Source of the DNA: Gynuella sp. | GTDB taxonomy: Bacteria > Pseudomonadota > Gammaproteobacteria > Pseudomonadales > Natronospirillaceae | Assembly: GCA_028282465.1 (NCBI GenBank) | Contig: JANQHX010000021.1 | Coordinates: forward strand, 2,437-34,436 | Direction of reading: 5' to 3' | Length of the DNA: 32,000 bases | Shown here: piece after piece, positions 1 through 32,000 of the stretch | How the letters are laid out: each line of letters opens with the position of its first letter | How positions within the stretch are numbered: the stretch's first letter is position 1 | Made by a program: the position numbers and the translations under genes | The notes under the pieces: generated by a model | What the model was told of the DNA's origin: nothing | What the model saw: only the letters and a program-made list of their open reading frames with translations | Databases searched by the model: none

Positions 1-12
1 AGTTAGTAGACA

Positions 13-447
13 TTATTGTTGTGGCCTCAAATCATGTCTTTTAAGAGGGTAACCTCTATCATTATAGAATTTGTAGTGTTGTCTTCCAGATTCCAGTAAT
101 GCTTCCTCTTGGCAAACCACTTCTAGTACCCGTTCAAAGCGACTGAAATAATCTGGTATTGAAAGCCCTAAGTTAATTAGTACGTCATCATGGTCACCAG
201 AATCTTCCTTCCACGAAATATGAATTTCGCTCAGGTTGTCTTCTTCATTCATGATTTGATGAGGTAAAAAACTCTCTGGCTTGAAATCCCATAAGCGTTT
301 ATCCAATAGCCTAGCTTCGGCTTCGTCATGAGCCTTAATGAGAATCCGGTGTCCCCTGTGTGCCACCTTTTCTACCAAACGGCAAACGTATCGAATACGC
401 TCATCTAGGTTGTTTGTTGGTAGGATGTGGAAATCAACTTGGGTCAT
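13..447 (-). CDS. holC: DNA polymerase III subunit chi
   Basis: 144-aa ORF. The N-terminus MTQVDFHILP, the length and the overall residue pattern match my memory of the HolC/chi family. No search was run. Confidence 0.8.
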   Translation of the reverse strand: MTQVDFHILPTNNLDERIRYVCRLVEKVAHRGHRILIKAHDEAEARLLDKRLWDFKPESFLPHQIMNEEDNLSEIHISWKEDSGDHDDVLINLGLSIPDYFSRFERVLEVVCQEEALLESGRQHYKFYNDRGYPLKRHDLRPQQ

Positions 448-780
448 GAATCTAATTTGCCTTTTAAATTTGAGTAAATTGTAACCTTAATCCCTAAGAT
501 TTTTCGAGACAGAAAGCTAATTCTGTCATTGCCTTCACCGGAATATTCTCGACCTAATATTCATAGGTTTAATGAAACTTGATCTAGGCCTTATGTAGTC
601 GTCAATTCTGTGCAAATAGCGATACATTCGCCTTGAAATCAATGGGTTAGCTTTATATAAACCTTGGGCTGGATACTGGGGTCGGAATCCAACAAGAATA
701 TATCAGATACCCAGAAAACCTTGTCTTTTCGCCCCCGTCACAATTTCTATCTGAAATAAAATCTATGGAGTAATCAAACC

Positions 781-1716
781 ATGATTTCTATCAGGAATCT
801 CCAACGAAAGTTTGGACACTTCGTTGCGGTAGACGACCTGTCTCTGGAAGTTCAACCCGGAGAAGTGTTGGGCTTTTTAGGGCCCAATGGCGCAGGTAAA
901 TCAACCACCATGAAAATGATCACAGGATTCTTAGCCCCGACCCAGGGTGAGATCGAAATCTGTGGTCATAATATAGCCACCCAGGCTCAAGCTGCACAAT
1001 CTAAAATTGGGTATTTGCCAGAAGGTGCACCCAGTTATGGTGATATGACCGTCTATGACTTCCTGATGTTTATAGCCGAAGTGCGCGGCTTCAATAAGGC
1101 AGAACGCAAAGCCAGAGTGGCTGAAGTAATTGAAAAAGTGTCTCTAAAAACTGTGGTCAGCCAGCAGATTGAAACCCTATCTAAAGGCTATAAGAGAAGA
1201 GTGGGGCTAGCCCAGGCGATTATCCATGATCCTCAGGTGCTTATTTTGGATGAACCCACTGACGGTCTAGATCCTAATCAGAAAGCGCAAGTACGCAATT
1301 TAATTCAAAATCTTTCAAAAGAAAAAATCGTCATTGTTTCAACCCACATTTTGGAAGAGGTGACTGCTGTTTGTACCAGGGCCGTTATTATCGCCAGGGG
1401 AAAACTGTTATTTGATGACAAGCCAGAAAAACTATTAGCGCAATCGAAATACCATAATGCTGTGTCACTCACCCTGGAAGAAGGGACAGATACCACAAGC
1501 TTTGAAAGTATTGATGGTTTAGCTGCCATTGAGCAGAACGGTAGTACCATTACACTTTTGCCAGAGAGCGGAGAGTTTTTATATCCCAAGGTCTCAAAAT
1601 TACTCACTGAGCAAAACATTGAACCTATTAATTTGAGTGTGGAATCTGGTCGTCTGGACGAGGTGTTTCGCACCATCACGTTACCTACCGAACAAGCAGC
1701 GGAGGCAGCGCAATGA
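781..1716 (+). CDS. ABC transporter ATP-binding protein (ABC-2/GldA-like subfamily)
   Basis: Walker A GPNGAGKST, ABC signature LSKGYKRR, Walker B LILDEPTDGLD and H-loop STH are present. A 4-nt ATGA overlap with the downstream permease gene indicates an operon. Confidence 0.9.
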   Translation: MISIRNLQRKFGHFVAVDDLSLEVQPGEVLGFLGPNGAGKSTTMKMITGFLAPTQGEIEICGHNIATQAQAAQSKIGYLPEGAPSYGDMTVYDFLMFIAEVRGFNKAERKARVAEVIEKVSLKTVVSQQIETLSKGYKRRVGLAQAIIHDPQVLILDEPTDGLDPNQKAQVRNLIQNLSKEKIVIVSTHILEEVTAVCTRAVIIARGKLLFDDKPEKLLAQSKYHNAVSLTLEEGTDTTSFESIDGLAAIEQNGSTITLLPESGEFLYPKVSKLLTEQNIEPINLSVESGRLDEVFRTITLPTEQAAEAAQ

Positions 1717-2447
1717 ATCATTTAATCACCATATTCAAACGTGAACTTGGCGGCTACTTCAATACGCCAGTGGCCTATGTATTCTTAGTTATTTTTCTGG
1801 CACTCAGTGGCGCATTCAGCTTTTACATCGGTAATCTTTTTGAAAGAGGTCAAGCCGATTTGGTGCCCTTCTTTAATTACCATCCCTGGTTATACCTGGT
1901 TCTAATTCCAGCCATTGCAATGCGTTTGTGGGCTGAAGAAAGAAAGTCGGGCACTATTGAATTAATTATGACCTTACCTGTTCCTCAATGGGCATGGGTG
2001 ATTGGTAAATTCGGTGCAGCCTGGATTTTCTCAGGCATTGCTCTGGTAATGACTTTCCCAATTTGGGCAACAGTTGCCTACCTTGGAACCCCTGATCACG
2101 GGGTGATTTTGGCAAGCTACCTGGGCAGTTGGTTAATGGCTGGAGGGTTTTTAGCCATCGGCTCCTGTATGTCAGCCATGACAAAAAACCAAGTGGTGGC
2201 ATTTATATTAACCGTCGTTATTTGTTTCTTGTTTGTGTTTGCCAGTTTCAATATGGTTCAAGCAGCAGTACAAGACTGGGCGCCCCAATGGTTAATCGAC
2301 ACGGTGGCTGAAATGAGTGTACTCACGCATTTTGACTCAGTAAAACGAGGCGTTATTTCAGTTCGCGATTTCTTCTATTTCATCTCATTAATAGTGGTTT
2401 GGTTATTCGCCACATTAATGGTTCTTGAACTGAAAAAAGCAGACTAA
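1713..2447 (+). CDS. ABC-2 type transporter permease (GldF-like)
   Basis: 244-aa protein with multiple hydrophobic spans. It overlaps the stop of the ATPase gene. Its position and size are typical of ABC-2 permeases. Confidence 0.8.
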   Translation: MNHLITIFKRELGGYFNTPVAYVFLVIFLALSGAFSFYIGNLFERGQADLVPFFNYHPWLYLVLIPAIAMRLWAEERKSGTIELIMTLPVPQWAWVIGKFGAAWIFSGIALVMTFPIWATVAYLGTPDHGVILASYLGSWLMAGGFLAIGSCMSAMTKNQVVAFILTVVICFLFVFASFNMVQAAVQDWAPQWLIDTVAEMSVLTHFDSVKRGVISVRDFFYFISLIVVWLFATLMVLELKKAD

Positions 2448-2462
2448 TCGGAGGCCGCACAC

Positions 2463-4268
2463 ATGAAAAAATTATATACCCCTGCAGCCTTTGTTTTATT
2501 AGCTGTAGCTTTTATTTTATTTAACCTGCTGAACAACACGTTCTTTAAAAATGCTCGTGTGGATTTTACCGAGGGCTCCATTTATACGCTTTCTGAAGGC
2601 ACTAAGAATCTGTTGAGCAACTTAGACGAACCTATCAATTTGTATTTCTTTTTCTCGAATACGGCTACCAGAGAAATTCCTCAAATTCGTAGTTATGCCT
2701 CTAGGGTGCAGTCTCTATTAGAAGAATATGAGTTGCGCAGTAACGGCAAAATTAAATTGCAAATCATCGACCCAGAACCTTTCTCGGAAGCGGAAGATCA
2801 AGCCGATGCCTATGGCTTGCAGGGCGTAAGAATGAGTAATTTTGGTGACACCGTCTATTTTGGATTGGCAGGCACTAACACTCTGGATGATCAAGGTGTG
2901 TTGCCTTTCTTCCAGGCCCAAAAAGAAATTCATTTAGAGTATGACATCAGCCAATTAATTTATAAGTTGGCCAACCCAGAGCCTGCAAAAATTGCGATCT
3001 ATACTGGCCTACCTATTTCAGGCGAACGTGATTTTCGTAGCCAGCAAACGGAAGCGCCTTGGCAAACCTATATCCAACTGACAAACAACTACGATACAAC
3101 TATTTTGTCGCCAGATTTTTCAGATTTTGACCCTGAAAGTGATTTGTTGTTAATGATTCAACCGCCAAAAATAAGGCCTGATATCGCTTTCGCCATTGAC
3201 CAATACGTGATGCAAGGTGGACATGTATTGGTGTTTGTTGATCCAGTTGTACAAGGGGGATCGATGGGCGGTGATTTCCGCAACCTTGAAATGTTAGAAC
3301 TCATGGCGCACTGGGGCATTCAATTTGATTCCGGTAGCTTGATTGCAGACGCTAACCAAGCGTTAAGAGTGGGTTCTGCTCAAGGCGGTTCTGTTCGCCA
3401 CCTTGCAGTACTAAGTGTATTGAGCGATCAAATTGATCAAGAAGACGTTGCGACATCTAACCTAGAAACCATTAATGTCGCCATGGCGGGTTATGTAAAA
3501 CCTACTGAAGAAGCATCCACGACTTTCACATCCATTATCACCACCACTGAATTGTCTGGTTTGTTGCCAGCCGCCATGATGCAGTTTATTCAAGGCCCCC
3601 AAGAGTTAGCCGCTCAATTTCAACCAGACCCCGATAAATACACCATAGGTGCACGGGTGAGCGGGCCTTTAAAAACCATGTTCCCTGACCGTGAAGAAGC
3701 TATTCAAGAAACAGATAACGTTAACATCGTGGTGTTTTCTGATGTAGACATGCTACAAGACTGGTTATGGATTCGTACTCAGCAAATTGCAGGGCAAACC
3801 ATCGCTCAGCCTTGGTCAGATAACGGCTCATTGTTTATTAATACTGTAGACAATCTTATTGGCAGTTCAGATCTGATTTCACTGCGTAGCCGTGGTCAGT
3901 TTGAGCGACCCTTTGAAGTTGTGAACAAGCTTCGAGCTTCTGCGGAAGACCAATACCGGGCCAGTGAGCAATCCTTAATGCAGCAACTTCAAGAAGCGGA
4001 ACAGCGCCTTCAAGCACTGGAGTCACAAAAAACCGAAGGCTCTGAGTTAGTGCTTACCGACGAGCAACGTCAGGCAATTTTAGACTTCCAAGAGCAGCGA
4101 ATCGAAATTCGTAAAGAGTTAAGAGATGTGCGCCACCAATTGGATAAAGACATCGAATCCTTAGGAACCCGTATTAAATTACTCAATATAGCCGTGTTCC
4201 CAGTGATTCTGACCCTACTTGTATTCGCGGCAATTTGGCTGCGTAGAAAAACCAGAGTTTCAGTATAA
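2463..4268 (+). CDS. GldG-like ABC transporter auxiliary protein
   Basis: 601 aa with an N-terminal TM anchor, a large extracytoplasmic body, a C-terminal coiled-coil region (QQLQEAEQRLQALE) and a terminal TM. The N-terminal motif VDFTEGSIYTLSEGT is characteristic of GldG-family proteins that follow ABC-2 pairs. Confidence 0.7.
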   Translation: MKKLYTPAAFVLLAVAFILFNLLNNTFFKNARVDFTEGSIYTLSEGTKNLLSNLDEPINLYFFFSNTATREIPQIRSYASRVQSLLEEYELRSNGKIKLQIIDPEPFSEAEDQADAYGLQGVRMSNFGDTVYFGLAGTNTLDDQGVLPFFQAQKEIHLEYDISQLIYKLANPEPAKIAIYTGLPISGERDFRSQQTEAPWQTYIQLTNNYDTTILSPDFSDFDPESDLLLMIQPPKIRPDIAFAIDQYVMQGGHVLVFVDPVVQGGSMGGDFRNLEMLELMAHWGIQFDSGSLIADANQALRVGSAQGGSVRHLAVLSVLSDQIDQEDVATSNLETINVAMAGYVKPTEEASTTFTSIITTTELSGLLPAAMMQFIQGPQELAAQFQPDPDKYTIGARVSGPLKTMFPDREEAIQETDNVNIVVFSDVDMLQDWLWIRTQQIAGQTIAQPWSDNGSLFINTVDNLIGSSDLISLRSRGQFERPFEVVNKLRASAEDQYRASEQSLMQQLQEAEQRLQALESQKTEGSELVLTDEQRQAILDFQEQRIEIRKELRDVRHQLDKDIESLGTRIKLLNIAVFPVILTLLVFAAIWLRRKTRVSV

Positions 4269-4278
4269 GGAGGTAACC

Positions 4279-5337
4279 GTGAATTCAAAAAATGTTTATC
4301 TGCTAGCTGGCATTGTGGTGGTTTTTGCCATTATTGCTGTCGTCGTAAGTAACATGAATCGAGGAAAAATTGATTCAGAAATCGACAAAGCTGGTGTGTT
4401 AATGCCTGAGTTAACCGCTCAGGTGTCGAAACTAAATAGAATCATATTCACTGAAAAAATTGATGGCGAATTGGTGACTAACACCCTGGTAAAAGAAGAC
4501 GATCAATGGCTGGTCACCACAGCCTTTAATTACCCTGCCAGAGTTCAAATGTTAACTGAATTGATGAACACATTGGCGTTAGCAAAAACAGTGGAACCCA
4601 AAACCGCTAAGCCAGAGTTTTATTATCGACTAGAGGTTAATGAACCCGAAACCACAGAAGAAGATATATCTGGTACTCGCGTTCAAATGTTTGCGGATGA
4701 AGAGCTAGCCTTCGATTTGATTATTGGTAAAACCGTTCTTAACGGTAATGGCCAATATGTTCGCTTCACTCAAGAACCTCAAAGCTGGTTGATGGATCAA
4801 GAAATTAATATTTCAGCGGAAGCACTGGCTCTGCTCAATCGAGTCATAGGTAAAGTCAGATCTGTGGATGTGCAACGCATTGACATTAAGGCTGACGGAA
4901 CACCTATTGTTATAACGAGAAATGACGTCTCGGAAAGCTTCCAGGTTCAAGAGCTTGGCGAGGGGGTTGTTGAATTTCCCTCATTGTTGACTTCAGCCGC
5001 TAATGCACTCAATGATAAACAATACGATCAGGTCATGCCGGTGTCAGACGTTGAACTGCCCGAGTCGTTTTCTACAGTTAACTATCTATTGTTTTCCGGT
5101 GCGAATATTCAGGTGACTGGTTATAAAACTGAAGATGACAAACGTTTGATCACAATATCCGTCACCAACACCAAGCAACCCAGTGATGATGGTTTTGATG
5201 TAACTGCTGGTGAAGTTGCTCGACTAAATGCTCAATGGCAACCTTGGGTGTATGAAGTGAGCAGAACGGTTTTTGAAGAATTCGAAAAAAATCGGGATGA
5301 TTTTGTTAAAGAGCCAGAGACGGCAGAGACTGAATAG
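4279..5337 (+). CDS. DUF4340-like membrane-anchored protein (fourth gene of the ABC/GldG operon)
   Basis: The ORF track starts at 4219, but that start overlaps the GldG-like gene. GTG at 4279 is in frame and lies 5 nt downstream of AAGGAGG (4267-4273). It gives an N-terminal anchor VNSKNVYLLAGIVVVFAIIAVVV. The family call rests on conserved position after GldG-like genes and is tentative. Confidence 0.55.
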   Translation: MNSKNVYLLAGIVVVFAIIAVVVSNMNRGKIDSEIDKAGVLMPELTAQVSKLNRIIFTEKIDGELVTNTLVKEDDQWLVTTAFNYPARVQMLTELMNTLALAKTVEPKTAKPEFYYRLEVNEPETTEEDISGTRVQMFADEELAFDLIIGKTVLNGNGQYVRFTQEPQSWLMDQEINISAEALALLNRVIGKVRSVDVQRIDIKADGTPIVITRNDVSESFQVQELGEGVVEFPSLLTSAANALNDKQYDQVMPVSDVELPESFSTVNYLLFSGANIQVTGYKTEDDKRLITISVTNTKQPSDDGFDVTAGEVARLNAQWQPWVYEVSRTVFEEFEKNRDDFVKEPETAETE

Positions 5338-5360
5338 AACTTGGTCTTTAGCTTGAGAGA

Positions 5361-5387
5361 ACTCCCGCTTTTGCGGGAGTTTTTTTA
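5361..5387 (+). terminator. Rho-independent terminator of the ABC/GldG operon
   Basis: ACTCCCGC (5361-5368), loop TTTT, GCGGGAGT (5373-5380), followed by TTTTTTT (5381-5387). Confidence 0.8.
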
Positions 5388-5402
5388 TTCGGTTTCTAAT
5401 GA

Positions 5403-7433
5403 TTAATCCAAGTCTTCACAATCATCTATGCCTGCAATAAGGGTGGCAGGCAATGCTCCACGAATACCTTCAACGTCTTCACAATTCAAACCAGTACCAG
5501 AAGCTTTTAACAATTTCAGTTGAGTTAACGACTCAATAGGAGTCAGATCAGCTGAAACATTGGATGACTCTATATCCAATTCTTCCAGACGATTCAGACC
5601 AGTTAAATCATCTAGGTTATTAATAGTTAGATGATTGAGCTTTAAGACTTGCAGCTGACTGAATTGACGAATAAAACTCAAATCAGAAACTGGTGTAGAT
5701 AAAATATCCAAGTATTTAATATTGGTTAATGTTTCCATTACAGAAGCGTCAACAAAGTCATAGCTCACATTCCAAATACTTAAAGATTCCAATTGCGAAA
5801 GACCCCTTAGTGGCTCTGGGCTTTCTATGCCGATAAATTCCAAATTCAGCGTTTGCAATTCAGCCATGTCTTTTAAACTTGAAGCATCTATTTTCCGTGA
5901 GTTAGAAAAACCATAAGCATTTGGTCTTAATGTTAAAGATCCTACTTGGTCCATATCTGCGAGAAAACCTAGACCTGTATAGGTACCAGTGTCATTCATG
6001 GCATAGGTTAATTCCAGGATATTTAAGCTGTCTAACTTTGGTAAGGCATTTTTAAGCCACTCTTCTTCATGAAACTCTATCACGAGTTTTTCTAAGTGAT
6101 CTTTCATGCCTTCAAGTGTTGAGGCGCTATTTTGGCTCAACTTAAAAGCATATAAGTCCAACAGAGTTAGGTTTTTTAGCCCCGACAGTGGCGAAATATC
6201 AAGTTCAGTGCTGCTAAAACCTCCATTTGTATAAACCAGCGAGATCAGTTCACTCATGTTAGCCAGATGGCTAAGATCCATCGGGGCTTCTAAATATTCT
6301 AAATCCAAAAATCTCATCTTGGTAAGCCCAGCTAAATTTACCAATGCTTGATCAGTGGTATTGCTTCCTAGCTTATTTAATTCAAGTGATTCCAATTCTG
6401 TTAGTGAACGCAGTGGAATTAGGGCGTCATCTAACAGCTCGTTTACTCCAAGGTTATTCTCGCTCAACGACAGTGACTCAAGCTGAGTCATGGAGGTTAA
6501 AGGAGTAATATCCTGAATTTGATTTCTTGATAACCATAAAGAACTTAGGTGAGTTAATCCGCCTATACCAGATAAATCATGAATTAAATTATCACTGGCT
6601 GATAGACTCGTCAGATTTGAGAATGCCAATAATGAATCAAGAGATTCAAATTGGTTTTGGGAAATATTAATTATCTGTAAAGATACTTGAGAGTCTTCAA
6701 GCTGGATTTCGGATATCTGGTTATTACTGATATCAAGCAATTTCAGGCTAGATAACCCAGGTAGGTTAACTGCAGGCCCTAATTCATTGCTATCTAGTTC
6801 AAGACTTTCCAATGCTGAAAGACCTGATAATCCTGTTACACCTTCAATATCGTTATCGCTGAGATACAGTGATGTTAGTTTAGAGTTACTTTCAAAAGAT
6901 GGCAGAGTTTCAATACGGTTGCTTTCAGCATAAAGGGTTTCTAGCTCTGGCTTATTTCTTAATGAGGCGATGCTTTTCAATTTGTTTTGCGCGAGATCAA
7001 CGATTGTAAGTTGTGAAAGATTCTCTAACGCATCGATAGACGTTACTGCATTGCCATATAGATGTAATTCTTTCAGCTGGGTCAGTTCAGCCAAAGGGGA
7101 TAAGTCTGTGACGGTATTAAGCGGGTCAACTTGATCTTCAAAAATATAGTTGAGATGGTTGTTCATCATAAGGTGTTCTAAATTCACAAATACTTCAATT
7201 CCTGAAATAGTTTTCACCCCTTTTTGTCGACAACGAATTTCGGTGACATCTTCAATGCTAGACCAGCCTTTCGATGCAGCGGTTGAAGAAATACACTGTT
7301 TAAACGCGTCATCTGGTATGTCTAGTTCTGAAATAAATTCAGGCGCTTGAGGAGTATTTGAATCATTTGACTCGTTGTTACAACCCATTAGGGTAACAAC
7401 TAATATCAGGGGAAGAATGGATCTAAATTTCAC
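5403..7433 (-). CDS. Leucine-rich-repeat (internalin-like) lipoprotein
   Basis: Signal peptide with lipobox LMGC (MKFRSILPLILVVTLMGCNN). Roughly 20-25 consecutive units of about 22 residues of type LxxLxxLxLxxNxIxDIxxL run through most of the 676 aa. Confidence 0.8.
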   Translation of the reverse strand: MKFRSILPLILVVTLMGCNNESNDSNTPQAPEFISELDIPDDAFKQCISSTAASKGWSSIEDVTEIRCRQKGVKTISGIEVFVNLEHLMMNNHLNYIFEDQVDPLNTVTDLSPLAELTQLKELHLYGNAVTSIDALENLSQLTIVDLAQNKLKSIASLRNKPELETLYAESNRIETLPSFESNSKLTSLYLSDNDIEGVTGLSGLSALESLELDSNELGPAVNLPGLSSLKLLDISNNQISEIQLEDSQVSLQIINISQNQFESLDSLLAFSNLTSLSASDNLIHDLSGIGGLTHLSSLWLSRNQIQDITPLTSMTQLESLSLSENNLGVNELLDDALIPLRSLTELESLELNKLGSNTTDQALVNLAGLTKMRFLDLEYLEAPMDLSHLANMSELISLVYTNGGFSSTELDISPLSGLKNLTLLDLYAFKLSQNSASTLEGMKDHLEKLVIEFHEEEWLKNALPKLDSLNILELTYAMNDTGTYTGLGFLADMDQVGSLTLRPNAYGFSNSRKIDASSLKDMAELQTLNLEFIGIESPEPLRGLSQLESLSIWNVSYDFVDASVMETLTNIKYLDILSTPVSDLSFIRQFSQLQVLKLNHLTINNLDDLTGLNRLEELDIESSNVSADLTPIESLTQLKLLKASGTGLNCEDVEGIRGALPATLIAGIDDCEDLD

Positions 7434-7722
7434 TGCTTGGTTCCTTTGTAACAGTTTCTAACGGCGACGGATATGTATTGATATGCGAAACACTGTATCA
7501 ACAGGTTCATTTAATTAAATCGATATAAAGTAACCCTTTTATGATGGTGATTATAGTGAAAAGGTTTAAATACTTAGCAGCAGTTTGAATTGTTTGCGGT
7601 TATTTTCGGTGTTGAGTTTTCGATCAAGATTCAAAAAATAAGGCAAGTGCCAAATGCGAACATTTAGCTGGGGCTGTTGTATAGGGAATTTGCGTGATTT
7701 TAGATCAATTGAGGTCTGATAA

Positions 7723-7782
7723 AACCATACCCGGTTGAGCTTAATTGACAGAGCAGGGCCTGGGTATGGTTCAGAGTTTTTT
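7723..7782 (+). terminator. Terminator-like hairpin in the LRR/mgsA intergenic region
   Basis: AACCATACCC (7723-7732) pairs with GGGTATGGTT (7762-7771). After CAGAG, the run TTTTTT follows. The 29-nt loop is long for an intrinsic terminator, and no plus-strand gene lies upstream. Confidence 0.3.
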
Positions 7783-7799
7783 AGATTAAATAGATAAAG

Positions 7800-8234
7800 C
7801 TAAACTGAACGAGTGGTATAGGAAGTAAAGTCTGGCTTAACCGGTGCATAGTCTCTGTCGTGTAACAACGAAGAGCGAATCATTAAATCGGCAGAAGCTC
7901 GGTTGCAAGCAACCGGAATATTCCACAGAGCAGCAATTCTCAACAAGGCTTTAATATCTGGGTCGTGAGGCATTGGCTCTAGGGGATCCCAGAAGAAAAT
8001 CAACATATCAATTTCACCTTCAGCGATTTTAGCACCAATTTGTTGGTCACCACCTAAAGGCCCGCTTAACAAACGAGTCACGGTTTTTCTCATGCCTTCT
8101 TCCAACAGTTTGCCTGTTGTGCCAGTGGCATAAATGTTTAACGGAGCCAATAAGTCATAATTGGCTTTGGCCCATTCTACTAGCTCTTTCTTTTTATGAT
8201 CATGTGCTACCAGCGCAACGCTTTTAGTCGCCAT
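7800..8234 (-). CDS. mgsA: Methylglyoxal synthase
   Basis: The 144-aa ORF carries the motifs VALVAHDHKK, YATGTTG, LSGPLGGDQQIGA, IFFWDPL..PHDPDIKALLR and WNIPVA. These align closely with my memory of E. coli MgsA. Confidence 0.9.
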   Translation of the reverse strand: MATKSVALVAHDHKKKELVEWAKANYDLLAPLNIYATGTTGKLLEEGMRKTVTRLLSGPLGGDQQIGAKIAEGEIDMLIFFWDPLEPMPHDPDIKALLRIAALWNIPVACNRASADLMIRSSLLHDRDYAPVKPDFTSYTTRSV

Positions 8235-8637
8235 GTTTTTCTTCCTCTTTATGGAGCAGGATGTGGTTGCCCTGCGCTTTGTAAAATCTCATTGTTAAGG
8301 GTAGGGTCGCAAAATAAGCTAGGGCTCCGGTAAAGTTAGCCAGCGCGTCCCACCAAGACAGCATTCTGTAAGCTGTCATACCTTGTAGTATTTCGATAAC
8401 AACCCCGTAACCCGCCACGATCAATAATTTCCACCACCAGCGTTGGCCTGGGTGGGGATAACTCCAGTCCACCAAACCAGCCAACACAAAATAGGCAATT
8501 AAGTGATTAACCTTATCGTTGCTGCCAGATGGATGATCAATGGGTGTCAACGAAAGCACTGCTATGGTTAAAAAAGCCAAGAGTGTAATGGCTTTAAAAC
8601 CTAAACCGCCGGGCTGTATTTGTTTTATCCAGTTCAA
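8224..8637 (-). CDS. VanZ-like family membrane protein
   Basis: 137 aa with four hydrophobic segments and the motif DKVNHLIAYFVL typical of VanZ-like proteins. It has an 11-nt overlap with mgsA. Confidence 0.6.
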   Translation of the reverse strand: MNWIKQIQPGGLGFKAITLLAFLTIAVLSLTPIDHPSGSNDKVNHLIAYFVLAGLVDWSYPHPGQRWWWKLLIVAGYGVVIEILQGMTAYRMLSWWDALANFTGALAYFATLPLTMRFYKAQGNHILLHKEEEKHGD

Positions 8638-8886
8638 ACGTTACACACTCTAAAAAATCATTAACTGCGGATACTAACAGATTTTCAGCAGAGCCGGTTC
8701 CGGGCCTGTTAATACTAATTGCCTCTTTGCTGTTGAGCTTACTAATCCCTCATTCGTCGTTCGTCGTTGCATCTTTTTATATAGCTCGTTACACCACACT
8801 CGCTACGCCTTGTTTGGCTCAAAAAATAGCCGACGGCAGCGTGAAACAATTCGTGCTAACAGGCCCTAGGCTGCTAACCTGAATTC

Positions 8887-11091
8887 ATGTTAAAAAAAAT
8901 TCTGCGTAATCATCAAGCGGTTGTACTTGGGTTACTATTTACTGCCTTAACCTGTTGGTGGCAGTTGCATAATGACCCCCGCGAGCCGTCATTTCTAAAC
9001 CGTCTGGATTACATCCTCTACGACTGGCGGCTTAACTCCACTGGCTTTGCCAACAAACACCCTGACCACAATATTCTTATTGTAGACATAGACGAACGCA
9101 GTCTTAAGGTAGAAGGGCAGTGGCCCTGGGCCAGAACCAAGGTTGCAAAGCTGGTGCAGAAACTCTCAGAGCAAGGGGCCATTGTAGTCTCCTTCGACGT
9201 ACTGTTTTCTGAGCCAGAGCAGCATCCCTTGGAATTTATCTCTAATCTGGCTGAAGCCGAACCAGAGCTGTTAGCTCAATTAGAACAGTTTCGACAACAA
9301 TCAGATGGCGACCAACTGCTGGCACAAGCCTTTCAGCAAATGGACGTAGTACTAAGCTATTTACTCAGAGAAGAGCCAAACACAGTGGGTGCCCTGGGTC
9401 CCATTGTGGAAGAAATGACGGCAGAGCTCTCCAGCCGGAGCATTCTTCTCAAGGCTAATGGCTACACCGGCAATATTCCATTACTGGCCGACAGCGCTAT
9501 TTCCAGCGGCTTTTTTAACCCCACCCCCGACCCAGATGGGGTGATTCGCAGCGTGCCTTTGGTGTGGCGAATAGGTGATAAGGTGTATCCGTCACTAGCG
9601 CTGGCAACTGCCATGACCTATCTGTTTCAGGATGAAATCCATATAAAAAGAGTGGCGGTCGGCGACTTGGATTTTGTCGAAGGCATTCAATTTACCAAAA
9701 AGCTTATTAAAACCGACTCTCAAGCCAGGGTGATTGTGCCCTACATAGGCCCCAGAGATTCCTACACCTATGTGTCGGCCACCGATGTCTTAAATGACCA
9801 GGTGGATCTCTCTATTATGGAAAACGCCGTGGTAATGGTGGGCACCACAGCAGTGGGGTTATTCGATCTGAGAACCACACCGGTGGGCACTGAATACCCA
9901 GGAGTAGAAGTGCACGCCAATGTAGTGAATGCTCTTATGTCTGGTGATTTTCCCTATGCCCCAGATTGGAGTGACGCTGCAGTATTTGTTTTTCTATTAC
10001 TCATCGGCATTATTTTCTCTTTTGTGTTGCCAAAGTTTGGCCCAGTGGTGTTATTTTTATTTTCAGTGTTTGTACTGGTGATTTTAATCATCACCAATTT
10101 TTGGCTCTGGCAAGAACATAAACTGGCCTTGCCGCTAGCCAGCAGTTTAATTCTGTTATTTACCCTCAGCGTCATCAATTTAGTCGAAGGTTTTTGGCGT
10201 TCTACCCAAAGCCGAAGAGAAGTCACCGAAATGTTTGGCCAGTACGTGCCCCGAGCTCATATTGACCATATGCTAGAAGCGCCAGATGACTATGGTTTTG
10301 ACGGCGAAAGTAAAGAGCTCACAGTGTTGTTTTCTGACATTAGAAGCTTCACCACCATTTCTGAAAAGCTGTCGGCCATTGAATTAAAATCCTTATTAAA
10401 TCGCTACTTCACTCCCATTACCGAAATTATTTTTAATAACCGAGGCACCATCGACAAATACGTCGGCGACATGGTGATGGCATTTTGGGGCGCACCTTTA
10501 GACGATGAAAATCATGCCGAAAACGCTCTAAAAGCCACCATGGAAATGCTCGAAAAAATAGAAGCCTTAAAACCCGAATTTGTGGCAGACGGCTTACCAG
10601 AAGTGAATGTGGGTATTGGTTTAAATACCGGCCCCATGAACGTAGGCGATATGGGTTCAAACTTTCGCCGGGCTTATACCGTGTTAGGTGACGCTGTTAA
10701 TCTTGGTTCAAGATTAGAAAGCCTAACTAAATTTTACGGCGTGCAATGTTTAGTAGGGCCAGACACCAAAGACCTATGCCCCAATTATGCATTTCGCTTT
10801 GTAGATAAAATAATAGTGAAAGGCAAAGACGAACCCATTCAAGCCTGGGAGCCTTTGTGCCTAGAAAAAGATTTATCAGAAGATTGGCAAACCGAACTTA
10901 AACAATTTGAACAAGCCTATGAAAACTATGCTAACCAAAACTGGCAAGATGCTATTGAGCAACTGACACAATTAACAACCACTAGCCCAAGGCCATTTTT
11001 GTATCAAGTTTATTTAGACCGCATTGAAAGTTTAAAAGCACAAGACCTGCCTGAAGATTGGGATGGCACTTTTAGGCATACTTCGAAATAA
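8887..11091 (+). CDS. CHASE2 sensor domain-containing adenylate/guanylate cyclase (class III)
   Basis: N-terminal TM, a periplasmic region of about 330 aa, then a cluster of TM helices (residues ~360-440). A class III cyclase domain follows (LTVLFSDIRSFTTISE, YVGDMVMAFWGAP, GIGLNTGPMNVGDMGS, YTVLGDAVNLGSRLES). Confidence 0.85.
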   Translation: MLKKILRNHQAVVLGLLFTALTCWWQLHNDPREPSFLNRLDYILYDWRLNSTGFANKHPDHNILIVDIDERSLKVEGQWPWARTKVAKLVQKLSEQGAIVVSFDVLFSEPEQHPLEFISNLAEAEPELLAQLEQFRQQSDGDQLLAQAFQQMDVVLSYLLREEPNTVGALGPIVEEMTAELSSRSILLKANGYTGNIPLLADSAISSGFFNPTPDPDGVIRSVPLVWRIGDKVYPSLALATAMTYLFQDEIHIKRVAVGDLDFVEGIQFTKKLIKTDSQARVIVPYIGPRDSYTYVSATDVLNDQVDLSIMENAVVMVGTTAVGLFDLRTTPVGTEYPGVEVHANVVNALMSGDFPYAPDWSDAAVFVFLLLIGIIFSFVLPKFGPVVLFLFSVFVLVILIITNFWLWQEHKLALPLASSLILLFTLSVINLVEGFWRSTQSRREVTEMFGQYVPRAHIDHMLEAPDDYGFDGESKELTVLFSDIRSFTTISEKLSAIELKSLLNRYFTPITEIIFNNRGTIDKYVGDMVMAFWGAPLDDENHAENALKATMEMLEKIEALKPEFVADGLPEVNVGIGLNTGPMNVGDMGSNFRRAYTVLGDAVNLGSRLESLTKFYGVQCLVGPDTKDLCPNYAFRFVDKIIVKGKDEPIQAWEPLCLEKDLSEDWQTELKQFEQAYENYANQNWQDAIEQLTQLTTTSPRPFLYQVYLDRIESLKAQDLPEDWDGTFRHTSK

Positions 11092-11099
11092 ATAGTTCT

Positions 11100-14039
11100 T
11101 TAAGATTCATAGCGTGTTTCTATCAGTTTTCCTTTTAGATTGCTCAAATAGACTTGGTAGTATGACTCCATAAGTTCAGCTAGTTTTTCATATTCGTCAT
11201 TGCGTCCAAGTTGATAGCCCGCAGCAAAGTTTACAAAGTCCAGGTCTTTTAATTGCTGAACCATCACCTGATCAAGAAAATCAAACCATCCTTTGATTGA
11301 AGCCGATACCTCACAAGAGAAAGCATCGAACATTTCTTTGGCAGAATTAAATCCTATTCGGACATAATTGTTTCCAATTATTTGAAAAACGCCCATGCTT
11401 GTTGCTTGGTATGCCGCTTCTTCGTTAAGGCTACGGGCGAATTCAAATACCTCCCATTCTTTTCGTTGTTGACCATGAAAGTACTTCCAGTCTTCCTCAA
11501 CAGTTTTTCTCCATTTATGGCCTAACCAAACCTTGCTTGAGTCGTATTGAAAATGTTGGTTATATAAATCAGTGTTTGTTTTACCCCAATATTTCCAAAA
11601 TAAGTGATTTTCAAAACGTATTTTTAAACGATCTGAGTTGGTTTTATCTAGCTCTTCATCGTTAGATATCGAGCACAAAACAGCGAGGATGCAGCCTAAA
11701 TCAATTGCTGTTTTATTGCTGATTTGGAATATGAGTTTGCCGTATTTATCCCAGATAGAAGTCAGCTTGTTTATTTTATCCTTGTCCACAAAATCAGATT
11801 TTATTTCAGCAGGTTTAACCCGACTATTTTTGCCGATAGTAACTGTTAGTTTTCTTGGCCGACCCTGTTCATCCACGTTGTTTTCATCCCATTCCGCAAT
11901 GGAATCTTCATTGCCAAGGTTTTCCCAGATTTCCTTAAACATCATTAACGGGAAAATTCTGTCGTTTGTGTCTTTGCCCCAGAGCCACTTATACAATCGT
12001 GGGTCGGCTGGGTATTGGTTGCCGGGTTGGCCGGTTGAGTTGCTTCTTGCGAAGCCGGGTTGGTTTTCTGAGCAAATTATTTGGGTGTGGTATGCAGCCT
12101 CATTTTCAACCCACTCTTCAACAATGGCCGGGCCTTCCAAATCCTTGTAAAAAGTTTTTAAACACTTGCCAGTGGCTAGATCCCAGAGCTTGAGAGTGTT
12201 ATCAGTGCTTCCGGAAATGAATCGCTGGTCATCCACCATCGCCGCGCTGGTAACCGGGCCTCCATGGCCCACAAAGGTTTGTAAACAATTCCCGGTGGCC
12301 AGATCCCAGAGCTTGAGGGTGCGATCATCGCTTGCGGAAATGGCCCCCTGGTCATCCACCACCGCCACGCTGTTGATCCCGCTCCCATGGCCCACAAAGG
12401 TTTGTAAACACTGCCCAGAGGCCAGATCCCAGAATTTAAGAGTGTTATCATAGCTTCCGGAAATGGCCCGCTGGTCGCCCACCACCGCCACGCTGGTGAC
12501 CGATAGTTGATGGCCCTCAAAGGTTTGTAAACATTGAGCGGAGGCCTGATCCCAGAGCTTGAGGGTGTTATCCCAGCTGGCGGAAATAACCCGCTGGTCA
12601 TCCACCACCGCCAGACTGTTGACCGAGTGTTGATGGCCCTCAAAGGTTTGTAAGCACTGTCCGGAGGCCAGATCCCAGAGCTTGAACGTGTGATCATCGC
12701 TGGCGGAAATGACCCGCCGGTTATCCACCGCCACGCTGCTGACCCAGTCTTCATGGCCCTCAAAGGTTTTTAAACACTGTCCGGAGGCCAGCTCGAAGAG
12801 CTTGAGTGTTCTGTCATAACTGCTGGAAATAACCCGTTGGTGATCCACCACTACCACGCTGCTGACCCAGTTTTCATGGCCCTCAAAGGTTTGTAAGCAC
12901 TGTCCGGAGGCCAGATCCCAGAGCTTGAGGGTGTGATCACCACTGGCGGAAATGACCCGCTGGTCATCCACCACCGCCACGTTGGTGACCCAGTTTTCAT
13001 CCTCAAAGGTTTGTAAGCACTGTCCGGAAGCCAGATCCCAGAGCTTGAGAGTCTTATCACGGCTTGTGGAAATGACCCGCTGGTTATCTACCACCGCCAT
13101 GCTAGTGACCGAGCCTTGATGGCCCTCAAAGGTTTGTAAACACTGCCGGGAGGCCAGATCCCAGAGCTTGAGGTTAGCACGGCTTGCGGAAATGACCCGC
13201 TGGTCATCTACCACCGCCACGCTTGTAACCAGACCTCCATGGCCCTTAAAGGTTTGTAAACAATTGCCGGTGGCCAGATCCCAGAGCTTAAGGGTCTTAT
13301 CACGGCTTGCGGAAATGACCCGCTGGTCATCCACCACCGCCACGTTGGTGACTGGGCTTTTATGGCCCTCAAAGGTTTGTAAGCACTGTCCGGAGGCCAG
13401 CTCCCAGAGCGTGAGGGTCTTATCACGGCTTGCGGAAATGACCCGCTGGTCATCCACCACCGCCACGCTGCTGACCCAGTTTTCATCCTCAAAGGTTTGT
13501 AAGCACTGTCCGGATGCCAGATCCCATATCTTTAGAGTGTTATCATCGCTTCCGGAAATGACCCGCTGGTCATCCACCACCGCCACGCTGGTGACCGAGT
13601 CTCGATGGCCCTCAAAGGTTTGTAAACACTGCCGGGAGGCGAGATCCCAGAGCTTGAGGGTGTAATCATCGCTGGCGGAAATGACCTTCTGGTGATCCAC
13701 CACAGCTACGCTGGTGATCGAGGCTTGATGGCCAAGCCTAGTTAGACTTGGCAGCGATGTTTTTAGGTTAGCTGGGGTGTGCCATGGCACTCGCGTTTTT
13801 GATGTTGTGGAGTCACTTTCATTAAACCGAGCAAAATAATGCTCGGAGTAGGCCAGCGGTGTGCCCTCAAGGTTTGCCGGTGTTAAATCAAGCCCGCGAA
13901 TATAAGAACCGCTTAGATCCAGCTTGGAATAGTCCAATGTCTCAGCTCCAACAGTTGCTAAGCCGATAGGCTGAGCAGATTTGTATTCCGGGTTTATTTT
14001 TTTAACTAAAAGAGAAAGCGCCTGTGCGGTTTTATCCAT
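11100..14039 (-). CDS. WD40-repeat (13 blades) protein fused to a C-terminal DUF3380/N-acetylmuramidase-like domain
   Basis: 979 aa with no signal peptide. Residues 103-631 form 13 tandem 40/41-aa WD units (GHxxxVxSVAVVDDQRVISASxDxTLKLWDLASGQCLQTFE). Residues ~760-979 carry IRFENH, WLGHKWR, FHGQQRKEWEVF and SMGVFQIIG, about 50% identical by eye to the C-terminus of the 16202..17542 product. The ATG at 14039 overlaps the upstream KAP gene stop by 8 nt. Confidence 0.85.
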   Translation of the reverse strand: MDKTAQALSLLVKKINPEYKSAQPIGLATVGAETLDYSKLDLSGSYIRGLDLTPANLEGTPLAYSEHYFARFNESDSTTSKTRVPWHTPANLKTSLPSLTRLGHQASITSVAVVDHQKVISASDDYTLKLWDLASRQCLQTFEGHRDSVTSVAVVDDQRVISGSDDNTLKIWDLASGQCLQTFEDENWVSSVAVVDDQRVISASRDKTLTLWELASGQCLQTFEGHKSPVTNVAVVDDQRVISASRDKTLKLWDLATGNCLQTFKGHGGLVTSVAVVDDQRVISASRANLKLWDLASRQCLQTFEGHQGSVTSMAVVDNQRVISTSRDKTLKLWDLASGQCLQTFEDENWVTNVAVVDDQRVISASGDHTLKLWDLASGQCLQTFEGHENWVSSVVVVDHQRVISSSYDRTLKLFELASGQCLKTFEGHEDWVSSVAVDNRRVISASDDHTFKLWDLASGQCLQTFEGHQHSVNSLAVVDDQRVISASWDNTLKLWDQASAQCLQTFEGHQLSVTSVAVVGDQRAISGSYDNTLKFWDLASGQCLQTFVGHGSGINSVAVVDDQGAISASDDRTLKLWDLATGNCLQTFVGHGGPVTSAAMVDDQRFISGSTDNTLKLWDLATGKCLKTFYKDLEGPAIVEEWVENEAAYHTQIICSENQPGFARSNSTGQPGNQYPADPRLYKWLWGKDTNDRIFPLMMFKEIWENLGNEDSIAEWDENNVDEQGRPRKLTVTIGKNSRVKPAEIKSDFVDKDKINKLTSIWDKYGKLIFQISNKTAIDLGCILAVLCSISNDEELDKTNSDRLKIRFENHLFWKYWGKTNTDLYNQHFQYDSSKVWLGHKWRKTVEEDWKYFHGQQRKEWEVFEFARSLNEEAAYQATSMGVFQIIGNNYVRIGFNSAKEMFDAFSCEVSASIKGWFDFLDQVMVQQLKDLDFVNFAAGYQLGRNDEYEKLAELMESYYQVYLSNLKGKLIETRYES
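12147..13733 (-). repeat. Intragenic tandem repeat array (13 units of 120/123 bp) encoding the WD40 blades
   Basis: The motif AGATCCCAGAGCTTGA (or close variants) recurs near 12178, 12300, 12423, 12546, 12669, 12789, 12912, 13032, 13155, 13275, 13398, 13518 and 13641. An exact 42-nt duplicate occurs at 12987-13028 and 13473-13514. Confidence 0.9.
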
Positions 14040-15981
14040 GGTTACTATCCACTAATTGCTCTCCTAAATTTTGTATTCGCTCTAACACCCTGGTTGTTTT
14101 ATAAAATTCTGTCAGTTGAATGGCTGAAGTAATATCGGCTAAGTCTTCTAGCCATTCAATATCGGTAACCAGGGTTTCATTTGAAGTCATATATTCTTCA
14201 GACCTAAATAGCTCTAGCCATTCATGAAAAACTGGGTCTGGTAACTTTTTATGGCGCCATTCTTGTCGCCTAATAAAATCTCTTCTTGAACTTATGTCTG
14301 GCAGCATAAAACCACTTTGTAGCTCCCCCAGATCAACATTCGAAATAGTTTCTAAGTGGTCTTCATTAATGATTTGAACAGGAGCTTTATGCTTTTGAGT
14401 TTCAATAGCTTGATTTTTTAAATACAGGGCCTCGAATTGGTTTAAAGCTTCATCATCAGTAATAGGGTTAGATTTAATTTCATTACCGTGAAAGGCTGCA
14501 AGTGGGTCTATGCTGTAGCGGTTTCGTTTGGATTCACGGAGTAAGTTTTTAAACTGATGCCAAGCCAGTTGATATTCACTGACGGTTATTGGGCTGGTTG
14601 GATTCTGAGTGCCTTCCAAAGCCTCTTTATTACTTTTATCCACCTCTTCAACGATTGTCTGGGCCTCGAATCTATAACTCATTTTGCATTCAAACAACCA
14701 GTTGTATACCACTTCATTAGACCTGAGCAGGCGATATAAGCTGGAGAATTGCTGTTCTAAAATAGTAATTCTGGCTAGATGTTCTAAGTGCTGGTCATGC
14801 TGGTTAATAAATTCTTTGCCGCCTTCTAGGTTTTGAATGGTATCTCGCTTGAGTTGTATGGCTTCTGCGGCTCGAATAAGTTTTCTAGGTACAGGTGGAA
14901 TGGCTTGGTTAAATAAATTCAATAAGGGTAGATTTAATTTAGTTTCTGCATGTTTATCCTCTGGTTGTTCGTCTTGGCGATCATCTATTTGACTAGCTTT
15001 TTGGGCATCTTCTGCTTTTTCTTCAACTACAAAAAGGCTTGGGTAATGTTCAATTAAATAAGCTTGGGTTTGGTTTTGTGACCACCTAGGCAAATGAATA
15101 GGAATATGAACAATCTTTTCTAAATACTCTGCGCCGGTAATAGGTGGGCTGATATTGGAGTCTCGGTCTTTTTCTAAAAAGTAGTCTTTGTATCTATGGT
15201 TAATGCCTCGTTCAACCACTTCGTCGTCTACGGCTAGCACAAAGGCAAAATTATTAATATTTAAAAATAGTTTGATGGATTCAAGCATTTGTACTGCGTT
15301 ATCTGGCAGGCATCTGTCCAAGTCATCTACAAGTACAATAATTCTAATTTTGAGTTTATCGTCGTCAGGTGATTGGGTGAGTTGTTCAAGTGATTCAAAG
15401 GTACCGTAATACATGGACTCCATCTTTTTAGTCGCTTCATTTTTCTTAGCGTCAGAAGCTGCCGCTGATTCTAGGCTGTCTTTGCCACTGAATTTGATGA
15501 CACCAAAATCAAAACTCAAACCAGTTGCGACAGATCTCGTTAAATCAGCAATGGTTTCACCGGTTTTTATTAGCAAGGATTTAAGTTGGTCAGTAACAGC
15601 CCTTGTTAATGTCAAGGCATGGCTTTCGATCTTGCTTTGATACTTTTCTAACTGGTTTTCAATGGTTTTTAACAGAGGAATGATTAAAAAGTCTTCCTGC
15701 TCGTATTTCCAAGGGGAGAAAAACACAGGAATATTGATATGCTTTATCGAGTTGTCTTCAGTATTTGAGTCTTGCCAGATTAAATTTTCAGATTTGGAGT
15801 AGTGTTTTTCAATCTGTCTTAGGTGCCAGGTTTTACCTATGCCCCATTCACCATAAACAGACACCACCAATGCTTCACCACTGGCTTTGTGGGGAAAACT
15901 GGTATTAATAACATCACAAATGTTACTGACGATTTCGCTAGAAACATCACTGGAAACGTTAGCGGTATCCGAAACGGGCAT
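14032..15981 (-). CDS. KAP-family P-loop NTPase (soluble form)
   Basis: Walker A is VYGEWGIGKT. It is followed by FFSPWKYE, and the Walker B region is IIVLVDDLDRCLPDNAVQMLESIKLFL..FAFVLAVDDE. This is the hallmark KAP arrangement. No TM insertion is seen. A helical C-terminal region of about 330 aa has unknown function. Confidence 0.8.
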   Translation of the reverse strand: MPVSDTANVSSDVSSEIVSNICDVINTSFPHKASGEALVVSVYGEWGIGKTWHLRQIEKHYSKSENLIWQDSNTEDNSIKHINIPVFFSPWKYEQEDFLIIPLLKTIENQLEKYQSKIESHALTLTRAVTDQLKSLLIKTGETIADLTRSVATGLSFDFGVIKFSGKDSLESAAASDAKKNEATKKMESMYYGTFESLEQLTQSPDDDKLKIRIIVLVDDLDRCLPDNAVQMLESIKLFLNINNFAFVLAVDDEVVERGINHRYKDYFLEKDRDSNISPPITGAEYLEKIVHIPIHLPRWSQNQTQAYLIEHYPSLFVVEEKAEDAQKASQIDDRQDEQPEDKHAETKLNLPLLNLFNQAIPPVPRKLIRAAEAIQLKRDTIQNLEGGKEFINQHDQHLEHLARITILEQQFSSLYRLLRSNEVVYNWLFECKMSYRFEAQTIVEEVDKSNKEALEGTQNPTSPITVSEYQLAWHQFKNLLRESKRNRYSIDPLAAFHGNEIKSNPITDDEALNQFEALYLKNQAIETQKHKAPVQIINEDHLETISNVDLGELQSGFMLPDISSRRDFIRRQEWRHKKLPDPVFHEWLELFRSEEYMTSNETLVTDIEWLEDLADITSAIQLTEFYKTTRVLERIQNLGEQLVDSNHG

Positions 15982-16201
15982 CTTTAAATGAGTCCATCCT
16001 TGAGACTACATGAGTATTCAATTGCTGGCGTCTAAATTCAATGGTTTCAAACCAATAAAGTCATGAGTTTTTCATTGATCCAAAACTAATTTGGTTGATG
16101 TTTGCTGAGCTAGTATGGGTATCTGCGCATTATCCGTTAGCAGTCAAAAAATAAGCCTGCTAAATTGCTATGACTGAAAGAAAATACAAGGAAATGTGTT
16201 C

Positions 16202-17542
16202 ATGTTTGCCAAGGTAACCGCGTCTGCGCTCAATGTACGATCTGTGCCCAAGGCCTCAGGGAAAATTTTGGGTGTCCTTCACAAGGATCAAGTCATCCGC
16301 ATAGAAGGTGAGGAGGGCAGTTGGAGCCAATTAGCTTATATGGGTCAAACTGGATTTGTGGCAACAGAGTATTTGACGTTTGAATTTGAAACGGATCAAT
16401 TAATGGGCAAAGTGACTGCCTCTTCACTGAATGTCAGGCCCGACCCTTCAACCTCGAATGAGCCTATTACAAAACTGGATAATGGGGTAGAGGTGAGCGT
16501 TTTAAAGCAGGTGGAGGATTGGTACGAAATAGCACTGCCGGATTCCACAGGTTTTGTGTCAGCCAAGTTCATTGACGTCAGTATCCCTGACCAACCCAGC
16601 TTGATTTTGGTGAATGCTAGTAATTTAAATGTTCGTTCTGGGCCTTCAACTGACCATGAAATTATCGGTTCAGTTGACCAGGGCACTCAATTAATCAAAG
16701 TGTCAGACAATAATGATTGGATTGAAGTTCGGTTTAATGATGAACCTGGGTATGTGCATTCTGATTTTGTAAAACCATTTAGTGGCACTGCCAAGAAACC
16801 AAGGGCAAGACGTACCCGTCTAATCAATTCAACAAGCGCCTCATCGACTGACAGCGCATTGGAACCAGACACTCAGCTGTTAATTGAAGGGGACAAAACC
16901 CAGAAAAAGGTGGCTAGAACCTGGAATAGCTTTGGTGGCATTTTACAAAAGCTCAGTTCAGATTTTGGTTTTGAAGCTGCCAGCGCAATAGCTGTGCTTT
17001 GTGTTGAAAGTTCGGGTAAGGGTTTTCAAAAAAGTAATGACAACCGCATGATCATTCGTTTTGAAAACCACAAGTTTGACGGTTATTGGGGTGAACAGAA
17101 TTCAGAATTATTTGATCAGCATTTCAAATACAACAAGAAGGGTAAGAAATGGCTGGGTCATGAGTGGCGAGAAACTACCAACGATGAGTGGAGTCGCTTT
17201 CATGGCAAACAAAGAAAGGAATGGGAGGTGTTTAATTTCGCAAGACACTTAGACAGTGATGCGGCCATGATGTCTATTAGCATGGGAGCTCCCCAGATTA
17301 TGGGTTTTCATTATAAACGACTGAATTACTCATCAGTGGCTGAAATGTTCGATCAGTTTTCCACTGACATGGCGGCGCAAATTGAAGGATTGTTTCGTTT
17401 TCTGGATAAACGAATGATAAAGGCATTAGTGGAAAAAGACTTTGTGGAGTTTGCTCGCTGGTATAATGGTGCTGGACAAAAACAAAAATATGGCGGCTGG
17501 ATTATGGATCATTATCAGGCCTTTAAATCTTTAGCGAATTAA
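16202..17542 (+). CDS. Three SH3b domains fused to a DUF3380/N-acetylmuramidase domain (endolysin-like)
   Basis: Three SH3_3-like units are present (ALNVRSVP...GFVATEYL; SLNVRPDP...GFVSAKFI; NLNVRSGP...GYVHSDFV). After a basic/Ser-rich linker the domain carries AVLCVESSGKGF, IRFENH, SMGAPQIMG and FARWYNG. The track starts at GTG 16196. ATG 16202 has better spacing to AAGGA (16187-16191). No signal peptide was found. Confidence 0.8.
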   Translation: MFAKVTASALNVRSVPKASGKILGVLHKDQVIRIEGEEGSWSQLAYMGQTGFVATEYLTFEFETDQLMGKVTASSLNVRPDPSTSNEPITKLDNGVEVSVLKQVEDWYEIALPDSTGFVSAKFIDVSIPDQPSLILVNASNLNVRSGPSTDHEIIGSVDQGTQLIKVSDNNDWIEVRFNDEPGYVHSDFVKPFSGTAKKPRARRTRLINSTSASSTDSALEPDTQLLIEGDKTQKKVARTWNSFGGILQKLSSDFGFEAASAIAVLCVESSGKGFQKSNDNRMIIRFENHKFDGYWGEQNSELFDQHFKYNKKGKKWLGHEWRETTNDEWSRFHGKQRKEWEVFNFARHLDSDAAMMSISMGAPQIMGFHYKRLNYSSVAEMFDQFSTDMAAQIEGLFRFLDKRMIKALVEKDFVEFARWYNGAGQKQKYGGWIMDHYQAFKSLAN

Positions 17543-17559
17543 TTTTAAAAAGGGTAATC

Positions 17560-18237
17560 ATGAAAACAGTGTTAGTTACTGGTGGCAATCGAGGTATTGG
17601 CAAGGCCATCGTGGTTGGGTTAGCTCAGCAGGGCTATAAGGTGTTGTTGGGGTGTCGTAATTTAAATGCTGGGGAAGATGTCGCCAAAGAAATTCAAGGC
17701 GATATTGTTCCTGTCGCTTTGGATCTGATGGATACATCTGTTTTATTATCTCAAATTGAAGATTTACTAACTCAATTTCCGCAGATTGATATTCTGGTTA
17801 ATAATGCTGGTGTACTTTATGAAGGCGGTGTTGTCACCGGCGACATGGCTGAAATGGCAGAAACCATTCAAGTGAATGTCATGGCGCCCTATATTTTAAC
17901 CAAGGCCTTAGTGCCTGGAATGCAGAATAGAAATTTTGGTCGCATTGTCAATTTGTCTTCCGGCTGGGGATCATTTTCTGAGGGTTTAGCTGGCCCGGCT
18001 TCTTATTCCATTAGTAAAGCGGCCATTAATGGTTTAACTGTTACCCTTGCAAAAGAGTTGTCTGGTGATGTGACTGTGAATTCAATGTGCCCAGGCTGGG
18101 TCCATACTCGCATGGGGGGAGAAGCCGCTCCGCGAACTCCAGAGCAGGGCGCAGAAACTGCTATTTGGTTAGCCTCCCAAGACGCTGGTGGCCCTAATGG
18201 ACAATTCTTTAGAGACAAAACCCCCATCAACTGGTAA
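17560..18237 (+). CDS. SDR-family oxidoreductase (carbonyl-reductase-like)
   Basis: Motifs TGGNRGIGKAI (dinucleotide-binding), NNAG, and catalytic YSISKAA (YxxxK). Confidence 0.85.
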   Translation: MKTVLVTGGNRGIGKAIVVGLAQQGYKVLLGCRNLNAGEDVAKEIQGDIVPVALDLMDTSVLLSQIEDLLTQFPQIDILVNNAGVLYEGGVVTGDMAEMAETIQVNVMAPYILTKALVPGMQNRNFGRIVNLSSGWGSFSEGLAGPASYSISKAAINGLTVTLAKELSGDVTVNSMCPGWVHTRMGGEAAPRTPEQGAETAIWLASQDAGGPNGQFFRDKTPINW

Positions 18238-18333
18238 GTCATTTATTGATTCAACTTTTACGTTCGACTGGCTCAGGGTGATTCGTTCTCTTGAGTGAGT
18301 TTTACTGCTTTAAATATTTGAAGGTTAGCTGTT

Positions 18334-19272
18334 TTGAAAAAGATCATTACGATTACATTGAACCCGGCGTTGGATTGCAACGCCACCACAGAACGTATTT
18401 ACGCTGACGGTAAATTACGTTGTGATTCACCAACCTTCGACCCAGGTGGTGGCGGAGTAAATGTCTCCCGTGCTATTAAAAAATTGGGGGGTGATTCTCT
18501 GGCGATTTATCCAAGCGGTGGCTCCACCGGGAAACACTACTCTAATTTATTGTATGCCGAGGGCATCGACACTTTAGTTGTGCCCATCACGGATTGGACT
18601 CGCCAAAACATGACAGTGGTAACCACCACAGATAATCAACAATACCGATTTGTTATGCCGGGCGCGGAATTAAATTCAGATGAGCAACAGGAATTTTTAG
18701 CTGAAATTGAAAATCTGGATGCGGAATACTGTGTCATCAGTGGTAGCTTTCCAGCGGGCACTGAAGACAACTTTTTAAAAGCTCTGTTGAGCCTGTGCAA
18801 AAAGAGAGGATTCAAAATTATTTTTGACAGTTCAGCGGAGTCTTTAATTAAAGCGGTTGAATTGGGTGGATTGTATTTAATTAAACCCAACGGCGCGGAG
18901 TTGGCTGAAATGGCAGGTATGGAAGTAGAAGACCCTGACGATTTAGAAACCCAGGCCAAATCGCTGATTCAACAAGGGAAAGCTGAGGTTGTGATGGTTT
19001 CTTTGGGGCCACAAGGGGCGTTACTGGTTACCAAGGATAAATGCGAACAAATTGTTCCACCTCGTGTTAGAAAAAATAGCACTGTCGGCGCTGGGGATTC
19101 TATGGTGGGTTCTACTGTACTTGCTCTTTCAGAAGGTATGTCGGTTCGTGAAGCTGCTCGCCGCGGTGTAGCTGCTGGTACTGCCGCAACTATGAATCAT
19201 GGCACTGAGCTGTGTAAAAAAGAGGACGTAGATAAAATCTATGCCTGGTTATTGGAGCACTATCCTTTATAG
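18334..19272 (+). CDS. pfkB: PfkB-family hexose-phosphate kinase (1-phosphofructokinase / 6-phosphofructokinase II type)
   Basis: 312 aa with a TTG start. It has the N-terminal TLNPALD motif, PGGGGVNVSR, and the C-terminal GAGDSMVG anion-hole motif of the ribokinase/PfkB superfamily. Confidence 0.75.
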   Translation: MKKIITITLNPALDCNATTERIYADGKLRCDSPTFDPGGGGVNVSRAIKKLGGDSLAIYPSGGSTGKHYSNLLYAEGIDTLVVPITDWTRQNMTVVTTTDNQQYRFVMPGAELNSDEQQEFLAEIENLDAEYCVISGSFPAGTEDNFLKALLSLCKKRGFKIIFDSSAESLIKAVELGGLYLIKPNGAELAEMAGMEVEDPDDLETQAKSLIQQGKAEVVMVSLGPQGALLVTKDKCEQIVPPRVRKNSTVGAGDSMVGSTVLALSEGMSVREAARRGVAAGTAATMNHGTELCKKEDVDKIYAWLLEHYPL

Positions 19273-19319
19273 GGCAGGGCTAAGTACTCTATAAATCTAA
19301 GCGCTCCTGAAACCTATGT

Positions 19320-19478
19320 TTATGGTTTTTTAACCCAATTATCATTGCTGCATATATACGGCCCAATGGTACTGCCTGTGGGGTAGGTAACACCGTTATA
19401 TATGCAGTCTGCTTTTACTGGAAATGCAAAGCCAGATAAAATCAGAATAAGTATCCATTTCATTATTAGTAATTTCAT
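19320..19478 (-). CDS. Small secreted Cys-pair peptide (52 aa; absent from the ORF track)
   Basis: Hand translation gives MKLLIMKWILILILSGFAFPVKADCIYNGVTYPTGSTIGPYICSNDNWVKKP. GGGAGG (minus-strand sense of 19487-19492) lies 8 nt upstream of the ATG. There is a clear signal peptide with a VKA cleavage context. The ORF sits 24 nt downstream of the stop of the 19503..20015 gene on the same strand. Confidence 0.45.
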   Translation of the reverse strand: MKLLIMKWILILILSGFAFPVKADCIYNGVTYPTGSTIGPYICSNDNWVKKP

Positions 19479-19502
19479 AAATTATACCTCCCTATTGTTA
19501 CC

Positions 19503-20015
19503 TCAGGATTTGACAGCGAACATTTGTCCATCAGGTGCCACTGAAACCATCACCAGTTTTATATTTGATTCACTATTTGAGTCCCAGCCCAATAGCAAAG
19601 TATCGTCTTCACTTAATTGAATGTGCTCTTGATTATTTGGGCAGGGGATTACTAGTTTTGCAAATACCTGAACCATTCTTTCTGGTGATTCATTGTCTAC
19701 AACCAATAAATACTTCTGGCCATAGTGCACGCCTTGGCACACGGCGGCTTCGCCTTTAACAAGTGCAACCCCATTTATTTTAACCTGTGACTCAAACTGG
19801 TTAACTGAAGGTCTAATCCAGTTTTCTGTAATGGGTGCTGAAGCCGTTAAAATTGCGAGGGCGAGATTTCCATACATGTAATGTCGGATAGAAAAAAGTA
19901 CCGATGGTTTTGGAGACTTTTTCTGGGTTTCTTGACTTAGTAACTTAAAAGAAAGAAGTGATAATAAGAATACCAAGCCTGGTAATCCTAGTTTTAAGAT
20001 TTCGATAATATCCAT
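19503..20015 (-). CDS. Hypothetical membrane protein
   Basis: 170 aa. A strong RBS AAGGAGG lies upstream of the ATG. There are two N-terminal hydrophobic segments. I recognise no family. Confidence 0.5.
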   Translation of the reverse strand: MDIIEILKLGLPGLVFLLSLLSFKLLSQETQKKSPKPSVLFSIRHYMYGNLALAILTASAPITENWIRPSVNQFESQVKINGVALVKGEAAVCQGVHYGQKYLLVVDNESPERMVQVFAKLVIPCPNNQEHIQLSEDDTLLLGWDSNSESNIKLVMVSVAPDGQMFAVKS

Positions 20016-20274
20016 GAGTCAGTAACCTCCTTGCTACCTTCTATATTTTATTGAAAATCTAAATTGAATGGCTGTCAAATAAATAATCAGTTATTACTGT
20101 AACTGTGAATTGGATAATGGCTTAAATCATCATTGAGATTTAAATCAAAATATAAATTGTTGAATCGGATTCCCTAAGTTTTTTCCTGTCTTTTTATTTG
20201 GGACTCAAAAAATAAGAAACTCCCTAGTGCTCATTCTTATTATTTAATTTTAGGGGAGGGCTTTAAAGATTTAA

Positions 20275-20952
20275 TTAGTCTCGTCTTACTCGAATCAGTA
20301 TTCGTCGGTTCTGAGTTCTGCGTTCTTCAACAGGAATGGTTTCGTCTGTGACCTTGGGGCGCGAATCAGCATAGCCAGAAGCTTTCATTTGCATTGGGTC
20401 TAAGCCCTGTTCTTGAAAATACTTCACTATGTTTGTGGCGCGATTGGAACTGAGCTCCCAGTTGGAATCGTATTTCTCATTGTGAATGGGAACATCATCT
20501 GTATGACCTTCAATTTCGACAATGTAATAACCTTGAAGATTGTTCGAAACCACTTTCGCTACATCATTCAACAGAGGTAATGCCTGTGGTTGTATATCGG
20601 CACTGCCAGAATCGTAAAGCGGAAAGTTAGTAAACTCCAGTAATACGCCTTTGTCATCAATGGTGACATTTGCAAACTGTTCCAGATCTCGAGTTTCGAT
20701 AACGGATTGCCAACCCGCTTCGATATCTCGCAATGGAGTTTGAACCTTTGTGTTGCTGATGGCTTCAGCTAAGCCTTCTTTTAACGCTTCAATTTTGCCT
20801 TGATTTAAATCTGAGACGCTCATGATCATGACAAAAAAAGCAAGCAACAAAGTGATCACATCGGAATAGGTCACTAACCAACTGTCTTGCTCTCCTTCAC
20901 CCCCTAGCCTTGGCCGACGTCGCTCTGCTCCAGGCCGTGTGCGAAGATTCAT
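20275..20952 (-). CDS. MotB/PomB-like stator subunit with OmpA-type peptidoglycan-binding domain
   Basis: The TM segment WLVTYSDVITLLLAFFVMIMSV contains the conserved channel Asp. The C-terminal OmpA-like motifs are IEGHTDDVPI, SNWELSSNRATNIVKYF and NRRILIRV. The start codon directly abuts the upstream stop (TAAATG). Confidence 0.85.
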   Translation of the reverse strand: MNLRTRPGAERRRPRLGGEGEQDSWLVTYSDVITLLLAFFVMIMSVSDLNQGKIEALKEGLAEAISNTKVQTPLRDIEAGWQSVIETRDLEQFANVTIDDKGVLLEFTNFPLYDSGSADIQPQALPLLNDVAKVVSNNLQGYYIVEIEGHTDDVPIHNEKYDSNWELSSNRATNIVKYFQEQGLDPMQMKASGYADSRPKVTDETIPVEERRTQNRRILIRVRRD

Positions 20953-21750
20953 TTAAGATTGCTCGCTTGCCATGTCGTAGTAGGCTTTGGGGTTAATTAA
21001 TGCGTTAAGTCGGTCTTGTATGGTGAGGGCGTCGGCCTTTTCCATCATGAATACAAACCCGTCACACCAGAGTTGATGCCGTAAATATTCCCCTTCCATT
21101 TTTTTAAAAATATGAACGGCGGCAGGTCTGAAAATCAACTGAGCCAGCATGACGCCATAGAGAGTGGTGATTAAGGCCAACGCAAGACCTTTGCCTAAGG
21201 CAGTTATGTCCCCATCCATGTTATCTAACATGATGATTAAGCCGATGATAGTACCAACCATACCAAAGGCCGGTGAGTAACTAGCCATGGTGTGTAACAC
21301 TTTTGCCGATTGAGTTCTTCGAGAAAAATCCGCTTCAATGCGGTTAGATATTAAATAGCGAATCTCTTTAGAATCATAGCCCGCAGTTATTTGTTCTAAA
21401 CAATAAGTTAGAAACTCGTTCTTTTTTTCTTTGTTGGTAAGGGAATTTGAAACCGCTGTGAGACCTTGTTGTCGATAGATTTGGCTCCATTCAATAAAAC
21501 GTTTGATGTCTGACCTCAGGGTGCTGTGGTTGTCGCGCTCTTCACTGAAAGTTCGAAAAAGAGCAAAAATAGCGGTGACAAACTCCTTCATGTTGTAACT
21601 AATAATGGTCGCCGCTGCTGTTCCACCCAACACCATAGCAACACTGGTGGGGCTAATAAAAATAATGAAGTTATCGGTATTCGAGGTGATCGCATAAAAG
21701 AATAATGCGATGGCACCTATGATGCCGATGAGTGTGCTAATAAATGTCAT
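20953..21750 (-). CDS. MotA/PomA-like proton/sodium channel stator subunit
   Basis: 265 aa with four TM segments in the MotA/PomA arrangement (two N-terminal, a cytoplasmic loop, two C-terminal). It carries YSPAFGMVGTIIGLI and ALITTLYGVMLAQLIF. It has an ATGA overlap with the upstream gene. Confidence 0.85.
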   Translation of the reverse strand: MTFISTLIGIIGAIALFFYAITSNTDNFIIFISPTSVAMVLGGTAAATIISYNMKEFVTAIFALFRTFSEERDNHSTLRSDIKRFIEWSQIYRQQGLTAVSNSLTNKEKKNEFLTYCLEQITAGYDSKEIRYLISNRIEADFSRRTQSAKVLHTMASYSPAFGMVGTIIGLIIMLDNMDGDITALGKGLALALITTLYGVMLAQLIFRPAAVHIFKKMEGEYLRHQLWCDGFVFMMEKADALTIQDRLNALINPKAYYDMASEQS

Positions 21751-23687
21751 TCAATGGTTGCCAAATCTTGCATACTGAATTTACCGGTTTTTATTAATTC
21801 ACGAATATGGTGAACAATGGTACGACGAGATTGCTCAACGAGGTTATCGTCCGGTTGAGAGTCTGTGTATTGAAGTTGATCTTGTACCGCAGCTCGTACC
21901 TTTGAAGGCAGTGCTTCTAGAATATATTTCACTAACTGCGGGTTGGCATTTGCGAGCGCCGAGGTCAATTGCTTTCTGTCTACTTCCCGAAGAATTTCAC
22001 CTAGAATTTCAGGTGGTGTTCTGCCTAGATCATTAAAGGTGTAGTAAACCTGTCGTAAGCGATAATAGGTTTCTGGTGAGTCCTGCTTAATTCGGTCTAG
22101 CAACTGATGCTCGTCAGAAGAGGGTAAGTTGTCGAGCATATCAATCAACAGAGCGGTGCCATCGGTATTGAGGTTTTCAAAGCTAGGCACGTTTAAAGAT
22201 TTTTTGGCAAGTCTGTCTGCGACATCTCTAAACGTGGCAATGGGAAATTCATTAAATTGTCCAATTTCGTAAGCAATTTGGCCCTGCTGTGCCGGTGCTA
22301 AATGTTTTAGCAAAGCCGCAGCCCGTGTGGCAGAGACTTGAGACAGTACCAAGGCTTTGATTCTGGGTTCTTCATCTTGCAGAAGGTAAACAATTTGGCC
22401 ATCAGCCAGTCGATCTAAAAATTTAAATGGCTTAGAAGGATGATGCTCCGGAAAGGATGCCTGATCTCGTAGTAATACATGCCTTAGTGCGGTTAACTCG
22501 GAGTGAACTTCATCTGGTGTTAATTGGTTTTGTTCCAGAAATTGAGTGATCTCATAAATCTGTCCAGTGCTGATGGACGGGAATAAGCCTCTGAACAGAG
22601 AGCCCCCTAGAGTCTGGTAGGCGGATGCTAGGGTTTTTAAATAGTTACCACCCAATAGTAAATCTTCAACCCGTCCACTGGCCCGTTCTGGATTACCAAG
22701 GCCAGCGGTAATAATTTCTTGTTTTAGAGATCGGATGTCGGCAACCACTGGTGCTTCAGAGGTTTCGTTGCTGATAGCACTAGGTACGCTAATGGGCGCC
22801 TGGTTTACTGTTGAGTCTGGCGGTAGTGTATATTTAGGCTTTCTAAAAATGAGGATCAGCAACAGTAAAAAAATAGACGCCGCAAAAGCCAGTGCAACCC
22901 AAGGTACCCAAGTTTGCTGCCACCAGTTTAACTCTTCGCTAGTACTATTGGGGTCCAGCGCTTCCGGCATTCTGGTGTCTGGTTCGCTGTTCAATTCATC
23001 AGAAATGGATTCAAAAGGCGTTTTTACCAGAACAAGGCGGTCACCACGAAAGTAATTCAGTTTCAGCTTACTCTCTAAAAGTGTTCTGACAAATTCTTCC
23101 TGAGAGAGACTAATGGTTTCGTCAATTAATATGGTTACCACCAGGTTTTCTATTCTGGAGAAAATGTCCTGACTAGTTTCCAGTATTTCTTCAACGGGCT
23201 CGCCGCTGTCTTCAAAATTAACAAGACTTTCCCGCATGGATTTTAAACTTTCCAGTACCGGTGAATCCGTGGGTGCTGGTACTTCAACGGATGCATCTTC
23301 ACCAAAGGGTAATCCTGGTAGTTGAATGCTTTCTGGCGTGGAGGATTGTTGTTGTTCCAGCGTCTTTTGTTCTAGTTCCTCGATAAGAGCATTGAGGTTT
23401 TGTAATTTTTGTTCTTGAGCTGGGCTTAAAATATAGTCAGGTGCCGCTTTTGGAATGGTACCTCGCAACCGTTGAATACGGGCATCAATATTGATGATGA
23501 AACGATCATTACCCAAGTAGGCTCGAAGGTCTCTGGTAATTCGGTTTTCCATCTGCCCGATGAATTCCATTTCTGTCATCACGTCTTGTTCAGCAGAAAT
23601 GAACTCGTCAACACTCCAAGCTTTGGCGCTTAGCAAAACCAACAAACTGACGCTGACCCATAAAAAGTATTTGTTCATGTTCATCAT
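21747..23687 (-). CDS. Bitopic membrane protein: periplasmic N-terminal half, TM, and FliG-like (middle + C-terminal domain) cytoplasmic half
   Basis: It has a signal/anchor (YFLWVSVSLLVLLSAKAW), an acidic periplasmic region of about 230 aa, and a TM at residues ~256-281 followed by RKPK. Residues ~420-640 show FliG-type motifs: IVYLLQDEEPRIKALVLSQVSATRAAALLKHLAPAQQGQIAYEI (compare LLxxEHPQxxAxxLSxL), VYYTFNDL (compare MFxFxDL) and ILREVDRKQLTSALANA..LPSKVRAAV. Similarity was judged by eye only. Confidence 0.65.
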   Translation of the reverse strand: MMNMNKYFLWVSVSLLVLLSAKAWSVDEFISAEQDVMTEMEFIGQMENRITRDLRAYLGNDRFIINIDARIQRLRGTIPKAAPDYILSPAQEQKLQNLNALIEELEQKTLEQQQSSTPESIQLPGLPFGEDASVEVPAPTDSPVLESLKSMRESLVNFEDSGEPVEEILETSQDIFSRIENLVVTILIDETISLSQEEFVRTLLESKLKLNYFRGDRLVLVKTPFESISDELNSEPDTRMPEALDPNSTSEELNWWQQTWVPWVALAFAASIFLLLLILIFRKPKYTLPPDSTVNQAPISVPSAISNETSEAPVVADIRSLKQEIITAGLGNPERASGRVEDLLLGGNYLKTLASAYQTLGGSLFRGLFPSISTGQIYEITQFLEQNQLTPDEVHSELTALRHVLLRDQASFPEHHPSKPFKFLDRLADGQIVYLLQDEEPRIKALVLSQVSATRAAALLKHLAPAQQGQIAYEIGQFNEFPIATFRDVADRLAKKSLNVPSFENLNTDGTALLIDMLDNLPSSDEHQLLDRIKQDSPETYYRLRQVYYTFNDLGRTPPEILGEILREVDRKQLTSALANANPQLVKYILEALPSKVRAAVQDQLQYTDSQPDDNLVEQSRRTIVHHIRELIKTGKFSMQDLATIE

Positions 23688-24443
23688 TTAGTTAAATAGA
23701 ACTTCCAGACCCTTTCGAACATCTTCCATGTTGGGATCAATTTCTAATGCTTGTTCCCAAGCCGTTTTGGCTTCTTCTCTGCGGCCCATTTTGTAATAAA
23801 TACTGCCCTTTAAGGCATAGGCCAGTGCAAATTCAGGCTGTTGATTGATTGCCTGTAATGTCGCGTTCAATGCACCTAGATAGTCTCGCCGGTAAAACAG
23901 TTGTTGTGCCAATACAATACTGTCGTTAGCAGTCATTCCTGACGATGGCGTCGGGTTTAATGTTGTCTCGGTAATGCCATCTGCATTGGTTGTTTCATCA
24001 ATAGGTAACTCGCGATTACTTGAATTTGGTTGTTCATTCTCTCCCATATCCATGGACTTCAGTTTTTCTGCAACTGCACCTAATGGATCATCAGTCTCTT
24101 CCGATTCAGGTAAGTCCATAACAAAGGCAACGTTTTCTTCGCCAGTATCTAGAATTAAGGAGATGTTATAACCCGGACCATGACGGTCTATGGTGATGAC
24201 TCCGAAGTCATCCTTGCCTCTCTGGTTGAGCTGGGTGGGTTCAATTGGCGAATTCGCTTGTAGAATTTGCGATTCTGTGGGGCTAGTTAATTCAGTGTTT
24301 GCGCTGCTATCGCTAATGGTGACGTCTTCGGTTTTAGACGTTTGTTCAGAAGCCGATGTGCCGTTGTTTTGTCCAAACATGGAACAGGCTGATATCAAAA
24401 ACATGGATGTCATTGTCAGCAAAAAAGGAGTCAGTCTTCTCAT
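23688..24443 (-). CDS. TPR-repeat lipoprotein
   Basis: The preferred start is ATG 24443 (MRRLTPFLLTMTSMFLISACS, lipobox ISAC), which overlaps the upstream stop by 1 nt (TAATG). The track start at 24524 would overlap the upstream gene by 82 nt. A Ser/Thr/Glu-rich linker is followed by C-terminal TPR units (YALKGSIYYKMGRREEAKTAWEQALEIDPN). Confidence 0.7.
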   Translation of the reverse strand: MRRLTPFLLTMTSMFLISACSMFGQNNGTSASEQTSKTEDVTISDSSANTELTSPTESQILQANSPIEPTQLNQRGKDDFGVITIDRHGPGYNISLILDTGEENVAFVMDLPESEETDDPLGAVAEKLKSMDMGENEQPNSSNRELPIDETTNADGITETTLNPTPSSGMTANDSIVLAQQLFYRRDYLGALNATLQAINQQPEFALAYALKGSIYYKMGRREEAKTAWEQALEIDPNMEDVRKGLEVLFN

Positions 24444-25543
24444 TAGAATCGATACCCCAAAGTAATGTCGTAACTTGCCCCGCCAAATTCTGAAGATTCT
24501 TCTAGGCCATCTACTTCTTTCCATTCCACTTCTTGTTCAGGTAAATAAATAACACCTAAATCAATGTAGCCGTTTCTTGTAAAAGGAAATTCGATTCCGT
24601 ATTTGTAGACGAGAGATTGTTGTTCTTTAAAAAATGCCTGGCCCAGTTCCAAATACATGAGTGTTGGCACCCATTGCTCCAACGCGGATATATTAACTTC
24701 CACTCGGCCTTCAATAACAAAGCCCAGCATGTCGAAATAATCTGTTTGGGCAAGATTTGAAAAAGTTTCGAAACCAAGACCATAACTAATGTCTTCGTTG
24801 AGTTCTGAATGCTCTCTGCGTCTAATACCGAATGTGGTCACGCTTGATAATTGACGGTCAGAAACGCCAGTGCCTTCTCGTTCTGCACTGAATCCCCATG
24901 CTCCTACAAATAATTCCCAGTCGACTCGGTCAAACTCTTCTTCATTCAGTTCTTCGTCCCGTTTAGCTAATTCGATTGGGTTTGTTTTTCTAGCGTATTG
25001 CCGAGTCCAAACAACATGGTTATCTGTGGCATCAACCAGTCTCATGTCGACAGTAAATTTTTCTTCATACACATTTGCGCTCCACATAAAAAACCCATCC
25101 ACTTGAAGCTTTCTGGCTAGGTTGCGCATGTCTTTGTTACTTTCTATCGCTTGATTAATACTGAGTTGATCGTTTTGAAGTTTTACTTGAATCAATTTGC
25201 ATTCAACACACTCGGTGACCAAAAACTTTTCGGTATCAATCAACTTTTTAATGATCATGCCTTCGATCATGGTTTCTGTTGACTTAGGTATTTTTTTATA
25301 AAGTCTGTCTTCTGTGTGATACAAGGCTACTCGCATCACAGGTATTTCCAAATCCGCAAGCTCTTGCACAGGTAGTGTGTTTTCATCTTCCATGAGTTCT
25401 GCAAACCCGTTGTAGTAACGAGCCTGTGTTTCCACCAAATTACTGGTCTGCCCAGTTTCAGCCTGAACATAGTTCAAAGTAGAAAATAAAATTGTTACCC
25501 ATGTGGCAAAAAATTGCCGCTCGAGACTGGCTTCAGCCTGCAT
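24443..25543 (-). CDS. Putative secreted/outer-membrane protein (first gene of the stator-rotor operon)
   Basis: The N-terminal hydrophobic segment ends in VQA-E. The C-terminal half has alternating aromatic/hydrophilic patterns and ends GYRF, the terminal Phe typical of beta-barrel OMPs. I recognise no family. Confidence 0.45.
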   Translation of the reverse strand: MQAEASLERQFFATWVTILFSTLNYVQAETGQTSNLVETQARYYNGFAELMEDENTLPVQELADLEIPVMRVALYHTEDRLYKKIPKSTETMIEGMIIKKLIDTEKFLVTECVECKLIQVKLQNDQLSINQAIESNKDMRNLARKLQVDGFFMWSANVYEEKFTVDMRLVDATDNHVVWTRQYARKTNPIELAKRDEELNEEEFDRVDWELFVGAWGFSAEREGTGVSDRQLSSVTTFGIRRREHSELNEDISYGLGFETFSNLAQTDYFDMLGFVIEGRVEVNISALEQWVPTLMYLELGQAFFKEQQSLVYKYGIEFPFTRNGYIDLGVIYLPEQEVEWKEVDGLEESSEFGGASYDITLGYRF

Positions 25544-25699
25544 TGATTGATTCCATATAAAATTTGTGACCTGTTTTTACAGAATAGAACAGAGCTTGAG
25601 GAATGCATGAAAAATGCGTTTTGAAACCAACGAGAATTTCGAAAAGTTTAAAGTTGTAATATCACTGGTGGACTGCACAGGATGTACTAGTTTCATGTT

Positions 25700-26488
25700 A
25701 TGCAGATATTACCTAAAAACTCTGTCTACCGATCTTTAGGGCAGCACCCCTTGATATTGTTGGATAGACCAGAGCATCAAAAACATGACGCCTATGTGTT
25801 TCTTGTTGATAACATCTCCAGAGCCTTGGAAAACCATCCCGTGATCAATGGAGATGCGCTCCCTAAATGGCTGAGTGACGAAAATTCCACCGGGCAACAG
25901 GTGGAGTACTTGATTTTGCAAATGGTCATCTTCTTCAACTTACTTTATTTGTCTGAGAAAACGGGCCGTAAAGCAGAATCGGATAAGTTGTTTATGGATT
26001 TGGCGCACCTGACCTCTGTTCCTGAAAGTCATAACCTATCTGTGTTGAGAGGCTTTTTTCAGTTTGTTCATGAATACGTGAGGTCGTTAAGAATTCCCTT
26101 TGGCCCACTATTAAGGTCAGTGCCTGTGGATCCAATTACGGATTTTGTGAGTTCAGAACTGACTCATCGGCTGTTAAATGGTGCCCCAAGTAGCAGATTG
26201 GCATCGCGCTTTGCACTAGAGAGTTGGTTGGTTTCAGGTTTTTGGGATGAGTTAGCTTCGTCTTTAATGGCTTATAAAAATCAGCTTGATCTGAATTTAA
26301 TGCCGATTAGCTATTTTTCTAGCCCAACTGGCTCTTTTACCCCACCTTGTATCCCACTGGTAGCCGAGATTTACTTTCAATGTGGCATTCATGAAGATCG
26401 GTTTTTGGCGGATGTGGTGTCGACATTGGATTGCATTGATGATTTTTGGAGTTCAATAGGGCGAAAGACACTTTATGCACAGAAATGA
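25700..26488 (+). CDS. Hypothetical protein
   Basis: 262-aa ORF transcribed divergently from the stator-rotor operon. It appears mostly helical. I recognise no family. Confidence 0.45.
   Translation: MQILPKNSVYRSLGQHPLILLDRPEHQKHDAYVFLVDNISRALENHPVINGDALPKWLSDENSTGQQVEYLILQMVIFFNLLYLSEKTGRKAESDKLFMDLAHLTSVPESHNLSVLRGFFQFVHEYVRSLRIPFGPLLRSVPVDPITDFVSSELTHRLLNGAPSSRLASRFALESWLVSGFWDELASSLMAYKNQLDLNLMPISYFSSPTGSFTPPCIPLVAEIYFQCGIHEDRFLADVVSTLDCIDDFWSSIGRKTLYAQK
26473..26481 (+). promoter_or_regulatory. DnaA box (TTATGCACA)
   Basis: Perfect match to the consensus TTATNCACA. It is followed by GAAA, as are the two TTATCCACA boxes downstream. Confidence 0.55.
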
Positions 26489-26608
26489 ATCATATTAAAT
26501 TTATACGTCAAATTTTTTTCATTTTTATATTTTATCACTATTGACTTTGCTAACTCTTTGAAAAATAAAGAAAAAATAGCTTGTCTAATTTTTAATCAAT
26601 TTGATAAC
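26489..26608. other. Strongly A+T-rich tract (candidate DNA-unwinding element)
   Basis: By hand count there are 21 G/C in 120 nt (about 82% A+T). It contains several T-runs (AAATTTTTTTCATTTTTATATTTTAT, TCTAATTTTTAAT). It lies immediately left of the DnaA-box modules. Confidence 0.4.
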
Positions 26609-26647
26609 CCCCCCGAATTTTGGCAATTAGATGGCAGAATTCAGGAA

Positions 26648-26682
26648 CTATTCACAATTTTATCCACAGAAAAAGTGGATAA
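26648..26682. promoter_or_regulatory. Three-box DnaA-binding module 1
   Basis: CTATTCACA (26648-26656, 8/9), 3 nt, TTATCCACA (26660-26668, perfect), 5 nt, then AGTGGATAA (26674-26682), which is the inverted box TTATCCACT (8/9). Confidence 0.65.
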
Positions 26683-26689
26683 GTATCTC

Positions 26690-26725
26690 AACCCCAGTAA
26701 AGAAGGGGGGTTCAAGTTTTTTTTT
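26690..26725 (+). terminator. Terminator-like hairpin with T-run
   Basis: AACCCC (26690-26695) pairs with GGGGTT (26707-26712). CAAG and then TTTTTTTTT (26717-26725) follow. The stem is short and the loop is 11 nt. Confidence 0.35.
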
Positions 26726-26961
26726 ACCAAAATTTGCAAAATTTAAGGCTATAAACTATAAGCAAAAATCAATTTGAAGGAATGCCTTTACAAAGTTATT
26801 CAATCCTGGCATACCAAATTTACATACCCCAGGTTTTACATTCATTTAAGCTAATAAATAAGCATAACTTATTGATCAGCAAGCACTTTTTTCAATGACT
26901 CTTTTTTATCCTATTTAATAAAACAGGCTTATTTGCTGGGTTTAGAGGCTTTTTACCTGGG

Positions 26962-26996
26962 CTATTCACAGAATTATCCACAGAAACTGTGAATAA
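26962..26996. promoter_or_regulatory. Three-box DnaA-binding module 2
   Basis: CTATTCACA (26962-26970), 3 nt, TTATCCACA (26974-26982, perfect), 5 nt, then TGTGAATAA (26988-26996), which is the inverted TTATTCACA (perfect). The geometry is identical to module 1, and the start is 314 bp from the start of module 1. Confidence 0.7.
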
Positions 26997-27105
26997 GTTA
27001 TATTTTTGTAGCTTTACGTAACACATACTTTACTCAGTTAATTATCTGCTATATCCGGGTGGTAATAAAATAAACCATGCGTGTTACAGACTTGACATGG
27101 TGTTA

Positions 27106-28683
27106 CTATAATTCCCAGATTCCTCCTTGGTTGGTGCAGGCTGTGGATAATCTATTTTGTGCTTCATTAATGGTTTCATTATTTGGCCGCAACGGGTTCT
27201 GATAATGGAAAATTCTGGTTTCTGTGATGTCCTGGGTGCAGGTTCCTATAAAAGTACCGGTTTCATTTGTGTCCTCATTTATCATCTGCCAGCTATTTCG
27301 ACATCTAGCCTCTAGCCACTCCAAATCATCTTGTGTTTCTCCTAACAGTAAGTTTTCTCGACCATCGCATTCACCGGGTGGAATCGAAAGTGCCCCTCCA
27401 TCCATGGTTTCGATACAGATATTCAAAGAATTTTGATCAAACAAGGAAACCACAGGTTGGCAGCTACCCGCTGCGCCATAAGTGGCTGGAACGGCTGTGT
27501 CGTCGCCTCTTCTTATGATGATTTCTCTGCCCCCTTGACCAATAAGCCCGTTAATATCCGTTGCTTGTACCACTACAAACCAGGTGCCTACGGCAGTGAG
27601 GGTAAAGGTTTGATTAGTTAATCCAGCTAATTCAAGTGCTTCCCGAGTCCAGGTTTGAATAACACCGTTAGGAGAGATGAGTTGTGCTGTCCATCCGGTG
27701 ATTTCCAAACTTTCTTGATGGCTGGCTGAAATGGCAATAGAAACATTTGACGGGGATTGAAACTGGTTGATCACTGGGGTTTCTGTCACGGTAACGTTCA
27801 CTGAGATAATTGGAGTTGCGGGTTGCAATGTGTCTAGTACTAGCGTGGCTAATACCGCTTCGGCTTCTAGGGCGTCTATGGTGTTGGTAGTAAGTGAACC
27901 TAAAAAATTGTCTTGATCACTGGTCGCGAGTTCAGCCATGGAAAAACTCGCGACTTCTACGCCATTCACATCCGTAACACTGATCAGTCCGGTATTCGTG
28001 TCAATGCTGAAATCAAGAAGCTCTATCATGCCATCAGTGTTAATAGGATTTTCTGATGGGTTGGCATCATATTCTTCGGTGAAGGGGTTTATCGGGTTTC
28101 CGGATGTATCAACCGGCCAAAGACTTCCCAGTGCTGCCGATAAATTATTAATGGCTGGTGCGACAGCGCTGTGATCATAACCTGTTTGCAAAGCGCTTAA
28201 ACAAGTGGCAGTAACAAAACAGGTTTCTGGGGTGGTGGAATACTCGCTGTTGAGATAAGCCCGAGTGATCAGGTCTGTCACTTCATTAATATTACTGCTT
28301 GAAGTGGTTGCGCCAGTTTCTGAACTAAACAGTGAATAGTAAGTGGTTTGCAATCCATCGGGAGCAATAAATTCACCCCTGACTAAGCCGCTGGTGACGG
28401 GGTTGTTCATGAGGTTGTATTCGCCTTGGGCATTGGCGGTTATACAATATTCAGTGGTGCCATCAGACGTGCAGACATCTGCAAATGCAGCGGCTTGTCC
28501 ATAAGCGACGACGCCAGAGAGAGTTACAGAATCAGTCACCTGATTAGTGTCATCGCCATCTGTACCTGGAGCACTGCTTCCGCCACCACCTCCTGAGCTA
28601 CAAGCAGACGTGCTTAAAATGATTAAAGACAAAACCAGCAGATGAAGAAAAGACGTCGGTTCAATGTGTCTGTTTGTAAACAT
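27106..28683 (-). CDS. Hypothetical large lipoprotein
   Basis: Signal peptide with lipobox STSAC, followed by a Gly/Ser linker (SSGGGGGSSAPGTDGDD). The 525-aa protein is Thr/Asn/Gly-rich and looks likely beta-rich. I recognise no family. Confidence 0.6.
   Translation of the reverse strand: MFTNRHIEPTSFLHLLVLSLIILSTSACSSGGGGGSSAPGTDGDDTNQVTDSVTLSGVVAYGQAAAFADVCTSDGTTEYCITANAQGEYNLMNNPVTSGLVRGEFIAPDGLQTTYYSLFSSETGATTSSSNINEVTDLITRAYLNSEYSTTPETCFVTATCLSALQTGYDHSAVAPAINNLSAALGSLWPVDTSGNPINPFTEEYDANPSENPINTDGMIELLDFSIDTNTGLISVTDVNGVEVASFSMAELATSDQDNFLGSLTTNTIDALEAEAVLATLVLDTLQPATPIISVNVTVTETPVINQFQSPSNVSIAISASHQESLEITGWTAQLISPNGVIQTWTREALELAGLTNQTFTLTAVGTWFVVVQATDINGLIGQGGREIIIRRGDDTAVPATYGAAGSCQPVVSLFDQNSLNICIETMDGGALSIPPGECDGRENLLLGETQDDLEWLEARCRNSWQMINEDTNETGTFIGTCTQDITETRIFHYQNPLRPNNETINEAQNRLSTACTNQGGIWEL
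27142..27150 (-). promoter_or_regulatory. DnaA box (TGTGGATAA on the plus strand, TTATCCACA on the minus strand)
   Basis: Perfect consensus box located inside the 3' end of the lipoprotein gene. Confidence 0.5.
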
Positions 28684-28882
28684 AGTTATTCACAGTCTGA
28701 TCATTCAGGATAAATAACTACTTCAACCCTCATGCCAGTGTGTAATATTGTATGATTCTCTGGGTAATATTTATAAGTATTTGTTTTATATGGATATTTT
28801 TAGCCAAAATTGGTTTATTCAGGGTCTGTAAAATAGGTCAAATTCATGACGGAGCGCAAAAATACCGTCATTTTCCCCAGAC

Positions 28883-28891
28883 TTATTCACA
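28883..28891 (+). promoter_or_regulatory. DnaA box (TTATTCACA)
   Basis: Perfect match to TTATNCACA. It lies in the divergent intergenic region between 28683 and 29036. Confidence 0.4.
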
Positions 28892-28902
28892 GGATCATTC
28901 AT

Positions 28903-28942
28903 GAAATTCATTTTTGATCCAGTTCGAATTTCAATGAATTTC
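28903..28942. promoter_or_regulatory. 10-bp inverted repeat (candidate operator) upstream of the 29036 gene
   Basis: GAAATTCATT (28903-28912) and its exact reverse complement AATGAATTTC (28933-28942) are separated by 20 nt. Confidence 0.3.
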
Positions 28943-29035
28943 TCTTAAAACAGTGGTTAAGAGCCCACTTTTGAAATACTTTCTTTGCCATACTGGAATG
29001 GTCTAACACCTTTGCCTAACTAGAGGACGGCCCGA

Positions 29036-30511
29036 ATGGAAGGTCAATTTTTTAATTGGATGCAAGCGAATCCCACAGTGTTTTTTGGAACATTGTTACT
29101 GGTGATGTTGGCTTTGTATTTCTCGAAAAATGGTTTCTACGCAGCTTTTAGGAAGATAGCTTTGCTGCTGTCTGCCAGTTTAAGGCTGCAGTCTAGAGCA
29201 CTCATCACAATGACAGAGCAAATGAAGCAGCGTAACCGTGAAGTGTTATTGGAAATGGGACAGGCTCAAAAAGAACGAGATATTGAGCGTGAGTTTTACA
29301 GGGTAAATGCCATTGTGGATAGAGATTTAAGTGGCTACCCAGAATTACAAAAAGTCATATCAGAACACATCACCGCCATCGAAGAAGATTATCAAAAAAC
29401 TGGTGAATCACCGCCTCCTTCACCAGATTGGGTAGAAGCTGTGGAGGCGGTCGCCAACTTGAAAGAAGCTCATAAGGGCAATCCGGTGATCGCTAAAATA
29501 TTATCTGACTTGCATGAGTCGGTTATTGGTCAGCACAAACAGGCCTTGGGTGATTATCGGGAAGGCATAGCACAACGACATAGGCTGTTGCACTCCATGA
29601 TGCCCCATTGGCGCAAACTGAATAACGCAGTCGGTAGTGTTGGTAACAGTATTAAAGGTTTGTTGAAACACTCAGCAAAACTTGATGTTCATATGGATCA
29701 GTATGAACAAATACGACAGGGTTCTGAACAAGCTGAAAGGGCGTTACGTTCCTCTGCCAGTATAGATTTTCTATTTTCTGTACTGATTATTTTGTTAGCT
29801 ACCTGGGGCGCATTCTTCAACTTTCAGTTAATAGCTTTGCCTATGTCAGAAATGGTTGGAGGTACGTCGAGTAAATTTAATTTATTTGGACAAGTGGTTT
29901 CAGTTGCTCAGGTTGCTGGTGCATTTATTGTCATTCTGGAAGTGATATTAGGGGTTTTCCTAATGGAATGTTTGCACATTACTCGAATGTTTCCTGCACT
30001 TTCGAGCCTGGATGATCGCATTCGAAAAAGAATGATTTGGGCGCTGTTTATTTTCATGTTCTTCCTGGCGAGTATTGAGTCGGGTTTGGCATTTATGAGA
30101 GATCAAATCGCTGCTGCAGACGAAGCGTTAAAATTTTCACTTGGCTTGGGTGGTGAAGCGCCTGTGGCCAGCGACATCAGTCAAACCATTCCGTTAGCTG
30201 CAGCCATGATGCTGGGTTTCATGTTGCCATTTGCTTTAATGTTTGTAGCGATACCTATTGAAACTTTGTTTTTAACAGGAAGGGTCGTACTGTCGTCGAT
30301 ACTTGTTCAAGTATTACATCTGGCAGCGATACTGTTACGTTTGCTTGCCAATGCTATTAAAAATCTCGTGGAGTTCATTATTGCCGTTTATGACATTTTC
30401 ATATTTATTCCTTTATGGATAGAAGGGGCTGTGAAGTCTTTTCGGGAAGACTCAGCTAGACGCTCCGAAACATCATCGGTTTCTGAATCCAGTACAGAAT
30501 TGAGGCCATAA
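29036..30511 (+). CDS. Hypothetical polytopic inner-membrane protein
   Basis: 491 aa with an N-terminal TM, a charged helical region of about 220 aa, and then several long hydrophobic segments. The downstream gene starts 3 nt after its stop. Confidence 0.55.
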   Translation: MEGQFFNWMQANPTVFFGTLLLVMLALYFSKNGFYAAFRKIALLLSASLRLQSRALITMTEQMKQRNREVLLEMGQAQKERDIEREFYRVNAIVDRDLSGYPELQKVISEHITAIEEDYQKTGESPPPSPDWVEAVEAVANLKEAHKGNPVIAKILSDLHESVIGQHKQALGDYREGIAQRHRLLHSMMPHWRKLNNAVGSVGNSIKGLLKHSAKLDVHMDQYEQIRQGSEQAERALRSSASIDFLFSVLIILLATWGAFFNFQLIALPMSEMVGGTSSKFNLFGQVVSVAQVAGAFIVILEVILGVFLMECLHITRMFPALSSLDDRIRKRMIWALFIFMFFLASIESGLAFMRDQIAAADEALKFSLGLGGEAPVASDISQTIPLAAAMMLGFMLPFALMFVAIPIETLFLTGRVVLSSILVQVLHLAAILLRLLANAIKNLVEFIIAVYDIFIFIPLWIEGAVKSFREDSARRSETSSVSESSTELRP

Positions 30512-30513
30512 AA

Positions 30514-31158
30514 ATGAGAAAGGGATTTTTAATCAGCTTACTATTTTTATTAAGTGCTTGTGCCAGTAATGAAAACTACAGTACAGCTGTTTACTTATTG
30601 TTGGATACTTCAGGCACCTATACTAAAGAACTTAGAAAAGCCCAAAACATTATCAATTATTATTTGGCAACTTTGGAAGCCGGCGACAGTTTTGCGGTTG
30701 CTCGAATCGACAGTGGCAGTTTTAGTGAGCGGGATATAATTGCCAAGGTTAAGTTTGATGACAAGCCTTCAAAGTCTAATGTTCAGAAGCGAGAGTTTGC
30801 CGAAATAATAGATAACTTTGTGTCAACCGTTGAAAGCGCATCCTATACCGATATTTCTGGGGGTTTGCTTCAAGCGCAAGAATACATCACTGAAACTGGG
30901 GCAGGGTATAAGCACATTTTAATTTATTCTGATTTGAAAGAAGAATTGCCTGACGGATTCAATCGAGATTTTGATCTTGAGCTGGATGGCTTTACGGTCA
31001 CTGCGTTAAACGTAACAAAGCTCAGAACAGATAATGTTGATCCGACTGAATACAAATCTAGATTGCTGTATTGGCAAGATCGCATCGAAAAAGCGGGGGG
31101 CTCCTGGCGTATGTTAAACGACCTCGAACGGGATGATGCGTTAGAGCTACCTAAGTAA
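30514..31158 (+). CDS. vWA-like domain lipoprotein
   Basis: Lipobox LLSAC. MIDAS-like elements occur in the canonical order: VYLLLDTSGT (DxSxS-type), YTDISGGL (Thr), and ILIYSDL (Asp). Confidence 0.65.
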   Translation: MRKGFLISLLFLLSACASNENYSTAVYLLLDTSGTYTKELRKAQNIINYYLATLEAGDSFAVARIDSGSFSERDIIAKVKFDDKPSKSNVQKREFAEIIDNFVSTVESASYTDISGGLLQAQEYITETGAGYKHILIYSDLKEELPDGFNRDFDLELDGFTVTALNVTKLRTDNVDPTEYKSRLLYWQDRIEKAGGSWRMLNDLERDDALELPK

Positions 31159-31250
31159 TCTTTTTCGCGACTTTAGCAACTTTAGCAACAAAGGCCTCAT
31201 TTTTTCGATTTGCCTTACAGTTTTCATTGATTTTACCCATTTGGTTGCTG

Positions 31251-31276
31251 GTTTAACCCTGTTCACAGGGTTAAAC
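31251..31276 (+). terminator. Perfect 11-bp stem / 4-nt loop hairpin downstream of the vWA gene
   Basis: GTTTAACCCTG, loop TTCA, CAGGGTTAAAC. The T-run (TTTT) appears only 9 nt after the stem, so this is not a canonical terminator. Confidence 0.35.
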
Positions 31277-31316
31277 TCTGCGCTCGTTTTACACTCCTCC
31301 CTAGAAAGGAACTCCC

Positions 31317-32000
31317 ATGAAACAATTATACGTGCCTGCACTTGCTGGCCTGACTTTAGCGGCCTGTGTGCAAGCCGTTGAACTCAAGACTGATGATCAA
31401 AAGGCAAGTTACGGTATTGGCGTAAATATCGGTAGCCAGCTGGCTAATGAACAGTCTATCGAAGTGGATATTGATGCCTTAATCGAAGGTTTGAAGGATT
31501 CAATTGCAGGGTCTGACTTAGATCTTTCAGAAGAAGAAATTCGCGCTGCATTTGGTGCCATTCAACAAAAGGCTCAGGCTAAAGCCGAAGAAGACGCAAA
31601 AGCAGCACAAGCAGAAGCAGTTGATTTTCTGACTGCCAATGCCAAAAAAGACGGTGTGATAGAGCTGGTTCCAGGTAAATTGCAGTATAGCGTCATCACG
31701 GCTGGTGAAGGCGAGGCCAAGCCAACGGCTGCGGATACAGTTAAAACTCATTACCACGGCACCTTGATTGACGGTACTGTTTTCGACAGCTCAGTAGATC
31801 GTGGTCAACCTATTTCCTTCCCACTGAATGGTGTAATTCCTGGGTGGACTCAGGCGCTTCAAGAAATGACTACAGGTGACAAGTGGAAGTTATTCATCCA
31901 TCCTGACTTGGCTTATGGCGCACGTGGCAGCGGCGCAATTCCACCAAACTCAGCGCTAATCTTCGAAGTTGAATTACTCGAAATTAATCCTGCTGAATAA
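31317..32000 (+). CDS. FKBP-type peptidyl-prolyl cis-trans isomerase (FkpA/Mip-like, exported)
   Basis: Signal peptide with a possible lipobox LAAC, then an N-terminal helical dimerisation region. The C-terminal FKBP domain is VKTHYHGTLIDGTVFDSS, FPLNGVIPGWTQAL, YGARG and IPPNSALIFEVELLEI. Confidence 0.9.
   Translation: MKQLYVPALAGLTLAACVQAVELKTDDQKASYGIGVNIGSQLANEQSIEVDIDALIEGLKDSIAGSDLDLSEEEIRAAFGAIQQKAQAKAEEDAKAAQAEAVDFLTANAKKDGVIELVPGKLQYSVITAGEGEAKPTAADTVKTHYHGTLIDGTVFDSSVDRGQPISFPLNGVIPGWTQALQEMTTGDKWKLFIHPDLAYGARGSGAIPPNSALIFEVELLEINPAE

Follow-up and report, generated by a model that had tools for sequence, protein, structure and literature searches.

The window, a stretch of 32,000 nucleotides from Gynuella sp., carries 3 adjacent genes that are considered here. 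On the minus strand, a gene for a soluble 649-aa KAP-family P-loop NTPase (14032..15981; Pfam PF07693) is followed by a gene for a 979-aa partner protein (11100..14039) consisting of an N-terminal region, a WD40 array, a post-propeller domain and a muramidase-like domain; on the plus strand, across a divergent spacer of 214 bp (15982..16195, from the ORF coordinates), lies a gene for a 448-aa SH3b-muramidase (16196..17542). Pfam returned the KAP_NTPase, WD40, Muramidase and SH3_3 profiles expected in the original prediction, and each element lies where it had been placed: the 3 ORFs, the 8-nt overlap between the first two, the divergent spacer, both PF11860 domains and all 13 WD40 blades. A consensus scan found no promoter-like site within the spacer, and the scan for promoters and terminators yielded nothing above the shuffled expectation. 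None of the 3 proteins has a signal peptide or hydrophobic segment (Kyte-Doolittle 19-residue maximum < 1.6); for the WD40 protein, hydropathy and the N-terminus both agree with the predicted lack of a signal peptide. The window flanks contain ordinary genes (CHASE2 cyclase, SDR, PfkB, ABC transporter, and MotAB), and the trio is thus, as had been noted, set among unrelated housekeeping-type genes.

Assignment of the 649-aa protein to the KAP family, also proposed originally, is confirmed by a PF07693 KAP_NTPase score of 127 bits against a curated cut-off of 20 and by the presence of both Walker A (GEWGIGKT, residues 44–51) and Walker B (VLVDDLDRC, approximately residues 214–224, with DDLDRC starting at residue 219). 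Many classical KAPs, though not all, reportedly carry transmembrane helices within the NTPase domain. No such helices were found in the window protein (maximum Kyte-Doolittle 19-residue window of 1.36), and in its structure model (pLDDT of 78.6) the segment that separates Walker A from Walker B is predicted to form long soluble helices (residues 100–202). The helical C-terminal region (approximately residues 400–649) is specific to the clade, with the C-terminal 250 aa matching only KAPs of 594–736 aa from the same clade and 2 short fragments. Approximately 60 full-length relatives were present among the best 120 protein clusters (query coverage of 93–98%), but the lineage of the window protein is thinly sampled, the nearest relative being 46% identical; among the metagenome matches listed for the KAP alignment, the best was 32% identical. 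Second-tier relatives carry an FGE-sulfatase/C-type-lectin or DUF1566 domain at the C-terminus of the KAP chain itself. The top solved-structure match of the predicted model was RdrA of the RADAR system (8hr8, E = 2e-5), with TM-scores of 0.33–0.36 and sequence identity of 14–16%. The other fold matches were to ORC/Cdc6 and, at E = 0.095 only, the plant NLR NRC2.

Where the KAP gene ends and the partner gene begins, the two reading frames share the 8-nt overlap ATGGATAA (14032..14039, minus strand; read directly), with the junction sequence AAC CAT GGA TAA / ATG GAT AAA, in which the partner start lies inside the KAP stop region. This arrangement indicates translational coupling of the 2 genes, and the co-translation that had been predicted is further supported by the overlap or abutment of the partner gene with the KAP stop codon (−10 to 0 nt) in 15 of 16 other loci. 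These 16 loci, all those of the KAP clade that are otherwise readable, come from Gammaproteobacteria, Betaproteobacteria, and Campylobacterota, and in every one of them the gene after KAP encodes the N-terminal motif of the partner, bearing out the anticipated co-occurrence of the KAP and WD40 genes across genomes. Propeller repeats follow the motif in each partner copy readable beyond it, and the post-propeller domain is present in each copy readable as far as that region. Furthermore, the myxobacterial protein P0095 is a single-chain fusion of the KAP and partner parts, with the partner N-motif at the KAP/WD40 junction, which implies that the 2 parts are functionally tied. We define the module as a KAP protein of approximately 590–740 aa with the clade-specific C-terminal region, together with an overlapping or abutting downstream partner gene that encodes the N-motif, 13 to 14 propeller blades and a C-terminal domain with the motif PADPxLYxWLxF; the window pair displays the KAP coverage and C-terminal region as well as all 3 partner features. 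Judged by gene order and sequence conservation, the KAP and WD40 genes constitute a real, conserved two-gene module, which recurs in many bacteria and carries no name so far.

The 979-aa partner has no exact copy in a collection of 15 billion proteins (exact look-up). Its N-terminal region (13752..14039, minus strand; residues 1–96; motif TAQALSLLVKKINP...SGSYIRGLD) gave no Pfam match, and a profile search of 5.8 billion proteins with the 59-residue N-motif (alignment A3) returned 2 short fragments only. Four positions of this alignment, N16, P17, R48, and G49, are invariant across 16 partners. Given the coupling and the one fusion protein, residues 1–96 presumably dock onto the KAP protein. 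The WD40 array (12150..13751, minus strand; residues 97–630) matches Pfam WD40 in 13 stretches and dissects into 13 units of 40–41 aa plus a closing CLKTF strand, enough blades for 2 propellers, although short-read assembly could have collapsed the array. The repeats share a mean pairwise nucleotide identity of 80%, and the GC3 of the array is 0.648, compared to 0.35–0.42 elsewhere in the operon. The high-entropy positions are confined to 5 repeat columns (8–10, 27, and 29), located after GH and around S-x-D-x-T, which, judged by their column numbers, would be the top-face contact positions of WD40 repeats. The L005 partner varies mostly in the same columns, so that the pattern is found in 2 independent members.

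The original prediction described the partner as an N-terminal region, 13 blades and a muramidase-like C-terminus, which is correct as far as it goes but passes over a conserved domain of approximately 120 aa between the propeller and the muramidase-like domain (11790..12149, minus strand; residues 631–750; motif YPADPRLYKWLW). The motif (R/S)DG...LPADPxLYxWLxF...EW is common to the window protein and 8 other partners (alignment A5), identifying this domain, at the sequence level, as the normal C-terminal domain of the partner family; its model, built without alignment depth for that stretch, has a pLDDT below 50. By contrast, the muramidase-like domain that comes after it (PF11860/DUF3380; 11103..11789, minus strand; residues 751–979; Pfam E = 3.5e-26) is absent from all 8 complete and all C-terminally readable other partners, as well as from all 28 matches of the partner search in 5.8 billion proteins. 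The expected co-occurrence of KAP with a WD40-muramidase was accordingly not recovered: by sequence comparison, the muramidase domain is present in the window copy alone, where it has been added after the normal C-terminal domain of the family.

The added domain has also lost a residue that is key to catalysis in its relatives. In PF11860 enzymes, the general-acid Glu corresponds to Glu101 of AP3gp15 and Glu29 of Pae87, and the second Glu to Glu46 of Pae87; the catalytic role of the former is established, the equivalent AP3gp15 E101A mutant losing 99.4% of activity (PMC5674055, PMC8972805). In the fused domain, the general acid is replaced by Ile791 (codon 11667-11669), whereas all 28 homologues have Glu in this column. 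The second Glu (E810), the core residues and the cleft His and Tyr are retained, and the fold is predicted to be intact, with a model pLDDT above 90 that matches endolysins 7rum, 7q4s, and 5nm7; the DUF3380 endolysins AP3gp15, Pae87, and LysT84 share this modelled fold. The SH3b-muramidase neighbour keeps both catalytic Glu residues of an active PF11860 enzyme, one being E271 (in VLCVESSG) and the other lying in RFENH (residues 288–292). Substitution of the general acid in a cytoplasmic protein makes a lytic effector role for the fused domain unlikely. The proposal that the muramidase serves as the effector is thus not borne out, given its absence from other partners, the Glu-to-Ile791 replacement and the lack of an export signal.

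The SH3b-muramidase, with 3 SH3_3 modules and a Muramidase domain (E = 1.2e-36, Pfam), belongs to a different genomic setting. Three family members in other genomes, P0121, P0124, and P0127, have the same architecture and 55–59% identity in the catalytic domain, and each is followed by a PF11351 GTA_holin_3TM gene, whereas no holin homologue could be detected in the 32-kb window (best tblastn E = 1.6). From these comparisons, we assign the SH3b-muramidase to a holin-endolysin cassette family, as an orphan endolysin that lacks the usual holin. A fragment of a conventional prophage lysis cassette, which the original prediction had named as a competing possibility, was ruled out, with neither a holin nor phage structural genes in the window. 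Searches of the other 22 window proteins against PHROGs for phage functions gave only uncharacterised or generic families (e.g., ABC transporter and FabG-like reductase). An SH3b-muramidase was not found beside the KAP/WD40 pair at any other locus, and the neighbour is probably outside the module, judging from gene content, rather than its third component as had been suggested. The supposed paralogy of the 2 muramidase domains holds in that both belong to PF11860, but the neighbour is not the closest relative: the fused domain is 41% identical to it and 45–47% identical to members in other genomes. The fused domain forms a long branch, sister to the whole SH3b-muramidase clade (41–47% identity to the clade, whose members share 54–72%), and lacks the SH3b modules of its stand-alone relatives. 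A recent tandem duplication of the neighbour was considered as its source and is not supported by this position; the SH3b-muramidase lineage may nevertheless have been the donor.

These results bear on the possibility that all 3 genes form one split NLR-like system with peptidoglycan as output or input, in which the fused muramidase or the SH3b paralog would be the effector and bring about abortive infection by lysis. That 2 members of one PF11860 subfamily lie 214 bp apart in divergent orientation is unlikely to be pure chance, and an SH3b endolysin without its usual holin might be under some other control. There is a precedent in LypABC, a CARD-NLR-like system controlling GTA-mediated lysis in Caulobacter (PMC13236601), where an NLR-like NTPase system, and not the classical holin, governs host lysis; LypABC relies on peptidase effectors and a STAND-type ATPase, however, and its likeness to the window locus is conceptual only. 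Against the three-gene arrangement stand the missing general acid of the fused domain, the lack of any signal peptide or transmembrane segment in the trio, which puts the cell wall out of reach, and the fact that no other pair has a muramidase, whether as a fused domain or in an adjacent gene. We consider it improbable.

Integrated decoys are known in plant NLRs. By analogy, the dead muramidase could be a bait or sensor for cytoplasmic muropeptides, or for a phage protein that contacts endolysins, reporting to the KAP/WD40 switch. Besides the conserved residues and the confidently predicted fold, this would fit an ORF that has stayed open for 229 codons even though the catalytic Glu is gone, and the fact that Pae87 binds peptidoglycan at a distinct site away from its catalytic cleft (PMC8972805). 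It is, however, a single example across all data searched, and its long branch fits relaxed selection and decay equally well, so that we assign this reading a low probability. Slightly lower still we place a broader form of it, in which the captured endolysin domain is either an integrated bait for muropeptides or phage lysis proteins or a dock that puts the holin-less endolysin under NTPase control; either would make the locus a bacterial counterpart of the plant integrated-decoy NLRs.

To assess the genomic context of the module, we scanned for defence islands within approximately 8 kb, covering 116 neighbouring ORFs from 13 loci and 22 window ORFs. Most matches were to generic domains (ABC, histidine kinase, MotB, and cyclase), with isolated JetD_C-like and SLFN_AlbA_2 neighbours at one locus each; no consistent defence island emerged across these loci, and the defence-island setting for which the original prediction had proposed a check was not found. 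The MotAB genes at 20–21.7 kb raised the question of Zorya, which was rejected, as only ZorB (MotB-domain) models match and no ZorA model does. Synteny between the window SDR and an SDR beside the closest KAP homologue (L086) was likewise rejected, there being no similarity between the two SDRs. No KAP clade members were found on viral contigs. The pair could, then, be a housekeeping or regulatory NTPase-scaffold pair (e.g., in assembly or signalling) to which a decaying muramidase was fused by accident: metabolic, transport, and signalling genes flank it at nearly all loci, it has no effector domain, and it is absent from viral contigs. Yet the distribution of the module is patchy, without conserved synteny, and its near-identical repeats carry a few hypervariable columns; its relatives include proteins fused to diversified lectin-type sensors, and the solved and named ones, RdrA, QatA, and PifA, are all defence proteins. 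Hence, a housekeeping role appears doubtful. Genomic neighbours differ at every locus of the clade, consistent with a mobile islet.

Comparison with known systems places the pair near, but not within, several of them. RADAR consists of the RdrA ATPase and the RdrB deaminase, with RdrA forming rings that recruit its partner. Like the window pair, it is a two-gene operon headed by a KAP-like ATPase, and RdrA is the best structure match, but the RADAR partner is an adenosine deaminase and not a WD40 propeller protein, and the window contains no RdrB/deaminase gene. QatA, PifA, and PDC-S20 align with the NTPase domain only (residues ~15–350, E = 1e-13 to 7.6e-31), far below the PADLOC and NCBIfam cut-offs; against QatA (NF041923), the window KAP scores 107 bits with a cut-off of 600, and its C-terminal half has no match. 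Qat systems include QatBCD neighbours, where the window has the WD40 protein and the SH3b-muramidase, and none of the Qat, PifA, and PDC-S20 systems has a WD40 partner. The original prediction had recognised no named defence system in the gene combination, and none was found for the pair.

The likeness to NLR/STAND receptors is one of logic. STAND/NLR-type receptors (Avs, bNACHT, and Apaf-1-like WD40 STANDs) share the combination of an NTPase switch and a repeat sensor, which may be of the WD40, TPR, or FGE-sulfatase kind, and split NTPase and repeat-sensor genes, as well as adaptor regions, have been described for NTP-dependent conflict systems (Kaur et al. 2020) and STAND/NLR receptors (PMC7159879, PMC12803255), although Kaur et al. 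do not mention the KAP family in their text. Of the 3 parts of the STAND layout, the locus has an NTPase and a WD40 sensor, divided between 2 genes, and no active effector was identified; unlike in STAND/NLR conflict systems, neither an effector domain nor an effector-associated adaptor is recognised in the pair, and most module members likewise have no recognisable enzyme or effector domain. The NTPase is a KAP, whereas STAND/NLR receptors use NACHT or NB-ARC, and no NACHT, NB-ARC or nSTAND profile matched the KAP protein above its cut-off, the sole match being nSTAND_NTPase5 (17.1 bits versus 34). Of the NLR/STAND logic suggested originally, an NTPase switch with a repeat sensor is plausible, but the profile matches do not place the protein in those NTPase families. 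The nearest relatives outside the clade, KAP-FGE-sulfatase/C-type-lectin proteins (31–38% identity over 53–89% of the query), follow the same principle, a variable sensor attached to a KAP NTPase, and in multicellular bacteria diversity-generating retroelements are reported to target KAP-lectin proteins (Dore et al. 2024; PMC10907252). Their sensor is in the same chain and retroelement-diversified, whereas that of the window pair is a WD40 array in a second protein and varies between repeats.

Across these comparisons, a conflict-type role is favoured by the RdrA structure match, the likeness to QatA, PifA, and PDC-S20, the lectin-sensor relatives, the variability in 5 repeat columns and the mobile-islet pattern; the mostly housekeeping neighbours, the lack of a recognisable effector domain in most members, the lack of a consistent defence island and the lack of viral-contig members count against it. 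On balance, and with confidence somewhat above even, we read the locus as an unnamed, conserved KAP/WD40 two-gene sensor module of NLR-like character, the fused muramidase being a non-lytic later addition. In this module, the first gene would provide the soluble KAP NTPase and the coupled second gene a docking region, a putative double propeller (13 to 14 blades) and a small C-terminal domain. The 2 proteins would form a complex, the variable propeller face may recognise a protein or other ligand, and ligand binding would control NTP-dependent assembly of KAP, by analogy with NLR/STAND or RADAR-type conflict systems. Uniquely in this genome, the second gene appears to have gained a copied catalytic domain of SH3b-endolysin type at its end, and this domain to have since lost its general-acid Glu and diverged quickly; it may now be a non-catalytic module binding muropeptides or a lysin-interacting protein, or a decaying relic.

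Should the KAP/WD40 pair prove to be a sensor switch, NLR-like logic (an NTPase with a variable repeat sensor) would also cover P-loop NTPases of the KAP branch, in a form split over 2 genes, and the pair would offer a compact, testable system in Gammaproteobacteria, Betaproteobacteria, and Campylobacterota. If the pair is not defensive, it would show that domain logic by itself is a limited guide to immunity. The one-off fusion of a dead endolysin domain beside a holin-less endolysin may, in turn, represent a natural experiment in how receptors gain recognition or docking modules.

The ORF list places a KAP gene of 649 aa at 14032..15981 (−), a WD40/muramidase gene of 979 aa at 11100..14039 (−) and, divergent from the former across 214 bp, an SH3b-muramidase gene of 448 aa at 16196..17542 (+). 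The first product is a KAP_NTPase (127 bits, cut-off 20) with the Walker A motif GEWGIGKT at residue 44 and DDLDRC at residue 219; the second carries 13 WD40 stretches and a C-terminal PF11860 Muramidase domain (E = 3.5e-26), and the third combines three SH3_3 domains with PF11860 (E = 1.2e-36). The KAP frame ends in AAC CAT GGA TAA and the next frame opens with ATG GAT AAA, an 8-nt overlap. Thus, the three ORFs, the overlap, the 13 blades and the PF11860 domains of the original prediction were all recovered from the ORF list, the junction read and Pfam domain matches. Because none of the three proteins has a hydrophobic segment or a signal-like N-terminus (maximum 19-residue hydropathy < 1.6), all are predicted to be cytoplasmic; the window KAP is soluble, whereas classical KAPs are membrane-inserted. 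At its other end, the 979-aa gene finishes 8 nt from a convergent CHASE2-cyclase gene (stop codons 11100-11102 and 11089-11091; window 11089-11102), with no terminator-like hairpin between the two.

The pairing of the KAP gene with its overlapping WD40 partner is conserved as a two-gene module. Searching with the KAP protein yielded, among the best 120 clusters, approximately 60 full-length relatives of 590-740 aa, the nearest being 46% identical. We surveyed every locus of this KAP clade with readable DNA downstream of the KAP gene, namely, those retrieved by look-up (L002, L004/L005, L085 and L086), those on one-genome-per-species contigs (L006-L009, L011-L016, L023 and L027) and one from a metagenome (L087). 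At all of them (16 others; alignment A3 of the partner N-terminal motif), the next gene on the same strand opens with A-x-E-L-L-x-R-K-x-N-P...Y-L-R-G-L-D, and in 15 of the 16 its start codon overlaps or abuts the KAP stop (−10 to 0 nt). Propeller repeats follow the motif in every partner copy readable beyond it; the eight complete partners contain 13-14 WD40 blades or, over an equal span, divergent propeller-like repeats, and end in a domain of approximately 100 aa that bears the motif L-P-A-D-P-x-L-Y-x-W-L-x-F. These loci come from Gammaproteobacteria, Burkholderiales and Campylobacterota. In P0095, from a myxobacterial genome bin, a KAP C-terminal region, the partner motif AIEWVCRKFNPPERPSIR and WD40 repeats follow one another in a single chain, a fusion which suggests that the two products are functionally tied. 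In an exhaustive search of 1.84 billion representatives, the C-terminal 250 residues of the KAP protein recurred only in same-clade KAPs (17 representatives). The predicted coupling is real and more general than could have been known from the window.

The 13 window repeats share a mean DNA identity of 80%, and their amino-acid variation is found mostly in five columns, namely the three that directly follow the GH dipeptide and the two x positions of S-x-D-x-T, which we take to be the WD40 top-face contact positions. Variation in the L005 partner (11 repeat units analysed) falls mostly at the same columns, plus column 12, and the propeller looks like a recognition surface. GC3 in the window is 0.648 in the repeats (12150-13751), 0.417 in the N-terminal (13752-14039) and 0.394 in the C-terminal (11103-12149) part of the gene, and 0.349 in the KAP gene; L011 shows the converse (repeats 0.30, rest 0.51-0.59), and in L013 the N-terminal part has 0.57 versus 0.82 in the repeats. 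These contrasts suggest that repeat arrays may be swapped or homogenised on their own, apart from the remainder of the gene. The count of 13 repeats is that of this assembly, an independent Logan assembly of the same sample breaking within the WD40 repeats; the 979-aa protein (11100-14039) is not in a 15-billion-protein collection which includes its same-contig neighbours.

By contrast with the pair, the muramidase fusion is a one-off addition. The family's normal C-terminal domain occupies residues 631-750 of the window partner (YPADPRLYKWLW) and is followed by 229 further residues running into PF11860, an extension that the 8 other partners, complete or readable at the C-terminus, all lack. 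The last 359 residues, queried against 5.8 billion proteins, matched 28 sequences; each was a stand-alone muramidase, in most cases with SH3b domains, and WD40 was present in none. Across alignments of 16 and of 29 sequences, homologues conserve V-L-C-V-E-S-S-G-K-G-F, and each of them has its Glu; the fused copy has V-L-C-S-I-S-N-D-E-E-L there and no gap between the flanking anchors, so that Ile791 replaces the Glu. This residue, whose register was confirmed by PDB alignment, corresponds to Glu101 of the endolysin AP3gp15, where E101A reduces activity by 99.4% (PMC5674055), and to Glu29 of Pae87, which has been proposed as that enzyme's general acid (PMC8972805). A second Glu is kept (RFENH, E810), and other conserved motifs are eroded (SISMGAPQIMGF to ATSMGVFQIIGN; YNGxGQ to YQLGRND). 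The fused domain is modelled with pLDDT > 90 and matches LysT84, Pae87 and AP3gp15. In a distance tree, its branch is long and is sister to the SH3b-muramidase clade as a whole (41-47% identity to members, which share 54-72% among themselves), with no special closeness to the neighbouring gene. Taken together, these data suggest a catalytically impaired domain which would have been captured from the SH3b-muramidase family, then lost catalysis and diverged fast. With its fold retained in the model and its general acid replaced, the domain could be an integrated bait, a reading which we consider doubtful for an extension seen in one partner. A lytic effector role is unlikely because catalysis appears lost and an export signal is absent.

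The SH3b-muramidase neighbour keeps both catalytic Glu residues. Close homologues in all 3 other genomes examined (Alteromonas, a Calditrichaeota bacterium and a third) have a PF11351 GTA_holin_3TM gene of 142-143 aa 10-40 nt downstream (L167 7391-7819, L168 7391-7822 and L170 7395-7826); the genomes are unrelated, and the loci are otherwise non-phage, phage structural genes being absent around them. The arrangement looks like a widespread chromosomal endolysin-holin cassette, of which the window copy appears to have lost the holin: none was found in the window (best tblastn E-value 1.6), and an SDR gene takes its expected place. That two members of the PF11860 subfamily lie 214 bp apart is probably not a coincidence and is most simply explained if the locus once contained the fused domain's donor. 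We regard a lysis system made of all three genes as improbable: none of the other KAP/WD40 loci has a muramidase neighbour, and the adjoining genes vary from locus to locus (Astacin, SLFN_AlbA_2, EAL, ABC, histidine kinase, SelR, aldehyde dehydrogenase, JetD_C-like), so that synteny lends no support to a system of three genes.

The other genes of the window are unremarkable and include an ABC transporter accompanied by GldG-like auxiliary proteins, an LRR protein, methylglyoxal synthase-like and VanZ genes, the CHASE2 cyclase, SDR, PfkB and a MotAB/FliG-like cluster; they contain no PADLOC system, and PHROGs matches are to uncharacterised or generic families (ABC transporter, FabG-like reductase). 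The 116 ORFs flanking 13 pairs belong mostly to housekeeping Pfam families, their PADLOC matches being generic-domain cross-matches and a few possible defence genes (two PD-T4-6, kinase-type; two RT_UG29; two MkoA), of which the window has none. With such flanks and no defence genes in the window, the pairs do not mark defence islands, and IMG/VR viral contigs carry distant KAPs but none of the same clade. Directly beside the pair, a defence flavour is seen only in a JetD_C/DUF2399-like protein (L008 14648-15679) and an SLFN_AlbA_2 + HATPase_c_4 protein (L005 8181-9308). In the window, 3.7 kb from the pair, a 676-aa protein (5403-7433, −) is, unusually for a bacterium, composed mainly of leucine-rich repeats (LRR_4 and LRR_8, E = 9e-42). 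The 20275-25543 (−) cluster encodes MotB-like (225 aa), MotA/ExbB-like (265 aa), FliG_M/FliG_C (646 aa) and TPR proteins and a protein of 366 aa that matches no Pfam family; the cluster resembles a non-flagellar stator combined with a FliG-like unit and is matched by the ZorB (MotB-domain) but not the ZorA models of PADLOC.

Known systems resemble the NTPase half only, with QatA, PifA and PDC-S20 far below family cut-offs (PADLOC, NCBIfam) and nSTAND5 below its own, giving no STAND membership by profile. For the KAP model (pLDDT 78.6), the top match is RdrA, the RADAR ATPase, which forms rings (E = 2e-5, TM about 0.33-0.36), followed by ORC/Cdc6 AAA+ proteins. Outside the clade, the nearest sequence relatives have an FGE-sulfatase/C-type-lectin or DUF1566 domain as part of the KAP chain itself, and KAP-lectin proteins are reported to be targets of diversity-generating retroelements in multicellular bacteria (PMC10907252). 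Many such second-tier relatives (protein hits P0057-P0099; loci L020-L047) are 800-1240 aa long, and the protein hits have C-terminal PF03781 or DUF1566. In L034 the ORF that immediately follows the KAP gene, and in L045 one lying 89 nt downstream, have a conserved N-terminal stretch in common (NLWxAFxKAxKGK / NLWTAWNKAVSK) that may be reverse transcriptase and would hint at diversification by a retroelement. The KAP family does not appear in the conflict-system survey by Kaur et al., a 2026 STAND survey places WD40 and FGE sensors on STAND proteins, not KAPs, and our literature search found no published description of a KAP + WD40 operon.

Collectively, we rate the module as a conflict-type system that combines an NTPase with a repeat sensor, the NTPase being a KAP and the two parts being encoded by separate, coupled genes. 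We lean, by a little, towards a ligand-sensing NTPase switch in a conflict setting because the NTPase is homologous to defence ATPases, the repeat sensor is variable, the distribution is patchy without conserved synteny, and related KAPs are fused to sensors; a role outside conflict, with which the housekeeping flanks would agree, seems unlikely to us. Of the split NLR/STAND-like trio with peptidoglycan-related input or output originally proposed, the KAP/WD40 coupling stands, whereas the muramidase domain and the SH3b gene are local peculiarities rather than defining parts. The feature that first drew attention is a single instance, with no effector in the module; the module itself is clean, testable and unnamed, with one putative dead-enzyme fusion.

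Follow-up and report, generated by a model that had tools for sequence, protein, structure and literature searches.

What is the function of a bacterial WD40 array whose thirteen blades share one framework and vary at a few positions each, and with which partner does it act? The question arises from a 32,000-nt stretch of Gynuella sp. DNA, hereafter the window, and the answer that we favor, at a probability of about 0.6, is that the array constitutes the recognition half of a two-protein, NLR-like switch with a KAP NTPase. Two overlapping genes on the reverse strand encode the putative pair. The upstream gene (14032..15981) specifies a 649-residue P-loop NTPase, P0002, which belongs to the KAP family (PF07693, E 9.5e-37) and bears the Walker A motif GEWGIGKT and the Walker B motif VDDLDRC. 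The downstream gene (11100..14039), an open reading frame of 979 residues, specifies P0001, in which an adaptor, the WD40 array and a muramidase-like domain follow one another. The stop of the former and the start of the latter overlap by eight nucleotides, ATGGATAA (14032..14039, reverse strand), an arrangement that, as read from the sequence, is one of translational coupling. The initial annotation had looked to STAND proteins for parallels. P0001 itself lacks an NTPase domain, and the NTPase is instead a KAP-family protein on its own gene; the sole STAND-type match of P0002, to nSTAND_NTPase5 (E 0.005), falls under the cut-off of that model, and assignment to the STAND class was rejected. 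In PADLOC, P0002 yields matches of the QatA, PifA and PDC-S20 level. Its identification as QatA was dismissed as well, the NCBIfam QatA model scoring it at 107 bits, far short of the 600-bit cut-off, and no Qat partner genes lie within the window, which offers neither the QatBCD nor the PifA context. The setting is not a defense island, and mobile-element genes are absent around the locus.

The array spans residues 102-630 of P0001 (12150..13736, reverse strand), as delineated by Tandem Repeats Finder (TRF), PF00400, PDB entry 2YMU and AF2. TRF reports 12150-13733 with a period of 123 nt, 13.0 copies, 82% matches and a score of 1853, and cutting the translation at CL[QK]TF yields thirteen units of 41, 41, 40, 41, 40, 41, 40, 41, 40, 41, 41, 41 and 41 residues. 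In gene order, all on the reverse strand, units 1-4 occupy 13614-13736, 13491-13613, 13371-13490 and 13248-13370; units 5-8, 13128-13247, 13005-13127, 12885-13004 and 12762-12884; and units 9-13, 12642-12761, 12519-12641, 12396-12518, 12273-12395 and 12150-12272. The thirteen units of 40 or 41 residues described in the initial annotation are thereby borne out; its coordinates, 12147-13733, capture a genuine array but sit 3 nt off the unit phase (12150-13736) and omit the strand. PF00400 matches 13 stretches (E 4.4e-109), identifying WD40 repeats, and 2YMU is the closest PDB match by sequence (E 7e-118). Pairwise identity among the units averages 81% for nucleotides and 71% for amino acids (0.708; range 0.575-0.854). 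The WD40 tetrad is intact in nine of the thirteen, its gaps being a missing His in units 3 and 7, Asp in unit 5 and Trp in unit 8. Units 3 and 7 are also the most alike pair (92.5% nucleotide identity), and both begin E-DENWV, a shared DENWV start that had been spotted earlier. They are part of a two-unit block: units 2-3 (13371..13613, reverse strand) match units 6-7 (12885-13127), with unit 2 88% identical to unit 6 at the nucleotide level, and the exact match between 12987-13028 and 13473-13514, previously given as 42 nt, is real, crosses both unit junctions and measures 43 nt. The top TRF score goes to a period of 486 nt, in keeping with this block repeat. As a separate matter, the array is extremely GC3-rich.

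Where the units differ is highly patterned. Entropy per column is highest in two places, columns 4-6 behind GH and columns 23 and 25 of the S-x-D-x-T turn; the initial annotation had placed the variation at just these sites, with correct residue lists. The WDSP hotspots R1-2, R1 and D-1, set beforehand from PMC3419727, correspond to columns 6, 8 and 23. Their pN is 0.45 against 0.137 in the remaining columns, just 0.44% of random column triples are equally or more variable, and the ratio of dN at the hotspots to dS in the rest is about 1.9, a value drawn from few codons near saturation. To place the columns in three dimensions, an AF2 model was built with an 8-sequence alignment; a single-sequence AF2 model of the whole of P0001 (mean pLDDT 46) was useless for mapping and was discarded. 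The alignment-based model reaches pLDDT 85-95 over the blades and predicts four strands per unit, a to d, at columns 7-14, 17-22, 26-31 and 37-41. Variable columns 4-6 thus map to the d-a loop and columns 23-25 to the b-c turn, and because of the antiparallel topology of the strands, these two elements are predicted to share one propeller face, in agreement with the surface clustering anticipated earlier. Congruent with this, dN/dS is about 2.25 in the top-face loops, compared with 0.45 in the bottom loops and 0.27 in the strands, a nonsynonymous excess that is modest and based on 3-6 codons close to saturation; a figure of 2.4 for five columns derives from columns picked post hoc. The model holds an 8-bladed ring (TM 0.95 to Tako8), with low confidence at units 5-6. 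The 13 blades are therein modeled as a WD40 double propeller, whose division into two propellers (6+7 or 5+8 blades) is uncertain, and fold comparison returns the Nostoc WRAP propeller 2YMU as the closest solved relative.

How the array came to be so uniform can be gauged from its synonymous sites. Between units, pS is 0.28 (dS about 0.36), while against the units of L007, the nearest homologous array, it is 0.57-0.78. The far lower value within the array therefore points to concerted evolution or amplification within its own lineage. Although the blades at L007 are the most similar, recent transfer from that lineage was rejected, as synonymous sites between the two arrays are saturated. The PHI recombination test on the 13 units is not significant (p 0.12-0.26, with 20 informative sites only), and the genome contains no paralogous array, no second DNA copy of a unit and a single weak WD40-like match elsewhere. 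Two parts of the initial annotation find no support here. The repeats had been called recombination-prone, for which PHI gives no significant signal and the genome supplies no array with which repeats could be exchanged; and they had been likened, as a rapidly evolving surface, to those of fungal NLRs, while at a dS of about 0.36 the array is not young and its 71% amino acid identity lies below the 85% criterion. Its comparison with other arrays fares better. The L011 array, from another genome, has a pN of 0.54 in the hot columns against a framework pS of 0.079 and pN of 0.043, and the L015 array is hypervariable at the same positions, such that identical hot columns are seen in three independent arrays.

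The pairing of KAP NTPase and WD40 protein extends well beyond this genome. It is kept at L007, L009-L013, L015, L016, L018, L019 and L021 in other Gammaproteobacteria, and a gene overlap of 1-11 nt also occurs at L007, L010, L011, L012 and L013. P0002 thereby falls among the KAP-NTPase sensor systems, in which a P-loop NTPase is coupled to a sensor of the repeat or lectin type, the pair being found in at least 10 loci. The likely physical link is the conserved N-terminal adaptor of P0001 (residues 1-60; 13860..14039, reverse strand; ALxLLxxKxNP ... YLRGLD), defined by a profile and by alignment A3, which includes 10 homologues whose genes each follow a KAP gene. An adaptor of ~55 residues recurs with the pair, and in the single-chain KAP-adaptor-WD40 fusions of some bacteria (P0144, P0186 and P0219), its profile matches the stretch that separates the KAP domain from the WD40 array. 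Queried on its own in a word-based search, the adaptor returned no match, while the profile search did find homologues. A non-repetitive linker of low pLDDT (residues 61-101; 13737..13859, reverse strand) connects the adaptor to the array. Beyond the array, residues 631-748 (11796..12149, reverse strand) comprise a post-array segment and a family-conserved C-terminal domain, whose motif ADPxLYxWLW ... W..W is common to the partner proteins of L011, L013, L015 and L016; the region has no Pfam match, low pLDDT and no blade similarity by hhalign.

Across the family, the repeat number is 13 in two members, about 13 in a third, 14 in a fourth and about 14-15 in a fifth. The two with 13 are distant members, which favors a structural constraint over free variation. 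A degenerate 14th blade following the array, which would have explained the conserved count, was considered but is unsupported (hhalign probability 0.1; AF2 confidence low there). The state of the units is far more diverse: L016 has 14 near-identical 45-residue units, L011 is near-identical outside the hot columns, P0001 stands at 71% amino acid identity, and L013 is degenerate. The family hence includes arrays at all stages between fresh amplification and decay, and the cycle of amplification, homogenization and diversification can be compared between lineages. Related KAP NTPases, 31-38% identical across the NTPase, bear FGE/C-type-lectin domains (PF03781) instead. No close relative was found among 60 related genomes, in the protein collection or in metagenome contigs, and the literature searched describes no KAP+WD40 system.

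In the switch proposed here, each blade would supply its own set of contact residues to one composite surface, and intra-array gene conversion or re-amplification would hold the scaffold uniform while selection maintains the differences among the contact residues of the blades. Once a ligand is bound, the readout would fall to the KAP NTPase, which would dock on the adaptor. The muramidase-like end domain would be an addition copied from the neighboring gene and gained in this genome only. This domain (residues 749-979; 11103..11795, reverse strand) matches PF11860 at E 3.5e-26, scoring 93 bits where the cut-off lies at 22.3, as well as the PDB endolysins 7RUM, 7Q4S and 5NM7. With the catalytic domain of its neighbor it shares 44% identity; that neighbor, the product of a divergently transcribed gene (16196..17542, forward strand), carries three SH3b domains (SH3_3) and a PF11860 muramidase domain (E 1.2e-36), and its gene is the probable source of the end domain, as judged by similarity. 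The two domains differ at the catalytic position. In the Burkholderia phage endolysin AP3gp15, the catalytic Glu101 resides within V-E-S, and an E101A substitution costs 99.4% of activity (PMC5674055). Alignment A2 has V/I-E-S/A in the paralogue and most homologues, and S-I-S in P0001, whose Ile791 codon (ATA; 11667..11669, reverse strand) occupies the catalytic Glu position. Consistent with this, the paralogue aligns to 7Q4S with its catalytic VES intact, whereas the P0001 domain fails to align there. Lacking the catalytic glutamate, the domain is more likely to bind peptidoglycan than to cleave it. No other KAP+WD40 family member examined carries it. Searches for the WD40-muramidase architecture returned SH3- or peptidase-muramidases alone when the C-terminus was queried against a collection of 5.8 billion proteins, nothing besides the two copies of the window itself in 60 related genomes, and SH3b-muramidases only, at no more than 40% identity, in metagenome contigs. 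A muramidase gene as a syntenic companion of the KAP pair was also considered at L009, the closest relative, where the two are not syntenic.

Could such a protein serve the cell envelope rather than recognition? The array might position the muramidase-like domain, and perhaps the neighboring SH3b-muramidase, for ATP-regulated peptidoglycan remodeling, with no role for non-self. The fusion of PF11860 to P0001, the adjoining, active-looking paralogue and the housekeeping-like neighborhood (an ABC transporter, a cyclase, PfkB and an SDR) would all suit this idea. However, the pair is widespread without the domain, which has Ile in place of the catalytic Glu; neither P0001 nor P0002 has an evident signal peptide or transmembrane segment; and the hypervariability of the blade face is left unexplained. 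We consider an envelope scaffold improbable. Weighing against recognition, in turn, are the housekeeping-like setting and the fact that the two proteins contain no recognized effector domain, barring the muramidase-like domain without its catalytic Glu. By analogy with the integrated decoys of plant NLRs, this inactivated copy might act as an integrated bait, with the switch firing either upon engagement of the host lysin fold by an invader protein or upon the binding of muropeptides. The chance of this is slim; if true, NTPase, hypervariable propeller and decoy enzyme would together make up a bacterial guard-type receptor.

A more serious challenge to a recognition surface is that one blade was simply amplified and has drifted since, its loops varying for want of constraint in a protein that is a generic scaffold. 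The substantial within-array dS, the nonsignificant PHI test and the family continuum from the near-identical L016 and L011 to the degenerate L013 are in line with such drift, and the continuum fits the proposed amplification-differentiation cycle (PMC9218822). Three observations nonetheless make it unlikely. The bottom-face loops are as exposed as those on top yet are conserved, while the top-face columns exceed the synonymous rate (1.9-2.25); the L011 hot columns exceed the neutral expectation set by their framework pS about tenfold; and the hot columns are the same in three independent arrays. One might also question the array itself, given that contigs of six homologous loci break off within theirs, which indicates that such arrays defeat assemblers, and short-read collapse or chimeric joining could then have dictated repeat number and order. 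Here, however, units differ by ~19% of their DNA, the longest exact repeats (54 and 53 nt) are shorter than ordinary reads, the frame stays open over all 13 units although four independent one-codon deletions occur, and the array is located 11-18 kb inside both ends of a 34.8-kb contig. An artefact is barely credible.

The pattern of a conserved scaffold with a hypervariable face is itself already known, a point on which the initial annotation is supported: it is described for fungal HNWD NLRs and bacterial HR-WD40 and WRAP proteins (PMC4986451; bioRxiv 10.1101/2020.01.06.895854; PMC5587647; PMC9218822). WRAP stands for "WD40-family Recently Amplified Propellers," and its exemplar, Npun_R6612 of Nostoc punctiforme (PDB 2YMU), is a STAND ATPase fusion whose 14 blades differ by just 10 substitutions, none of them synonymous (PMC9218822; bioRxiv 10.1101/723619), propellers of this type having been proposed to originate by amplification of one blade (PMC9218822). 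It resembles P0001 in its blades of about 41 residues in a tandem double propeller, its NTPase-coupled, operon-like arrangement and its proposed role in prokaryotic innate immunity. Its STAND ATPase is fused whereas the KAP NTPase is a separate chain, and in place of 14 near-identical blades, P0001 has 13 at 71% identity with synonymous differences aplenty (pS 0.28), and is thus not recently amplified. The identity of 0.708 exceeds the 60% median threshold (PMC9218822) and is borderline for the 0.7 of PMC5587647, whose metric is computed differently. The HR class of prokaryotic WD40 proteins, with a conserved framework and diverse predicted interaction hotspots (Hu et al. 2017; PMC5587647), shares both traits and an internal identity of ~0.7 with P0001, yet it is defined by sequence statistics only, and a KAP partner, an adaptor or a muramidase-like domain is not described for the class.

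In fungal HNWD, HET-E and HET-D proteins, the NACHT domain resides in the same polypeptide with HET or another N-terminal effector, and the repeats are ~85% identical, exchanged among paralogous genes and polymorphic in number (PMC4986451 and references therein). P0001 shares their conserved WD repeats, concerted evolution and a few interaction-face positions that evolve faster than neutral, but has no NACHT or effector in its chain, an identity of 71% and no paralogous exchange partner. Closer to P0002 are the KAP and STAND NTPases of multicellular bacteria with C-type-lectin (FGE-sulfatase fold) putative antigen sensors, which are reported targets of DGR diversification (PMC10907252). There too, a homologous KAP NTPase is coupled to a fast-diversifying sensor, whereas here a separate chain carries the sensor, a WD40 array diversified by repeat evolution; the window contains no reverse transcriptase gene. 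The WD40 region of Apaf-1 (PDB 3SFZ and 3SHF) similarly combines a tandem propeller sensor, including an 8-bladed ring as predicted here, with an NTPase, which is in that case an oligomerizing NB-ARC in a single chain, with fully differentiated blades. PF11860 (DUF3380) N-acetylmuramidases such as AP3gp15, finally, match the C-terminal 230 residues of P0001, which depart from them in that Ile replaces the single catalytic Glu and in having as fusion partner a WD40 protein of cytoplasmic appearance in place of a cell-wall-binding domain.

Repeat sensors with a hypervariable face provide new specificities without dedicated mutagenesis in fungal NLRs and, apparently, in many bacterial NTPase systems. 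What is new here is a two-chain version with a KAP rather than a STAND NTPase and a recognizable docking adaptor, in a two-gene operon small enough for laboratory testing. Two further features, the muramidase-like domain without its catalytic Glu and the array's extreme GC3, may help to show by what route such sensors come to carry baits and what keeps their repeats homogeneous.

The WD40 array at 12150-13736 on the minus strand lies inside the open reading frame 11100-14039, which encodes P0001, a protein of 979 aa. From the N-terminus, P0001 comprises a ~60-aa segment, a linker, 13 blades, a ~120-aa segment bearing the motif ADPxLYxWLW, and a PF11860 muramidase-like domain (11103-11795; E 3.5e-26). 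Tandem Repeats Finder reports 13.0 copies of a 123-nt period over 12150-13733 (82% matches, score 1853), and with unit boundaries set by cutting P0001 at the motif CL[QK]TF, the array resolves into 13 units of 40 or 41 aa each. The framework of the aligned units is near-invariant, and entropy peaks in two places: the three residues that follow GH (columns 4, 5 and 6) and the two x residues of S-x-D-x-T (columns 23 and 25); the residue lists that the initial annotation gave for these positions are the sets seen in the alignment. Its claimed 42-nt identity is likewise exact, with a true length of 43 nt, and crosses both the unit 2/3 and the unit 6/7 junction; further exact repeats of 54 nt and 53 nt occur within the array. 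Units 3 and 7, singled out earlier for a shared unusual start, do have E-DENWV in common and are also the closest pair (92.5% nucleotide identity). Because units 2 and 6 are in turn 88% identical, a two-unit block must have been duplicated or converted, consistent with a Tandem Repeats Finder score that is highest at period 486. Over all unit pairs, mean identity is 81% at the nucleotide and 71% at the amino acid level.

The variable columns cluster on one face of the propeller. DSSP, applied to an AF2 model of residues 94-760, places strands a, b, c and d at columns 7-14, 17-22, 26-31 and 37-41, so that the d-a loop covers columns 4-6 and the b-c turn columns 23-25. The antiparallel arrangement of four strands in a blade brings both of these connections to one end, by convention called the top face, and leaves the a-b turn (columns 15-16) and c-d loop (columns 32-36) at the opposite end. 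The face assignment thus follows from blade topology, and coordinates are unnecessary. The WDSP rule sets interaction hotspots in advance (Wu et al., PMC3419727); in P0001 units these are R1-2, R1 and D-1, at columns 6, 8 and 23. By Nei-Gojobori counting over all unit pairs, based on few codons and near saturation, these a priori columns have a pN of 0.45 and a dN to framework dS ratio of 1.9, against a pN of 0.137 and a pS of 0.286 for all other columns, and a randomly drawn triple of columns is this variable in only 0.44% of cases. The same ratio is 2.25 for the top-face columns (4, 5, 6, 8, 23 and 25), 0.45 for the bottom-face loops and 0.27 for the strands. The variability is therefore face-specific, and does not merely reflect the freedom of loops. 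A dN/dS of 2.4 for the five entropy-peak columns is circular, as these were chosen post hoc, and is not to stand alone.

Single-sequence AF2 prediction gave a pLDDT of 46, useless for mapping, while an eight-family-member alignment raised it to 85-95 across most blades of residues 94-760. The resulting model (ma4581ebf673f) builds an eight-bladed ring. Part of it fits the designed eight-bladed Tako8 at 1.3 Å (TM 0.95-0.96), and the Nostoc WRAP propeller 2YMU is the best solved relative, both by sequence (E 7e-118) and by fold. Model confidence is lower at units 5-6, and the b-c turn Asp, part of the structural tetrad, is missing from unit 5. At a pTM of 0.46, the prediction suggests that the 13 blades split 5+8, an unusual partition, with 6+7 a possible alternative; the segment after the array bears no likeness to a blade.

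How such arrays evolve is best seen by comparison with those encoded beside homologous KAP genes elsewhere. Between P0001 units and those of the closest homologous array (L007), 57-78% of synonymous sites differ, which amounts to saturation, whereas pS within the P0001 array is 0.28; framework sequence is lineage-specific, and even unit length differs (41 or 45 aa). Homogenisation or re-amplification of arrays therefore takes place within lineages. The L011 framework has a pS of 0.079 and a pN of 0.043, while the five hot columns, defined from a different array, that of P0001, reach a pN of 0.54, roughly tenfold above neutral expectation, and the residues there combine into a few recurring blade types. 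Pereira and Lupas described a cycle through which repetitive propeller arrays pass (PMC9218822). The family covers all of it: L016 is just amplified, L011 diversified only at hotspots, P0001 intermediate and L013 decayed. Several observations argue against a highly dynamic array in the Gynuella genome, namely a dS of ~0.36, a PHI test on P0001 units that was not significant, the lack of another array of this kind in the genome, and a blade number of 13 in both P0001 and L011. Searches of 60 related genomes, the protein collection and metagenome contigs turned up no sequence from the same species or genus. That the array is an assembly artefact is unlikely, given that its units differ by ~19%, its longest exact repeat is 54 nt and its reading frame is intact.

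The composition of the array is anomalous. At 0.647, its GC3 lies above that of every one of the 1714 ORFs of 300 aa or more that the 4.48-Mb genome contains (mean 0.39, SD 0.044, maximum 0.573). Both flanks within the P0001 gene are host-like (0.41 N-terminal, 0.40 C-terminal), with a value of 0.35 for the KAP gene. The high GC3 extends to all 13 units, and in minor synonymous variants the majority base is mostly G/C and the minority base A/T (34 against 10). In two other low-GC relatives with highly repetitive arrays, L007 and L012, a similar excess recurs in weaker form; it is slight or absent in L011 and in the degenerate array of L013. GC-biased gene conversion could account for the excess, as could a foreign origin of the array.

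Upstream of the P0001 gene lies a gene for a 649-aa KAP-family P-loop NTPase (14032-15981, minus strand; PF07693, E 9.5e-37), whose stop codon overlaps the WD40 start codon within ATGGATAA. The protein resembles QatA, PifA and PDC-S20 at family level only; it fails the QatA equivalog cut-off. Its homologues are mostly from Gammaproteobacteria. More distant ones bear FGE-sulfatase/C-type-lectin domains, an architecture described as a DGR hypermutation target in putative antigen sensors from multicellular bacteria (PMC10907252). Each of the three closest homologues (46-39% identity) has an overlapping downstream gene encoding the same N-terminal segment followed by WD40 units, and all three contigs end inside the array. 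Six short-read contigs with homologous KAP genes (L007, L009, L010, L018, L019 and L021) stop inside the downstream array, so this family is systematically cut short in public assemblies and protein sets. Complete arrays comprise 13 units of 41 aa in a closed 4.29-Mb MAG chromosome (L011/L014), ~13 degenerate units in L013, and ~14-15 units of 45 aa in L015, hypervariable at the post-GH and S-x-D-x-T positions. The long-read MAG locus L016 (7977-10445) has a KAP partner and 14 almost identical 45-aa units that differ only at one post-GH position (S/R) and, in the last units, at D-1 (A/D/Q); it represents the freshly amplified state within the family.

An adaptor profile, built from the alignment of the N-terminal segment (13860-14039) with its homologues and run against 1.84 billion representatives, recovered the segment in two settings: at the N-terminus of KAP-partner proteins, and between KAP domain and WD40 array in P0144, P0186 and P0219, each a single polypeptide. 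These fusions tie the KAP and WD40 genes together functionally. The C-terminal ADP...W domain is common to all complete members. Some adaptor-bearing proteins are short and apparently lack an array; P0138 and P0147 carry adaptor and ADP...W domain in only ~260-300 aa, with no obvious repeat. The array may thus be an optional element inserted between conserved domains at either end. In the profile search, the second half of the adaptor (L.G.YLRGLDL) matched many multi-stretch proteins as well; these look like pentapeptide-repeat proteins, so that one or two pentapeptide-like turns may close the adaptor.

The muramidase-like domain is absent from every complete member (L011/L014, L013, L015 and L016). 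It shares 44% identity with its paralogue, the catalytic domain of a divergently transcribed neighbour, a 3xSH3b-muramidase (16196-17542), and homologues of neither copy were found in the 60 related genomes searched. In the PF11860 endolysin AP3gp15 of Burkholderia phage AP3, the catalytic Glu101 sits in V-E-S, and the E101A mutant loses 99.4% of its activity (PMC5674055). V-E-S is intact in the neighbouring enzyme, while P0001 has Ile791 at this position.

Internally repetitive WD40 arrays that combine a conserved scaffold with hypervariable hotspots on the top face have already been described among HR-WD40 proteins (PMC5587647), WRAP propellers and fungal HNWD NLRs (PMC4986451; bioRxiv 10.1101/2020.01.06.895854). 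Unlike these repetitive sensors, the array here is partnered by a KAP rather than a STAND protein, on a separate chain with a defined adaptor, and P0001 carries an appended muramidase-like domain that lacks the catalytic Glu and is unique. The P0001 system belongs to neither the STAND/NLR nor the HNWD families; that the KAP-P0001 pair nonetheless works like an NLR-type repeat sensor is our favored reading, with a probability of about 0.6.

Convergent with the P0001 gene, its stop codon 8 nt away, is a CHASE2 sensor/class III nucleotide cyclase gene (8887-11091, plus strand). Its cyclase domain matches Pycsar PycC models (E 2.5e-29), probably a family-level similarity only. Also nearby, 5403-7433 (minus strand) encodes a 676-aa protein composed almost wholly of leucine-rich repeats (LRR_4, E 9e-42).

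What the first reader, a model, noticed from the sequence alone, without database searches (positions are those of the whole stretch)
11100..11760. Muramidase-like domain of the WD40 fusion has Ile where its SH3b-linked paralog keeps the conserved VES glutamate
Gap-free alignment by eye: AIAVLCVESSGKGFQKSNDNRMIIRFENH (SH3b protein) against ILAVLCSISNDEELDKTNSDRLKIRFENH (WD40 protein). Glu271 of the SH3b protein (GAA at 17006-17008) aligns with Ile791 of the WD40 protein (ATA, minus strand 11669-11667). The following SGxGF motif is also lost. Downstream motifs (RFENH, WLGHxWR, QRKEWEVF, SMGxxQI(I/M)G) are retained. From memory, the first conserved Glu of DUF3380 (the V-E-S-x-G context) is the residue reported as essential in a Salmonella phage endolysin of this family. 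This needs verification. Inference: the cytoplasmic WD40-linked copy may be a non-catalytic, ligand-binding pseudoenzyme, while the SH3b copy is the active hydrolase.
Basis: partly seen in the sequence, partly recalled or inferred. Interest (0 to 1): 0.6.

Follow-up and report, generated by a model that had tools for sequence, protein, structure and literature searches.

The report
Endolysin-derived domain lacking its catalytic glutamate
A cytoplasmic WD40 sensor protein, partnered with a KAP ATPase, carries an extra cell-wall-lysin (endolysin) domain that has lost the glutamate such enzymes need to cut peptidoglycan, so it probably binds rather than cuts, although this is untested.

Summary
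Ile791 of the 979-aa WD40 protein (ATA, 11669-11667, minus strand) occupies the column held by Glu271 of the neighbouring 3xSH3b-muramidase. That column is the general-acid Glu of PF11860 endolysins: AP3gp15 E101A loses 99.4% of activity, and Pae87 E29A is strongly impaired.

- About 234 of 237 relatives keep this Glu.
- The WD40-linked domain keeps the second catalytic Glu (E810), H812, Y950 and 40 of 46 highly conserved positions. It models confidently (pLDDT 89) onto the three solved family structures.
- It sits on a long branch next to the clade that holds the neighbour gene.

New context:
- Homologous KAP-partner WD40 proteins elsewhere end before this domain, so it is a C-terminal add-on.
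- The SH3b-muramidase family is a leaderless endolysin. It is followed by a GTA-type 3TM holin in 35 of 69 relatives, but not here.
- KAP, the WD40 protein and the SH3b protein all lack signal peptides and TM helices.

Caveat: all three family members without the Glu carry an acidic residue at +3 (D794 here), which is otherwise Gly. A relocated acid is therefore not excluded.

Verdict: a probable non-catalytic binding module (about 0.5). It is a singleton and a new variant of known kinds. Interest is moderate.

The parts
14032..15981 (-). KAP-family P-loop NTPase (P0003, 649 aa), soluble, first gene of the two-gene operon
   Evidence: PF07693 E 9.5e-37. QatA/PifA-like in PADLOC. No hydrophobic 19-mer above 1.4. 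Its stop overlaps the next gene's start in ATGGATAA.
13755..14039 (-). N-terminal ~95-aa domain of the WD40 protein (P0001), shared with partners of homologous KAP NTPases
   Evidence: 38-45% identity to the first residues of the genes that follow the three closest KAP homologues (L009, L011, L012). The same motif opens P0279 and P0280. No Pfam hit.
12129..13754 (-). 13 highly similar WD40 blades (123-bp unit), with variation confined to the residues after GH and to the S-x-D-x-T positions; G+C 0.54 against about 0.38 in the flanks
   Evidence: TRF: period 123, 13.0 copies, 82% matches. Blade list. Composition. Pfam WD40 E 4e-109.
11805..12128 (-). About 108-aa tail after the propeller, with a PADP motif; homologous partner proteins end at the end of this tail
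   Evidence: P0279 (754 aa) and P0280 (756 aa) stop where this tail stops. The PADP motif and spacing are shared. Pairwise similarity is weak, best E 7.7e-4.
11103..11804 (-). PF11860 muramidase-like (endolysin-derived) domain, residues 746-979, lacking the general-acid Glu
   Evidence: Pfam 93.1 bits against a cut-off of 22.3, with the match starting only after the catalytic helix. Endolysin PHROGs. AF2 pLDDT 89, pTM 0.82. Foldseek probability 1.00 to 7RUM, 5NM7 and 7Q4S/T, TM 0.58-0.77.
11667..11669 (-). Codon ATA = Ile791, in the column of the catalytic general acid (AP3gp15 Glu101, Pae87 Glu29)
   Evidence: The modelled helix ends exactly at this residue, as helix alpha2 of Pae87 ends at Glu29.
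11658..11660 (-). Codon for Asp794 (+3 from the catalytic column), where 90% of relatives have Gly; candidate substitute acid
11610..11612 (-). Codon for Glu810 (RFENH), the retained second catalytic Glu (Pae87 Glu46, AP3gp15 Glu118)
   Evidence: Invariant in 159 of 159 rows. Equivalence.
15982..16195 (.). 214-bp divergent intergenic region between the KAP operon and the SH3b-muramidase gene
   Evidence: ORF map. No sigma-70 or terminator consensus found.
16196..17542 (+). 3xSH3b + PF11860 muramidase (P0002, 448 aa), leaderless, full catalytic set; endolysin type with no adjacent holin
   Evidence: Pfam SH3_3 1.2e-38 and Muramidase 1.2e-36. All 13 clade members start directly with SH3b. A holin lies directly downstream in 35 of 69 relatives. 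The genome's only PF11351 holin is on another contig, beside an amidase.
17006..17008 (+). Codon GAA = Glu271, general acid of the SH3b-linked enzyme

Best explanation
The last 234 residues of the WD40 protein are a catalytic domain captured from a leaderless SH3b-muramidase endolysin of the kind encoded next door. The domain was fused onto the C-terminus of an already complete sensor subunit (N-domain, 13 hypervariable WD40 blades, tail) of a cytoplasmic two-gene KAP-NTPase/WD40 conflict module.

After capture it lost the general-acid Glu (E to I791), the Gly-rich loop that follows it, and the Asn of the YNG motif. It kept the fold, the second Glu, His812, Tyr950 and the SMGxxQ motif.

I therefore read it as a hydrolysis-impaired module kept under selection for binding. 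The most likely ligand is a glycan strand or muropeptide in the conserved cleft. A protein partner such as the neighbouring endolysin is the alternative. The SH3b protein is the active muramidase.

Shown: the substitution, its position at the validated catalytic residue, its rarity, the retained fold and cleft, the add-on architecture, and the absence of export signals.

Inferred: loss of activity, binding, and any link to the output of the KAP switch.
For: - Register and catalytic equivalence. Mutagenesis in PMC5674055 and PMC8972805.
- Rarity: Glu in all but 3 of 157 relatives from a 1.84-billion-protein library and in 80 of 80 metagenome relatives.
- Selective pattern: 40 of 46 columns that are at least 85% conserved are retained, although overall identity to any relative is at most 46%. 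Three of the six losses (E791I, G794D, N943Q) fall in the two active-site motifs.
- Fold intact: pLDDT 89, with the helix ending at I791. Top structural matches are the three solved PF11860 endolysins.
- Origin: the domain groups with the 3xSH3b clade that contains the neighbour (99/95 support), with an end branch of 1.37 against a median of 0.77.
- Add-on: KAP partners P0279 and P0280 end after the tail. The closest KAP homologues have partners with the same N-domain and WD40.
- Cytoplasmic location: no TM helix or signal peptide in the KAP or WD40 protein. In contrast, the STAND-linked muramidases P0112 and P0051 and the L008 gene have a TM helix before the muramidase part.
- The fold can bind a muropeptide away from the active site, as in Pae87 with NAG-MurNAc-L-Ala-D-Glu.
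Against: - No orthologue exists, so conservation of Ile791 and dN/dS cannot be tested. The best relative is 46% identical, and the protein is not on record elsewhere.
- An acidic residue at +3 accompanies every loss of the Glu seen. This could mean relocated catalysis.
- Pae87 Glu mutants retained some activity at the highest concentration tested.
- Another WD40-muramidase fusion (P0007) and a STAND fusion (P0051) keep the Glu. In NTPase-linked proteins the domain is therefore normally an enzyme.
- No binding data exist.
- The loop after I791 is modelled with only moderate confidence (pLDDT about 67).
Confidence: 0.5

Rival explanations
1. The domain is still an active muramidase or lytic enzyme, and its general acid has moved from position 791 to Asp794 (or Glu795/796) in the following loop. 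The fusion would then be a lysis effector tethered to the sensor. Like any leaderless endolysin, it would reach the wall when the membrane is breached.
For: - All three rows without the canonical Glu have an acid at +3: P0001 has I with D, P0095 has Q with E, P0112 has Q with D. Only 1 of about 154 Glu-bearing rows does (P0123), and none of 80 metagenome relatives. By my arithmetic the hypergeometric p is about 2e-6 before correcting for relatedness.
- P0123, P0095 and P0112 share N811V and F921L, so they form one lineage. That gives two independent origins.
- E810, H812 and Y950 are retained.
- NTPase- or WD40-linked relatives P0007 and P0051 keep a normal active site, which suggests an effector role for the domain in such proteins.
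Against: - Asp794 lies in a loop modelled at low confidence, not in the helix, and no coordinates could be inspected.
- The same acid could compensate structurally for the lost charge rather than catalyse.
- Two further active-site motif residues are also changed: Gly794 itself, and N943Q of YNG.
- P0123 shows that the +3 acid can coexist with the Glu.
- The protein has no route to the periplasm, and the genome has no holin beside it.
Confidence: 0.22
2. The domain is a decaying relic. It was captured as a lysis effector, was inactivated by the E to I change, and now drifts without function while the KAP-WD40 core works as in relatives that lack it.
For: - It is a singleton fusion with no relatives.
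- Canonical KAP partners function without it.
- It has a long terminal branch.
- It deviates at 6 of 46 conserved positions, against a family median of 2.
Against: - A 234-codon open frame persists in 38% G+C DNA.
- 87% of the highly conserved positions are retained at 44-46% overall identity, so substitutions were filtered for most of the branch.
- The model is confident and native-like.
- The recurrent Glu-loss with +3-acid pairing points to continued selection at the site.
Confidence: 0.13
3. The fusion is an assembly or annotation artefact: two genes wrongly joined in a draft genome with repeat-rich DNA.
For: - The genome is a 110-contig draft.
- WD40 arrays break assemblies elsewhere. The contigs of the three closest KAP loci end inside the array.
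Against: - The junctions from WD40 to tail and from tail to muramidase lie in unique, non-repeated sequence.
- One uninterrupted 979-codon frame spans them.
- G+C of the tail and of the domain match.
Confidence: 0.03

Closest known systems
PF11860 / DUF3380 N-acetylmuramidase endolysins (AP3gp15 5NM7, Pae87 7Q4S/7Q4T, LysT84 7RUM, Salmonella phage 10 Gp110)
   Same: Same fold (Foldseek probability 1.00, TM up to 0.77). Same second catalytic Glu, His and Tyr. Same SMGxxQ motif.
   Different: The general-acid Glu is replaced by Ile, and the ESxGxGF loop and YNG motif are altered. The domain carries the roughly 45-residue insert typical of the bacterial SH3b-linked subfamily. It is fused behind a WD40 array, not behind a PG_binding_1 or SH3b wall-binding domain.
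Chromosomal leaderless SH3b-muramidase + GTA-type 3TM holin (PF11351) lysis cassettes
   Same: P0002 and the source of the captured domain belong to this endolysin clade.
   Different: No holin follows P0002 here. The genome's single PF11351 holin sits on another contig beside an Amidase_2 gene.
KAP NTPase + hypervariable WD40 partner two-gene modules; KAP NTPases fused to FGE-sulfatase, DUF1566 or WD40 sensors (conflict systems of Kaur et al. 2020, PMC7159879; KAP anti-phage proteins, PMC13552941)
   Same: Translationally coupled KAP gene, shared partner N-domain, highly internally conserved WD40 blades with focused variation.
   Different: The partners seen elsewhere end after a short tail. 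Only this one carries a muramidase-like domain.
Catalytically degenerate peptidoglycan-hydrolase domains used for binding or regulation (dLytM factors EnvC/NlpD; SpmX muramidase domain of Caulobacter) and chitinase-like lectins. These are recalled from general knowledge and were not tested here.
   Same: A hydrolase fold that has lost a catalytic residue but is retained, presumably for binding or for regulating an active paralogue.
   Different: Different folds and families. Those proteins are periplasmic or extracellular and experimentally characterised. This one is cytoplasmic, NTPase-linked and uncharacterised.
STAND NTPase-TM-SH3b/WD40-muramidase proteins (P0112, P0051, the L008 gene holding P0007)
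   Same: An NTPase switch linked to a PF11860 domain. P0112 also lacks the Glu (Q) and has Asp at +3.
   Different: Those have a TM helix that places the muramidase part outside the cytoplasm, and a STAND rather than a KAP NTPase. P0007 and P0051 keep the Glu.

Membership tests
PF11860 Muramidase (DUF3380) fold family | Profile match above Pfam's gathering score | tested here: met
   93.1 bits against a 22.3 cut-off, profile positions 19-172 of 175. P0002 scores 127.1 bits over positions 3-174.
PF11860 Muramidase (DUF3380) fold family | Lysozyme-like two-lobe fold superposable on solved members | tested here: met
   AF2 model pLDDT 89, pTM 0.82. The top seven Foldseek hits are 7RUM, 5NM7 and 7Q4S/T, probability 1.00.
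Catalytically competent PF11860 muramidase | General-acid Glu at the end of the catalytic helix (AP3gp15 Glu101, Pae87 Glu29) | tested here: not met
   Ile791 occupies the column in BLASTP, MAFFT and HMM alignments. The Glu is present in about 234 of 237 relatives.
Catalytically competent PF11860 muramidase | Second catalytic Glu (Pae87 Glu46) and cleft His48/Tyr174 | tested here: met
   E810, H812 and Y950 are retained. Equivalences.
Catalytically competent PF11860 muramidase | Measured muralytic activity | not testable with these tools
   Needs a zymogram or turbidity assay of residues 746-979.
KAP NTPase + WD40 partner conflict module | KAP P-loop NTPase with Walker A and B motifs, translationally coupled to the partner gene | tested here: met
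   PF07693 E 9.5e-37. GEWGIGKT and VDDLDRC are in the translation. 8-nt overlap ATGGATAA.
KAP NTPase + WD40 partner conflict module | Partner shares the N-terminal domain and a WD40 array with partners of homologous KAP genes | tested here: met
   Alignment A2, 38-45% identity. P0279 and P0280.
KAP NTPase + WD40 partner conflict module | Protection against phage or another invader | not testable with these tools
   There are only family-level precedents: QatA/PifA similarity and KAP proteins shown to be anti-phage in PMC13552941.
Endolysin-holin cassette (for P0002) | Leaderless endolysin immediately followed by a holin gene | tested here: not met
   35 of 69 relatives have a PF11351/phrog_3427 holin downstream. 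In the window an SDR gene follows at 17560. The only PF11351 gene in the genome is on contig C77.

The most novel reading that the evidence does not exclude
The dead endolysin domain is an integrated sensing or bait domain of a bacterial NLR-like machine. One version: it reads cytosolic muropeptides as a cell-wall-damage signal, a bacterial parallel to NOD1/NOD2. The other: it mimics the host's own leaderless endolysin to trap phage or host lysis regulators. Either way it would couple wall or lysis status to the KAP NTPase switch.
Probability: 0.1. Interest if true: 0.8.

Novelty: new variant of a known kind. Interest (0 to 1): 0.45.

Why it matters
If the domain is a binding-only derivative, it would be the first PF11860 endolysin fold seen recruited as a non-catalytic module inside a cytoplasmic NTPase/WD40 sensor. 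It would then be a candidate integrated domain in a bacterial NLR-like system, and a possible handle on what KAP-WD40 modules sense or do.

The recurrent pairing of Glu loss with a new acid three residues later is a small, directly testable question about active-site plasticity in this endolysin family, which is being engineered as enzybiotics.

If the domain is merely inactive, the locus is a curiosity.

Tried and rejected
- **Close orthologues for a conservation or dN/dS test.** The word-indexed search found 6 and then 3 hits. The exhaustive HMMER search found a best identity of 46%. The exact look-up was not on record. I found 0 of 37 genomes in the same family and 2 of 400 in the phylum, and one Deltaproteobacteria MAG in genome contigs. 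No orthologue exists in these collections.
- **More non-Glu family members, to test the +3-acid covariation.** All 80 metagenome loci had Glu and Gly.
- **FastTree placement of the domain.** It was unresolved (support 0.03). I replaced it with an IQ-TREE PMSF tree.
- **Synteny test for co-insertion of the three genes.** Relatives are too distant: the flanking SDR is at most 50% identical and present in only 2 of 37 genomes. I abandoned this.
- **A link between the SDR next to the closest KAP homologue (L011) and the window's SDR.** No similarity was found.
- **A holin near P0002.** The 170-aa membrane ORF at 19503-20015 has no Pfam hit.
- **Inspection of model coordinates, to measure where Asp794 points.** Coordinates are not exposed to the Python box.
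- **The Gp110 paper (PMC4968549).** It was not held.
- **Promoter and terminator scan of the divergent intergenic region.** Nothing was found.
Full report
**What is there**

Window 11100-15981 (minus strand) holds two genes whose ends overlap in ATGGATAA.
- The first is a soluble KAP-family P-loop NTPase: P0003, 649 aa, PF07693 E 9.5e-37, QatA/PifA-like in PADLOC.
- The second is a 979-aa protein, P0001.

P0001 has four parts:
- A ~95-aa N-terminal domain with no Pfam hit.
- Thirteen WD40 blades from a 123-bp unit that is 82% identical at the DNA level. G+C is 0.54 against about 0.38 in the flanks. Variation is confined to the three residues after GH and to the S-x-D-x-T positions.
- A ~108-aa tail.
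- A C-terminal PF11860 Muramidase (DUF3380) domain, 93 bits against a cut-off of 22.

P0002 (448 aa) is transcribed divergently, 214 bp away. It has three SH3b domains and a PF11860 domain. These are the only two PF11860 copies in the 4.48-Mb genome.

**The observation**

It is exact. Ile791 (ATA, 11669-11667) aligns with Glu271 (GAA, 17006-17008).
- BLASTP gives 44% identity over 195 residues (E 4e-58) with no gap between the AVLC anchor and RFENH.
- MAFFT with 11 relatives (A1) and a query-anchored HMM alignment of 157 relatives keep the same register.
- The Pfam local match of P0001 starts only at profile position 19. It skips the divergent catalytic helix rather than offering another acid.

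P0002's VES aligns with VES of the three solved family members. In AP3gp15 that Glu (Glu101) changed to Ala costs 99.4% of activity (PMC5674055). In Pae87 it is Glu29, the presumed general acid, and Glu46 (the FE(R/N)H Glu) is the second catalytic residue. E29A, E46A and the double mutant lose peptidoglycan solubilisation at non-saturating concentration, but keep some activity at the highest concentration (PMC8972805).

**How unusual it is**

An exhaustive HMMER search of 1.84 billion representative proteins gave 1386 hits.
- After correcting three alignment slips and two truncations, only three of the 157 alignable top hits lack the Glu: P0001 (Ile), P0095 (Gln) and P0112 (Gln).
- All 80 relatives fetched from metagenomes have Glu.
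- No relative is more than 46% identical to the P0001 domain, and the protein is not on record elsewhere.
- The family is absent from the 37 other genomes of the same taxonomic family that were searched. It was found in 2 of 400 other genomes sampled from the phylum.

**Is the domain otherwise intact?**

Yes.
- Of 46 columns that are at least 85% conserved in the family, P0001 keeps 40. These include E810 (invariant in 159 of 159 rows), H812, the SMGxxQ motif and Y942. Y950, the equivalent of Pae87 Tyr174, is invariant in A1 and also kept.
- The six deviations are N764D, E791I, G794D, S879A, Y897F and N943Q. Three of them fall in the two active-site motifs (ESxGxGF and YNG).
- An AlphaFold2 model of residues 744-979 has pLDDT 89 and pTM 0.82. 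Its second helix ends exactly at Ile791, as helix alpha2 of Pae87 ends at Glu29. The loop that follows is less confident, at about 67.
- Foldseek ranks LysT84, AP3gp15 and Pae87 first: probability 1.00, TM 0.58-0.77.
- Keeping 87% of conserved positions at roughly 45% overall identity means substitutions were filtered by selection over most of this lineage. This argues against a freely decaying remnant.

**Where the domain came from**

An IQ-TREE (LG+C20 PMSF) tree places the domain with the clade of ~440-aa 3xSH3b-muramidases that contains P0002 (99/95 support). Its end branch is 1.37 against a median of 0.77. FastTree could not place it.

That clade is leaderless. Every member starts directly with the first SH3b domain. 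In 35 of 69 metagenome relatives with enough downstream sequence, the next gene on the same strand is a GTA-type 3TM holin (PF11351, phrog_3427). P0002 is therefore an endolysin of a chromosomal endolysin-holin cassette type.

Here no holin follows it. The genome's single PF11351 gene lies on another contig beside an Amidase_2 gene.

**The domain is an add-on**

- The closest KAP homologues (39-46% identity) are each followed by an overlapping or closely following gene that opens with the same N-terminal domain and then WD40 blades. Their contigs break inside the array.
- More distant KAP homologues in long contigs have complete partners, P0279 (754 aa) and P0280 (756 aa). Both have the same N-terminal motif, WD40 blades and a short tail with a PADP motif, and then stop. 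The tail similarity is weak (best E 7.7e-4) but matches in position.
- Other relatives of this KAP carry FGE-sulfatase, DUF1566 or WD40 domains in the same polypeptide. These are typical diversifying sensors of conflict systems (PMC7159879, PMC10907252), and KAP proteins have recently been shown to protect against phage (PMC13552941).

P0001 is thus a complete KAP partner to which an endolysin catalytic domain, without its SH3b domains, has been appended.

**Comparison with other NTPase-linked muramidases**

Among about 237 relatives, none of the 80 metagenome loci has WD40 or KAP. From the protein library:
- P0007 is a WD40-muramidase that keeps the Glu. It lies in a locus where nSTAND1, a TM helix, WD40 and muramidase sit in three overlapping frames.
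- P0051 is STAND-TM-muramidase and keeps the Glu.
- P0112 is nSTAND1-TM-SH3b-muramidase-M23 and has Gln.

All three have a TM helix between the NTPase and the muramidase part. This would put the muramidase outside the cytoplasm, next to its substrate. P0001 and P0003 have no TM helix or signal peptide. The WD40-linked domain is therefore separated from the wall.

**An unexpected covariation**

Position +3 from the catalytic column is Gly in about 90% of the family. It is acidic in all three non-Glu members (D794 in P0001, E in P0095, D in P0112). Among about 154 Glu-bearing rows it is acidic only in P0123, and in none of the 80 metagenome relatives.

P0123, P0095 and P0112 share N811V and F921L, so they are one lineage. 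There are therefore two independent origins.

Either the acid has moved, leaving a still-active enzyme, or the new acid compensates structurally or electrostatically for the lost one. In both cases the site is still under selection. I could not inspect coordinates to see where Asp794 points.

**Verdict**

The most likely reading is a hydrolysis-impaired, endolysin-derived binding module on the sensor subunit of a cytoplasmic KAP-WD40 conflict system (about 0.5), with the SH3b protein as the active enzyme. The rivals are:
- a relocated general acid, leaving the domain active (about 0.22);
- a functionless relic (about 0.13);
- an assembly artefact (about 0.03).

What the module binds, and how it feeds into the KAP switch, is inferred and not shown.

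The scan's earlier notes describe KAP + hypervariable WD40 pairs in other genomes with no recognisable effector. This agrees with my own finding that the muramidase-like domain is peculiar to this locus.

Noticed in passing
L021-L055 and other metagenome loci (e.g. L021:2251-4106): Leaderless SH3b-muramidase genes are followed directly by a GTA-type 3TM holin (PF11351, phrog_3427) in 35 of 69 relatives. The flanks are ordinary chromosomal genes (LysR, response regulator, antiporter) rather than phage genes. This looks like a free-standing chromosomal endolysin-holin cassette.
   Followed up: partly
P0095, P0112, P0123 (protein ids; column 794 of the P0001-anchored alignment): A small 'RFEVH' lineage of PF11860 domains carries Asp or Glu at +3 from the catalytic Glu, and two of its three members have Gln in place of the Glu. 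Together with P0001, this gives two independent pairings of Glu loss with a +3 acid.
   Followed up: partly
L008:6070-10166: nSTAND1 NTPase, a TM helix plus coiled coil, and WD40-muramidase-TPR lie in three overlapping reading frames. This is probably one gene with two frameshifts (a pseudogene or an assembly error). It is followed by an M23 peptidase-ferredoxin gene.
   Followed up: partly
P0112 (1238 aa, JGI metagenome protein): A single polypeptide of nSTAND1 NTPase, TM helix, SH3b, muramidase (Gln at the catalytic column) and M23 peptidase. It is a transmembrane STAND protein with peptidoglycan modules on the outside.
   Followed up: no
window 12129-13754: The WD40 array has G+C 0.53-0.55, while the rest of the same gene and its neighbours have 0.38-0.39.
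   Followed up: no
G000 contig C77:9800-10900 (L103:932-2010): The genome's only PF11351 holin (206 aa) overlaps the start of a 157-aa Amidase_2 gene. This is a second, different lysis cassette.
   Followed up: partly
L007:1588-6011: In a Deltaproteobacteria MAG, a 323-aa SH3b-muramidase is followed by a 1130-aa protein with a patatin-like phospholipase domain.
   Followed up: no
window 20275-25543: MotB-like, MotA-like and a 646-aa FliG-domain protein lie in one operon with no other flagellar genes in the window. The scan has already noted and followed this up.
   Followed up: no

Follow-up and report, generated by a model that had tools for sequence, protein, structure and literature searches.

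What kind of machine is encoded when genes for a flagellar-type stator sit beside a gene for a FliG-like protein and two genes for exported proteins, away from all other flagellar genes? Such a group occupies positions 20275-25543 of the window, as we call the whole 32-kb stretch of Gynuella sp. DNA analysed here. Five translationally coupled genes, all on the minus strand (to which every feature coordinate below refers), were confirmed there as open reading frames, and no flagellar genes besides them were found anywhere in the window. The original prediction had described five genes with zero or negative spacing between non-flagellar flanks, and it was borne out in both respects, with the four minus-strand junctions reading exactly as given: TAATG at 24441-24445 (genes 1 and 2), TAAATG at 23685-23690 (genes 2 and 3), ATGA at 21747-21750 (genes 3 and 4), and TAAATG at 20950-20955 (genes 4 and 5).

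A candidate promoter or operator element, CTGTTCTATTCTGT (25579..25592), precedes the start of gene 1 by 49 nt. Agreeing with CTGAACTAWGCTGA at 10/14 positions, it is a degenerate version of a motif that related loci carry at this offset; a scan of upstream regions placed that motif at -49 to -53, with 0-2 mismatches, in 12 of 23 (10 species-level loci plus near-duplicate contigs). At ≤2 mismatches this motif has only 19 matches in 1.38 Mb with both strands scanned. As the window copy is weak, the regulatory role of CTGTTCTATTCTGT is proposed tentatively.

A flagellar-type stator and a natural FliF-FliG fusion

Genes 4 and 5 encode a flagellar-type (PomAB-like) MotA/MotB stator, as shown by comparison of sequences and structures and in agreement with the subunit types originally proposed; the Pfam matches to MotA_ExbB, MotB_plug, and OmpA, like those to FliG_M, FliG_C, and TPR reported below, all lie above the curated cut-offs. 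Gene 4 (20953..21750) specifies a MotA/PomA-type A subunit of 265 aa with four transmembrane helices (MotA_ExbB 9.4e-23), for which the best NCBIfam models are PomA (1.5e-41) and MotP (6e-40), against 1.7e-4 for TolQ and 2e-3 for ExbB; in the PDB it matches C. sporogenes MotA (3.6e-31) and PomA (1.6e-28). Gene 5 (20275..20952) specifies a MotB/PomB-type B subunit of 225 aa, made up of a transmembrane helix, a plug helix (MotB_plug 1.9e-15), and an OmpA-like peptidoglycan-binding domain (OmpA 1.4e-18), with MotD, MotB-family, and MotS as best NCBIfam models, every one below its own cut-off. The channel aspartate ascribed to MotB is present as D31 in YSDVITLLLAFF (window 20860-20862) and is invariant in 23 family members. 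On the MotA side, the equivalent of PomA R88 (E. coli R90) is invariant in the family, and most members have Glu at the position of PomA E96 (E. coli E98), where the MotA of the window has Ser.

Gene 3 (21747..23687; 646 aa) is shown by Pfam, an AF2 model, and Foldseek to be naturally fused: an RBM3-only FliF is joined through a transmembrane helix to a full-length FliG comprising the N, M, and C domains. It had been described as a FliG-like membrane protein; the FliG motifs hold in Pfam, in a PDB sequence search (1lkv, E 7e-17), and in Foldseek (FliG 1e-8), while the identity of the N-terminal half as FliF RBM3 had been missed. The AF2 model is of moderate quality only (pLDDT 65.7, pTM 0.31). 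The periplasmic ring-building motif 3 (residues 32-223; 23019..23594), delimited by model, profile, and Foldseek, is modelled as helix, long strand, insertion, long strand, helix, and strand; the insertion comprises two helices and an invariant LPGLP at 123-127, and the region contains the RGDRLVLVKTPF motif. PF08345 (YscJ_FliF_C) matches full-length in relatives (P0009, residues 58-229, E 5.4e-9), Salmonella FliF 234-442 ranks first, collinearly, when the RBM3 family profile is compared with the PDB (E 0.027), and a series of FliF RBM3/S-ring structures is matched by Foldseek at probability 1.00. Transmembrane helix 2 (residues 254-281, WVPWVALAFAASIFLLLLILIF; 22845..22928), a hydrophobic stretch that is helical in the model, connects this periplasmic ring domain with the cytoplasmic FliG part.

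The FliG N-domain-like region (residues about 341-420; 22428..22667) was recognised by Foldseek and by alignment to an unfused FliG of 324 aa from a distant locus, L036, residues 11-317 of which align with residues 341-642 of the fusion (blastp E 9e-28; family profile E 1e-41). Foldseek aligned 309-351 columns to full-length FliG structures, and a profile of the N-domain-like region alone found no match among PDB sequences. In the middle domain (residues 431-500; 22188..22397; FliG_M 2.7e-15), alignment to T. maritima FliG shows the FliM-binding motif EHPQR changed to EEPR (439-442), with Glu replacing the motif's final Arg. The C-terminal domain (residues 532-638; 21774..22094; FliG_C 2.1e-20, also found by Foldseek) carries the torque helix LPSKVRAAVQDQLQ (residues 593-606; 21870-21911), and its C-terminal subdomain superimposes on 1qc7 with an rmsd of 1.5 Å and on 8ucs_H, a FliG bound to the MotAB stator, with 1.6 Å. 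At the position of E. coli R281, K/R is invariant in all members, and every member keeps at least one acidic residue of the D288/D289 pair; the equivalents of K264 and R297, two of the five classical FliG charges, are not conserved. Given this loss and the Ser in MotA, the rotor-stator interface may work differently.

Being a FliF-FliG fusion, the gene 3 product is therefore proposed to be a complete minimal rotor subunit. Engineered FliF-FliG fusions are reported to form rings. A natural single-chain FliF-FliG is also found in Chlamydiaceae, where it has two transmembrane segments and builds no flagellum (Bergeron 2016, PMC4768692). That protein, of about 330 aa, has RBM2, an RBM-like domain, and the M region only of FliG, has no MotAB as a partner, and is believed to act together with the type III injectisome (PMC4768692), whereas in gene 3 RBM3 is combined with all three FliG domains (N, M, C), and genes for a stator and two outer-membrane proteins always accompany it.

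Two outer-membrane-anchored partners

Genes 1 and 2 are likewise shown, by sequence and structure comparison, to encode proteins anchored in the outer membrane; the first has a ring-prone domain of the FlgO/LpoB/PelC fold, the second TPRs. Gene 1 (24443..25543; 366 aa) had been taken for an exported beta-barrel protein, and it indeed has a signal peptide and a modelled C-terminal 8-stranded barrel of the OmpA/OmpX/NspA kind (residues 206-365) ending in LGYRF; the model has an overall pLDDT of 77.7, rising to about 90 in the barrel, for which Foldseek returned NspA (5.5e-7) as well as Ail, OmpX, and OmpA. Its periplasmic alpha/beta domain (about residues 65-186) has the LpoB/TolB-N/PelC/GNA1162 fold (LpoB 3.5e-5, PelC 8.8e-4; also TolB and GNA1162) and a weak similarity to FlgO, the Pfam model of which matches 24 of 27 family members, at best with E 1.2e-4, below the cut-off. 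All 40 homologues of gene 1 are annotated as hypothetical.

Gene 2 (23688..24443; 251 aa, counted from the ATG overlapping the stop codon of gene 1) agrees with its earlier description as a TPR lipoprotein, having a LISA-C lipobox and a C-terminal TPR pair (TPR_2 1.1e-9, TPR_1 6e-8). A small central domain is conserved (KxxxGxxxIxRxGxGY...LDxGDxxVxFxMxLP), and the lipobox Cys is kept in all Oceanospirillales-type members and missing in Aliivibrio.

The combination of FlgO/FlgP-type outer-membrane-anchored proteins and TPR/Sel1 proteins around a PomAB-type stator recalls the Vibrio H-ring and T-ring and the Campylobacter PflAB/FlgP scaffolds. V. cholerae FlgO is an outer-membrane-anchored alpha/beta ring subunit, MotC/MotK are TPR proteins acting on MotB, and MotX is a Sel1 protein; a Sel1 protein is additionally encoded in two distant versions of the module (L032 and L033). 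Unlike in those scaffolds, the FlgO-like domain, itself a match below the Pfam cut-off, is anchored by an 8-stranded barrel rather than by lipid, and the module has no FlgT, FlgP, MotX, MotY, or LP-rings to build on.

Conservation of the five-gene module

All 30 related loci examined, among them Oleispira, Thalassolituus, Bermanella, Marinicellulosiphila, and Aliivibrio fischeri, carry these five genes, with tight or overlapping junctions; as their order is identical throughout, the arrangement is not due to chance. The flanks vary between lineages. No flagellar genes adjoin the module in the loci where flanks were covered, namely L001-L007 (by precomputed Pfam annotation), the window, and L030, the remaining loci having been covered for five-gene order only; nowhere among the annotated or inspected flanks was the module contiguous with a secondary flagellar gene set, the arrangement that would have made it a displaced piece of one.

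The 30 core loci have all five reading frames intact, and dN/dS of 0.02-0.12 at unsaturated dS indicates purifying selection on every one of the five genes. In distant relatives, at 22-28% identity, the FliFG fusion and the TPR lipoprotein are kept (gene 2 homologues in L031-L033, E 1e-23 to 1e-42) and MotAB is kept in most, L033 and L035 lacking adjacent MotAB. In L036 a FliF-like protein and FliG are unfused, next to MotAB, and align with the fusion (E 1.4e-15 and 1e-41). A Wza-Wzc-Wzy export locus directly follows the module in L032 and a PorP/SprF-type barrel gene follows it in L035, both being single cases absent from the 30 core loci.

That only a subset of flagellar parts is present, and that mutants of A. 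fischeri ES114 in motA2 and motB2, the stator genes of its module, swim normally in soft agar, could suggest a decaying remnant of a lost second (e.g., lateral) flagellar system with no present function. Such an origin is strongly disfavoured by the intact frames, a split MotA in L034 being the sole such case among distant loci, by the low dN/dS, by the invariance of catalytic and interface residues (the MotB channel Asp, the MotA R88 equivalent, and K/R at the FliG R281 position), and by a partner set maintained down to 22% identity; nor would a remnant have acquired a fused gene and two outer-membrane partners of its own. Even less probable is a Zorya-like anti-phage defence whose MotAB-like sensor would pass a signal on to effectors. 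ZorB models do match MotB (E 3e-22), as ZorB is a MotB homologue, yet MotA matches ZorA at only 2e-4 (against 1.5e-41 for PomA) and at 265 aa has no long ZorA tail, no counterpart of ZorC, ZorD, or ZorE is present, and PADLOC matches none of the remaining three proteins. The chromosomal position is also stable within the Thalassolituus/Oleispira-type loci examined, and a plasmid collection contains no match to the fusion protein of A. fischeri.

A putative motor apart from the flagellum

All named hosts that could be checked are flagellated, Oleispira and A. fischeri polarly so, and a link between module and flagellum is therefore conceivable. The module might serve the ordinary polar flagellum with accessory or alternative parts: MotA2B2 as a second stator used conditionally, additional rotor subunits, and additional outer-membrane parts resembling the H-ring. 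These would join the motor at, for instance, high viscosity or low Na+, on surfaces, or in the host. The flagellar (PomA/MotP-like) rather than TolQ/ExbB type of its stator, the weakly FlgO-like domain of gene 1, the "two stator systems" of the Oleispira genome paper, and the roughly two-fold fall of motA2/motB2 together with fliA under RscS overexpression in A. fischeri all fit this explanation. We nevertheless consider it unlikely: motA2 and motB2 are dispensable for soft-agar swimming and, not being FlrA-activated, lie outside the FlrA flagellar regulon; EHPQR, the motif for FliM binding, is gone from gene 3; co-assembly into the MS-ring is doubtful for a fusion without RBM1/RBM2 and with a different RBM3 insertion; and the module, with no flagellar genes adjoining it where flanks were covered, travels with its own rotor, including the unfused pair in L036.

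Like Tol-Pal, ExbBD-TonB, GldLM, AglRQS-Glt, and Zorya, the module would send energy from an ion-driven inner-membrane stator towards the periplasm and outer membrane. It might be an energiser of the Tol-Pal, TonB, or gliding type, in which no closed ring rotates continuously and the FliF-FliG protein relays conformational or linear work from the stator to its outer-membrane partners, with polysaccharide export, surface motility, or envelope maintenance as possible outputs. Two dedicated outer-membrane proteins that are always co-encoded, the TolB-N/PelC fold in gene 1, and the export and barrel genes after the L032 and L035 modules are in line with such a role. It is rather improbable all the same, since a ring-building RBM3 and conserved torque-helix charges point to flagellar rotor-stator geometry; the suggestive neighbours are isolated cases, and no TolA/TonB-like extended protein is encoded. 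The stator belongs to the flagellar (FIT-like) and not the TolQ/ExbB branch, and its partner is a FliG ring protein, in contrast to TolA, TonB, GldM, GltG/J, and ZorC/D in other 5:2 systems.

Features in common with the flagellar motor core are FliF RBM3; all three FliG domains (N/M/C), including the charged torque helix; the conserved Arg of a PomA-like MotA; and the channel Asp, plug, and OmpA-like anchor of MotB. The module differs in the absence of FliF RBM1/RBM2, the fusion of FliF to FliG, the loss of EHPQR, and the lack of FliM/FliN, export gate, rod, hook, filament, LP-ring, and chemotaxis genes. We put at roughly 60% the probability that the operon encodes a non-flagellar envelope module, rotary (or torque-transducing) and autonomous, that descends from the flagellar motor core. 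In such a module, RBM3 domains would oligomerise into an S-ring-like ring in the periplasm, placing a ring of FliG C-domains beneath the inner membrane, and peptidoglycan-anchored MotA5B2-type units, conducting probably Na+ or H+, would push on the conserved charged torque helix and turn the ring. With neither a FliM-binding motif nor a FliM/FliN gene, the ring should be switchless, and with no export-gate, rod, hook, or filament genes, nothing would be propelled outside the cell.

Of the "self-contained ion-driven machine" first envisaged, the parts stand, a stator and its FliG partner; that they make up a working machine reaching the outer membrane is what we infer from them. The component set, as anticipated, matched none of the named systems tested or found in the literature, and no description of the five-gene module was found there; it looks like an undescribed motor. 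Its outer-membrane proteins may form a periplasmic stator or bearing scaffold, like the H/T-rings or PflAB/FlgP of high-torque flagellar motors, or may be the link that passes work to the outer membrane. Free rotation of a ring attached to partners anchored in the outer membrane would require these partners to move along with the ring or to serve as its bearing.

Organisation and surroundings of the operon

Five consecutive minus-strand open reading frames occupy positions 20275-25543, exactly where the original prediction had placed them, and encode an outer-membrane protein (OMP; gene 1, 24443-25543), a TPR lipoprotein (gene 2, 23688-24443, in a frame open to 24524), a FliF-FliG fusion of 646 aa (gene 3, 21747-23687), a MotA-like protein (gene 4, 20953-21750) and a MotB-like protein (gene 5, 20275-20952). 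As had been claimed, all four coding-strand junctions (TAATG, TAAATG, ATGA and TAAATG) overlap or abut. The identities proposed for the MotB-like, MotA-like, FliG-like and TPR products are borne out by Pfam matches above the curated cut-offs (MotB_plug and OmpA, MotA_ExbB, FliG_M and FliG_C, and TPR, respectively), and the reported absence of nearby flagellar genes holds for all of the window's other 18 sizeable ORFs.

No RNA genes were detected in the window with Rfam or by tRNA scanning, shuffled sequence scored equally well in a sigma-70 promoter and terminator scan of the window, and no sigma-28 or sigma-54 consensus was present upstream of gene 1 at the 23 loci searched. A 14-nt motif, CTGAACTAWGCTGA, lies at a fixed offset of -49 to -53 from the first gene in Oleispira/Thalassolituus-type loci; it occurs ~50 nt 5' of gene 1 in L011-L017, L021, L022, L024, L029 and L006, all related loci with the same gene order, and a copy matching at 10 of 14 positions is found at the same offset in the window (25579-25592, minus strand). 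This motif is probably the -10 region or an operator.

The two adjacent ORFs, one of 170 aa downstream (19503-20015) and a divergent one of 262 aa upstream (25700-26488), were rejected as members of the module: neither contains a Pfam domain, and neither has a counterpart next to the module at any other locus. Further away, the gene for a KAP-family P-loop NTPase (649 aa) overlaps with the beginning of one encoding a 979-aa WD40-repeat protein (11100-15981), and the G+C content of the WD40 gene region, 53-55% against ~42% in the remaining window, suggests horizontal acquisition. Upstream of this region lie genes for a CHASE2-sensor adenylate/guanylate cyclase (734 aa; 8887-11091) and a 676-aa leucine-rich-repeat protein (5403-7433), and positions 781-5337 hold four genes for an ABC ATPase, an ABC-2 permease, an ABC_transp_aux protein with DUF7088 and a DUF4340 protein; the gliding protein GldG is a member of the ABC_transp_aux family.

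A FliF-FliG fusion with its own stator

The product of gene 3 had been described as a FliG-like membrane protein. Its FliG part stands in Pfam, PDB and Foldseek comparisons, and the description can be sharpened: the protein unites a FliF consisting of RBM3 alone with a FliG that has all of its N, M and C domains, because its family is matched by the relevant domain (PF08345) and structures, and because the two halves, encoded separately in a distant locus, map side by side onto the fusion. PF08345, the FliF C-terminal RBM3 domain, is found in several homologues (11 of 35 diverse members, best E 6e-13); in one of them, P0009, it is matched over its full length (1-147 of 147, residues 58-229, E 5.4e-9), and the window's own protein scores below threshold. 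PF01514 (RBM1-RBM2, SctJ-like) was matched in no fusion member tested. In the family alignment, invariant RBM-type motifs flank a variable insertion containing an invariant LPGLP; one of these motifs, ...RGDxLxIxxTxF, is similar to RGDTLNVVNSPF of Salmonella FliF. The AlphaFold model (pLDDT 65.7) runs helix, long strand, insertion, long strand, helix and strand, with a transmembrane helix (254-281) after RBM3 and then an all-helical cytoplasmic part. Many FliF RBM3/S-ring structures were among the Foldseek matches, with a probability of 1.00, and a profile of the periplasmic part had as its top PDB match Salmonella FliF 234-442, collinear and weak (E 0.027).

The separately encoded halves come from L036, a JGI metagenome locus whose positions 2454-14267 encode three TPR proteins, MotA, MotB, a FliF-like protein, FliG, a DUF1848 protein and a 905-aa TPR protein, with other flagellar genes absent from this interval. 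Here the 525-aa FliF-like protein (PF08345 only) and the 324-aa FliG stand beside MotAB and correspond to positions 42-246 (E 1.4e-15) and 344-647 (E 1e-41) of the fusion. The L036 FliF-like protein has a long coiled-coil-like segment before its transmembrane helix. In real flagella RBM1 and RBM2 hold the type III export gate; the periplasmic part of the fusion comprises only ~200 residues, and export-gate genes are absent nearby.

For the FliG half of the window's fusion, Pfam gave FliG_M at 2.7e-15 and FliG_C at 2.1e-20, and a PDB sequence search gave FliG 1lkv at E 7e-17. The Foldseek check proposed at the outset returned FliG M-C structures at 1e-8; full-length FliG structures aligned over 309-351 columns, and superposition of the C-terminal subdomain gave 1.5-1.6 A with both 1qc7 and the FliG of a stator-bound structure (8ucs_H). 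The armadillo-type N, M and C domains are all present, the cytoplasmic linker region having been assigned to FliG N through alignment to the unfused FliG of L036; a profile of that linker (A4) produced chance matches only against the PDB.

The core rotor-stator contacts cited in the literature are R90-D289 and E98-R281. When interface residues were read from a family alignment to T. maritima FliG, every Oceanospirillales-type member proved to have Lys at the E. coli R281 position, where Aliivibrio has Arg; at least one residue of the D288/D289 pair is acidic in every family member, and there is no conservation at K264 or R297. On the stator side, the Arg equivalent to PomA R88 and E. coli R90 is invariant (23 members), and the equivalent of PomA E96 and E. 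coli E98 is Glu in most members and Ser in the window. The window's MotA (20953-21750) has Ser/Asn around residues 100-103, where most of the family has this Glu, and in L008 and L009 the acidic residue is displaced by one position.

The EHPQR motif of the FliG M domain binds FliM. At this site the window has EEPR and the family as a whole E[ED]xR, with the final Arg changed to Glu and, in Aliivibrio, one further residue inserted; neither fliM nor fliN is present in the module. Interface and motif together predict a ring that could be pushed by a stator and, because the FliM-binding motif is altered and fliM and fliN are absent from the module, would be unable to switch.

The MotA-like protein has four transmembrane helices and a cytoplasmic loop with the conserved Arg. 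Its best matches are PomA, MotP and clostridial MotA (NCBIfam 1.5e-41; PDB 3.6e-31), with ZorA and TolQ/ExbB far behind (in NCBIfam, PomA 1.5e-41 vs TolQ 1.7e-4 and ExbB 2e-3), and it therefore belongs among the flagellar ion transporters as named by a recent survey. All NCBIfam equivalog cut-offs were missed, and because every such score is below its cut-off the module's stator is, as judged from sequence, a distinct subfamily. Prolines and threonines of TM3 and TM4 are conserved in MotA across 23 members. The threonines are those of PomA T158, T185 and T186, implicated in Na+ binding; this is compatible with Na+ coupling of the stator but no proof of it. In the MotB-like protein the channel Asp (D31 in the window) is invariant (23 members), and a plug and an OmpA-like peptidoglycan-binding domain are present.

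All 40 homologues of the gene 1 product are annotated as hypothetical, with no Pfam domain. Its model contains a confident 8-stranded barrel matching NspA, Ail, OmpX, OmpW and OmpA, and a periplasmic alpha/beta domain that in fold searches matches LpoB, the TolB N-domain, GNA1162 and PelC, which share this fold; a profile of the family found nothing in the PDB by sequence, so that the fold search alone was informative. FlgO (PF17680) is matched by 24 of 27 members, always below the cut-off (best E 1.2e-4), and is the sole, sub-threshold Pfam match of the window's protein. In V. cholerae, FlgO is an alpha/beta protein with a lipid anchor, 58 copies of which make up an outer-membrane ring of the H-ring. 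Whereas Vibrio FlgO has a lipid anchor and stands beside FlgP and FlgT, gene 1 encodes a barrel anchor and FlgP and FlgT are absent. The gene 2 product combines a conserved small central domain with a C-terminal TPR pair, and its lipobox Cys is present in all Oceanospirillales-type members and absent in Aliivibrio.

Conservation of the module and its occurrence in Aliivibrio fischeri

The five genes occur in the same order and with tight spacing in 30 of 30 loci fetched, from Oleispira, Thalassolituus, Oceanobacter, Bermanella, Bacterioplanoides, Marinicellulosiphila, Saccharospirillaceae/Pseudomonadales MAGs, A. fischeri and A. logei. Flanks vary by lineage, and no neighbour from the window accompanies the module elsewhere. 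Contiguity with a flagellar gene set, which would have marked the operon as a displaced flagellar fragment, was found in none of the flanks annotated or inspected. When A. fischeri is compared with A. logei, at dS 0.2-0.33, dN/dS for genes 1-5 is 0.095, 0.112, 0.116, 0.024 and 0.043; the module is under purifying selection, and the view that it is a decaying relic is disfavoured.

With a profile of the periplasmic domain, exhaustive searching yielded 107 representatives at 50% clustering, 37 of them at E <= 1e-10, and FliG_M plus FliG_C were detected in 25 of 35 long representatives. Six divergent loci (L031-L036), obtained by exact look-up of individual distant representatives, have as their constant core the FliF/FliG rotor and TPR proteins, adjoined by MotAB in most; the gene 2 family itself was confirmed in L031-L033. 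L031 and L034 carry an unrelated ~410-aa gene at the OMP position, followed by TPR, FliFG (the fusion), MotA, MotB and a ~470-aa gene. L032 reads Sel1/SPOR, MotA, MotB, OMP, TPR and FliFG, then a Wza-Wzc-Wzy locus; L033 reads TPR, a 422-aa protein, FliFG and Sel1, with adjacent MotAB absent; L035 reads a 354-aa protein, TPR, FliFG and a PorP/SprF-type barrel; and L036 has the unfused version with several TPR proteins.

Several features of these distant loci recur or stand out. A gene of ~470 aa follows the module in L035 (7303-8715), L031 (11807-13222) and L034 (12108-13517); its product matches TraF_2/PorP_SprF outer-membrane barrels in L035 and ends OMP-like (...GINVDF) in L031. Sel1-repeat proteins that are 30% identical accompany the module in L032 (3191-4663, with a SPOR domain) and L033 (10340-11746), and resemble in this the Sel1-type MotX of the Vibrio T-ring. 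In L032 (3191-16819), a Gammaproteobacteria MAG, the genes directly after the rearranged module encode a BBP2 barrel, Wza (Poly_export), a Wzc-like protein and Wzy; this single case might point to a connection with polysaccharide export. In L034, a metagenomic contig, MotA is split into two ORFs of 131 and 137 aa (10150-10939), reflecting either a frameshift or an assembly error, and the module is closely preceded by an IS1595 transposase.

In A. fischeri ES114 (locus L030) the module's stator genes are on chromosome II. They must be motA2 (VF_A0186) and motB2 (VF_A0187), because ES114 contains no more than two motAB pairs and the two tags belong to chromosome II; we infer the tags VF_A0183-0185 for the remaining genes, giving VF_A0183-VF_A0187 for the module. 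Brennan et al. (2013) found motA1 and motB1 mutants non-motile and motA2 and motB2 insertion mutants normal in soft agar, reported that FlrA, the flagellar master regulator, does not activate motA2B2, and noted that this pair was unique among the Vibrio genomes sequenced by then. Flagellar stators are required for rotation, whereas the A. fischeri orthologues are dispensable in soft agar, and in this model organism the module's stator pair is separate from the flagellar regulon. The module's stator has the features of a flagellar one (MotA with four transmembrane helices and the Arg; MotB with Asp, plug and OmpA-like domain); set beside the mutant and FlrA data, a role as a conditional accessory of the polar flagellum seems unlikely.

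Expression of motA2 and motB2 falls about two-fold upon RscS over-expression, according to the literature. Immediately upstream, ES114 has two OmpR-type two-component systems (L030:3338-8101). These candidate regulators of the module are not conserved in the other genera. TMAO-reductase-like genes, as read from translations, lie downstream. A plasmid search with the A. fischeri fusion protein gave no match. The literature searched does not mention VF_A0183-VF_A0185, a natural RBM3-FliG fusion or the module, which even in A. fischeri appears to have gone unnoticed so far. For Oleispira, the genome paper gives "two stator systems MotAB and PomAB", one of which may be the module.

A proposed minimal ring among stator-driven machines

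Flagellar FliG is soluble, belongs to the flagellar regulon and is needed for assembly and rotation; the FliG of the module, in contrast, is part of a membrane fusion whose gene has no adjoining flagellar genes where flanks were annotated or inspected. Likewise, flagellar FliF contains RBM1-RBM2 and RBM3, the module's FliF part RBM3 only. The known protein most like it is a short fusion of FliF and FliG from chlamydiae (PMC4768692). Unlike that injectisome-associated Chlamydiaceae protein of ~330 aa, with RBM2, an RBM-like domain and FliG M only, the module's fusion spans 580-780 aa, combines RBM3 with FliG N, M and C, and is encoded with MotAB. Engineered FliF-FliG fusions assemble rings.

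Among the machines powered by related stators, Zorya was rejected: ZorA matches at E 2e-4 over 110 residues of the 265-aa MotA, the long cytoplasmic tail is missing, the other three module proteins have no PADLOC match, and no ZorC/ZorD or ZorE effectors are present. A Zorya-like defence system is accordingly a disfavoured reading. Tol-Pal and ExbBD-TonB were rejected as well, with TolQ/ExbB scores far below PomA and no TolA/TonB-like gene in the module; a non-rotary energiser of the Tol/Ton kind, which would use the stator without turning a ring, is rather improbable, slightly more so than the flagellar accessory role; these two are the chief competitors of the reading favoured below. To our knowledge, FliG-MotA torque generation is known from flagella only, and every other 5:2 stator system that we know of (Tol, Ton, Gld, Agl, Zorya) has a different partner.

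Since all its parts come from known families, the module is a variant of stator-driven envelope machines. Its combination of a FliF-FliG rotor, its own flagellar-type stator and outer-membrane partners without a flagellum matches no described system. The original view of a self-contained stator and FliG-like machine unlike the named systems is supported and can be made more specific. We favour an autonomous stator-driven ring, with a probability of roughly 60%: the RBM3 domains would form a ring, peptidoglycan-anchored MotAB-type units would turn it via the FliG torque helix, and the two outer-membrane proteins might serve as scaffold or bearing, or as output link. Whether this switchless FliF(RBM3)-FliG ring, with a PomAB-type stator and dedicated outer-membrane proteins and independent of any flagellum, represents a class of minimal rotary nanomachine that had not been described before we regard as evenly balanced. 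That the module is conserved under purifying selection with no adjoining flagellar genes in flanks annotated or inspected, keeps the rotor-stator pair and has added outer-membrane partners suggests reuse of the motor core for another envelope task.

Annotations of these genes as "second flagellar stator" or "FliG" can be corrected on this basis. Consisting of a single protein and lacking both a switch and an export gate, the rotor is far simpler than a flagellum for structural and single-molecule study, and its presence in the genetically tractable A. fischeri ES114 makes deletion, imaging and symbiosis phenotypes directly testable. A survey of flagellar loss (PMC12199754) found rotor proteins in non-motile species and asked whether they have another function; the module offers a concrete candidate for such a use without a filament. 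If the autonomous ring is real, it would be the first natural flagellar rotor-stator core used other than for turning a filament, and would bear on how the motor core could exist usefully without export apparatus and axial structures.

Follow-up and report, generated by a model that had tools for sequence, protein, structure and literature searches.

The window analysed here, 32,000 nt of DNA from Gynuella sp., carries a gene whose product joins a FliF-like membrane part to a FliG-like part, and MotA- and MotB-like genes follow it directly on the same strand. This raises the question of whether the locus encodes components of an ordinary flagellum or a rotary machine of its own. We consider it reasonably likely that the products of the five genes at nt 20275–25543 form a rotor-stator machine of the flagellar kind that stands on its own, outside any flagellum. 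The five genes and their features described below lie on the minus strand.

The Fusion Gene

The fusion gene (nt 21747–23687) starts with ATG and encodes 646 aa. A preliminary description had proposed a single polypeptide with FliF-like and FliG-like halves, and this was confirmed by the ORF call, Pfam, relatives and fold matches (AF2, Foldseek). The protein has a signal-like N-terminus, a periplasmic part of about 230 aa, one transmembrane (TM) helix, and cytoplasmic FliG_M and FliG_C domains. On reading the sequence, the hydrophobic N-terminus (residues 1–24, nt 23616–23687; MMNMNK-YFLWVSVSLLVLLS-AKA/WS) resembles a Sec signal peptide, predicted to be cleavable at AKA/W, in line with the N-terminal signal or anchor described earlier, and homologues have equivalent N-termini. 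The single TM segment, previously placed at about residues 256–281, corresponds to a hydrophobic stretch and an AF2 helix at residues 254–281 (nt 22845–22928; pLDDT 80–92), followed by RKPK.

The join between the two halves is natural, as had been claimed, but natural FliF-FliG fusions were already known from the Chlamydiaceae (PMC4768692), and the short Chlamydia protein is the nearest precedent. At about 330 aa, it combines an RBM2-like domain with one further ring-building motif (RBM), and of FliG only an M-like region is described; it was discussed in relation to the injectisome rather than to a dedicated MotAB pair (Bergeron 2016, PMC4768692). Both proteins naturally join a membrane ring part to a FliG-like part, both have a reduced RBM set, and neither belongs to a complete flagellum. 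The Gynuella protein differs in being 646 aa long, in having only RBM3 together with FliG M and C plus an N-like domain, and in belonging to a family accompanied by MotA, MotB, a TPR lipoprotein and a FlgO-like protein. Engineered and spontaneous Salmonella fusions are also known (as cited in PMC4768692), and engineered Vibrio fusions form MS-rings (PMC10941966, PMC11481574), which shows that rings can assemble when FliF and FliG are covalently linked; these, unlike the native protein, combine full-length FliF and full-length FliG within a complete flagellar system. No description of an RBM3-TM-FliG fusion family was found in the literature.

The Periplasmic Region Resembles FliF RBM3

The AF2 model of the periplasmic region shows one alpha-beta-(insert)-beta-alpha-beta unit at residues 32–225 (nt 23013–23594), made up of helix 32–58, strand 63–76, the insert, strand 174–189, helix 194–208 and strand 217–223. 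Two stretches of this region had been singled out as reminiscent of ring-building motifs. The resemblance holds, but they do not represent two RBMs: one maps to helix 32–58 and strand 63–76, the other to strand 174–189 and helix 194–208, and in the AF2 model these are the two halves of a single, split RBM3.

When the periplasmic model was compared with the PDB by Foldseek, the best 18 matches were all FliF MS-ring RBM3/collar chains (probability 0.92–1.00), and not the non-ring fold that the preliminary description had considered as the alternative; PrgK and EscJ gave weak fold matches. Of 11 family members, 9 have a match to Pfam YscJ_FliF_C (PF08345; best E 2.3e-12); the Gynuella fusion's own periplasmic sequence gives no match to this Pfam family. 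A profile of the region found FliF (6scn, residues 233–442) as its best PDB match, with an E-value of just 0.06, and a search of 1.84 billion sequences with the family periplasmic profile recovered canonical FliF (P0128, P0133 and P0162; E 2e-6 to 5e-5). By fold, Pfam hits in relatives, PDB profile and retrieval of FliF, the periplasmic part matches the FliF RBM3 domain, and, as in FliF, a TM helix follows. Unlike flagellar FliF, neither the Gynuella fusion nor any relative shows a match to RBM1/RBM2 (Pfam YscJ_FliF, PF01514).

The insert (residues 77–173, nt 23169–23459) lies between RBM3 strands 1 and 2, the topological site of the FliF beta-collar. AF2 predicts it, at low confidence, as two helices (89–115 and 143–160) with the motif LPGLP between them (residues 123–127, nt 23307–23321). 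L123, P124, G125, L126 and P127 are invariant in alignment A1, and the motif is nearly invariant in the wider alignments A6 and A7. The beta-collar of FliF is thus predicted to be absent, with a helical insert in its place. Counted against a rotor function were the modest confidence of the AF2 monomer models of the fusion (pLDDT 66), the poor prediction of the insert, the E-value of 0.06 for the PDB profile match and the missing YscJ_FliF_C match in the Gynuella sequence.

The Cytoplasmic Region Carries FliG Domains

Pfam places a FliG middle domain (FliG_M, PF14841) at residues 431–500 (nt 22188–22397; E 2.7e-15, 56.8 bits against a cut-off of 25) and the FliG C-terminal, or torque, domain (FliG_C, PF01706) at residues 532–638 (nt 21774–22094; E 2.1e-20, 73.5 bits against a cut-off of 23.3), bearing out the FliG-like motifs reported for this half. 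The best 13 Foldseek matches in the PDB are FliG chains, alignments with full-length FliG extend over 309–351 columns, and FliG_C of T. maritima (1qc7) superposes on the fusion with an rmsd of 1.5 Å over 88 columns. By hhalign, family columns 103–326 pair with residues 103–321 of E. coli FliG (probability 91.9%), which covers the M and C domains only. MgtE_N, which the preliminary description had raised as a competing identity, was rejected; it scores 26.8 bits, over residues 558–609 only, far below FliG_M and FliG_C, and Foldseek and hhalign agree with the FliG assignment.

Between the TM helix and FliG_M lies a conserved domain of six AF2 helices (residues 313–410, nt 22458–22751) with invariant G329, L330, P333, Y357, G361, L364, F365, R366 and P370. 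From the model, it may be the counterpart of FliG_N together with the C-terminal peptide of FliF; at the sequence level the hhalign alignment gives no support for this, and a Pfam FliG_N match (25.2 bits) lands on residues 445–537, which is the M region.

The fusion is membrane-anchored and joined to its ring domain, unlike the soluble FliG encoded with fliF/fliH, and is diverged from it, with 19% identity to E. coli FliG and 70.8 bits to the FliG equivalog TIGR00207 (NCBIfam), below the cut-off of 226.7. In contrast to flagellar FliG, the FliM-binding motif EHPQR is altered: E439-E-P-R442 and E474 replace E125-H-P-Q128 and R160, and the change of R160 to Glu is present in all gammaproteobacterial members. 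By residue mapping, the torque helix retains the basic residue at E. coli R281 (K596) and the acidic residue at D288 (D603), the stretch from K596 to D603 lying at nt 21879–21902. Lys at the R281 position is invariant in alignment A1, and all gammaproteobacterial members have at least one acidic residue at positions 288/289. The equivalents of K264, D289 and R297 are replaced in Gynuella by Ala, Gln and Asp, so the charge conservation that the preliminary description had put forward as a check is only partly present.

Stator Genes

The MotA/PomA-type subunit (265 aa, nt 20953–21750; Pfam MotA_ExbB, 9.4e-23) has PomA as its best NCBIfam match (142.4 bits, below the equivalog cut-off of 341), and it scores as a flagellar PomA/MotP type rather than as ExbB, TolQ or ZorA. 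The MotB-type subunit (225 aa, nt 20275–20952; Pfam MotB_plug, 1.9e-15; OmpA, 1.4e-18) reaches 160.8 bits to NCBIfam MotD, below the cut-off of 283. As in MotAB/PomAB stators, the equivalents of MotA R90, P173 and P222 are present and invariant, R90 being kept in all gammaproteobacterial members, and the MotB-like protein has a plug, a channel Asp (YSD) and an OmpA-like peptidoglycan-binding domain; the MotB D32 equivalent is invariant in 17 loci. With these invariant residues and domains the stator looks functional. The complementary charges on the MotA side are kept at R90 but not at E98, which is Ser in Gynuella and Glu in most relatives. With E98 changed in MotA, and K264, D289 and R297 changed in FliG, Gynuella therefore keeps only one classical charge pair of the two. 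The incomplete charge pairs and the altered EHPQR motif were also counted against a rotor function.

These features bear on whether the fusion rotates at all. It could instead be a membrane-anchored docking or regulatory partner of MotAB, serving as a track, an adaptor or a stator-titrating sink; as a track or adaptor, it would let the turning MotA pentamer power conformational work or movement along the membrane, as happens in Agl/Glt and Tol/Exb. We regard this as unlikely, since the closest structures are specifically FliF RBM3 ring chains, the full FliG M and C module is kept and constrained, including the torque-helix Lys and Asp, and MotB retains the plug and peptidoglycan anchor typical of rotor-facing stators. 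Some weight must nevertheless be given to the incomplete charge pairing in Gynuella, to other 5:2 motors that operate without a large rotor ring (PMC12505986), and to RBM folds in non-rotating assemblies, the weak matches to PrgK and EscJ among them. In addition, some distant members of the fusion family have no adjacent MotAB genes, a point also counted against a rotor function, and one of the distant members is followed by a PorP/SprF-like outer-membrane protein.

Envelope Proteins and Operon Structure

The first gene of the operon (nt 24443–25543) encodes a secreted FlgO-like protein of 366 aa. It has a FlgO-like periplasmic domain with a conserved CxxC (C112, C115), but its homology to Vibrio FlgO is weak (Pfam FlgO PF17680, E 0.011, 16.1 bits, cut-off 22.6). 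The same match occurs in 13 of 21 relatives, weakly and below the Pfam cut-off (best E 3.9e-4), and the resemblance is suggestive only. An alignment of the family (A8) shows invariant or near-invariant residues and a C-terminal aromatic residue. The C-terminal part, ending in GYRF, suggests an outer-membrane beta-barrel; a profile search of the PDB with this family returned nothing significant for a barrel.

The second gene (nt 23688–24443) encodes a TPR lipoprotein of 251 aa from its likely true start. The mechanical ORF extends to nt 24524, and TPR_2 (E 1.1e-9) matches residues 233–265 of that ORF. The lipobox reads ISAC, a long linker is of low complexity, and the TPRs are C-terminal. Most homologues have a lipobox; in the Aliivibrio fischeri homologue the signal peptide is a plain one. 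The combination of a repeat-rich protein of the periplasm, a FlgO-type protein associated with the outer membrane and a Pom-type stator recalls the MotX/MotY T-ring and FlgO/FlgP/FlgT H-ring of Vibrio, and the alpha-proteobacterial TPR proteins MotC and MotK act with MotB (PMC13023049). Comparable roles for the two proteins here are only an analogy.

The gene order is FlgO-like, TPR lipoprotein, fusion, MotA and MotB, and the genes are translationally coupled. The TPR start codon (ATG at nt 24443) overlaps the upstream stop as TAATG, and the remaining junctions are TAAATG, ATGA and TAAATG, with the MotA start overlapping the fusion stop as ATGA and a TAAATG junction at MotB. No other flagellar genes were found within the window or in the flanks of the relatives' loci examined, and no fliM, fliN or fliH in the window or related loci. 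In contrast to a flagellum, the cassette is thus without linked FliM/N, export apparatus, rod, hook or filament genes. The absence of encoded FliM/FliN was a further point counted against a rotor function. An operon of five genes with its own stator and no other flagellar parts therefore resembles a small stand-alone rotary motor, and the 'minimal rotor' suggested previously for the fusion and MotAB is plausible, as an inference from the conserved stator residues and operon context. Also in the window, some 5 kb from the cassette, are genes for a KAP NTPase and a WD40 protein.

The Cassette of Aliivibrio fischeri

In A. fischeri ES114 all five genes are present and their order is unchanged. 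The stator genes of this cassette were identified as motA2/motB2 (VF_A0186/VF_A0187) by mapping a primer onto it and by locus tags, and the fusion (579 aa) is 27–28% identical to that of Gynuella. ES114 is flagellated, with separate fliF and fliG genes (PMC3948606) and motA1B1. Disruption of motA2 or motB2 leaves soft-agar motility unchanged, and the two genes are not activated by FlrA, placing them outside the flagellar regulon (PMC3948606). Work on this locus has been confined to these two genes, taken as presumed flagellar paralogues (PMC3948606, PMC10804989); no paper was found on the upstream fusion, TPR and FlgO-like genes. No phenotype has been reported for the motA2/motB2 mutants, which was likewise counted against the rotor reading.

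These data make it quite improbable that the cassette serves an ordinary flagellum in an auxiliary or conditional role, for instance as an alternative rotor or stator, or as a stator reservoir, for particular loads or ions. The attraction of that explanation is that every recognisable domain is flagellar (FliF RBM3, FliG, MotA/PomA, MotB, FlgO) and that named hosts such as Aliivibrio are flagellated; motA2/motB2 were also grouped among the motility genes that dropped in one biofilm model (PMC10804989). Against this stand normal swimming and FlrA independence, a fusion without the beta-collar that surrounds the rod, the changed FliM-binding motif, and the lack of linked flagellar genes at all loci examined. 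Nor can an export gate sit in the fusion, because RBM1 and RBM2 are missing.

Conservation of the Five Genes

The same five genes were found in Oleispira, Thalassolituus, Bermanella, Marinicellulosiphila, A. fischeri and MAGs of the Fibrobacterales, with unrelated flanks and, in the Fibrobacterales MAGs, a permuted order. The set is present at 27 gammaproteobacterial loci with differing flanks; at these the FlgO-like gene lies upstream of the fusion, and the TPR lipoprotein gene is conserved beside it. Sixteen full-length relatives of the fusion share 34–74% identity and 110 invariant columns, which include the family-specific motifs LPGLP, VPSFEN and PETYYR, and family members are about 600–700 aa long. 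In Aliivibrio, dN/dS is 0.00–0.19 across all five genes, and all five are under purifying selection.

Selection and synteny already largely refute the idea that the cassette is a decaying, functionless leftover of a lost second flagellar system, which is very improbable; FliG, PomA and MotB scores well under the equivalog cut-offs and studied mutants without a known phenotype would fit decay, but five intact, coupled ORFs, low dN/dS, new invariant motifs and maintenance across Gammaproteobacteria and Fibrobacterales MAGs would not.

Relation to Other Envelope Engines

GldLM, AglRQS, ExbBD, TolQR and ZorAB are likewise engines of the MotA/MotB superfamily that work in the envelope for purposes other than swimming, often with outer-membrane partners, but none has a FliG or RBM3 ring partner. 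An anti-phage defence of the Zorya kind, to which weak PADLOC matches (MotA-like versus ZorA, E 2e-4; MotB-like versus ZorB, E 3e-22) and the KAP NTPase and WD40 genes might point, is hardly credible, since the MotA-like protein has no long tail of the ZorA kind, its score is 142 bits with PomA but 18 bits or less with ZorA, the ZorB matches reflect general MotB homology, the other three cassette proteins have no PADLOC match, and genes resembling ZorC/D or ZorE are absent.

A Model for the Cassette

The cassette is best read as an ion-driven module of rotor and stator that is not flagellar and has no type III export apparatus. It shares its RBM3, FliG and stator elements with the flagellar core but differs in having the FliF and FliG parts in one polypeptide, in scores that all lie far under the equivalog cut-offs, and in stator genes that, in A. 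fischeri, are dispensable for swimming (PMC3948606). In this model, the periplasmic RBM3 would assemble the fusion into an inner-membrane ring, like FliF, whose rings have about 33–34 subunits. Each subunit would use its one TM helix to tether its own FliG domains covalently on the cytoplasmic side, so that a FliG ring could form without FliF-FliG docking, FliM or FliN. The engineered Vibrio FliFG rings make ring formation by the native fusion plausible; in such rings without FliM/FliN, the FliG region is fuzzy and flexible (PMC10941966).

In stator units of MotA5B2 type, the OmpA-like domain of MotB would provide the peptidoglycan anchor; the units would conduct H+ or Na+ by way of the conserved Asp of MotB and push the FliG_C torque helix. 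The torque would cross the membrane to the RBM3 ring and its helical insert, with the invariant LPGLP at the insert tip. The outer partner would consist of the TPR lipoprotein and the FlgO-like protein of the outer membrane, which either serve the stators as a static scaffold or bushing, in the manner of Vibrio MotX and FlgO/P/T, or are themselves the load that is turned. Since RBM1/2, an export gate, a rod and a switch complex are all missing, the machine would export nothing and is probably not controlled by CheY. Many hosts live on insoluble substrates, and for this reason the biological output may be a surface-associated process. Expanded cassettes in other lineages add periplasmic proteins in which tandem RBM3-like repeats are fused to the same type of TPR, linking RBM3 rings with TPR proteins.

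A FliF/FliG-like fusion protein

The ORF at 21747..23687 (minus strand) is real, and encodes a protein of 646 aa that had been described in a preliminary way as one polypeptide with a signal or anchor sequence, a periplasmic part, a transmembrane helix and a FliG-like part. All of these elements are present where the description had placed them. The N-terminus (MMNMNK, a hydrophobic core of 14 residues, then AKA/WS) looks like a Sec signal peptide, and comparable N-termini are present in relatives. By AlphaFold2 and the family alignment, a membrane helix was confidently placed at residues 254–281, followed by RKPK, a disordered stretch (282–311) and an all-helical region (313–634).

The periplasmic half is predicted to be a single FliF-type RBM3, a result on which profile searches, Pfam matches in relatives and fold searches converge. 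In the model, a helix (32–58) and a strand (63–76) are followed by a 97-residue insert, and then by a strand (174–189), a helix (194–208) and a final strand (217–223). The two periplasmic RBM-like motifs of the preliminary description do belong to a ring-building fold, but they are the two halves of one split RBM3, and the alternative of two separate RBMs was rejected on the predicted structure. The 18 best PDB matches of the periplasmic model (Foldseek) were all FliF MS-ring or RBM3 chains (E 7e-5 to 3e-2, probability 0.92–1.00); the injectisome proteins PrgK and EscJ ranked next (probability 0.1 or less). The Pfam RBM3 model, YscJ_FliF_C, matched 9 of 11 family members (best E 2.3e-12). A Pfam search with the periplasmic part of the window protein alone gave nothing relevant and no match to YscJ_FliF_C, so the assignment drew on relatives, the profile and the fold search. 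When the periplasmic profile was compared with PDB, Salmonella FliF residues 233–442 came out on top, at an E value of just 0.06 that serves as supporting evidence only. Against 1.84 billion representative proteins, the same profile gave 175 matches at E ≤ 1e-3, and among the 124 that were classified, 68 (plus 9 weaker cases) had the RBM3-TM-FliG architecture and 47 carried no FliG part. Three FliF-sized members of the latter group were inspected (P0128, P0133, P0162; E 2e-6 to 5e-5), and these are canonical FliF proteins with both YscJ_FliF and YscJ_FliF_C. Unlike FliF, the fusion is without RBM1 and RBM2, the domains that hold the export gate. Where FliF has its beta-collar, the fusion has the insert at the same topological site, predicted with low confidence to be a helical hairpin, the turn of which carries an invariant LPGLP.

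The cytoplasmic half is FliG-like without being an ordinary FliG or a FliG orthologue. Pfam placed FliG_M at residues 431–500 (56.8 bits) and FliG_C at residues 532–638 (73.5 bits), while MgtE_N scored only 26.8 bits over a sub-stretch of FliG_C, and an MgtE-type regulatory domain was rejected. The top 13 PDB matches of the full fusion model were FliG chains (Foldseek, E 1e-8 to 4e-6), with alignments to full-length FliG of 309–351 columns, and isolated T. maritima FliG_C fitted the model at 1.5 Å rmsd. By hhalign, columns 103–326 of the cytoplasmic family profile aligned with E. coli FliG residues 103–321 (91.9% probability). Pfam, Foldseek and hhalign thus agree on the FliG_M and FliG_C domains proposed beforehand, and the interpretation as a fused ring and torque protein held against both a non-ring periplasmic fold and an MgtE_N identity. 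The FliG N-domain was not reached by hhalign against the single E. coli FliG; the domain at 313–410 is strongly conserved in the family alignment and may stand for FliG_N, the one indication being the length of the Foldseek alignments. Against the NCBIfam FliG equivalog model, the fusion scored 70.8 bits (cut-off 226.7).

Conservation of the FliG_C torque charges, suggested earlier as a check, was partial when residues were mapped onto E. coli FliG. R281 corresponds to K596, invariant in the close family, and D288 to D603, but K264, D289 and R297 are replaced by Ala, Gln and Asp, respectively. In place of the FliM-binding EHPQR motif, the fusion has E-E-P-R ... E, and the R160-to-Glu change is fixed across all gammaproteobacterial family members. 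The MFLF hinge of E. coli FliG aligns with YYTF. The fusion is built from a FliG torque domain and a FliF ring-building domain, yet it lacks several of the defining features tested, and so is an orthologue of neither.

The lone non-family match of the first homology search, P0017 (556 aa), is a FliG that keeps the full set of three domains and has a C-terminal extension of about 230 residues, rich in Arg and Ala. A frameshifted or fused fliG-fliH product from a high-GC organism is one possible explanation.

A five-gene cassette with its own stator

The fusion gene lies within a five-gene operon (20275–25543, minus strand), and all four of the junctions overlap or have zero gap. The next gene downstream is MotA-like (20953..21750, minus), and after it comes a MotB-like gene (20275..20952, minus) that encodes plug and OmpA-like domains, which bears out the earlier statement that a MotAB-like stator adjoins the fusion. 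MotA R90, P173 and P222, and MotB D32, were found by residue mapping to be kept in every locus. As to the charged MotA loop that was to be compared with FliG_C, R90 is kept, but the equivalent of E98 is Ser in the window and Glu in most relatives.

Upstream of the fusion is a gene for a TPR lipoprotein (23688..24443, minus) with a signal peptide and lipobox ISAC. The mechanical ORF (23688–24524) begins 81 nt inside the upstream gene, and Met28 of this ORF is an ATG at 24443 that overlaps the upstream stop as TAATG; the true product is probably a 251-aa lipoprotein starting at this ATG. The first gene (24443..25543, minus) specifies a 366-aa secreted protein with a weak FlgO-like domain, a conserved CxxC and a C-terminal GYRF, the last of which suggests an outer-membrane barrel. 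A profile search of PDB with this protein returned matches to FadL alone, none of them significant. The window holds no other flagellar gene. A promoter and terminator scan was uninformative, with promoter-like sites fewer than in shuffled sequences and no convincing terminator after motB.

Distribution among relatives

The five genes occur in the same order, with unrelated flanks, in 27 gammaproteobacterial loci, the hosts being Oleispira, Thalassolituus, Bermanella, Oceanobacter, Bacterioplanoides, Marinicellulosiphila, a Pseudomonadales MAG, Aliivibrio fischeri and A. logei. In Fibrobacterales MAGs the order is fusion, a protein of about 370 aa, TPR, MotA and MotB; cultured Fibrobacter hosts were sought, and only MAGs were found. 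One metagenomic lineage keeps the gene order of the window. The genome scan relied on the alignment of close relatives, as the more diverse alignments had no conserved stretch, and distant members are therefore under-sampled. A few distant fusion members have no adjacent MotAB, among them those at loci L007, L008 and L035. At L007 (7303–8715) the fusion gene is followed by genes for a TraF_2 / PorP_SprF-like outer-membrane protein and two large unknown proteins, and at L035 it adjoins a KAP-family NTPase gene.

One lineage has an expanded cassette with an additional periplasmic protein, in which two RBM3-like repeats are fused to a C-terminal TPR of the same type. The proteins of this kind (P0100, P0103, P0107, P0117, L038 2507–3865 and L039 3129–4487) are periplasmic, have a lipobox in most cases, and carry RBM3-like repeats in tandem, two or three per protein, before a C-terminal TPR resembling that of the window's lipoprotein; every repeat contains an LPG-type insert and ends with RGD...F. 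The expanded cassette of L038 and L039 consists of MotB, a 364-aa protein, TPR, the tandem-RBM3 protein, TPR and a FliG-like 602-aa protein. The fusion of RBM3-like repeats to such a TPR ties RBM3 rings to the TPR proteins of the cassette, and the tandem repeats suggest multi-ring periplasmic structures in some lineages.

The cassette of Aliivibrio fischeri

In A. fischeri ES114 the cassette is on chromosome II (L034 6316–11065; NC_006841.2, about 205.2–210.0 kb), and encodes a shorter fusion (579 aa) and a TPR protein that has a plain signal peptide and no lipobox. Brennan et al. (2013) used a motA2 primer that lies within the cassette MotA gene. The genes motA2 and motB2 are VF_A0186 and VF_A0187 (PMC10804989), and from its position the fusion is expected to be encoded immediately upstream of VF_A0186. 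Disruption of motA2 or motB2 left soft-agar motility intact, FlrA does not activate these genes, and ES114 has separate fliF, fliG and motA1B1 genes; that study put motA2B2 aside as paralogues without a motility phenotype (Brennan et al. 2013, PMC3948606). For this one family member, independence from swimming is established by the literature. Our literature search found no paper on the three genes upstream of motA2, and no description of the fusion or cassette family, although subscription journals were thinly covered and absence is no proof.

A natural FliF-FliG fusion of Chlamydiaceae differs in being about 330 aa, with an RBM2-like domain, a FliG_M-like tail and no stator mentioned (PMC4768692). 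Engineered Vibrio FliF-FliG fusions form MS-rings, the FliG part being flexible without FliM/FliN (PMC10941966, PMC11481574).

Proposed function

The best-supported reading is that the cassette is a stand-alone flagellar-type rotor-stator module. Domain homology, operon organisation, conservation and selection come directly from the analysis, and from these we infer ring assembly, rotation, ion type, envelope-protein roles and biological output. The fusion would form an RBM3-built ring bearing its own FliG ring, and PomA/MotB-like stator units anchored to peptidoglycan would turn it, with the RBM3 ring and the LPGLP-tipped insert facing the TPR lipoprotein and the FlgO-like outer-membrane protein in the periplasm. 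For the family as a whole, it is plausible, if somewhat short of probable, that a FliF-RBM3/FliG ring and MotAB alone make up an ion-driven rotary motor without type III export, turning a periplasmic or outer-membrane TPR lipoprotein/FlgO-like assembly for a non-swimming purpose, perhaps surface movement or material handling. Many of the named hosts are degraders or colonisers of insoluble substrates (oil-degrading Oceanospirillales, a cellulose degrader, Fibrobacterales, Aliivibrio), and on this ground a surface-related function is a reasonable guess, nothing more.

Of four rival explanations, the weightiest is that the fusion is a non-rotating adaptor for MotAB units, followed by the cassette being a conditional flagellar accessory. 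A decaying, pseudogenised remnant, third in weight, is contradicted by the retained synteny and by purifying selection on all five genes in Aliivibrio (dN/dS 0.00–0.19), and was rejected. The weakest, a Zorya-like defence system, was rejected on PADLOC and NCBIfam scores.

FliG, like the MS-ring, counts as a component of the flagellum, and to our knowledge the FliG-MotAB pairs that have been studied well all drive a rod and filament whose assembly depended on a type III export apparatus. In this cassette the flagellar torque core is separated from the rest, with a ring motif, membrane helix, FliG, dedicated stator and two envelope proteins together in a package that is under purifying selection and found in Fibrobacterales MAGs as well as in several marine Gammaproteobacteria. 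Should it rotate, the few known bacterial rotary machines would gain a new class, and rotor-stator mechanics could be studied in a naturally minimal system that has no switch complex. The package would likewise serve as a living model of how a flagellar motor could exist independently of type III secretion, bearing on the old question of how motor and export apparatus were joined. The idea is directly testable, since A. fischeri ES114 is genetically tractable and amenable to cryo-ET.

Other genes in the window

Four co-directional genes at 781–5337 (plus strand) encode an ABC ATPase, an ABC-2 permease, an ABC_transp_aux/DUF7088 protein and a DUF4340 protein. The domains of the first three are those of the GldA/GldF/GldG-type transporter found in gliding bacteria; relatives conserve no link between the four genes and the rotor cassette. 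Between these genes and a WD40/KAP pair are genes for a 676-aa leucine-rich-repeat protein (5403–7433, minus) and a CHASE2-sensor adenylate/guanylate cyclase (8887–11091, plus), neither of which is a conserved neighbour of the cassette in other genomes. The pair itself (11100–15981, minus) consists of a gene for a 979-aa WD40-repeat protein overlapping that of a 649-aa KAP-family P-loop NTPase on the same strand. This region may be an acquired island, since G+C rises to 0.54 at 12–14 kb, compared to about 0.39–0.47 elsewhere in the window.

Follow-up and report, generated by a model that had tools for sequence, protein, structure and literature searches.

Two tandem DnaA-box triads with the geometry of E. 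coli DARS sites in a non-coding spacer of a Gynuella genome

The locus considered here lies in a 32,000-nucleotide stretch of the Gynuella sp. genome (the window in what follows; all positions are counted from its first letter) and consists of a 617 bp non-coding spacer (26489-27105, 70% A+T) between two convergent open reading frames that houses two three-box units. To the left is a 262-aa ORF (25700-26488, plus strand), an orphan with a codon-usage score weaker than those of its neighbours, with no Pfam or NCBIfam match and without homologues in 37 family genomes; if this ORF is no gene the spacer reaches to 25544. To the right is a 525-aa protein of no assigned function (27106-28683, minus strand) that has homologues of ∼30% identity in 30 of 37 family genomes. 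A search for Rep or initiator proteins among the flanking unknown proteins returned nothing in Pfam, NCBIfam or PHROGs and only one database homologue, and neither iterons nor a rep/initiator gene were found at the locus. The left part of the spacer is especially A+T-rich, 80% over 26490-26610 with a peak of 82.5% over 120 nt, in good agreement with the 120-nt tract of ∼82% A+T described in the original prediction for this DNA.

Perfect matches to the DnaA box TTATNCACA are found at 26473(+), 26660(+), 26974(+), 26988(-), 27142(-), 28686(+) and 28883(+), a total of 7 in the 32,000-nt window where 1.76 are expected from shuffled sequences, with 7 obtained in none of 100 shuffles. The first five of these, together with three 8/9 matches at 26648, 26674(-) and 26962, form a cluster within 678 bp. 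The five perfect boxes had been reported previously as lying within 680 bp, with coordinates and sequences that all hold, and the three 8/9 boxes and the perfect box at 28883 given at the same time were reproduced; the perfect box at 28686(+) was absent from that list. The genome as a whole contains 175 perfect boxes in 4.48 Mb, a density that corresponds to 0.027 boxes in 678 bp, within the range of 0.02-0.05 per 680 bp estimated earlier, and that leads to a Poisson probability of ∼1e-10 for five or more. This is the densest DnaA-box cluster of the 4.48-Mb genome, and the only other cluster with at least three perfect boxes is located just upstream of dnaA. For 8/9 matches in general the window shows no enrichment (27 observed vs 34.9 expected); the signal is one of perfect boxes and of their fixed geometry.

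The geometry is that of two units, both read on the minus strand. Unit 1 (26648-26682) comprises box I, TTATCCACT (26682-26674), a gap of 5 nt, the inverted box II, TGTGGATAA (26668-26660), a gap of 3 nt and box III, TGTGAATAG (26656-26648). Unit 2 (26962-26996) has the same layout, with box I, TTATTCACA, at 26996-26988, box II, again TGTGGATAA, at 26982-26974 and box III, TGTGAATAG, at 26970-26962; in each unit box I is inverted relative to boxes II and III. The two 35-bp modules form a direct repeat (84% identity over 37 nt) and are 314 bp apart, confirming the pair of box-3-box-5-inverted box modules at this separation that had been proposed, and a genome-wide scan for triads with up to 5 mismatches found these two units only. 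The cluster is bounded by two further perfect boxes. The one at 26473-26481 (plus strand, TTATGCACA) overlaps the last codons and stop of the 262-aa ORF, is oriented as boxes II and III of the units and is found at +201 from box I of unit 1, while that at 27142-27150 (minus strand, TTATCCACA) is within the 3' end of the 525-aa ORF, is oriented like box I and is 154 bp upstream of unit 2. Further out, two perfect boxes (28686-28694 and 28883-28891, both plus strand) occupy the divergent promoter gap between the 525-aa gene and a 491-aa gene, where they may provide additional DnaA sites or mark promoters under DnaA control.

Each unit is accompanied by Fis- and IHF-type sequences at the same offsets. 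In unit 1 a 15-mer, GATTAAAAATTAGAC (26583-26597), that matches the Fis consensus GNNYANNNNNTRNNC perfectly is found at +85, and a minus-strand 13-mer, TTTCAAAGAGTTA (26551-26563), with one mismatch to the IHF consensus WATCAANNNNTTR, is preceded by a T-rich tract and located at +119 from box I. The corresponding elements of unit 2 are the Fis-consensus-like GGATAAAAAAGAGTC (26897-26911, one mismatch, +85) and the IHF-consensus-like GATCAATAAGTTA (26865-26877, minus strand, one mismatch, +119). Among 62 related triads, carried by genomes that are not independent of each other, there are 19 perfect Fis-consensus matches at +80 to +89, other bins containing mostly 0-1 and at most 4, and 44 IHF-consensus matches at +110 to +139. 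These elements are candidate Fis and IHF sites by consensus match at conserved offsets, and the A+T-rich tract is accounted for by this conserved Fis/IHF arm.

Several other kinds of signal were considered for the locus. A structured RNA was rejected, there being no Rfam match at E≤1 in 25000-30000, as was a terminator or hairpin made from a C-rich/G-rich stem and T-run at 26690-26727, which folds no better than shuffled sequences. An inverted repeat in the spacer of unit 1 (z = -2.5) is not a family feature; the family mean folding z for the +35 to +84 spacer is -0.59, compared with about -0.3 in controls.

In order to gauge how widely the triad occurs we can compare its frequency with those of altered patterns. 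The triad with a 5-nt I-II spacer is present in 150 of the 201 genomes that represent the order and in 35 of 38 in the family, whereas a control with a 6-nt I-II spacer gave matches in 2 of 101 genomes and a reversed pattern gave a single match; by these counts the spacing is sharply conserved in the order. What is conserved is not the neighbourhood. The locus shares none with E. coli DARS1 or DARS2 or with the triads of the other genera of the family, and members of the triad family in other genomes have unrelated genes as neighbours. A reading based on synteny was rejected, as the family homologues of the 525-aa protein have no triad within 1.5 kb and the 262-aa ORF is an orphan. Tandem triads are separated by 314 bp here, by 311 bp in two species of a sister genus and by 316 bp in E. 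coli DARS2. A sharp preference for ∼314 bp throughout the class may not hold: the spacings of box II pairs in 251 Gammaproteobacteria place 5 other genomes at 298-319 bp and have no sharp peak.

In E. coli the DARS sites regenerate ATP-DnaA and in this way determine when the chromosome is replicated. The cores of DARS1 and DARS2 are spaced alike, boxes I and II being 5 bp apart and box I pointing the opposite way from the other two (PMC5742627; PMC6868365). Both units of the present locus conform to the DARS definition of PMC5742627 and have the fixed spacing of DARS1 and DARS2, in which box II is 5 bp from box I and 3 bp from box III, and they lie in a non-coding chromosomal site separate from oriC. 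The DARS-like site that had been offered as one alternative in the original prediction is therefore supported by core box order, orientation, 5/3-nt spacing and order-wide conservation.

E. coli DARS1 (bioD-uvrB spacer; L017:1608) has the core TTATCCACT-5-TGTGGATAA-3-TGTGTATTA, identical in geometry to the units described here and, in box I (TTATCCACT) and box II, letter-for-letter identical to unit 1. A T-rich tract followed by TTAACTGGTTA at ∼+111 to +133 in DARS1 is in register with the T-rich and IHF-like element of our locus, although the IHF-like match in DARS1 is poor (2 mismatches) and DARS1 is described in the literature as working without IHF or Fis. DARS1 is, further, a single unit of ∼101 bp, compared with two units here. 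The core of E. coli DARS2 (rppH/ygdT-mutH spacer) was set at L018:2636 from the mismatches given in the literature, the PciI site beside the IHF site and the order core-IBS-FBS. It has three boxes in the same order and orientation and with the same 5/3-nt spacing as both units, and in DARS2, as here with the Fis- and IHF-like sequences, the accessory sites are on the box III side. An additional consensus box occurs ∼200 bp from the core in each case (+211 in DARS2, +201 here) but in opposite orientations. The second triad of DARS2, 316 bp from the core vs 314 bp here, has an IHF-like 13-mer at +119 just as in both units; it is degenerate (6 mismatches) and, by our mapping of the published text, falls within the part found dispensable, whereas both triads here are near consensus. 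Mismatches to consensus number 1 and 2 in our units, 2 in DARS1 and 3 in the DARS2 core.

There are also points that weigh against a DARS assignment. The order of accessory sites differs, with core, IHF (+109) and Fis in DARS2 as we have mapped it and core, Fis-like (+85) and IHF-like (+119) here. Orthology by neighbourhood to DARS1 (bioD-uvrB) or DARS2 (rppH-mutH) is not seen, the flanks here being an orphan ORF and the 525-aa protein. A blastn search for direct similarity to E. coli chromosomes gave no DARS match; 116 of the 134 places matched were on plasmids, the best being the triad of a TrfA-type (IncP-like) plasmid oriV in E. coli (L176:1500-1534), which has the identical box-3-box-5-inverted-box layout. 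The plasmid triad, with iterons and trfA on its flanks, functions in plasmid initiation, while there are no iterons or rep gene at our locus; given its presence beside iterons in the TrfA-type oriV, the triad layout is a platform for DnaA assembly and is not confined to DARS.

The proteins needed for a DARS cycle are encoded in the genome. Its DnaA is 74.6% identical to that of E. coli over domains III-IV, with conservation of Q208, L290, F239, K243 and R285 (E. coli numbering); in the alignment Gln245 and Leu327 are the equivalents of E. coli Gln208 and Leu290, respectively, residues on which DARS action depends (Gln208 for head-to-head and Leu290 for head-to-tail contacts). Hda is present as well (229 bits vs a cut-off of 194.8), as are Fis (62% identity), IHF alpha and IHF beta. 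Taken together, the geometry, the conservation of strict spacing, the offsets of the accessory sites, the protein partners and the location away from the origin lead us to favor a reading in which the locus is probably a two-unit chromosomal DnaA-reactivating site of the DARS type, the units following each other on the minus strand at an interval of 314 bp. Binding of DnaA, IHF and Fis and nucleotide exchange at the locus are inferred after E. coli DARS. By analogy, ADP-DnaA arising after initiation via Hda and the clamp (RIDA) would bind box II and recruit two further protomers. Those on boxes I and II would meet head-to-head via Gln245, while the box III protomer would stabilize the I/II pair head-to-tail via Leu327. 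Release of ADP would then allow apo-DnaA to leave and to rebind ATP, restoring initiation potential at oriC, which lies beside dnaA on another contig, and bending by IHF and Fis would tune the timing of site activity.

With five perfect boxes among the eight in 680 bp, the cluster might instead act as a sink that titrates DnaA, or as a datA-like site that together with IHF promotes hydrolysis of DnaA-bound ATP and so lowers initiation potential. E. coli datA promotes ATP hydrolysis (DDAH), an outcome opposite to that of DARS, and its essential boxes (2, 3 and 7) are arranged about a single IHF site. The DnaA boxes of datA, as at our locus, are clustered in non-coding DNA at a distance from oriC, and the IHF-type sites in both units are in keeping with such a role. 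The boxes are, in addition, nearer to consensus than those of the DARS2 core, which could favor retention of DnaA over its release. Set against this, E. coli datA has no triad of the box I-5-box II-3-box III type (its closest approach to one has 6 mismatches and practically lacks box I), and the datA arrangement is not that of our units, which carry a head-to-head triad; the datA-like site named in the original prediction hence does not fit in geometry. A head-to-head pair with a sharply conserved 5-nt gap is, moreover, the feature that has been linked to ADP release (PMC6868365). We consider a sink or datA-like role a minority possibility, well behind a DARS-type site.

Improbable to a greater degree is a role in DnaA-dependent transcriptional control, with the boxes serving either to block or terminate transcription of the convergent genes or as operators for the 525-aa and 491-aa genes. 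The perfect boxes at 28686 and 28883 are in a divergent promoter gap, as such control would have it, and one box of the cluster overlaps the stop codon of the 262-aa ORF. Both units, however, lie between the 3' ends of convergent ORFs and promoter-like sites are not enriched (4 observed vs 7.2 expected); nor do the family homologues of the 525-aa gene have triads, and in other genomes the triad family adjoins genes that are unrelated.

The original prediction had been headed by an origin-like locus, on which the layout of the contigs bears directly. The GC-skew minimum, rnpA-rpmH, dnaA and the second box cluster are all on a different contig, C55, where the rpmH-dnaA gap contains 3 perfect and three 8/9 boxes, an AT-rich tract and a V-shaped minimum in GC skew. 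The skew check that had been put forward shows no reversal on C42, the 35-kb contig of our locus, where cumulative skew climbs on both sides, a result that is not absolute for so short a contig. A small local dip in cumulative skew is seen immediately to the left of the locus. Neither dnaA and rpmH (C55) nor gidA (C77) shares a contig with this locus, and in five complete relatives all triads are 0.18-2.35 Mb from dnaA, that is, at least 180 kb away. An oriC of the Pseudomonas type (rpmH-dnaA spacer) likewise has multiple consensus DnaA boxes beside an A+T-rich tract, but in this genome that element is a distinct one, located at the skew minimum of C55, and there the rpmH-dnaA spacer has no DARS triad, the best candidate having 6 mismatches. 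With the skew minimum and the rpmH-dnaA boxes on C55, and the triads of relatives so far from dnaA, the locus is very probably not oriC. The inversion of box I within each DARS core is a better explanation for the likeness that had been drawn to the two halves of E. coli oriC. The single GATC in 26490-27100 (26874), the only one of the spacer and situated inside the IHF-like 13-mer of unit 2, was correctly noted, but since SeqA is missing from the genome it argues neither for nor against oriC. That the locus might still be a chromosomal origin, or a second or cryptic one able to fire or replicate autonomously, is very improbable, for while it is the densest box cluster of the genome and has an adjoining 80% A+T tract and the small skew dip, the tract belongs to the Fis/IHF arm, iterons and an initiator gene are lacking and the clear origin signature is on C55.

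Returning to the DARS-type reading, descriptions of DARS in the literature that we searched are confined to E. coli and its near kin (Enterobacterales, Vibrio cholerae, Shewanella), and no published description of DARS sites in marine Oceanospirillales-type bacteria was found in it. The presence of the strictly spaced triad with Fis/IHF-type sites in ∼3/4 of the genomes sampled for another, very large order of the Gammaproteobacteria suggests that a cycle of DnaA ADP/ATP recharging may be much more widespread than the literature states. For annotation the locus serves as a warning that the densest DnaA-box cluster of a genome need not be its origin, and a 0.7-kb fragment with the two intact units would be directly amenable to existing E. 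coli assays. A broader reading, which we regard as doubtful, is that the two-core design (∼311-316 bp or ∼30 helical turns, with an IHF site at +119 in each unit) is ancient and cooperative, that the second triad of DARS2 is a decayed active unit and that DARS recharging under Fis/IHF control is general in this Pseudomonadales/Oceanospirillales-type order. In the sister genus (g9) the tandem pair adjoins VanZ-like and MGS-like genes and is accompanied by a same-orientation box at +205, close to the +201 observed here.

Seven perfect matches to the DnaA box TTATNCACA are found in the window against 1.76 expected, with at least seven in none of 100 shuffles, and five of them, together with three 8/9 boxes, fall between positions 26473 and 27150. 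With 175 perfect boxes in the 4.48 Mb genome (110 contigs) 0.027 would be expected per 678 bp, and the region is the densest DnaA-box cluster of the genome; the only other cluster with three or more perfect boxes lies upstream of dnaA. The cluster occupies a spacer of 617 bp that separates two convergent ORFs, 25700-26488 (+) and 27106-28683 (-). Our recount gives the same cluster of boxes as the original prediction and reproduces the other features described there, including two 35-bp modules forming a direct repeat with a spacing of 314 bp, a neighboring A+T-rich tract (26490-26610, 80% A+T) and a single GATC in the spacer.

Read on the minus strand, each module is a triad of box I, 5 nt, inverted box II, 3 nt and box III: TTATCCACT-ttttc-TGTGGATAA-aat-TGTGAATAG for unit 1 (26648-26682) and TTATTCACA-gtttc-TGTGGATAA-ttc-TGTGAATAG for unit 2 (26962-26996). 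These are the sole triads in the genome at up to 5 mismatches; none is present in its own rpmH-dnaA gap. The core of a DnaA-reactivating sequence (DARS) is by definition three boxes that are spaced identically in DARS1 and DARS2, with box I oriented opposite to boxes II and III; the 5-bp I-II gap allows head-to-head contact of two DnaA protomers via Gln208 and box III gives support to the box I/II protomers via Leu290 (PMC5742627; PMC6868365; PMC11724364). Both units share box order, orientation and 5-nt/3-nt spacing with the E. coli K-12 cores, TTATCCACT-attcc-TGTGGATAA-cca-TGTGTATTA in DARS1 (bioD-uvrB) and TTATTCACC-ttttc-TGTGGATAG-agt-TGTGAAGAA in DARS2 (rppH-mutH spacer, L018:2636 of the fetched locus), which lends support to the DARS-like alternative that had been raised for these three-box clusters.

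The triad is widespread. Using a 35-nt pattern with at most 3 mismatches, matches were obtained in 150 of 201 genomes drawn from across the order (at least 58 families), mostly one to three copies each, and in 35 of 38 family genomes, compared with a single match to the reversed pattern among the same 201 genomes. Because a control with a 6-nt I-II spacer matched only 2 of 101 genomes, the 5-nt gap is under sharp constraint, which points to a specific arrangement of protein on the DNA and not just to clustered boxes.

Alignment on box I of 62 non-identical triads from relatives, with consensus matches binned per 10 bp and offsets counted from box I towards the box III side, reveals a conserved accessory arm. 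The IHF consensus WATCAANNNNTTR (forward, at most 1 mismatch) gives 44 matches at +110 to +139 against 0-4 per bin elsewhere, while perfect matches to the Fis consensus GNNYANNNNNTRNNC number 19 at +80 to +89, most other bins having 0-1 and none more than 4; with up to one mismatch the count is 37 over a background of ∼7 per bin. Unit 1 has a perfect Fis-like site at 26583-26597 and unit 2 one with 1 mismatch at 26897-26911, both at +85, and IHF-like sites (at most 1 mismatch) lie at +119 in each, at 26551-26563 and 26865-26877. This Fis-like/IHF-like arm accounts for the A+T-rich tract, a possible unwinding element on the origin reading. A further conserved motif, AAAGTCAATA / AAATGTCAAC, follows the IHF-like site in many modules at ∼+133 to +146 (window 26536-26549 and equivalent positions in fetched loci L029, L030, L067 and L017, the last being E. 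coli DARS1, with a weaker version AAATGCAATGG); it may represent another, overlapping half-site for IHF, comparable to the double IBS1-2 of E. coli DARS2. In many relatives (L012, L021, L032-L035, L040, L065, L067) the Fis-like element (+80 to +99) includes a GATC (…TTGATCA…), in contrast to the absence of SeqA in the window's genome.

Sites of E. coli DARS2 were placed on L018 from the text of the papers. The experimentally defined IHF site, which according to that text adjoins a single PciI site (PMC11724364), maps in this way to +109 from the core and consensus box V to +211. A second, degenerate triad is found in the same spacer (L018:2952-2986), 316 bp from the core as compared with 314 bp in the window, with an IHF-like 13-mer (L018:3071-3083) at +119, the offset of the modules of this order; on our mapping of the published deletions as described in the text it falls in the dispensable half. 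Two sister-genus species (G015 and G008) have triad pairs 311 bp apart. In these the Fis-like sites fall at +85/+86 and the IHF-like ones at +119/+121, and there is an additional inverted box at +205 whose window counterpart is at +201. Other relatives have mostly single units, or else pairs at 144 or 343 bp, and no sharp ∼314-bp peak emerges class-wide, with 5 others among 251 genomes having box II pairs 298-319 bp apart, so that the recurring spacing of ∼311-316 bp is suggestive but not established.

The protein partners are in place. The genome's DnaA (closest named relative an uncultured Oceanospirillaceae MAG, 63% identity) is 74.6% identical to that of E. coli over domains III-IV, with conservation of Gln208, Leu290, Phe239, Lys243, Arg285 (E. 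coli numbering) and the box-reading residues. Hda (score above the curated cut-off), Fis (62% identity) and both IHF alpha and IHF beta are encoded, so that the arm producing ADP-DnaA and both accessory proteins are present. We file the locus as a putative DARS with a known core, the new elements being the order of accessory sites, the two intact units and the lineage; DARS homologues in the searchable literature are from E. coli-proximal Gammaproteobacteria only, including V. cholerae and Shewanella (PMC4245941; PMC8682772; PMC6090056), and no report from other orders was found there.

The outlying boxes, at 28686 and 28883, may serve in transcriptional control. That the cluster is instead a DnaA sink or an element like datA, the site of DnaA-bound ATP hydrolysis, is a less likely but plausible reading: the E. 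coli DARS2 core has boxes farther from consensus than these, and the same triad layout adjoins the iterons (ctacctcaaatgtcaa) of a TrfA-type plasmid oriV. E. coli datA has no DARS-type triad. The oriV triad, ATAATCACA-gac-TTATCCACA-gatat-TGTGAATAA (L176:1500-1534; pJJ1886_4, NC_022650.1 ∼21116-21150), has the box-3-box-5-inverted-box layout of the window's modules, showing that this geometry acts as an assembly platform for DnaA in more than one context; plasmids account for 116 of the 134 matched places in E. coli records, pJJ1886_4 being the one inspected in detail. Units 1 and 2 are unlikely to act in transcriptional control, since both are placed between the 3' ends of converging ORFs and promoters are not enriched around them.

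An origin at the cluster, as first suggested, is rejected. Cumulative GC skew on the 120-kb contig C55 falls over 34 kb and then rises over 84 kb, switching at the ∼650-bp rpmH-dnaA gap (C55 35389-36037; L001:348-996), where dnaA is divergent from rnpA-rpmH, whereas on C42, the contig whose positions 2437-34436 make up the window, it rises both left and right of the cluster. This gap, probably the genome's oriC, has its own perfect boxes (35771, 35833, 35965), 8/9 boxes (35655, 35797, 35865), a tract of 74-79% A+T, with A+T-rich stretches at 35551-35700 and at 35801-35950, and a pair of GATC sites. A third contig carries gidA. Homologous triads in five complete genomes of relatives are all 0.18-2.35 Mb from dnaA. 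The exclusion is strong but, since C42 spans only 35 kb, not absolute. The scarcity of GATC, earlier held against a classical oriC, carries no weight either way because no SeqA was found encoded in the genome.

Among the flanking genes, the 262-aa ORF (25700-26488) has no homologue among 37 genomes of the family and may not be a real gene, given a codon-usage score of 0.13 compared with 0.25-0.38 for its neighbors. Searches of Pfam, NCBIfam and PHROGs gave no significant family for the 525-aa protein (27106-28683, -), the 491-aa protein (29036-30511, +) or a third (30514-31158, +). The 525-aa gene is single-copy in 30 of 37 family genomes (∼30% identity), with one match (47%) in a large protein database. 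Two further perfect boxes (28686-28694 and 28883-28891; ∼0.08 expected per 2 kb at genome density) are found in the 350 bp that separate the divergent 525-aa and 491-aa genes, one of them lying 3 nt before the start codon of the 525-aa gene.
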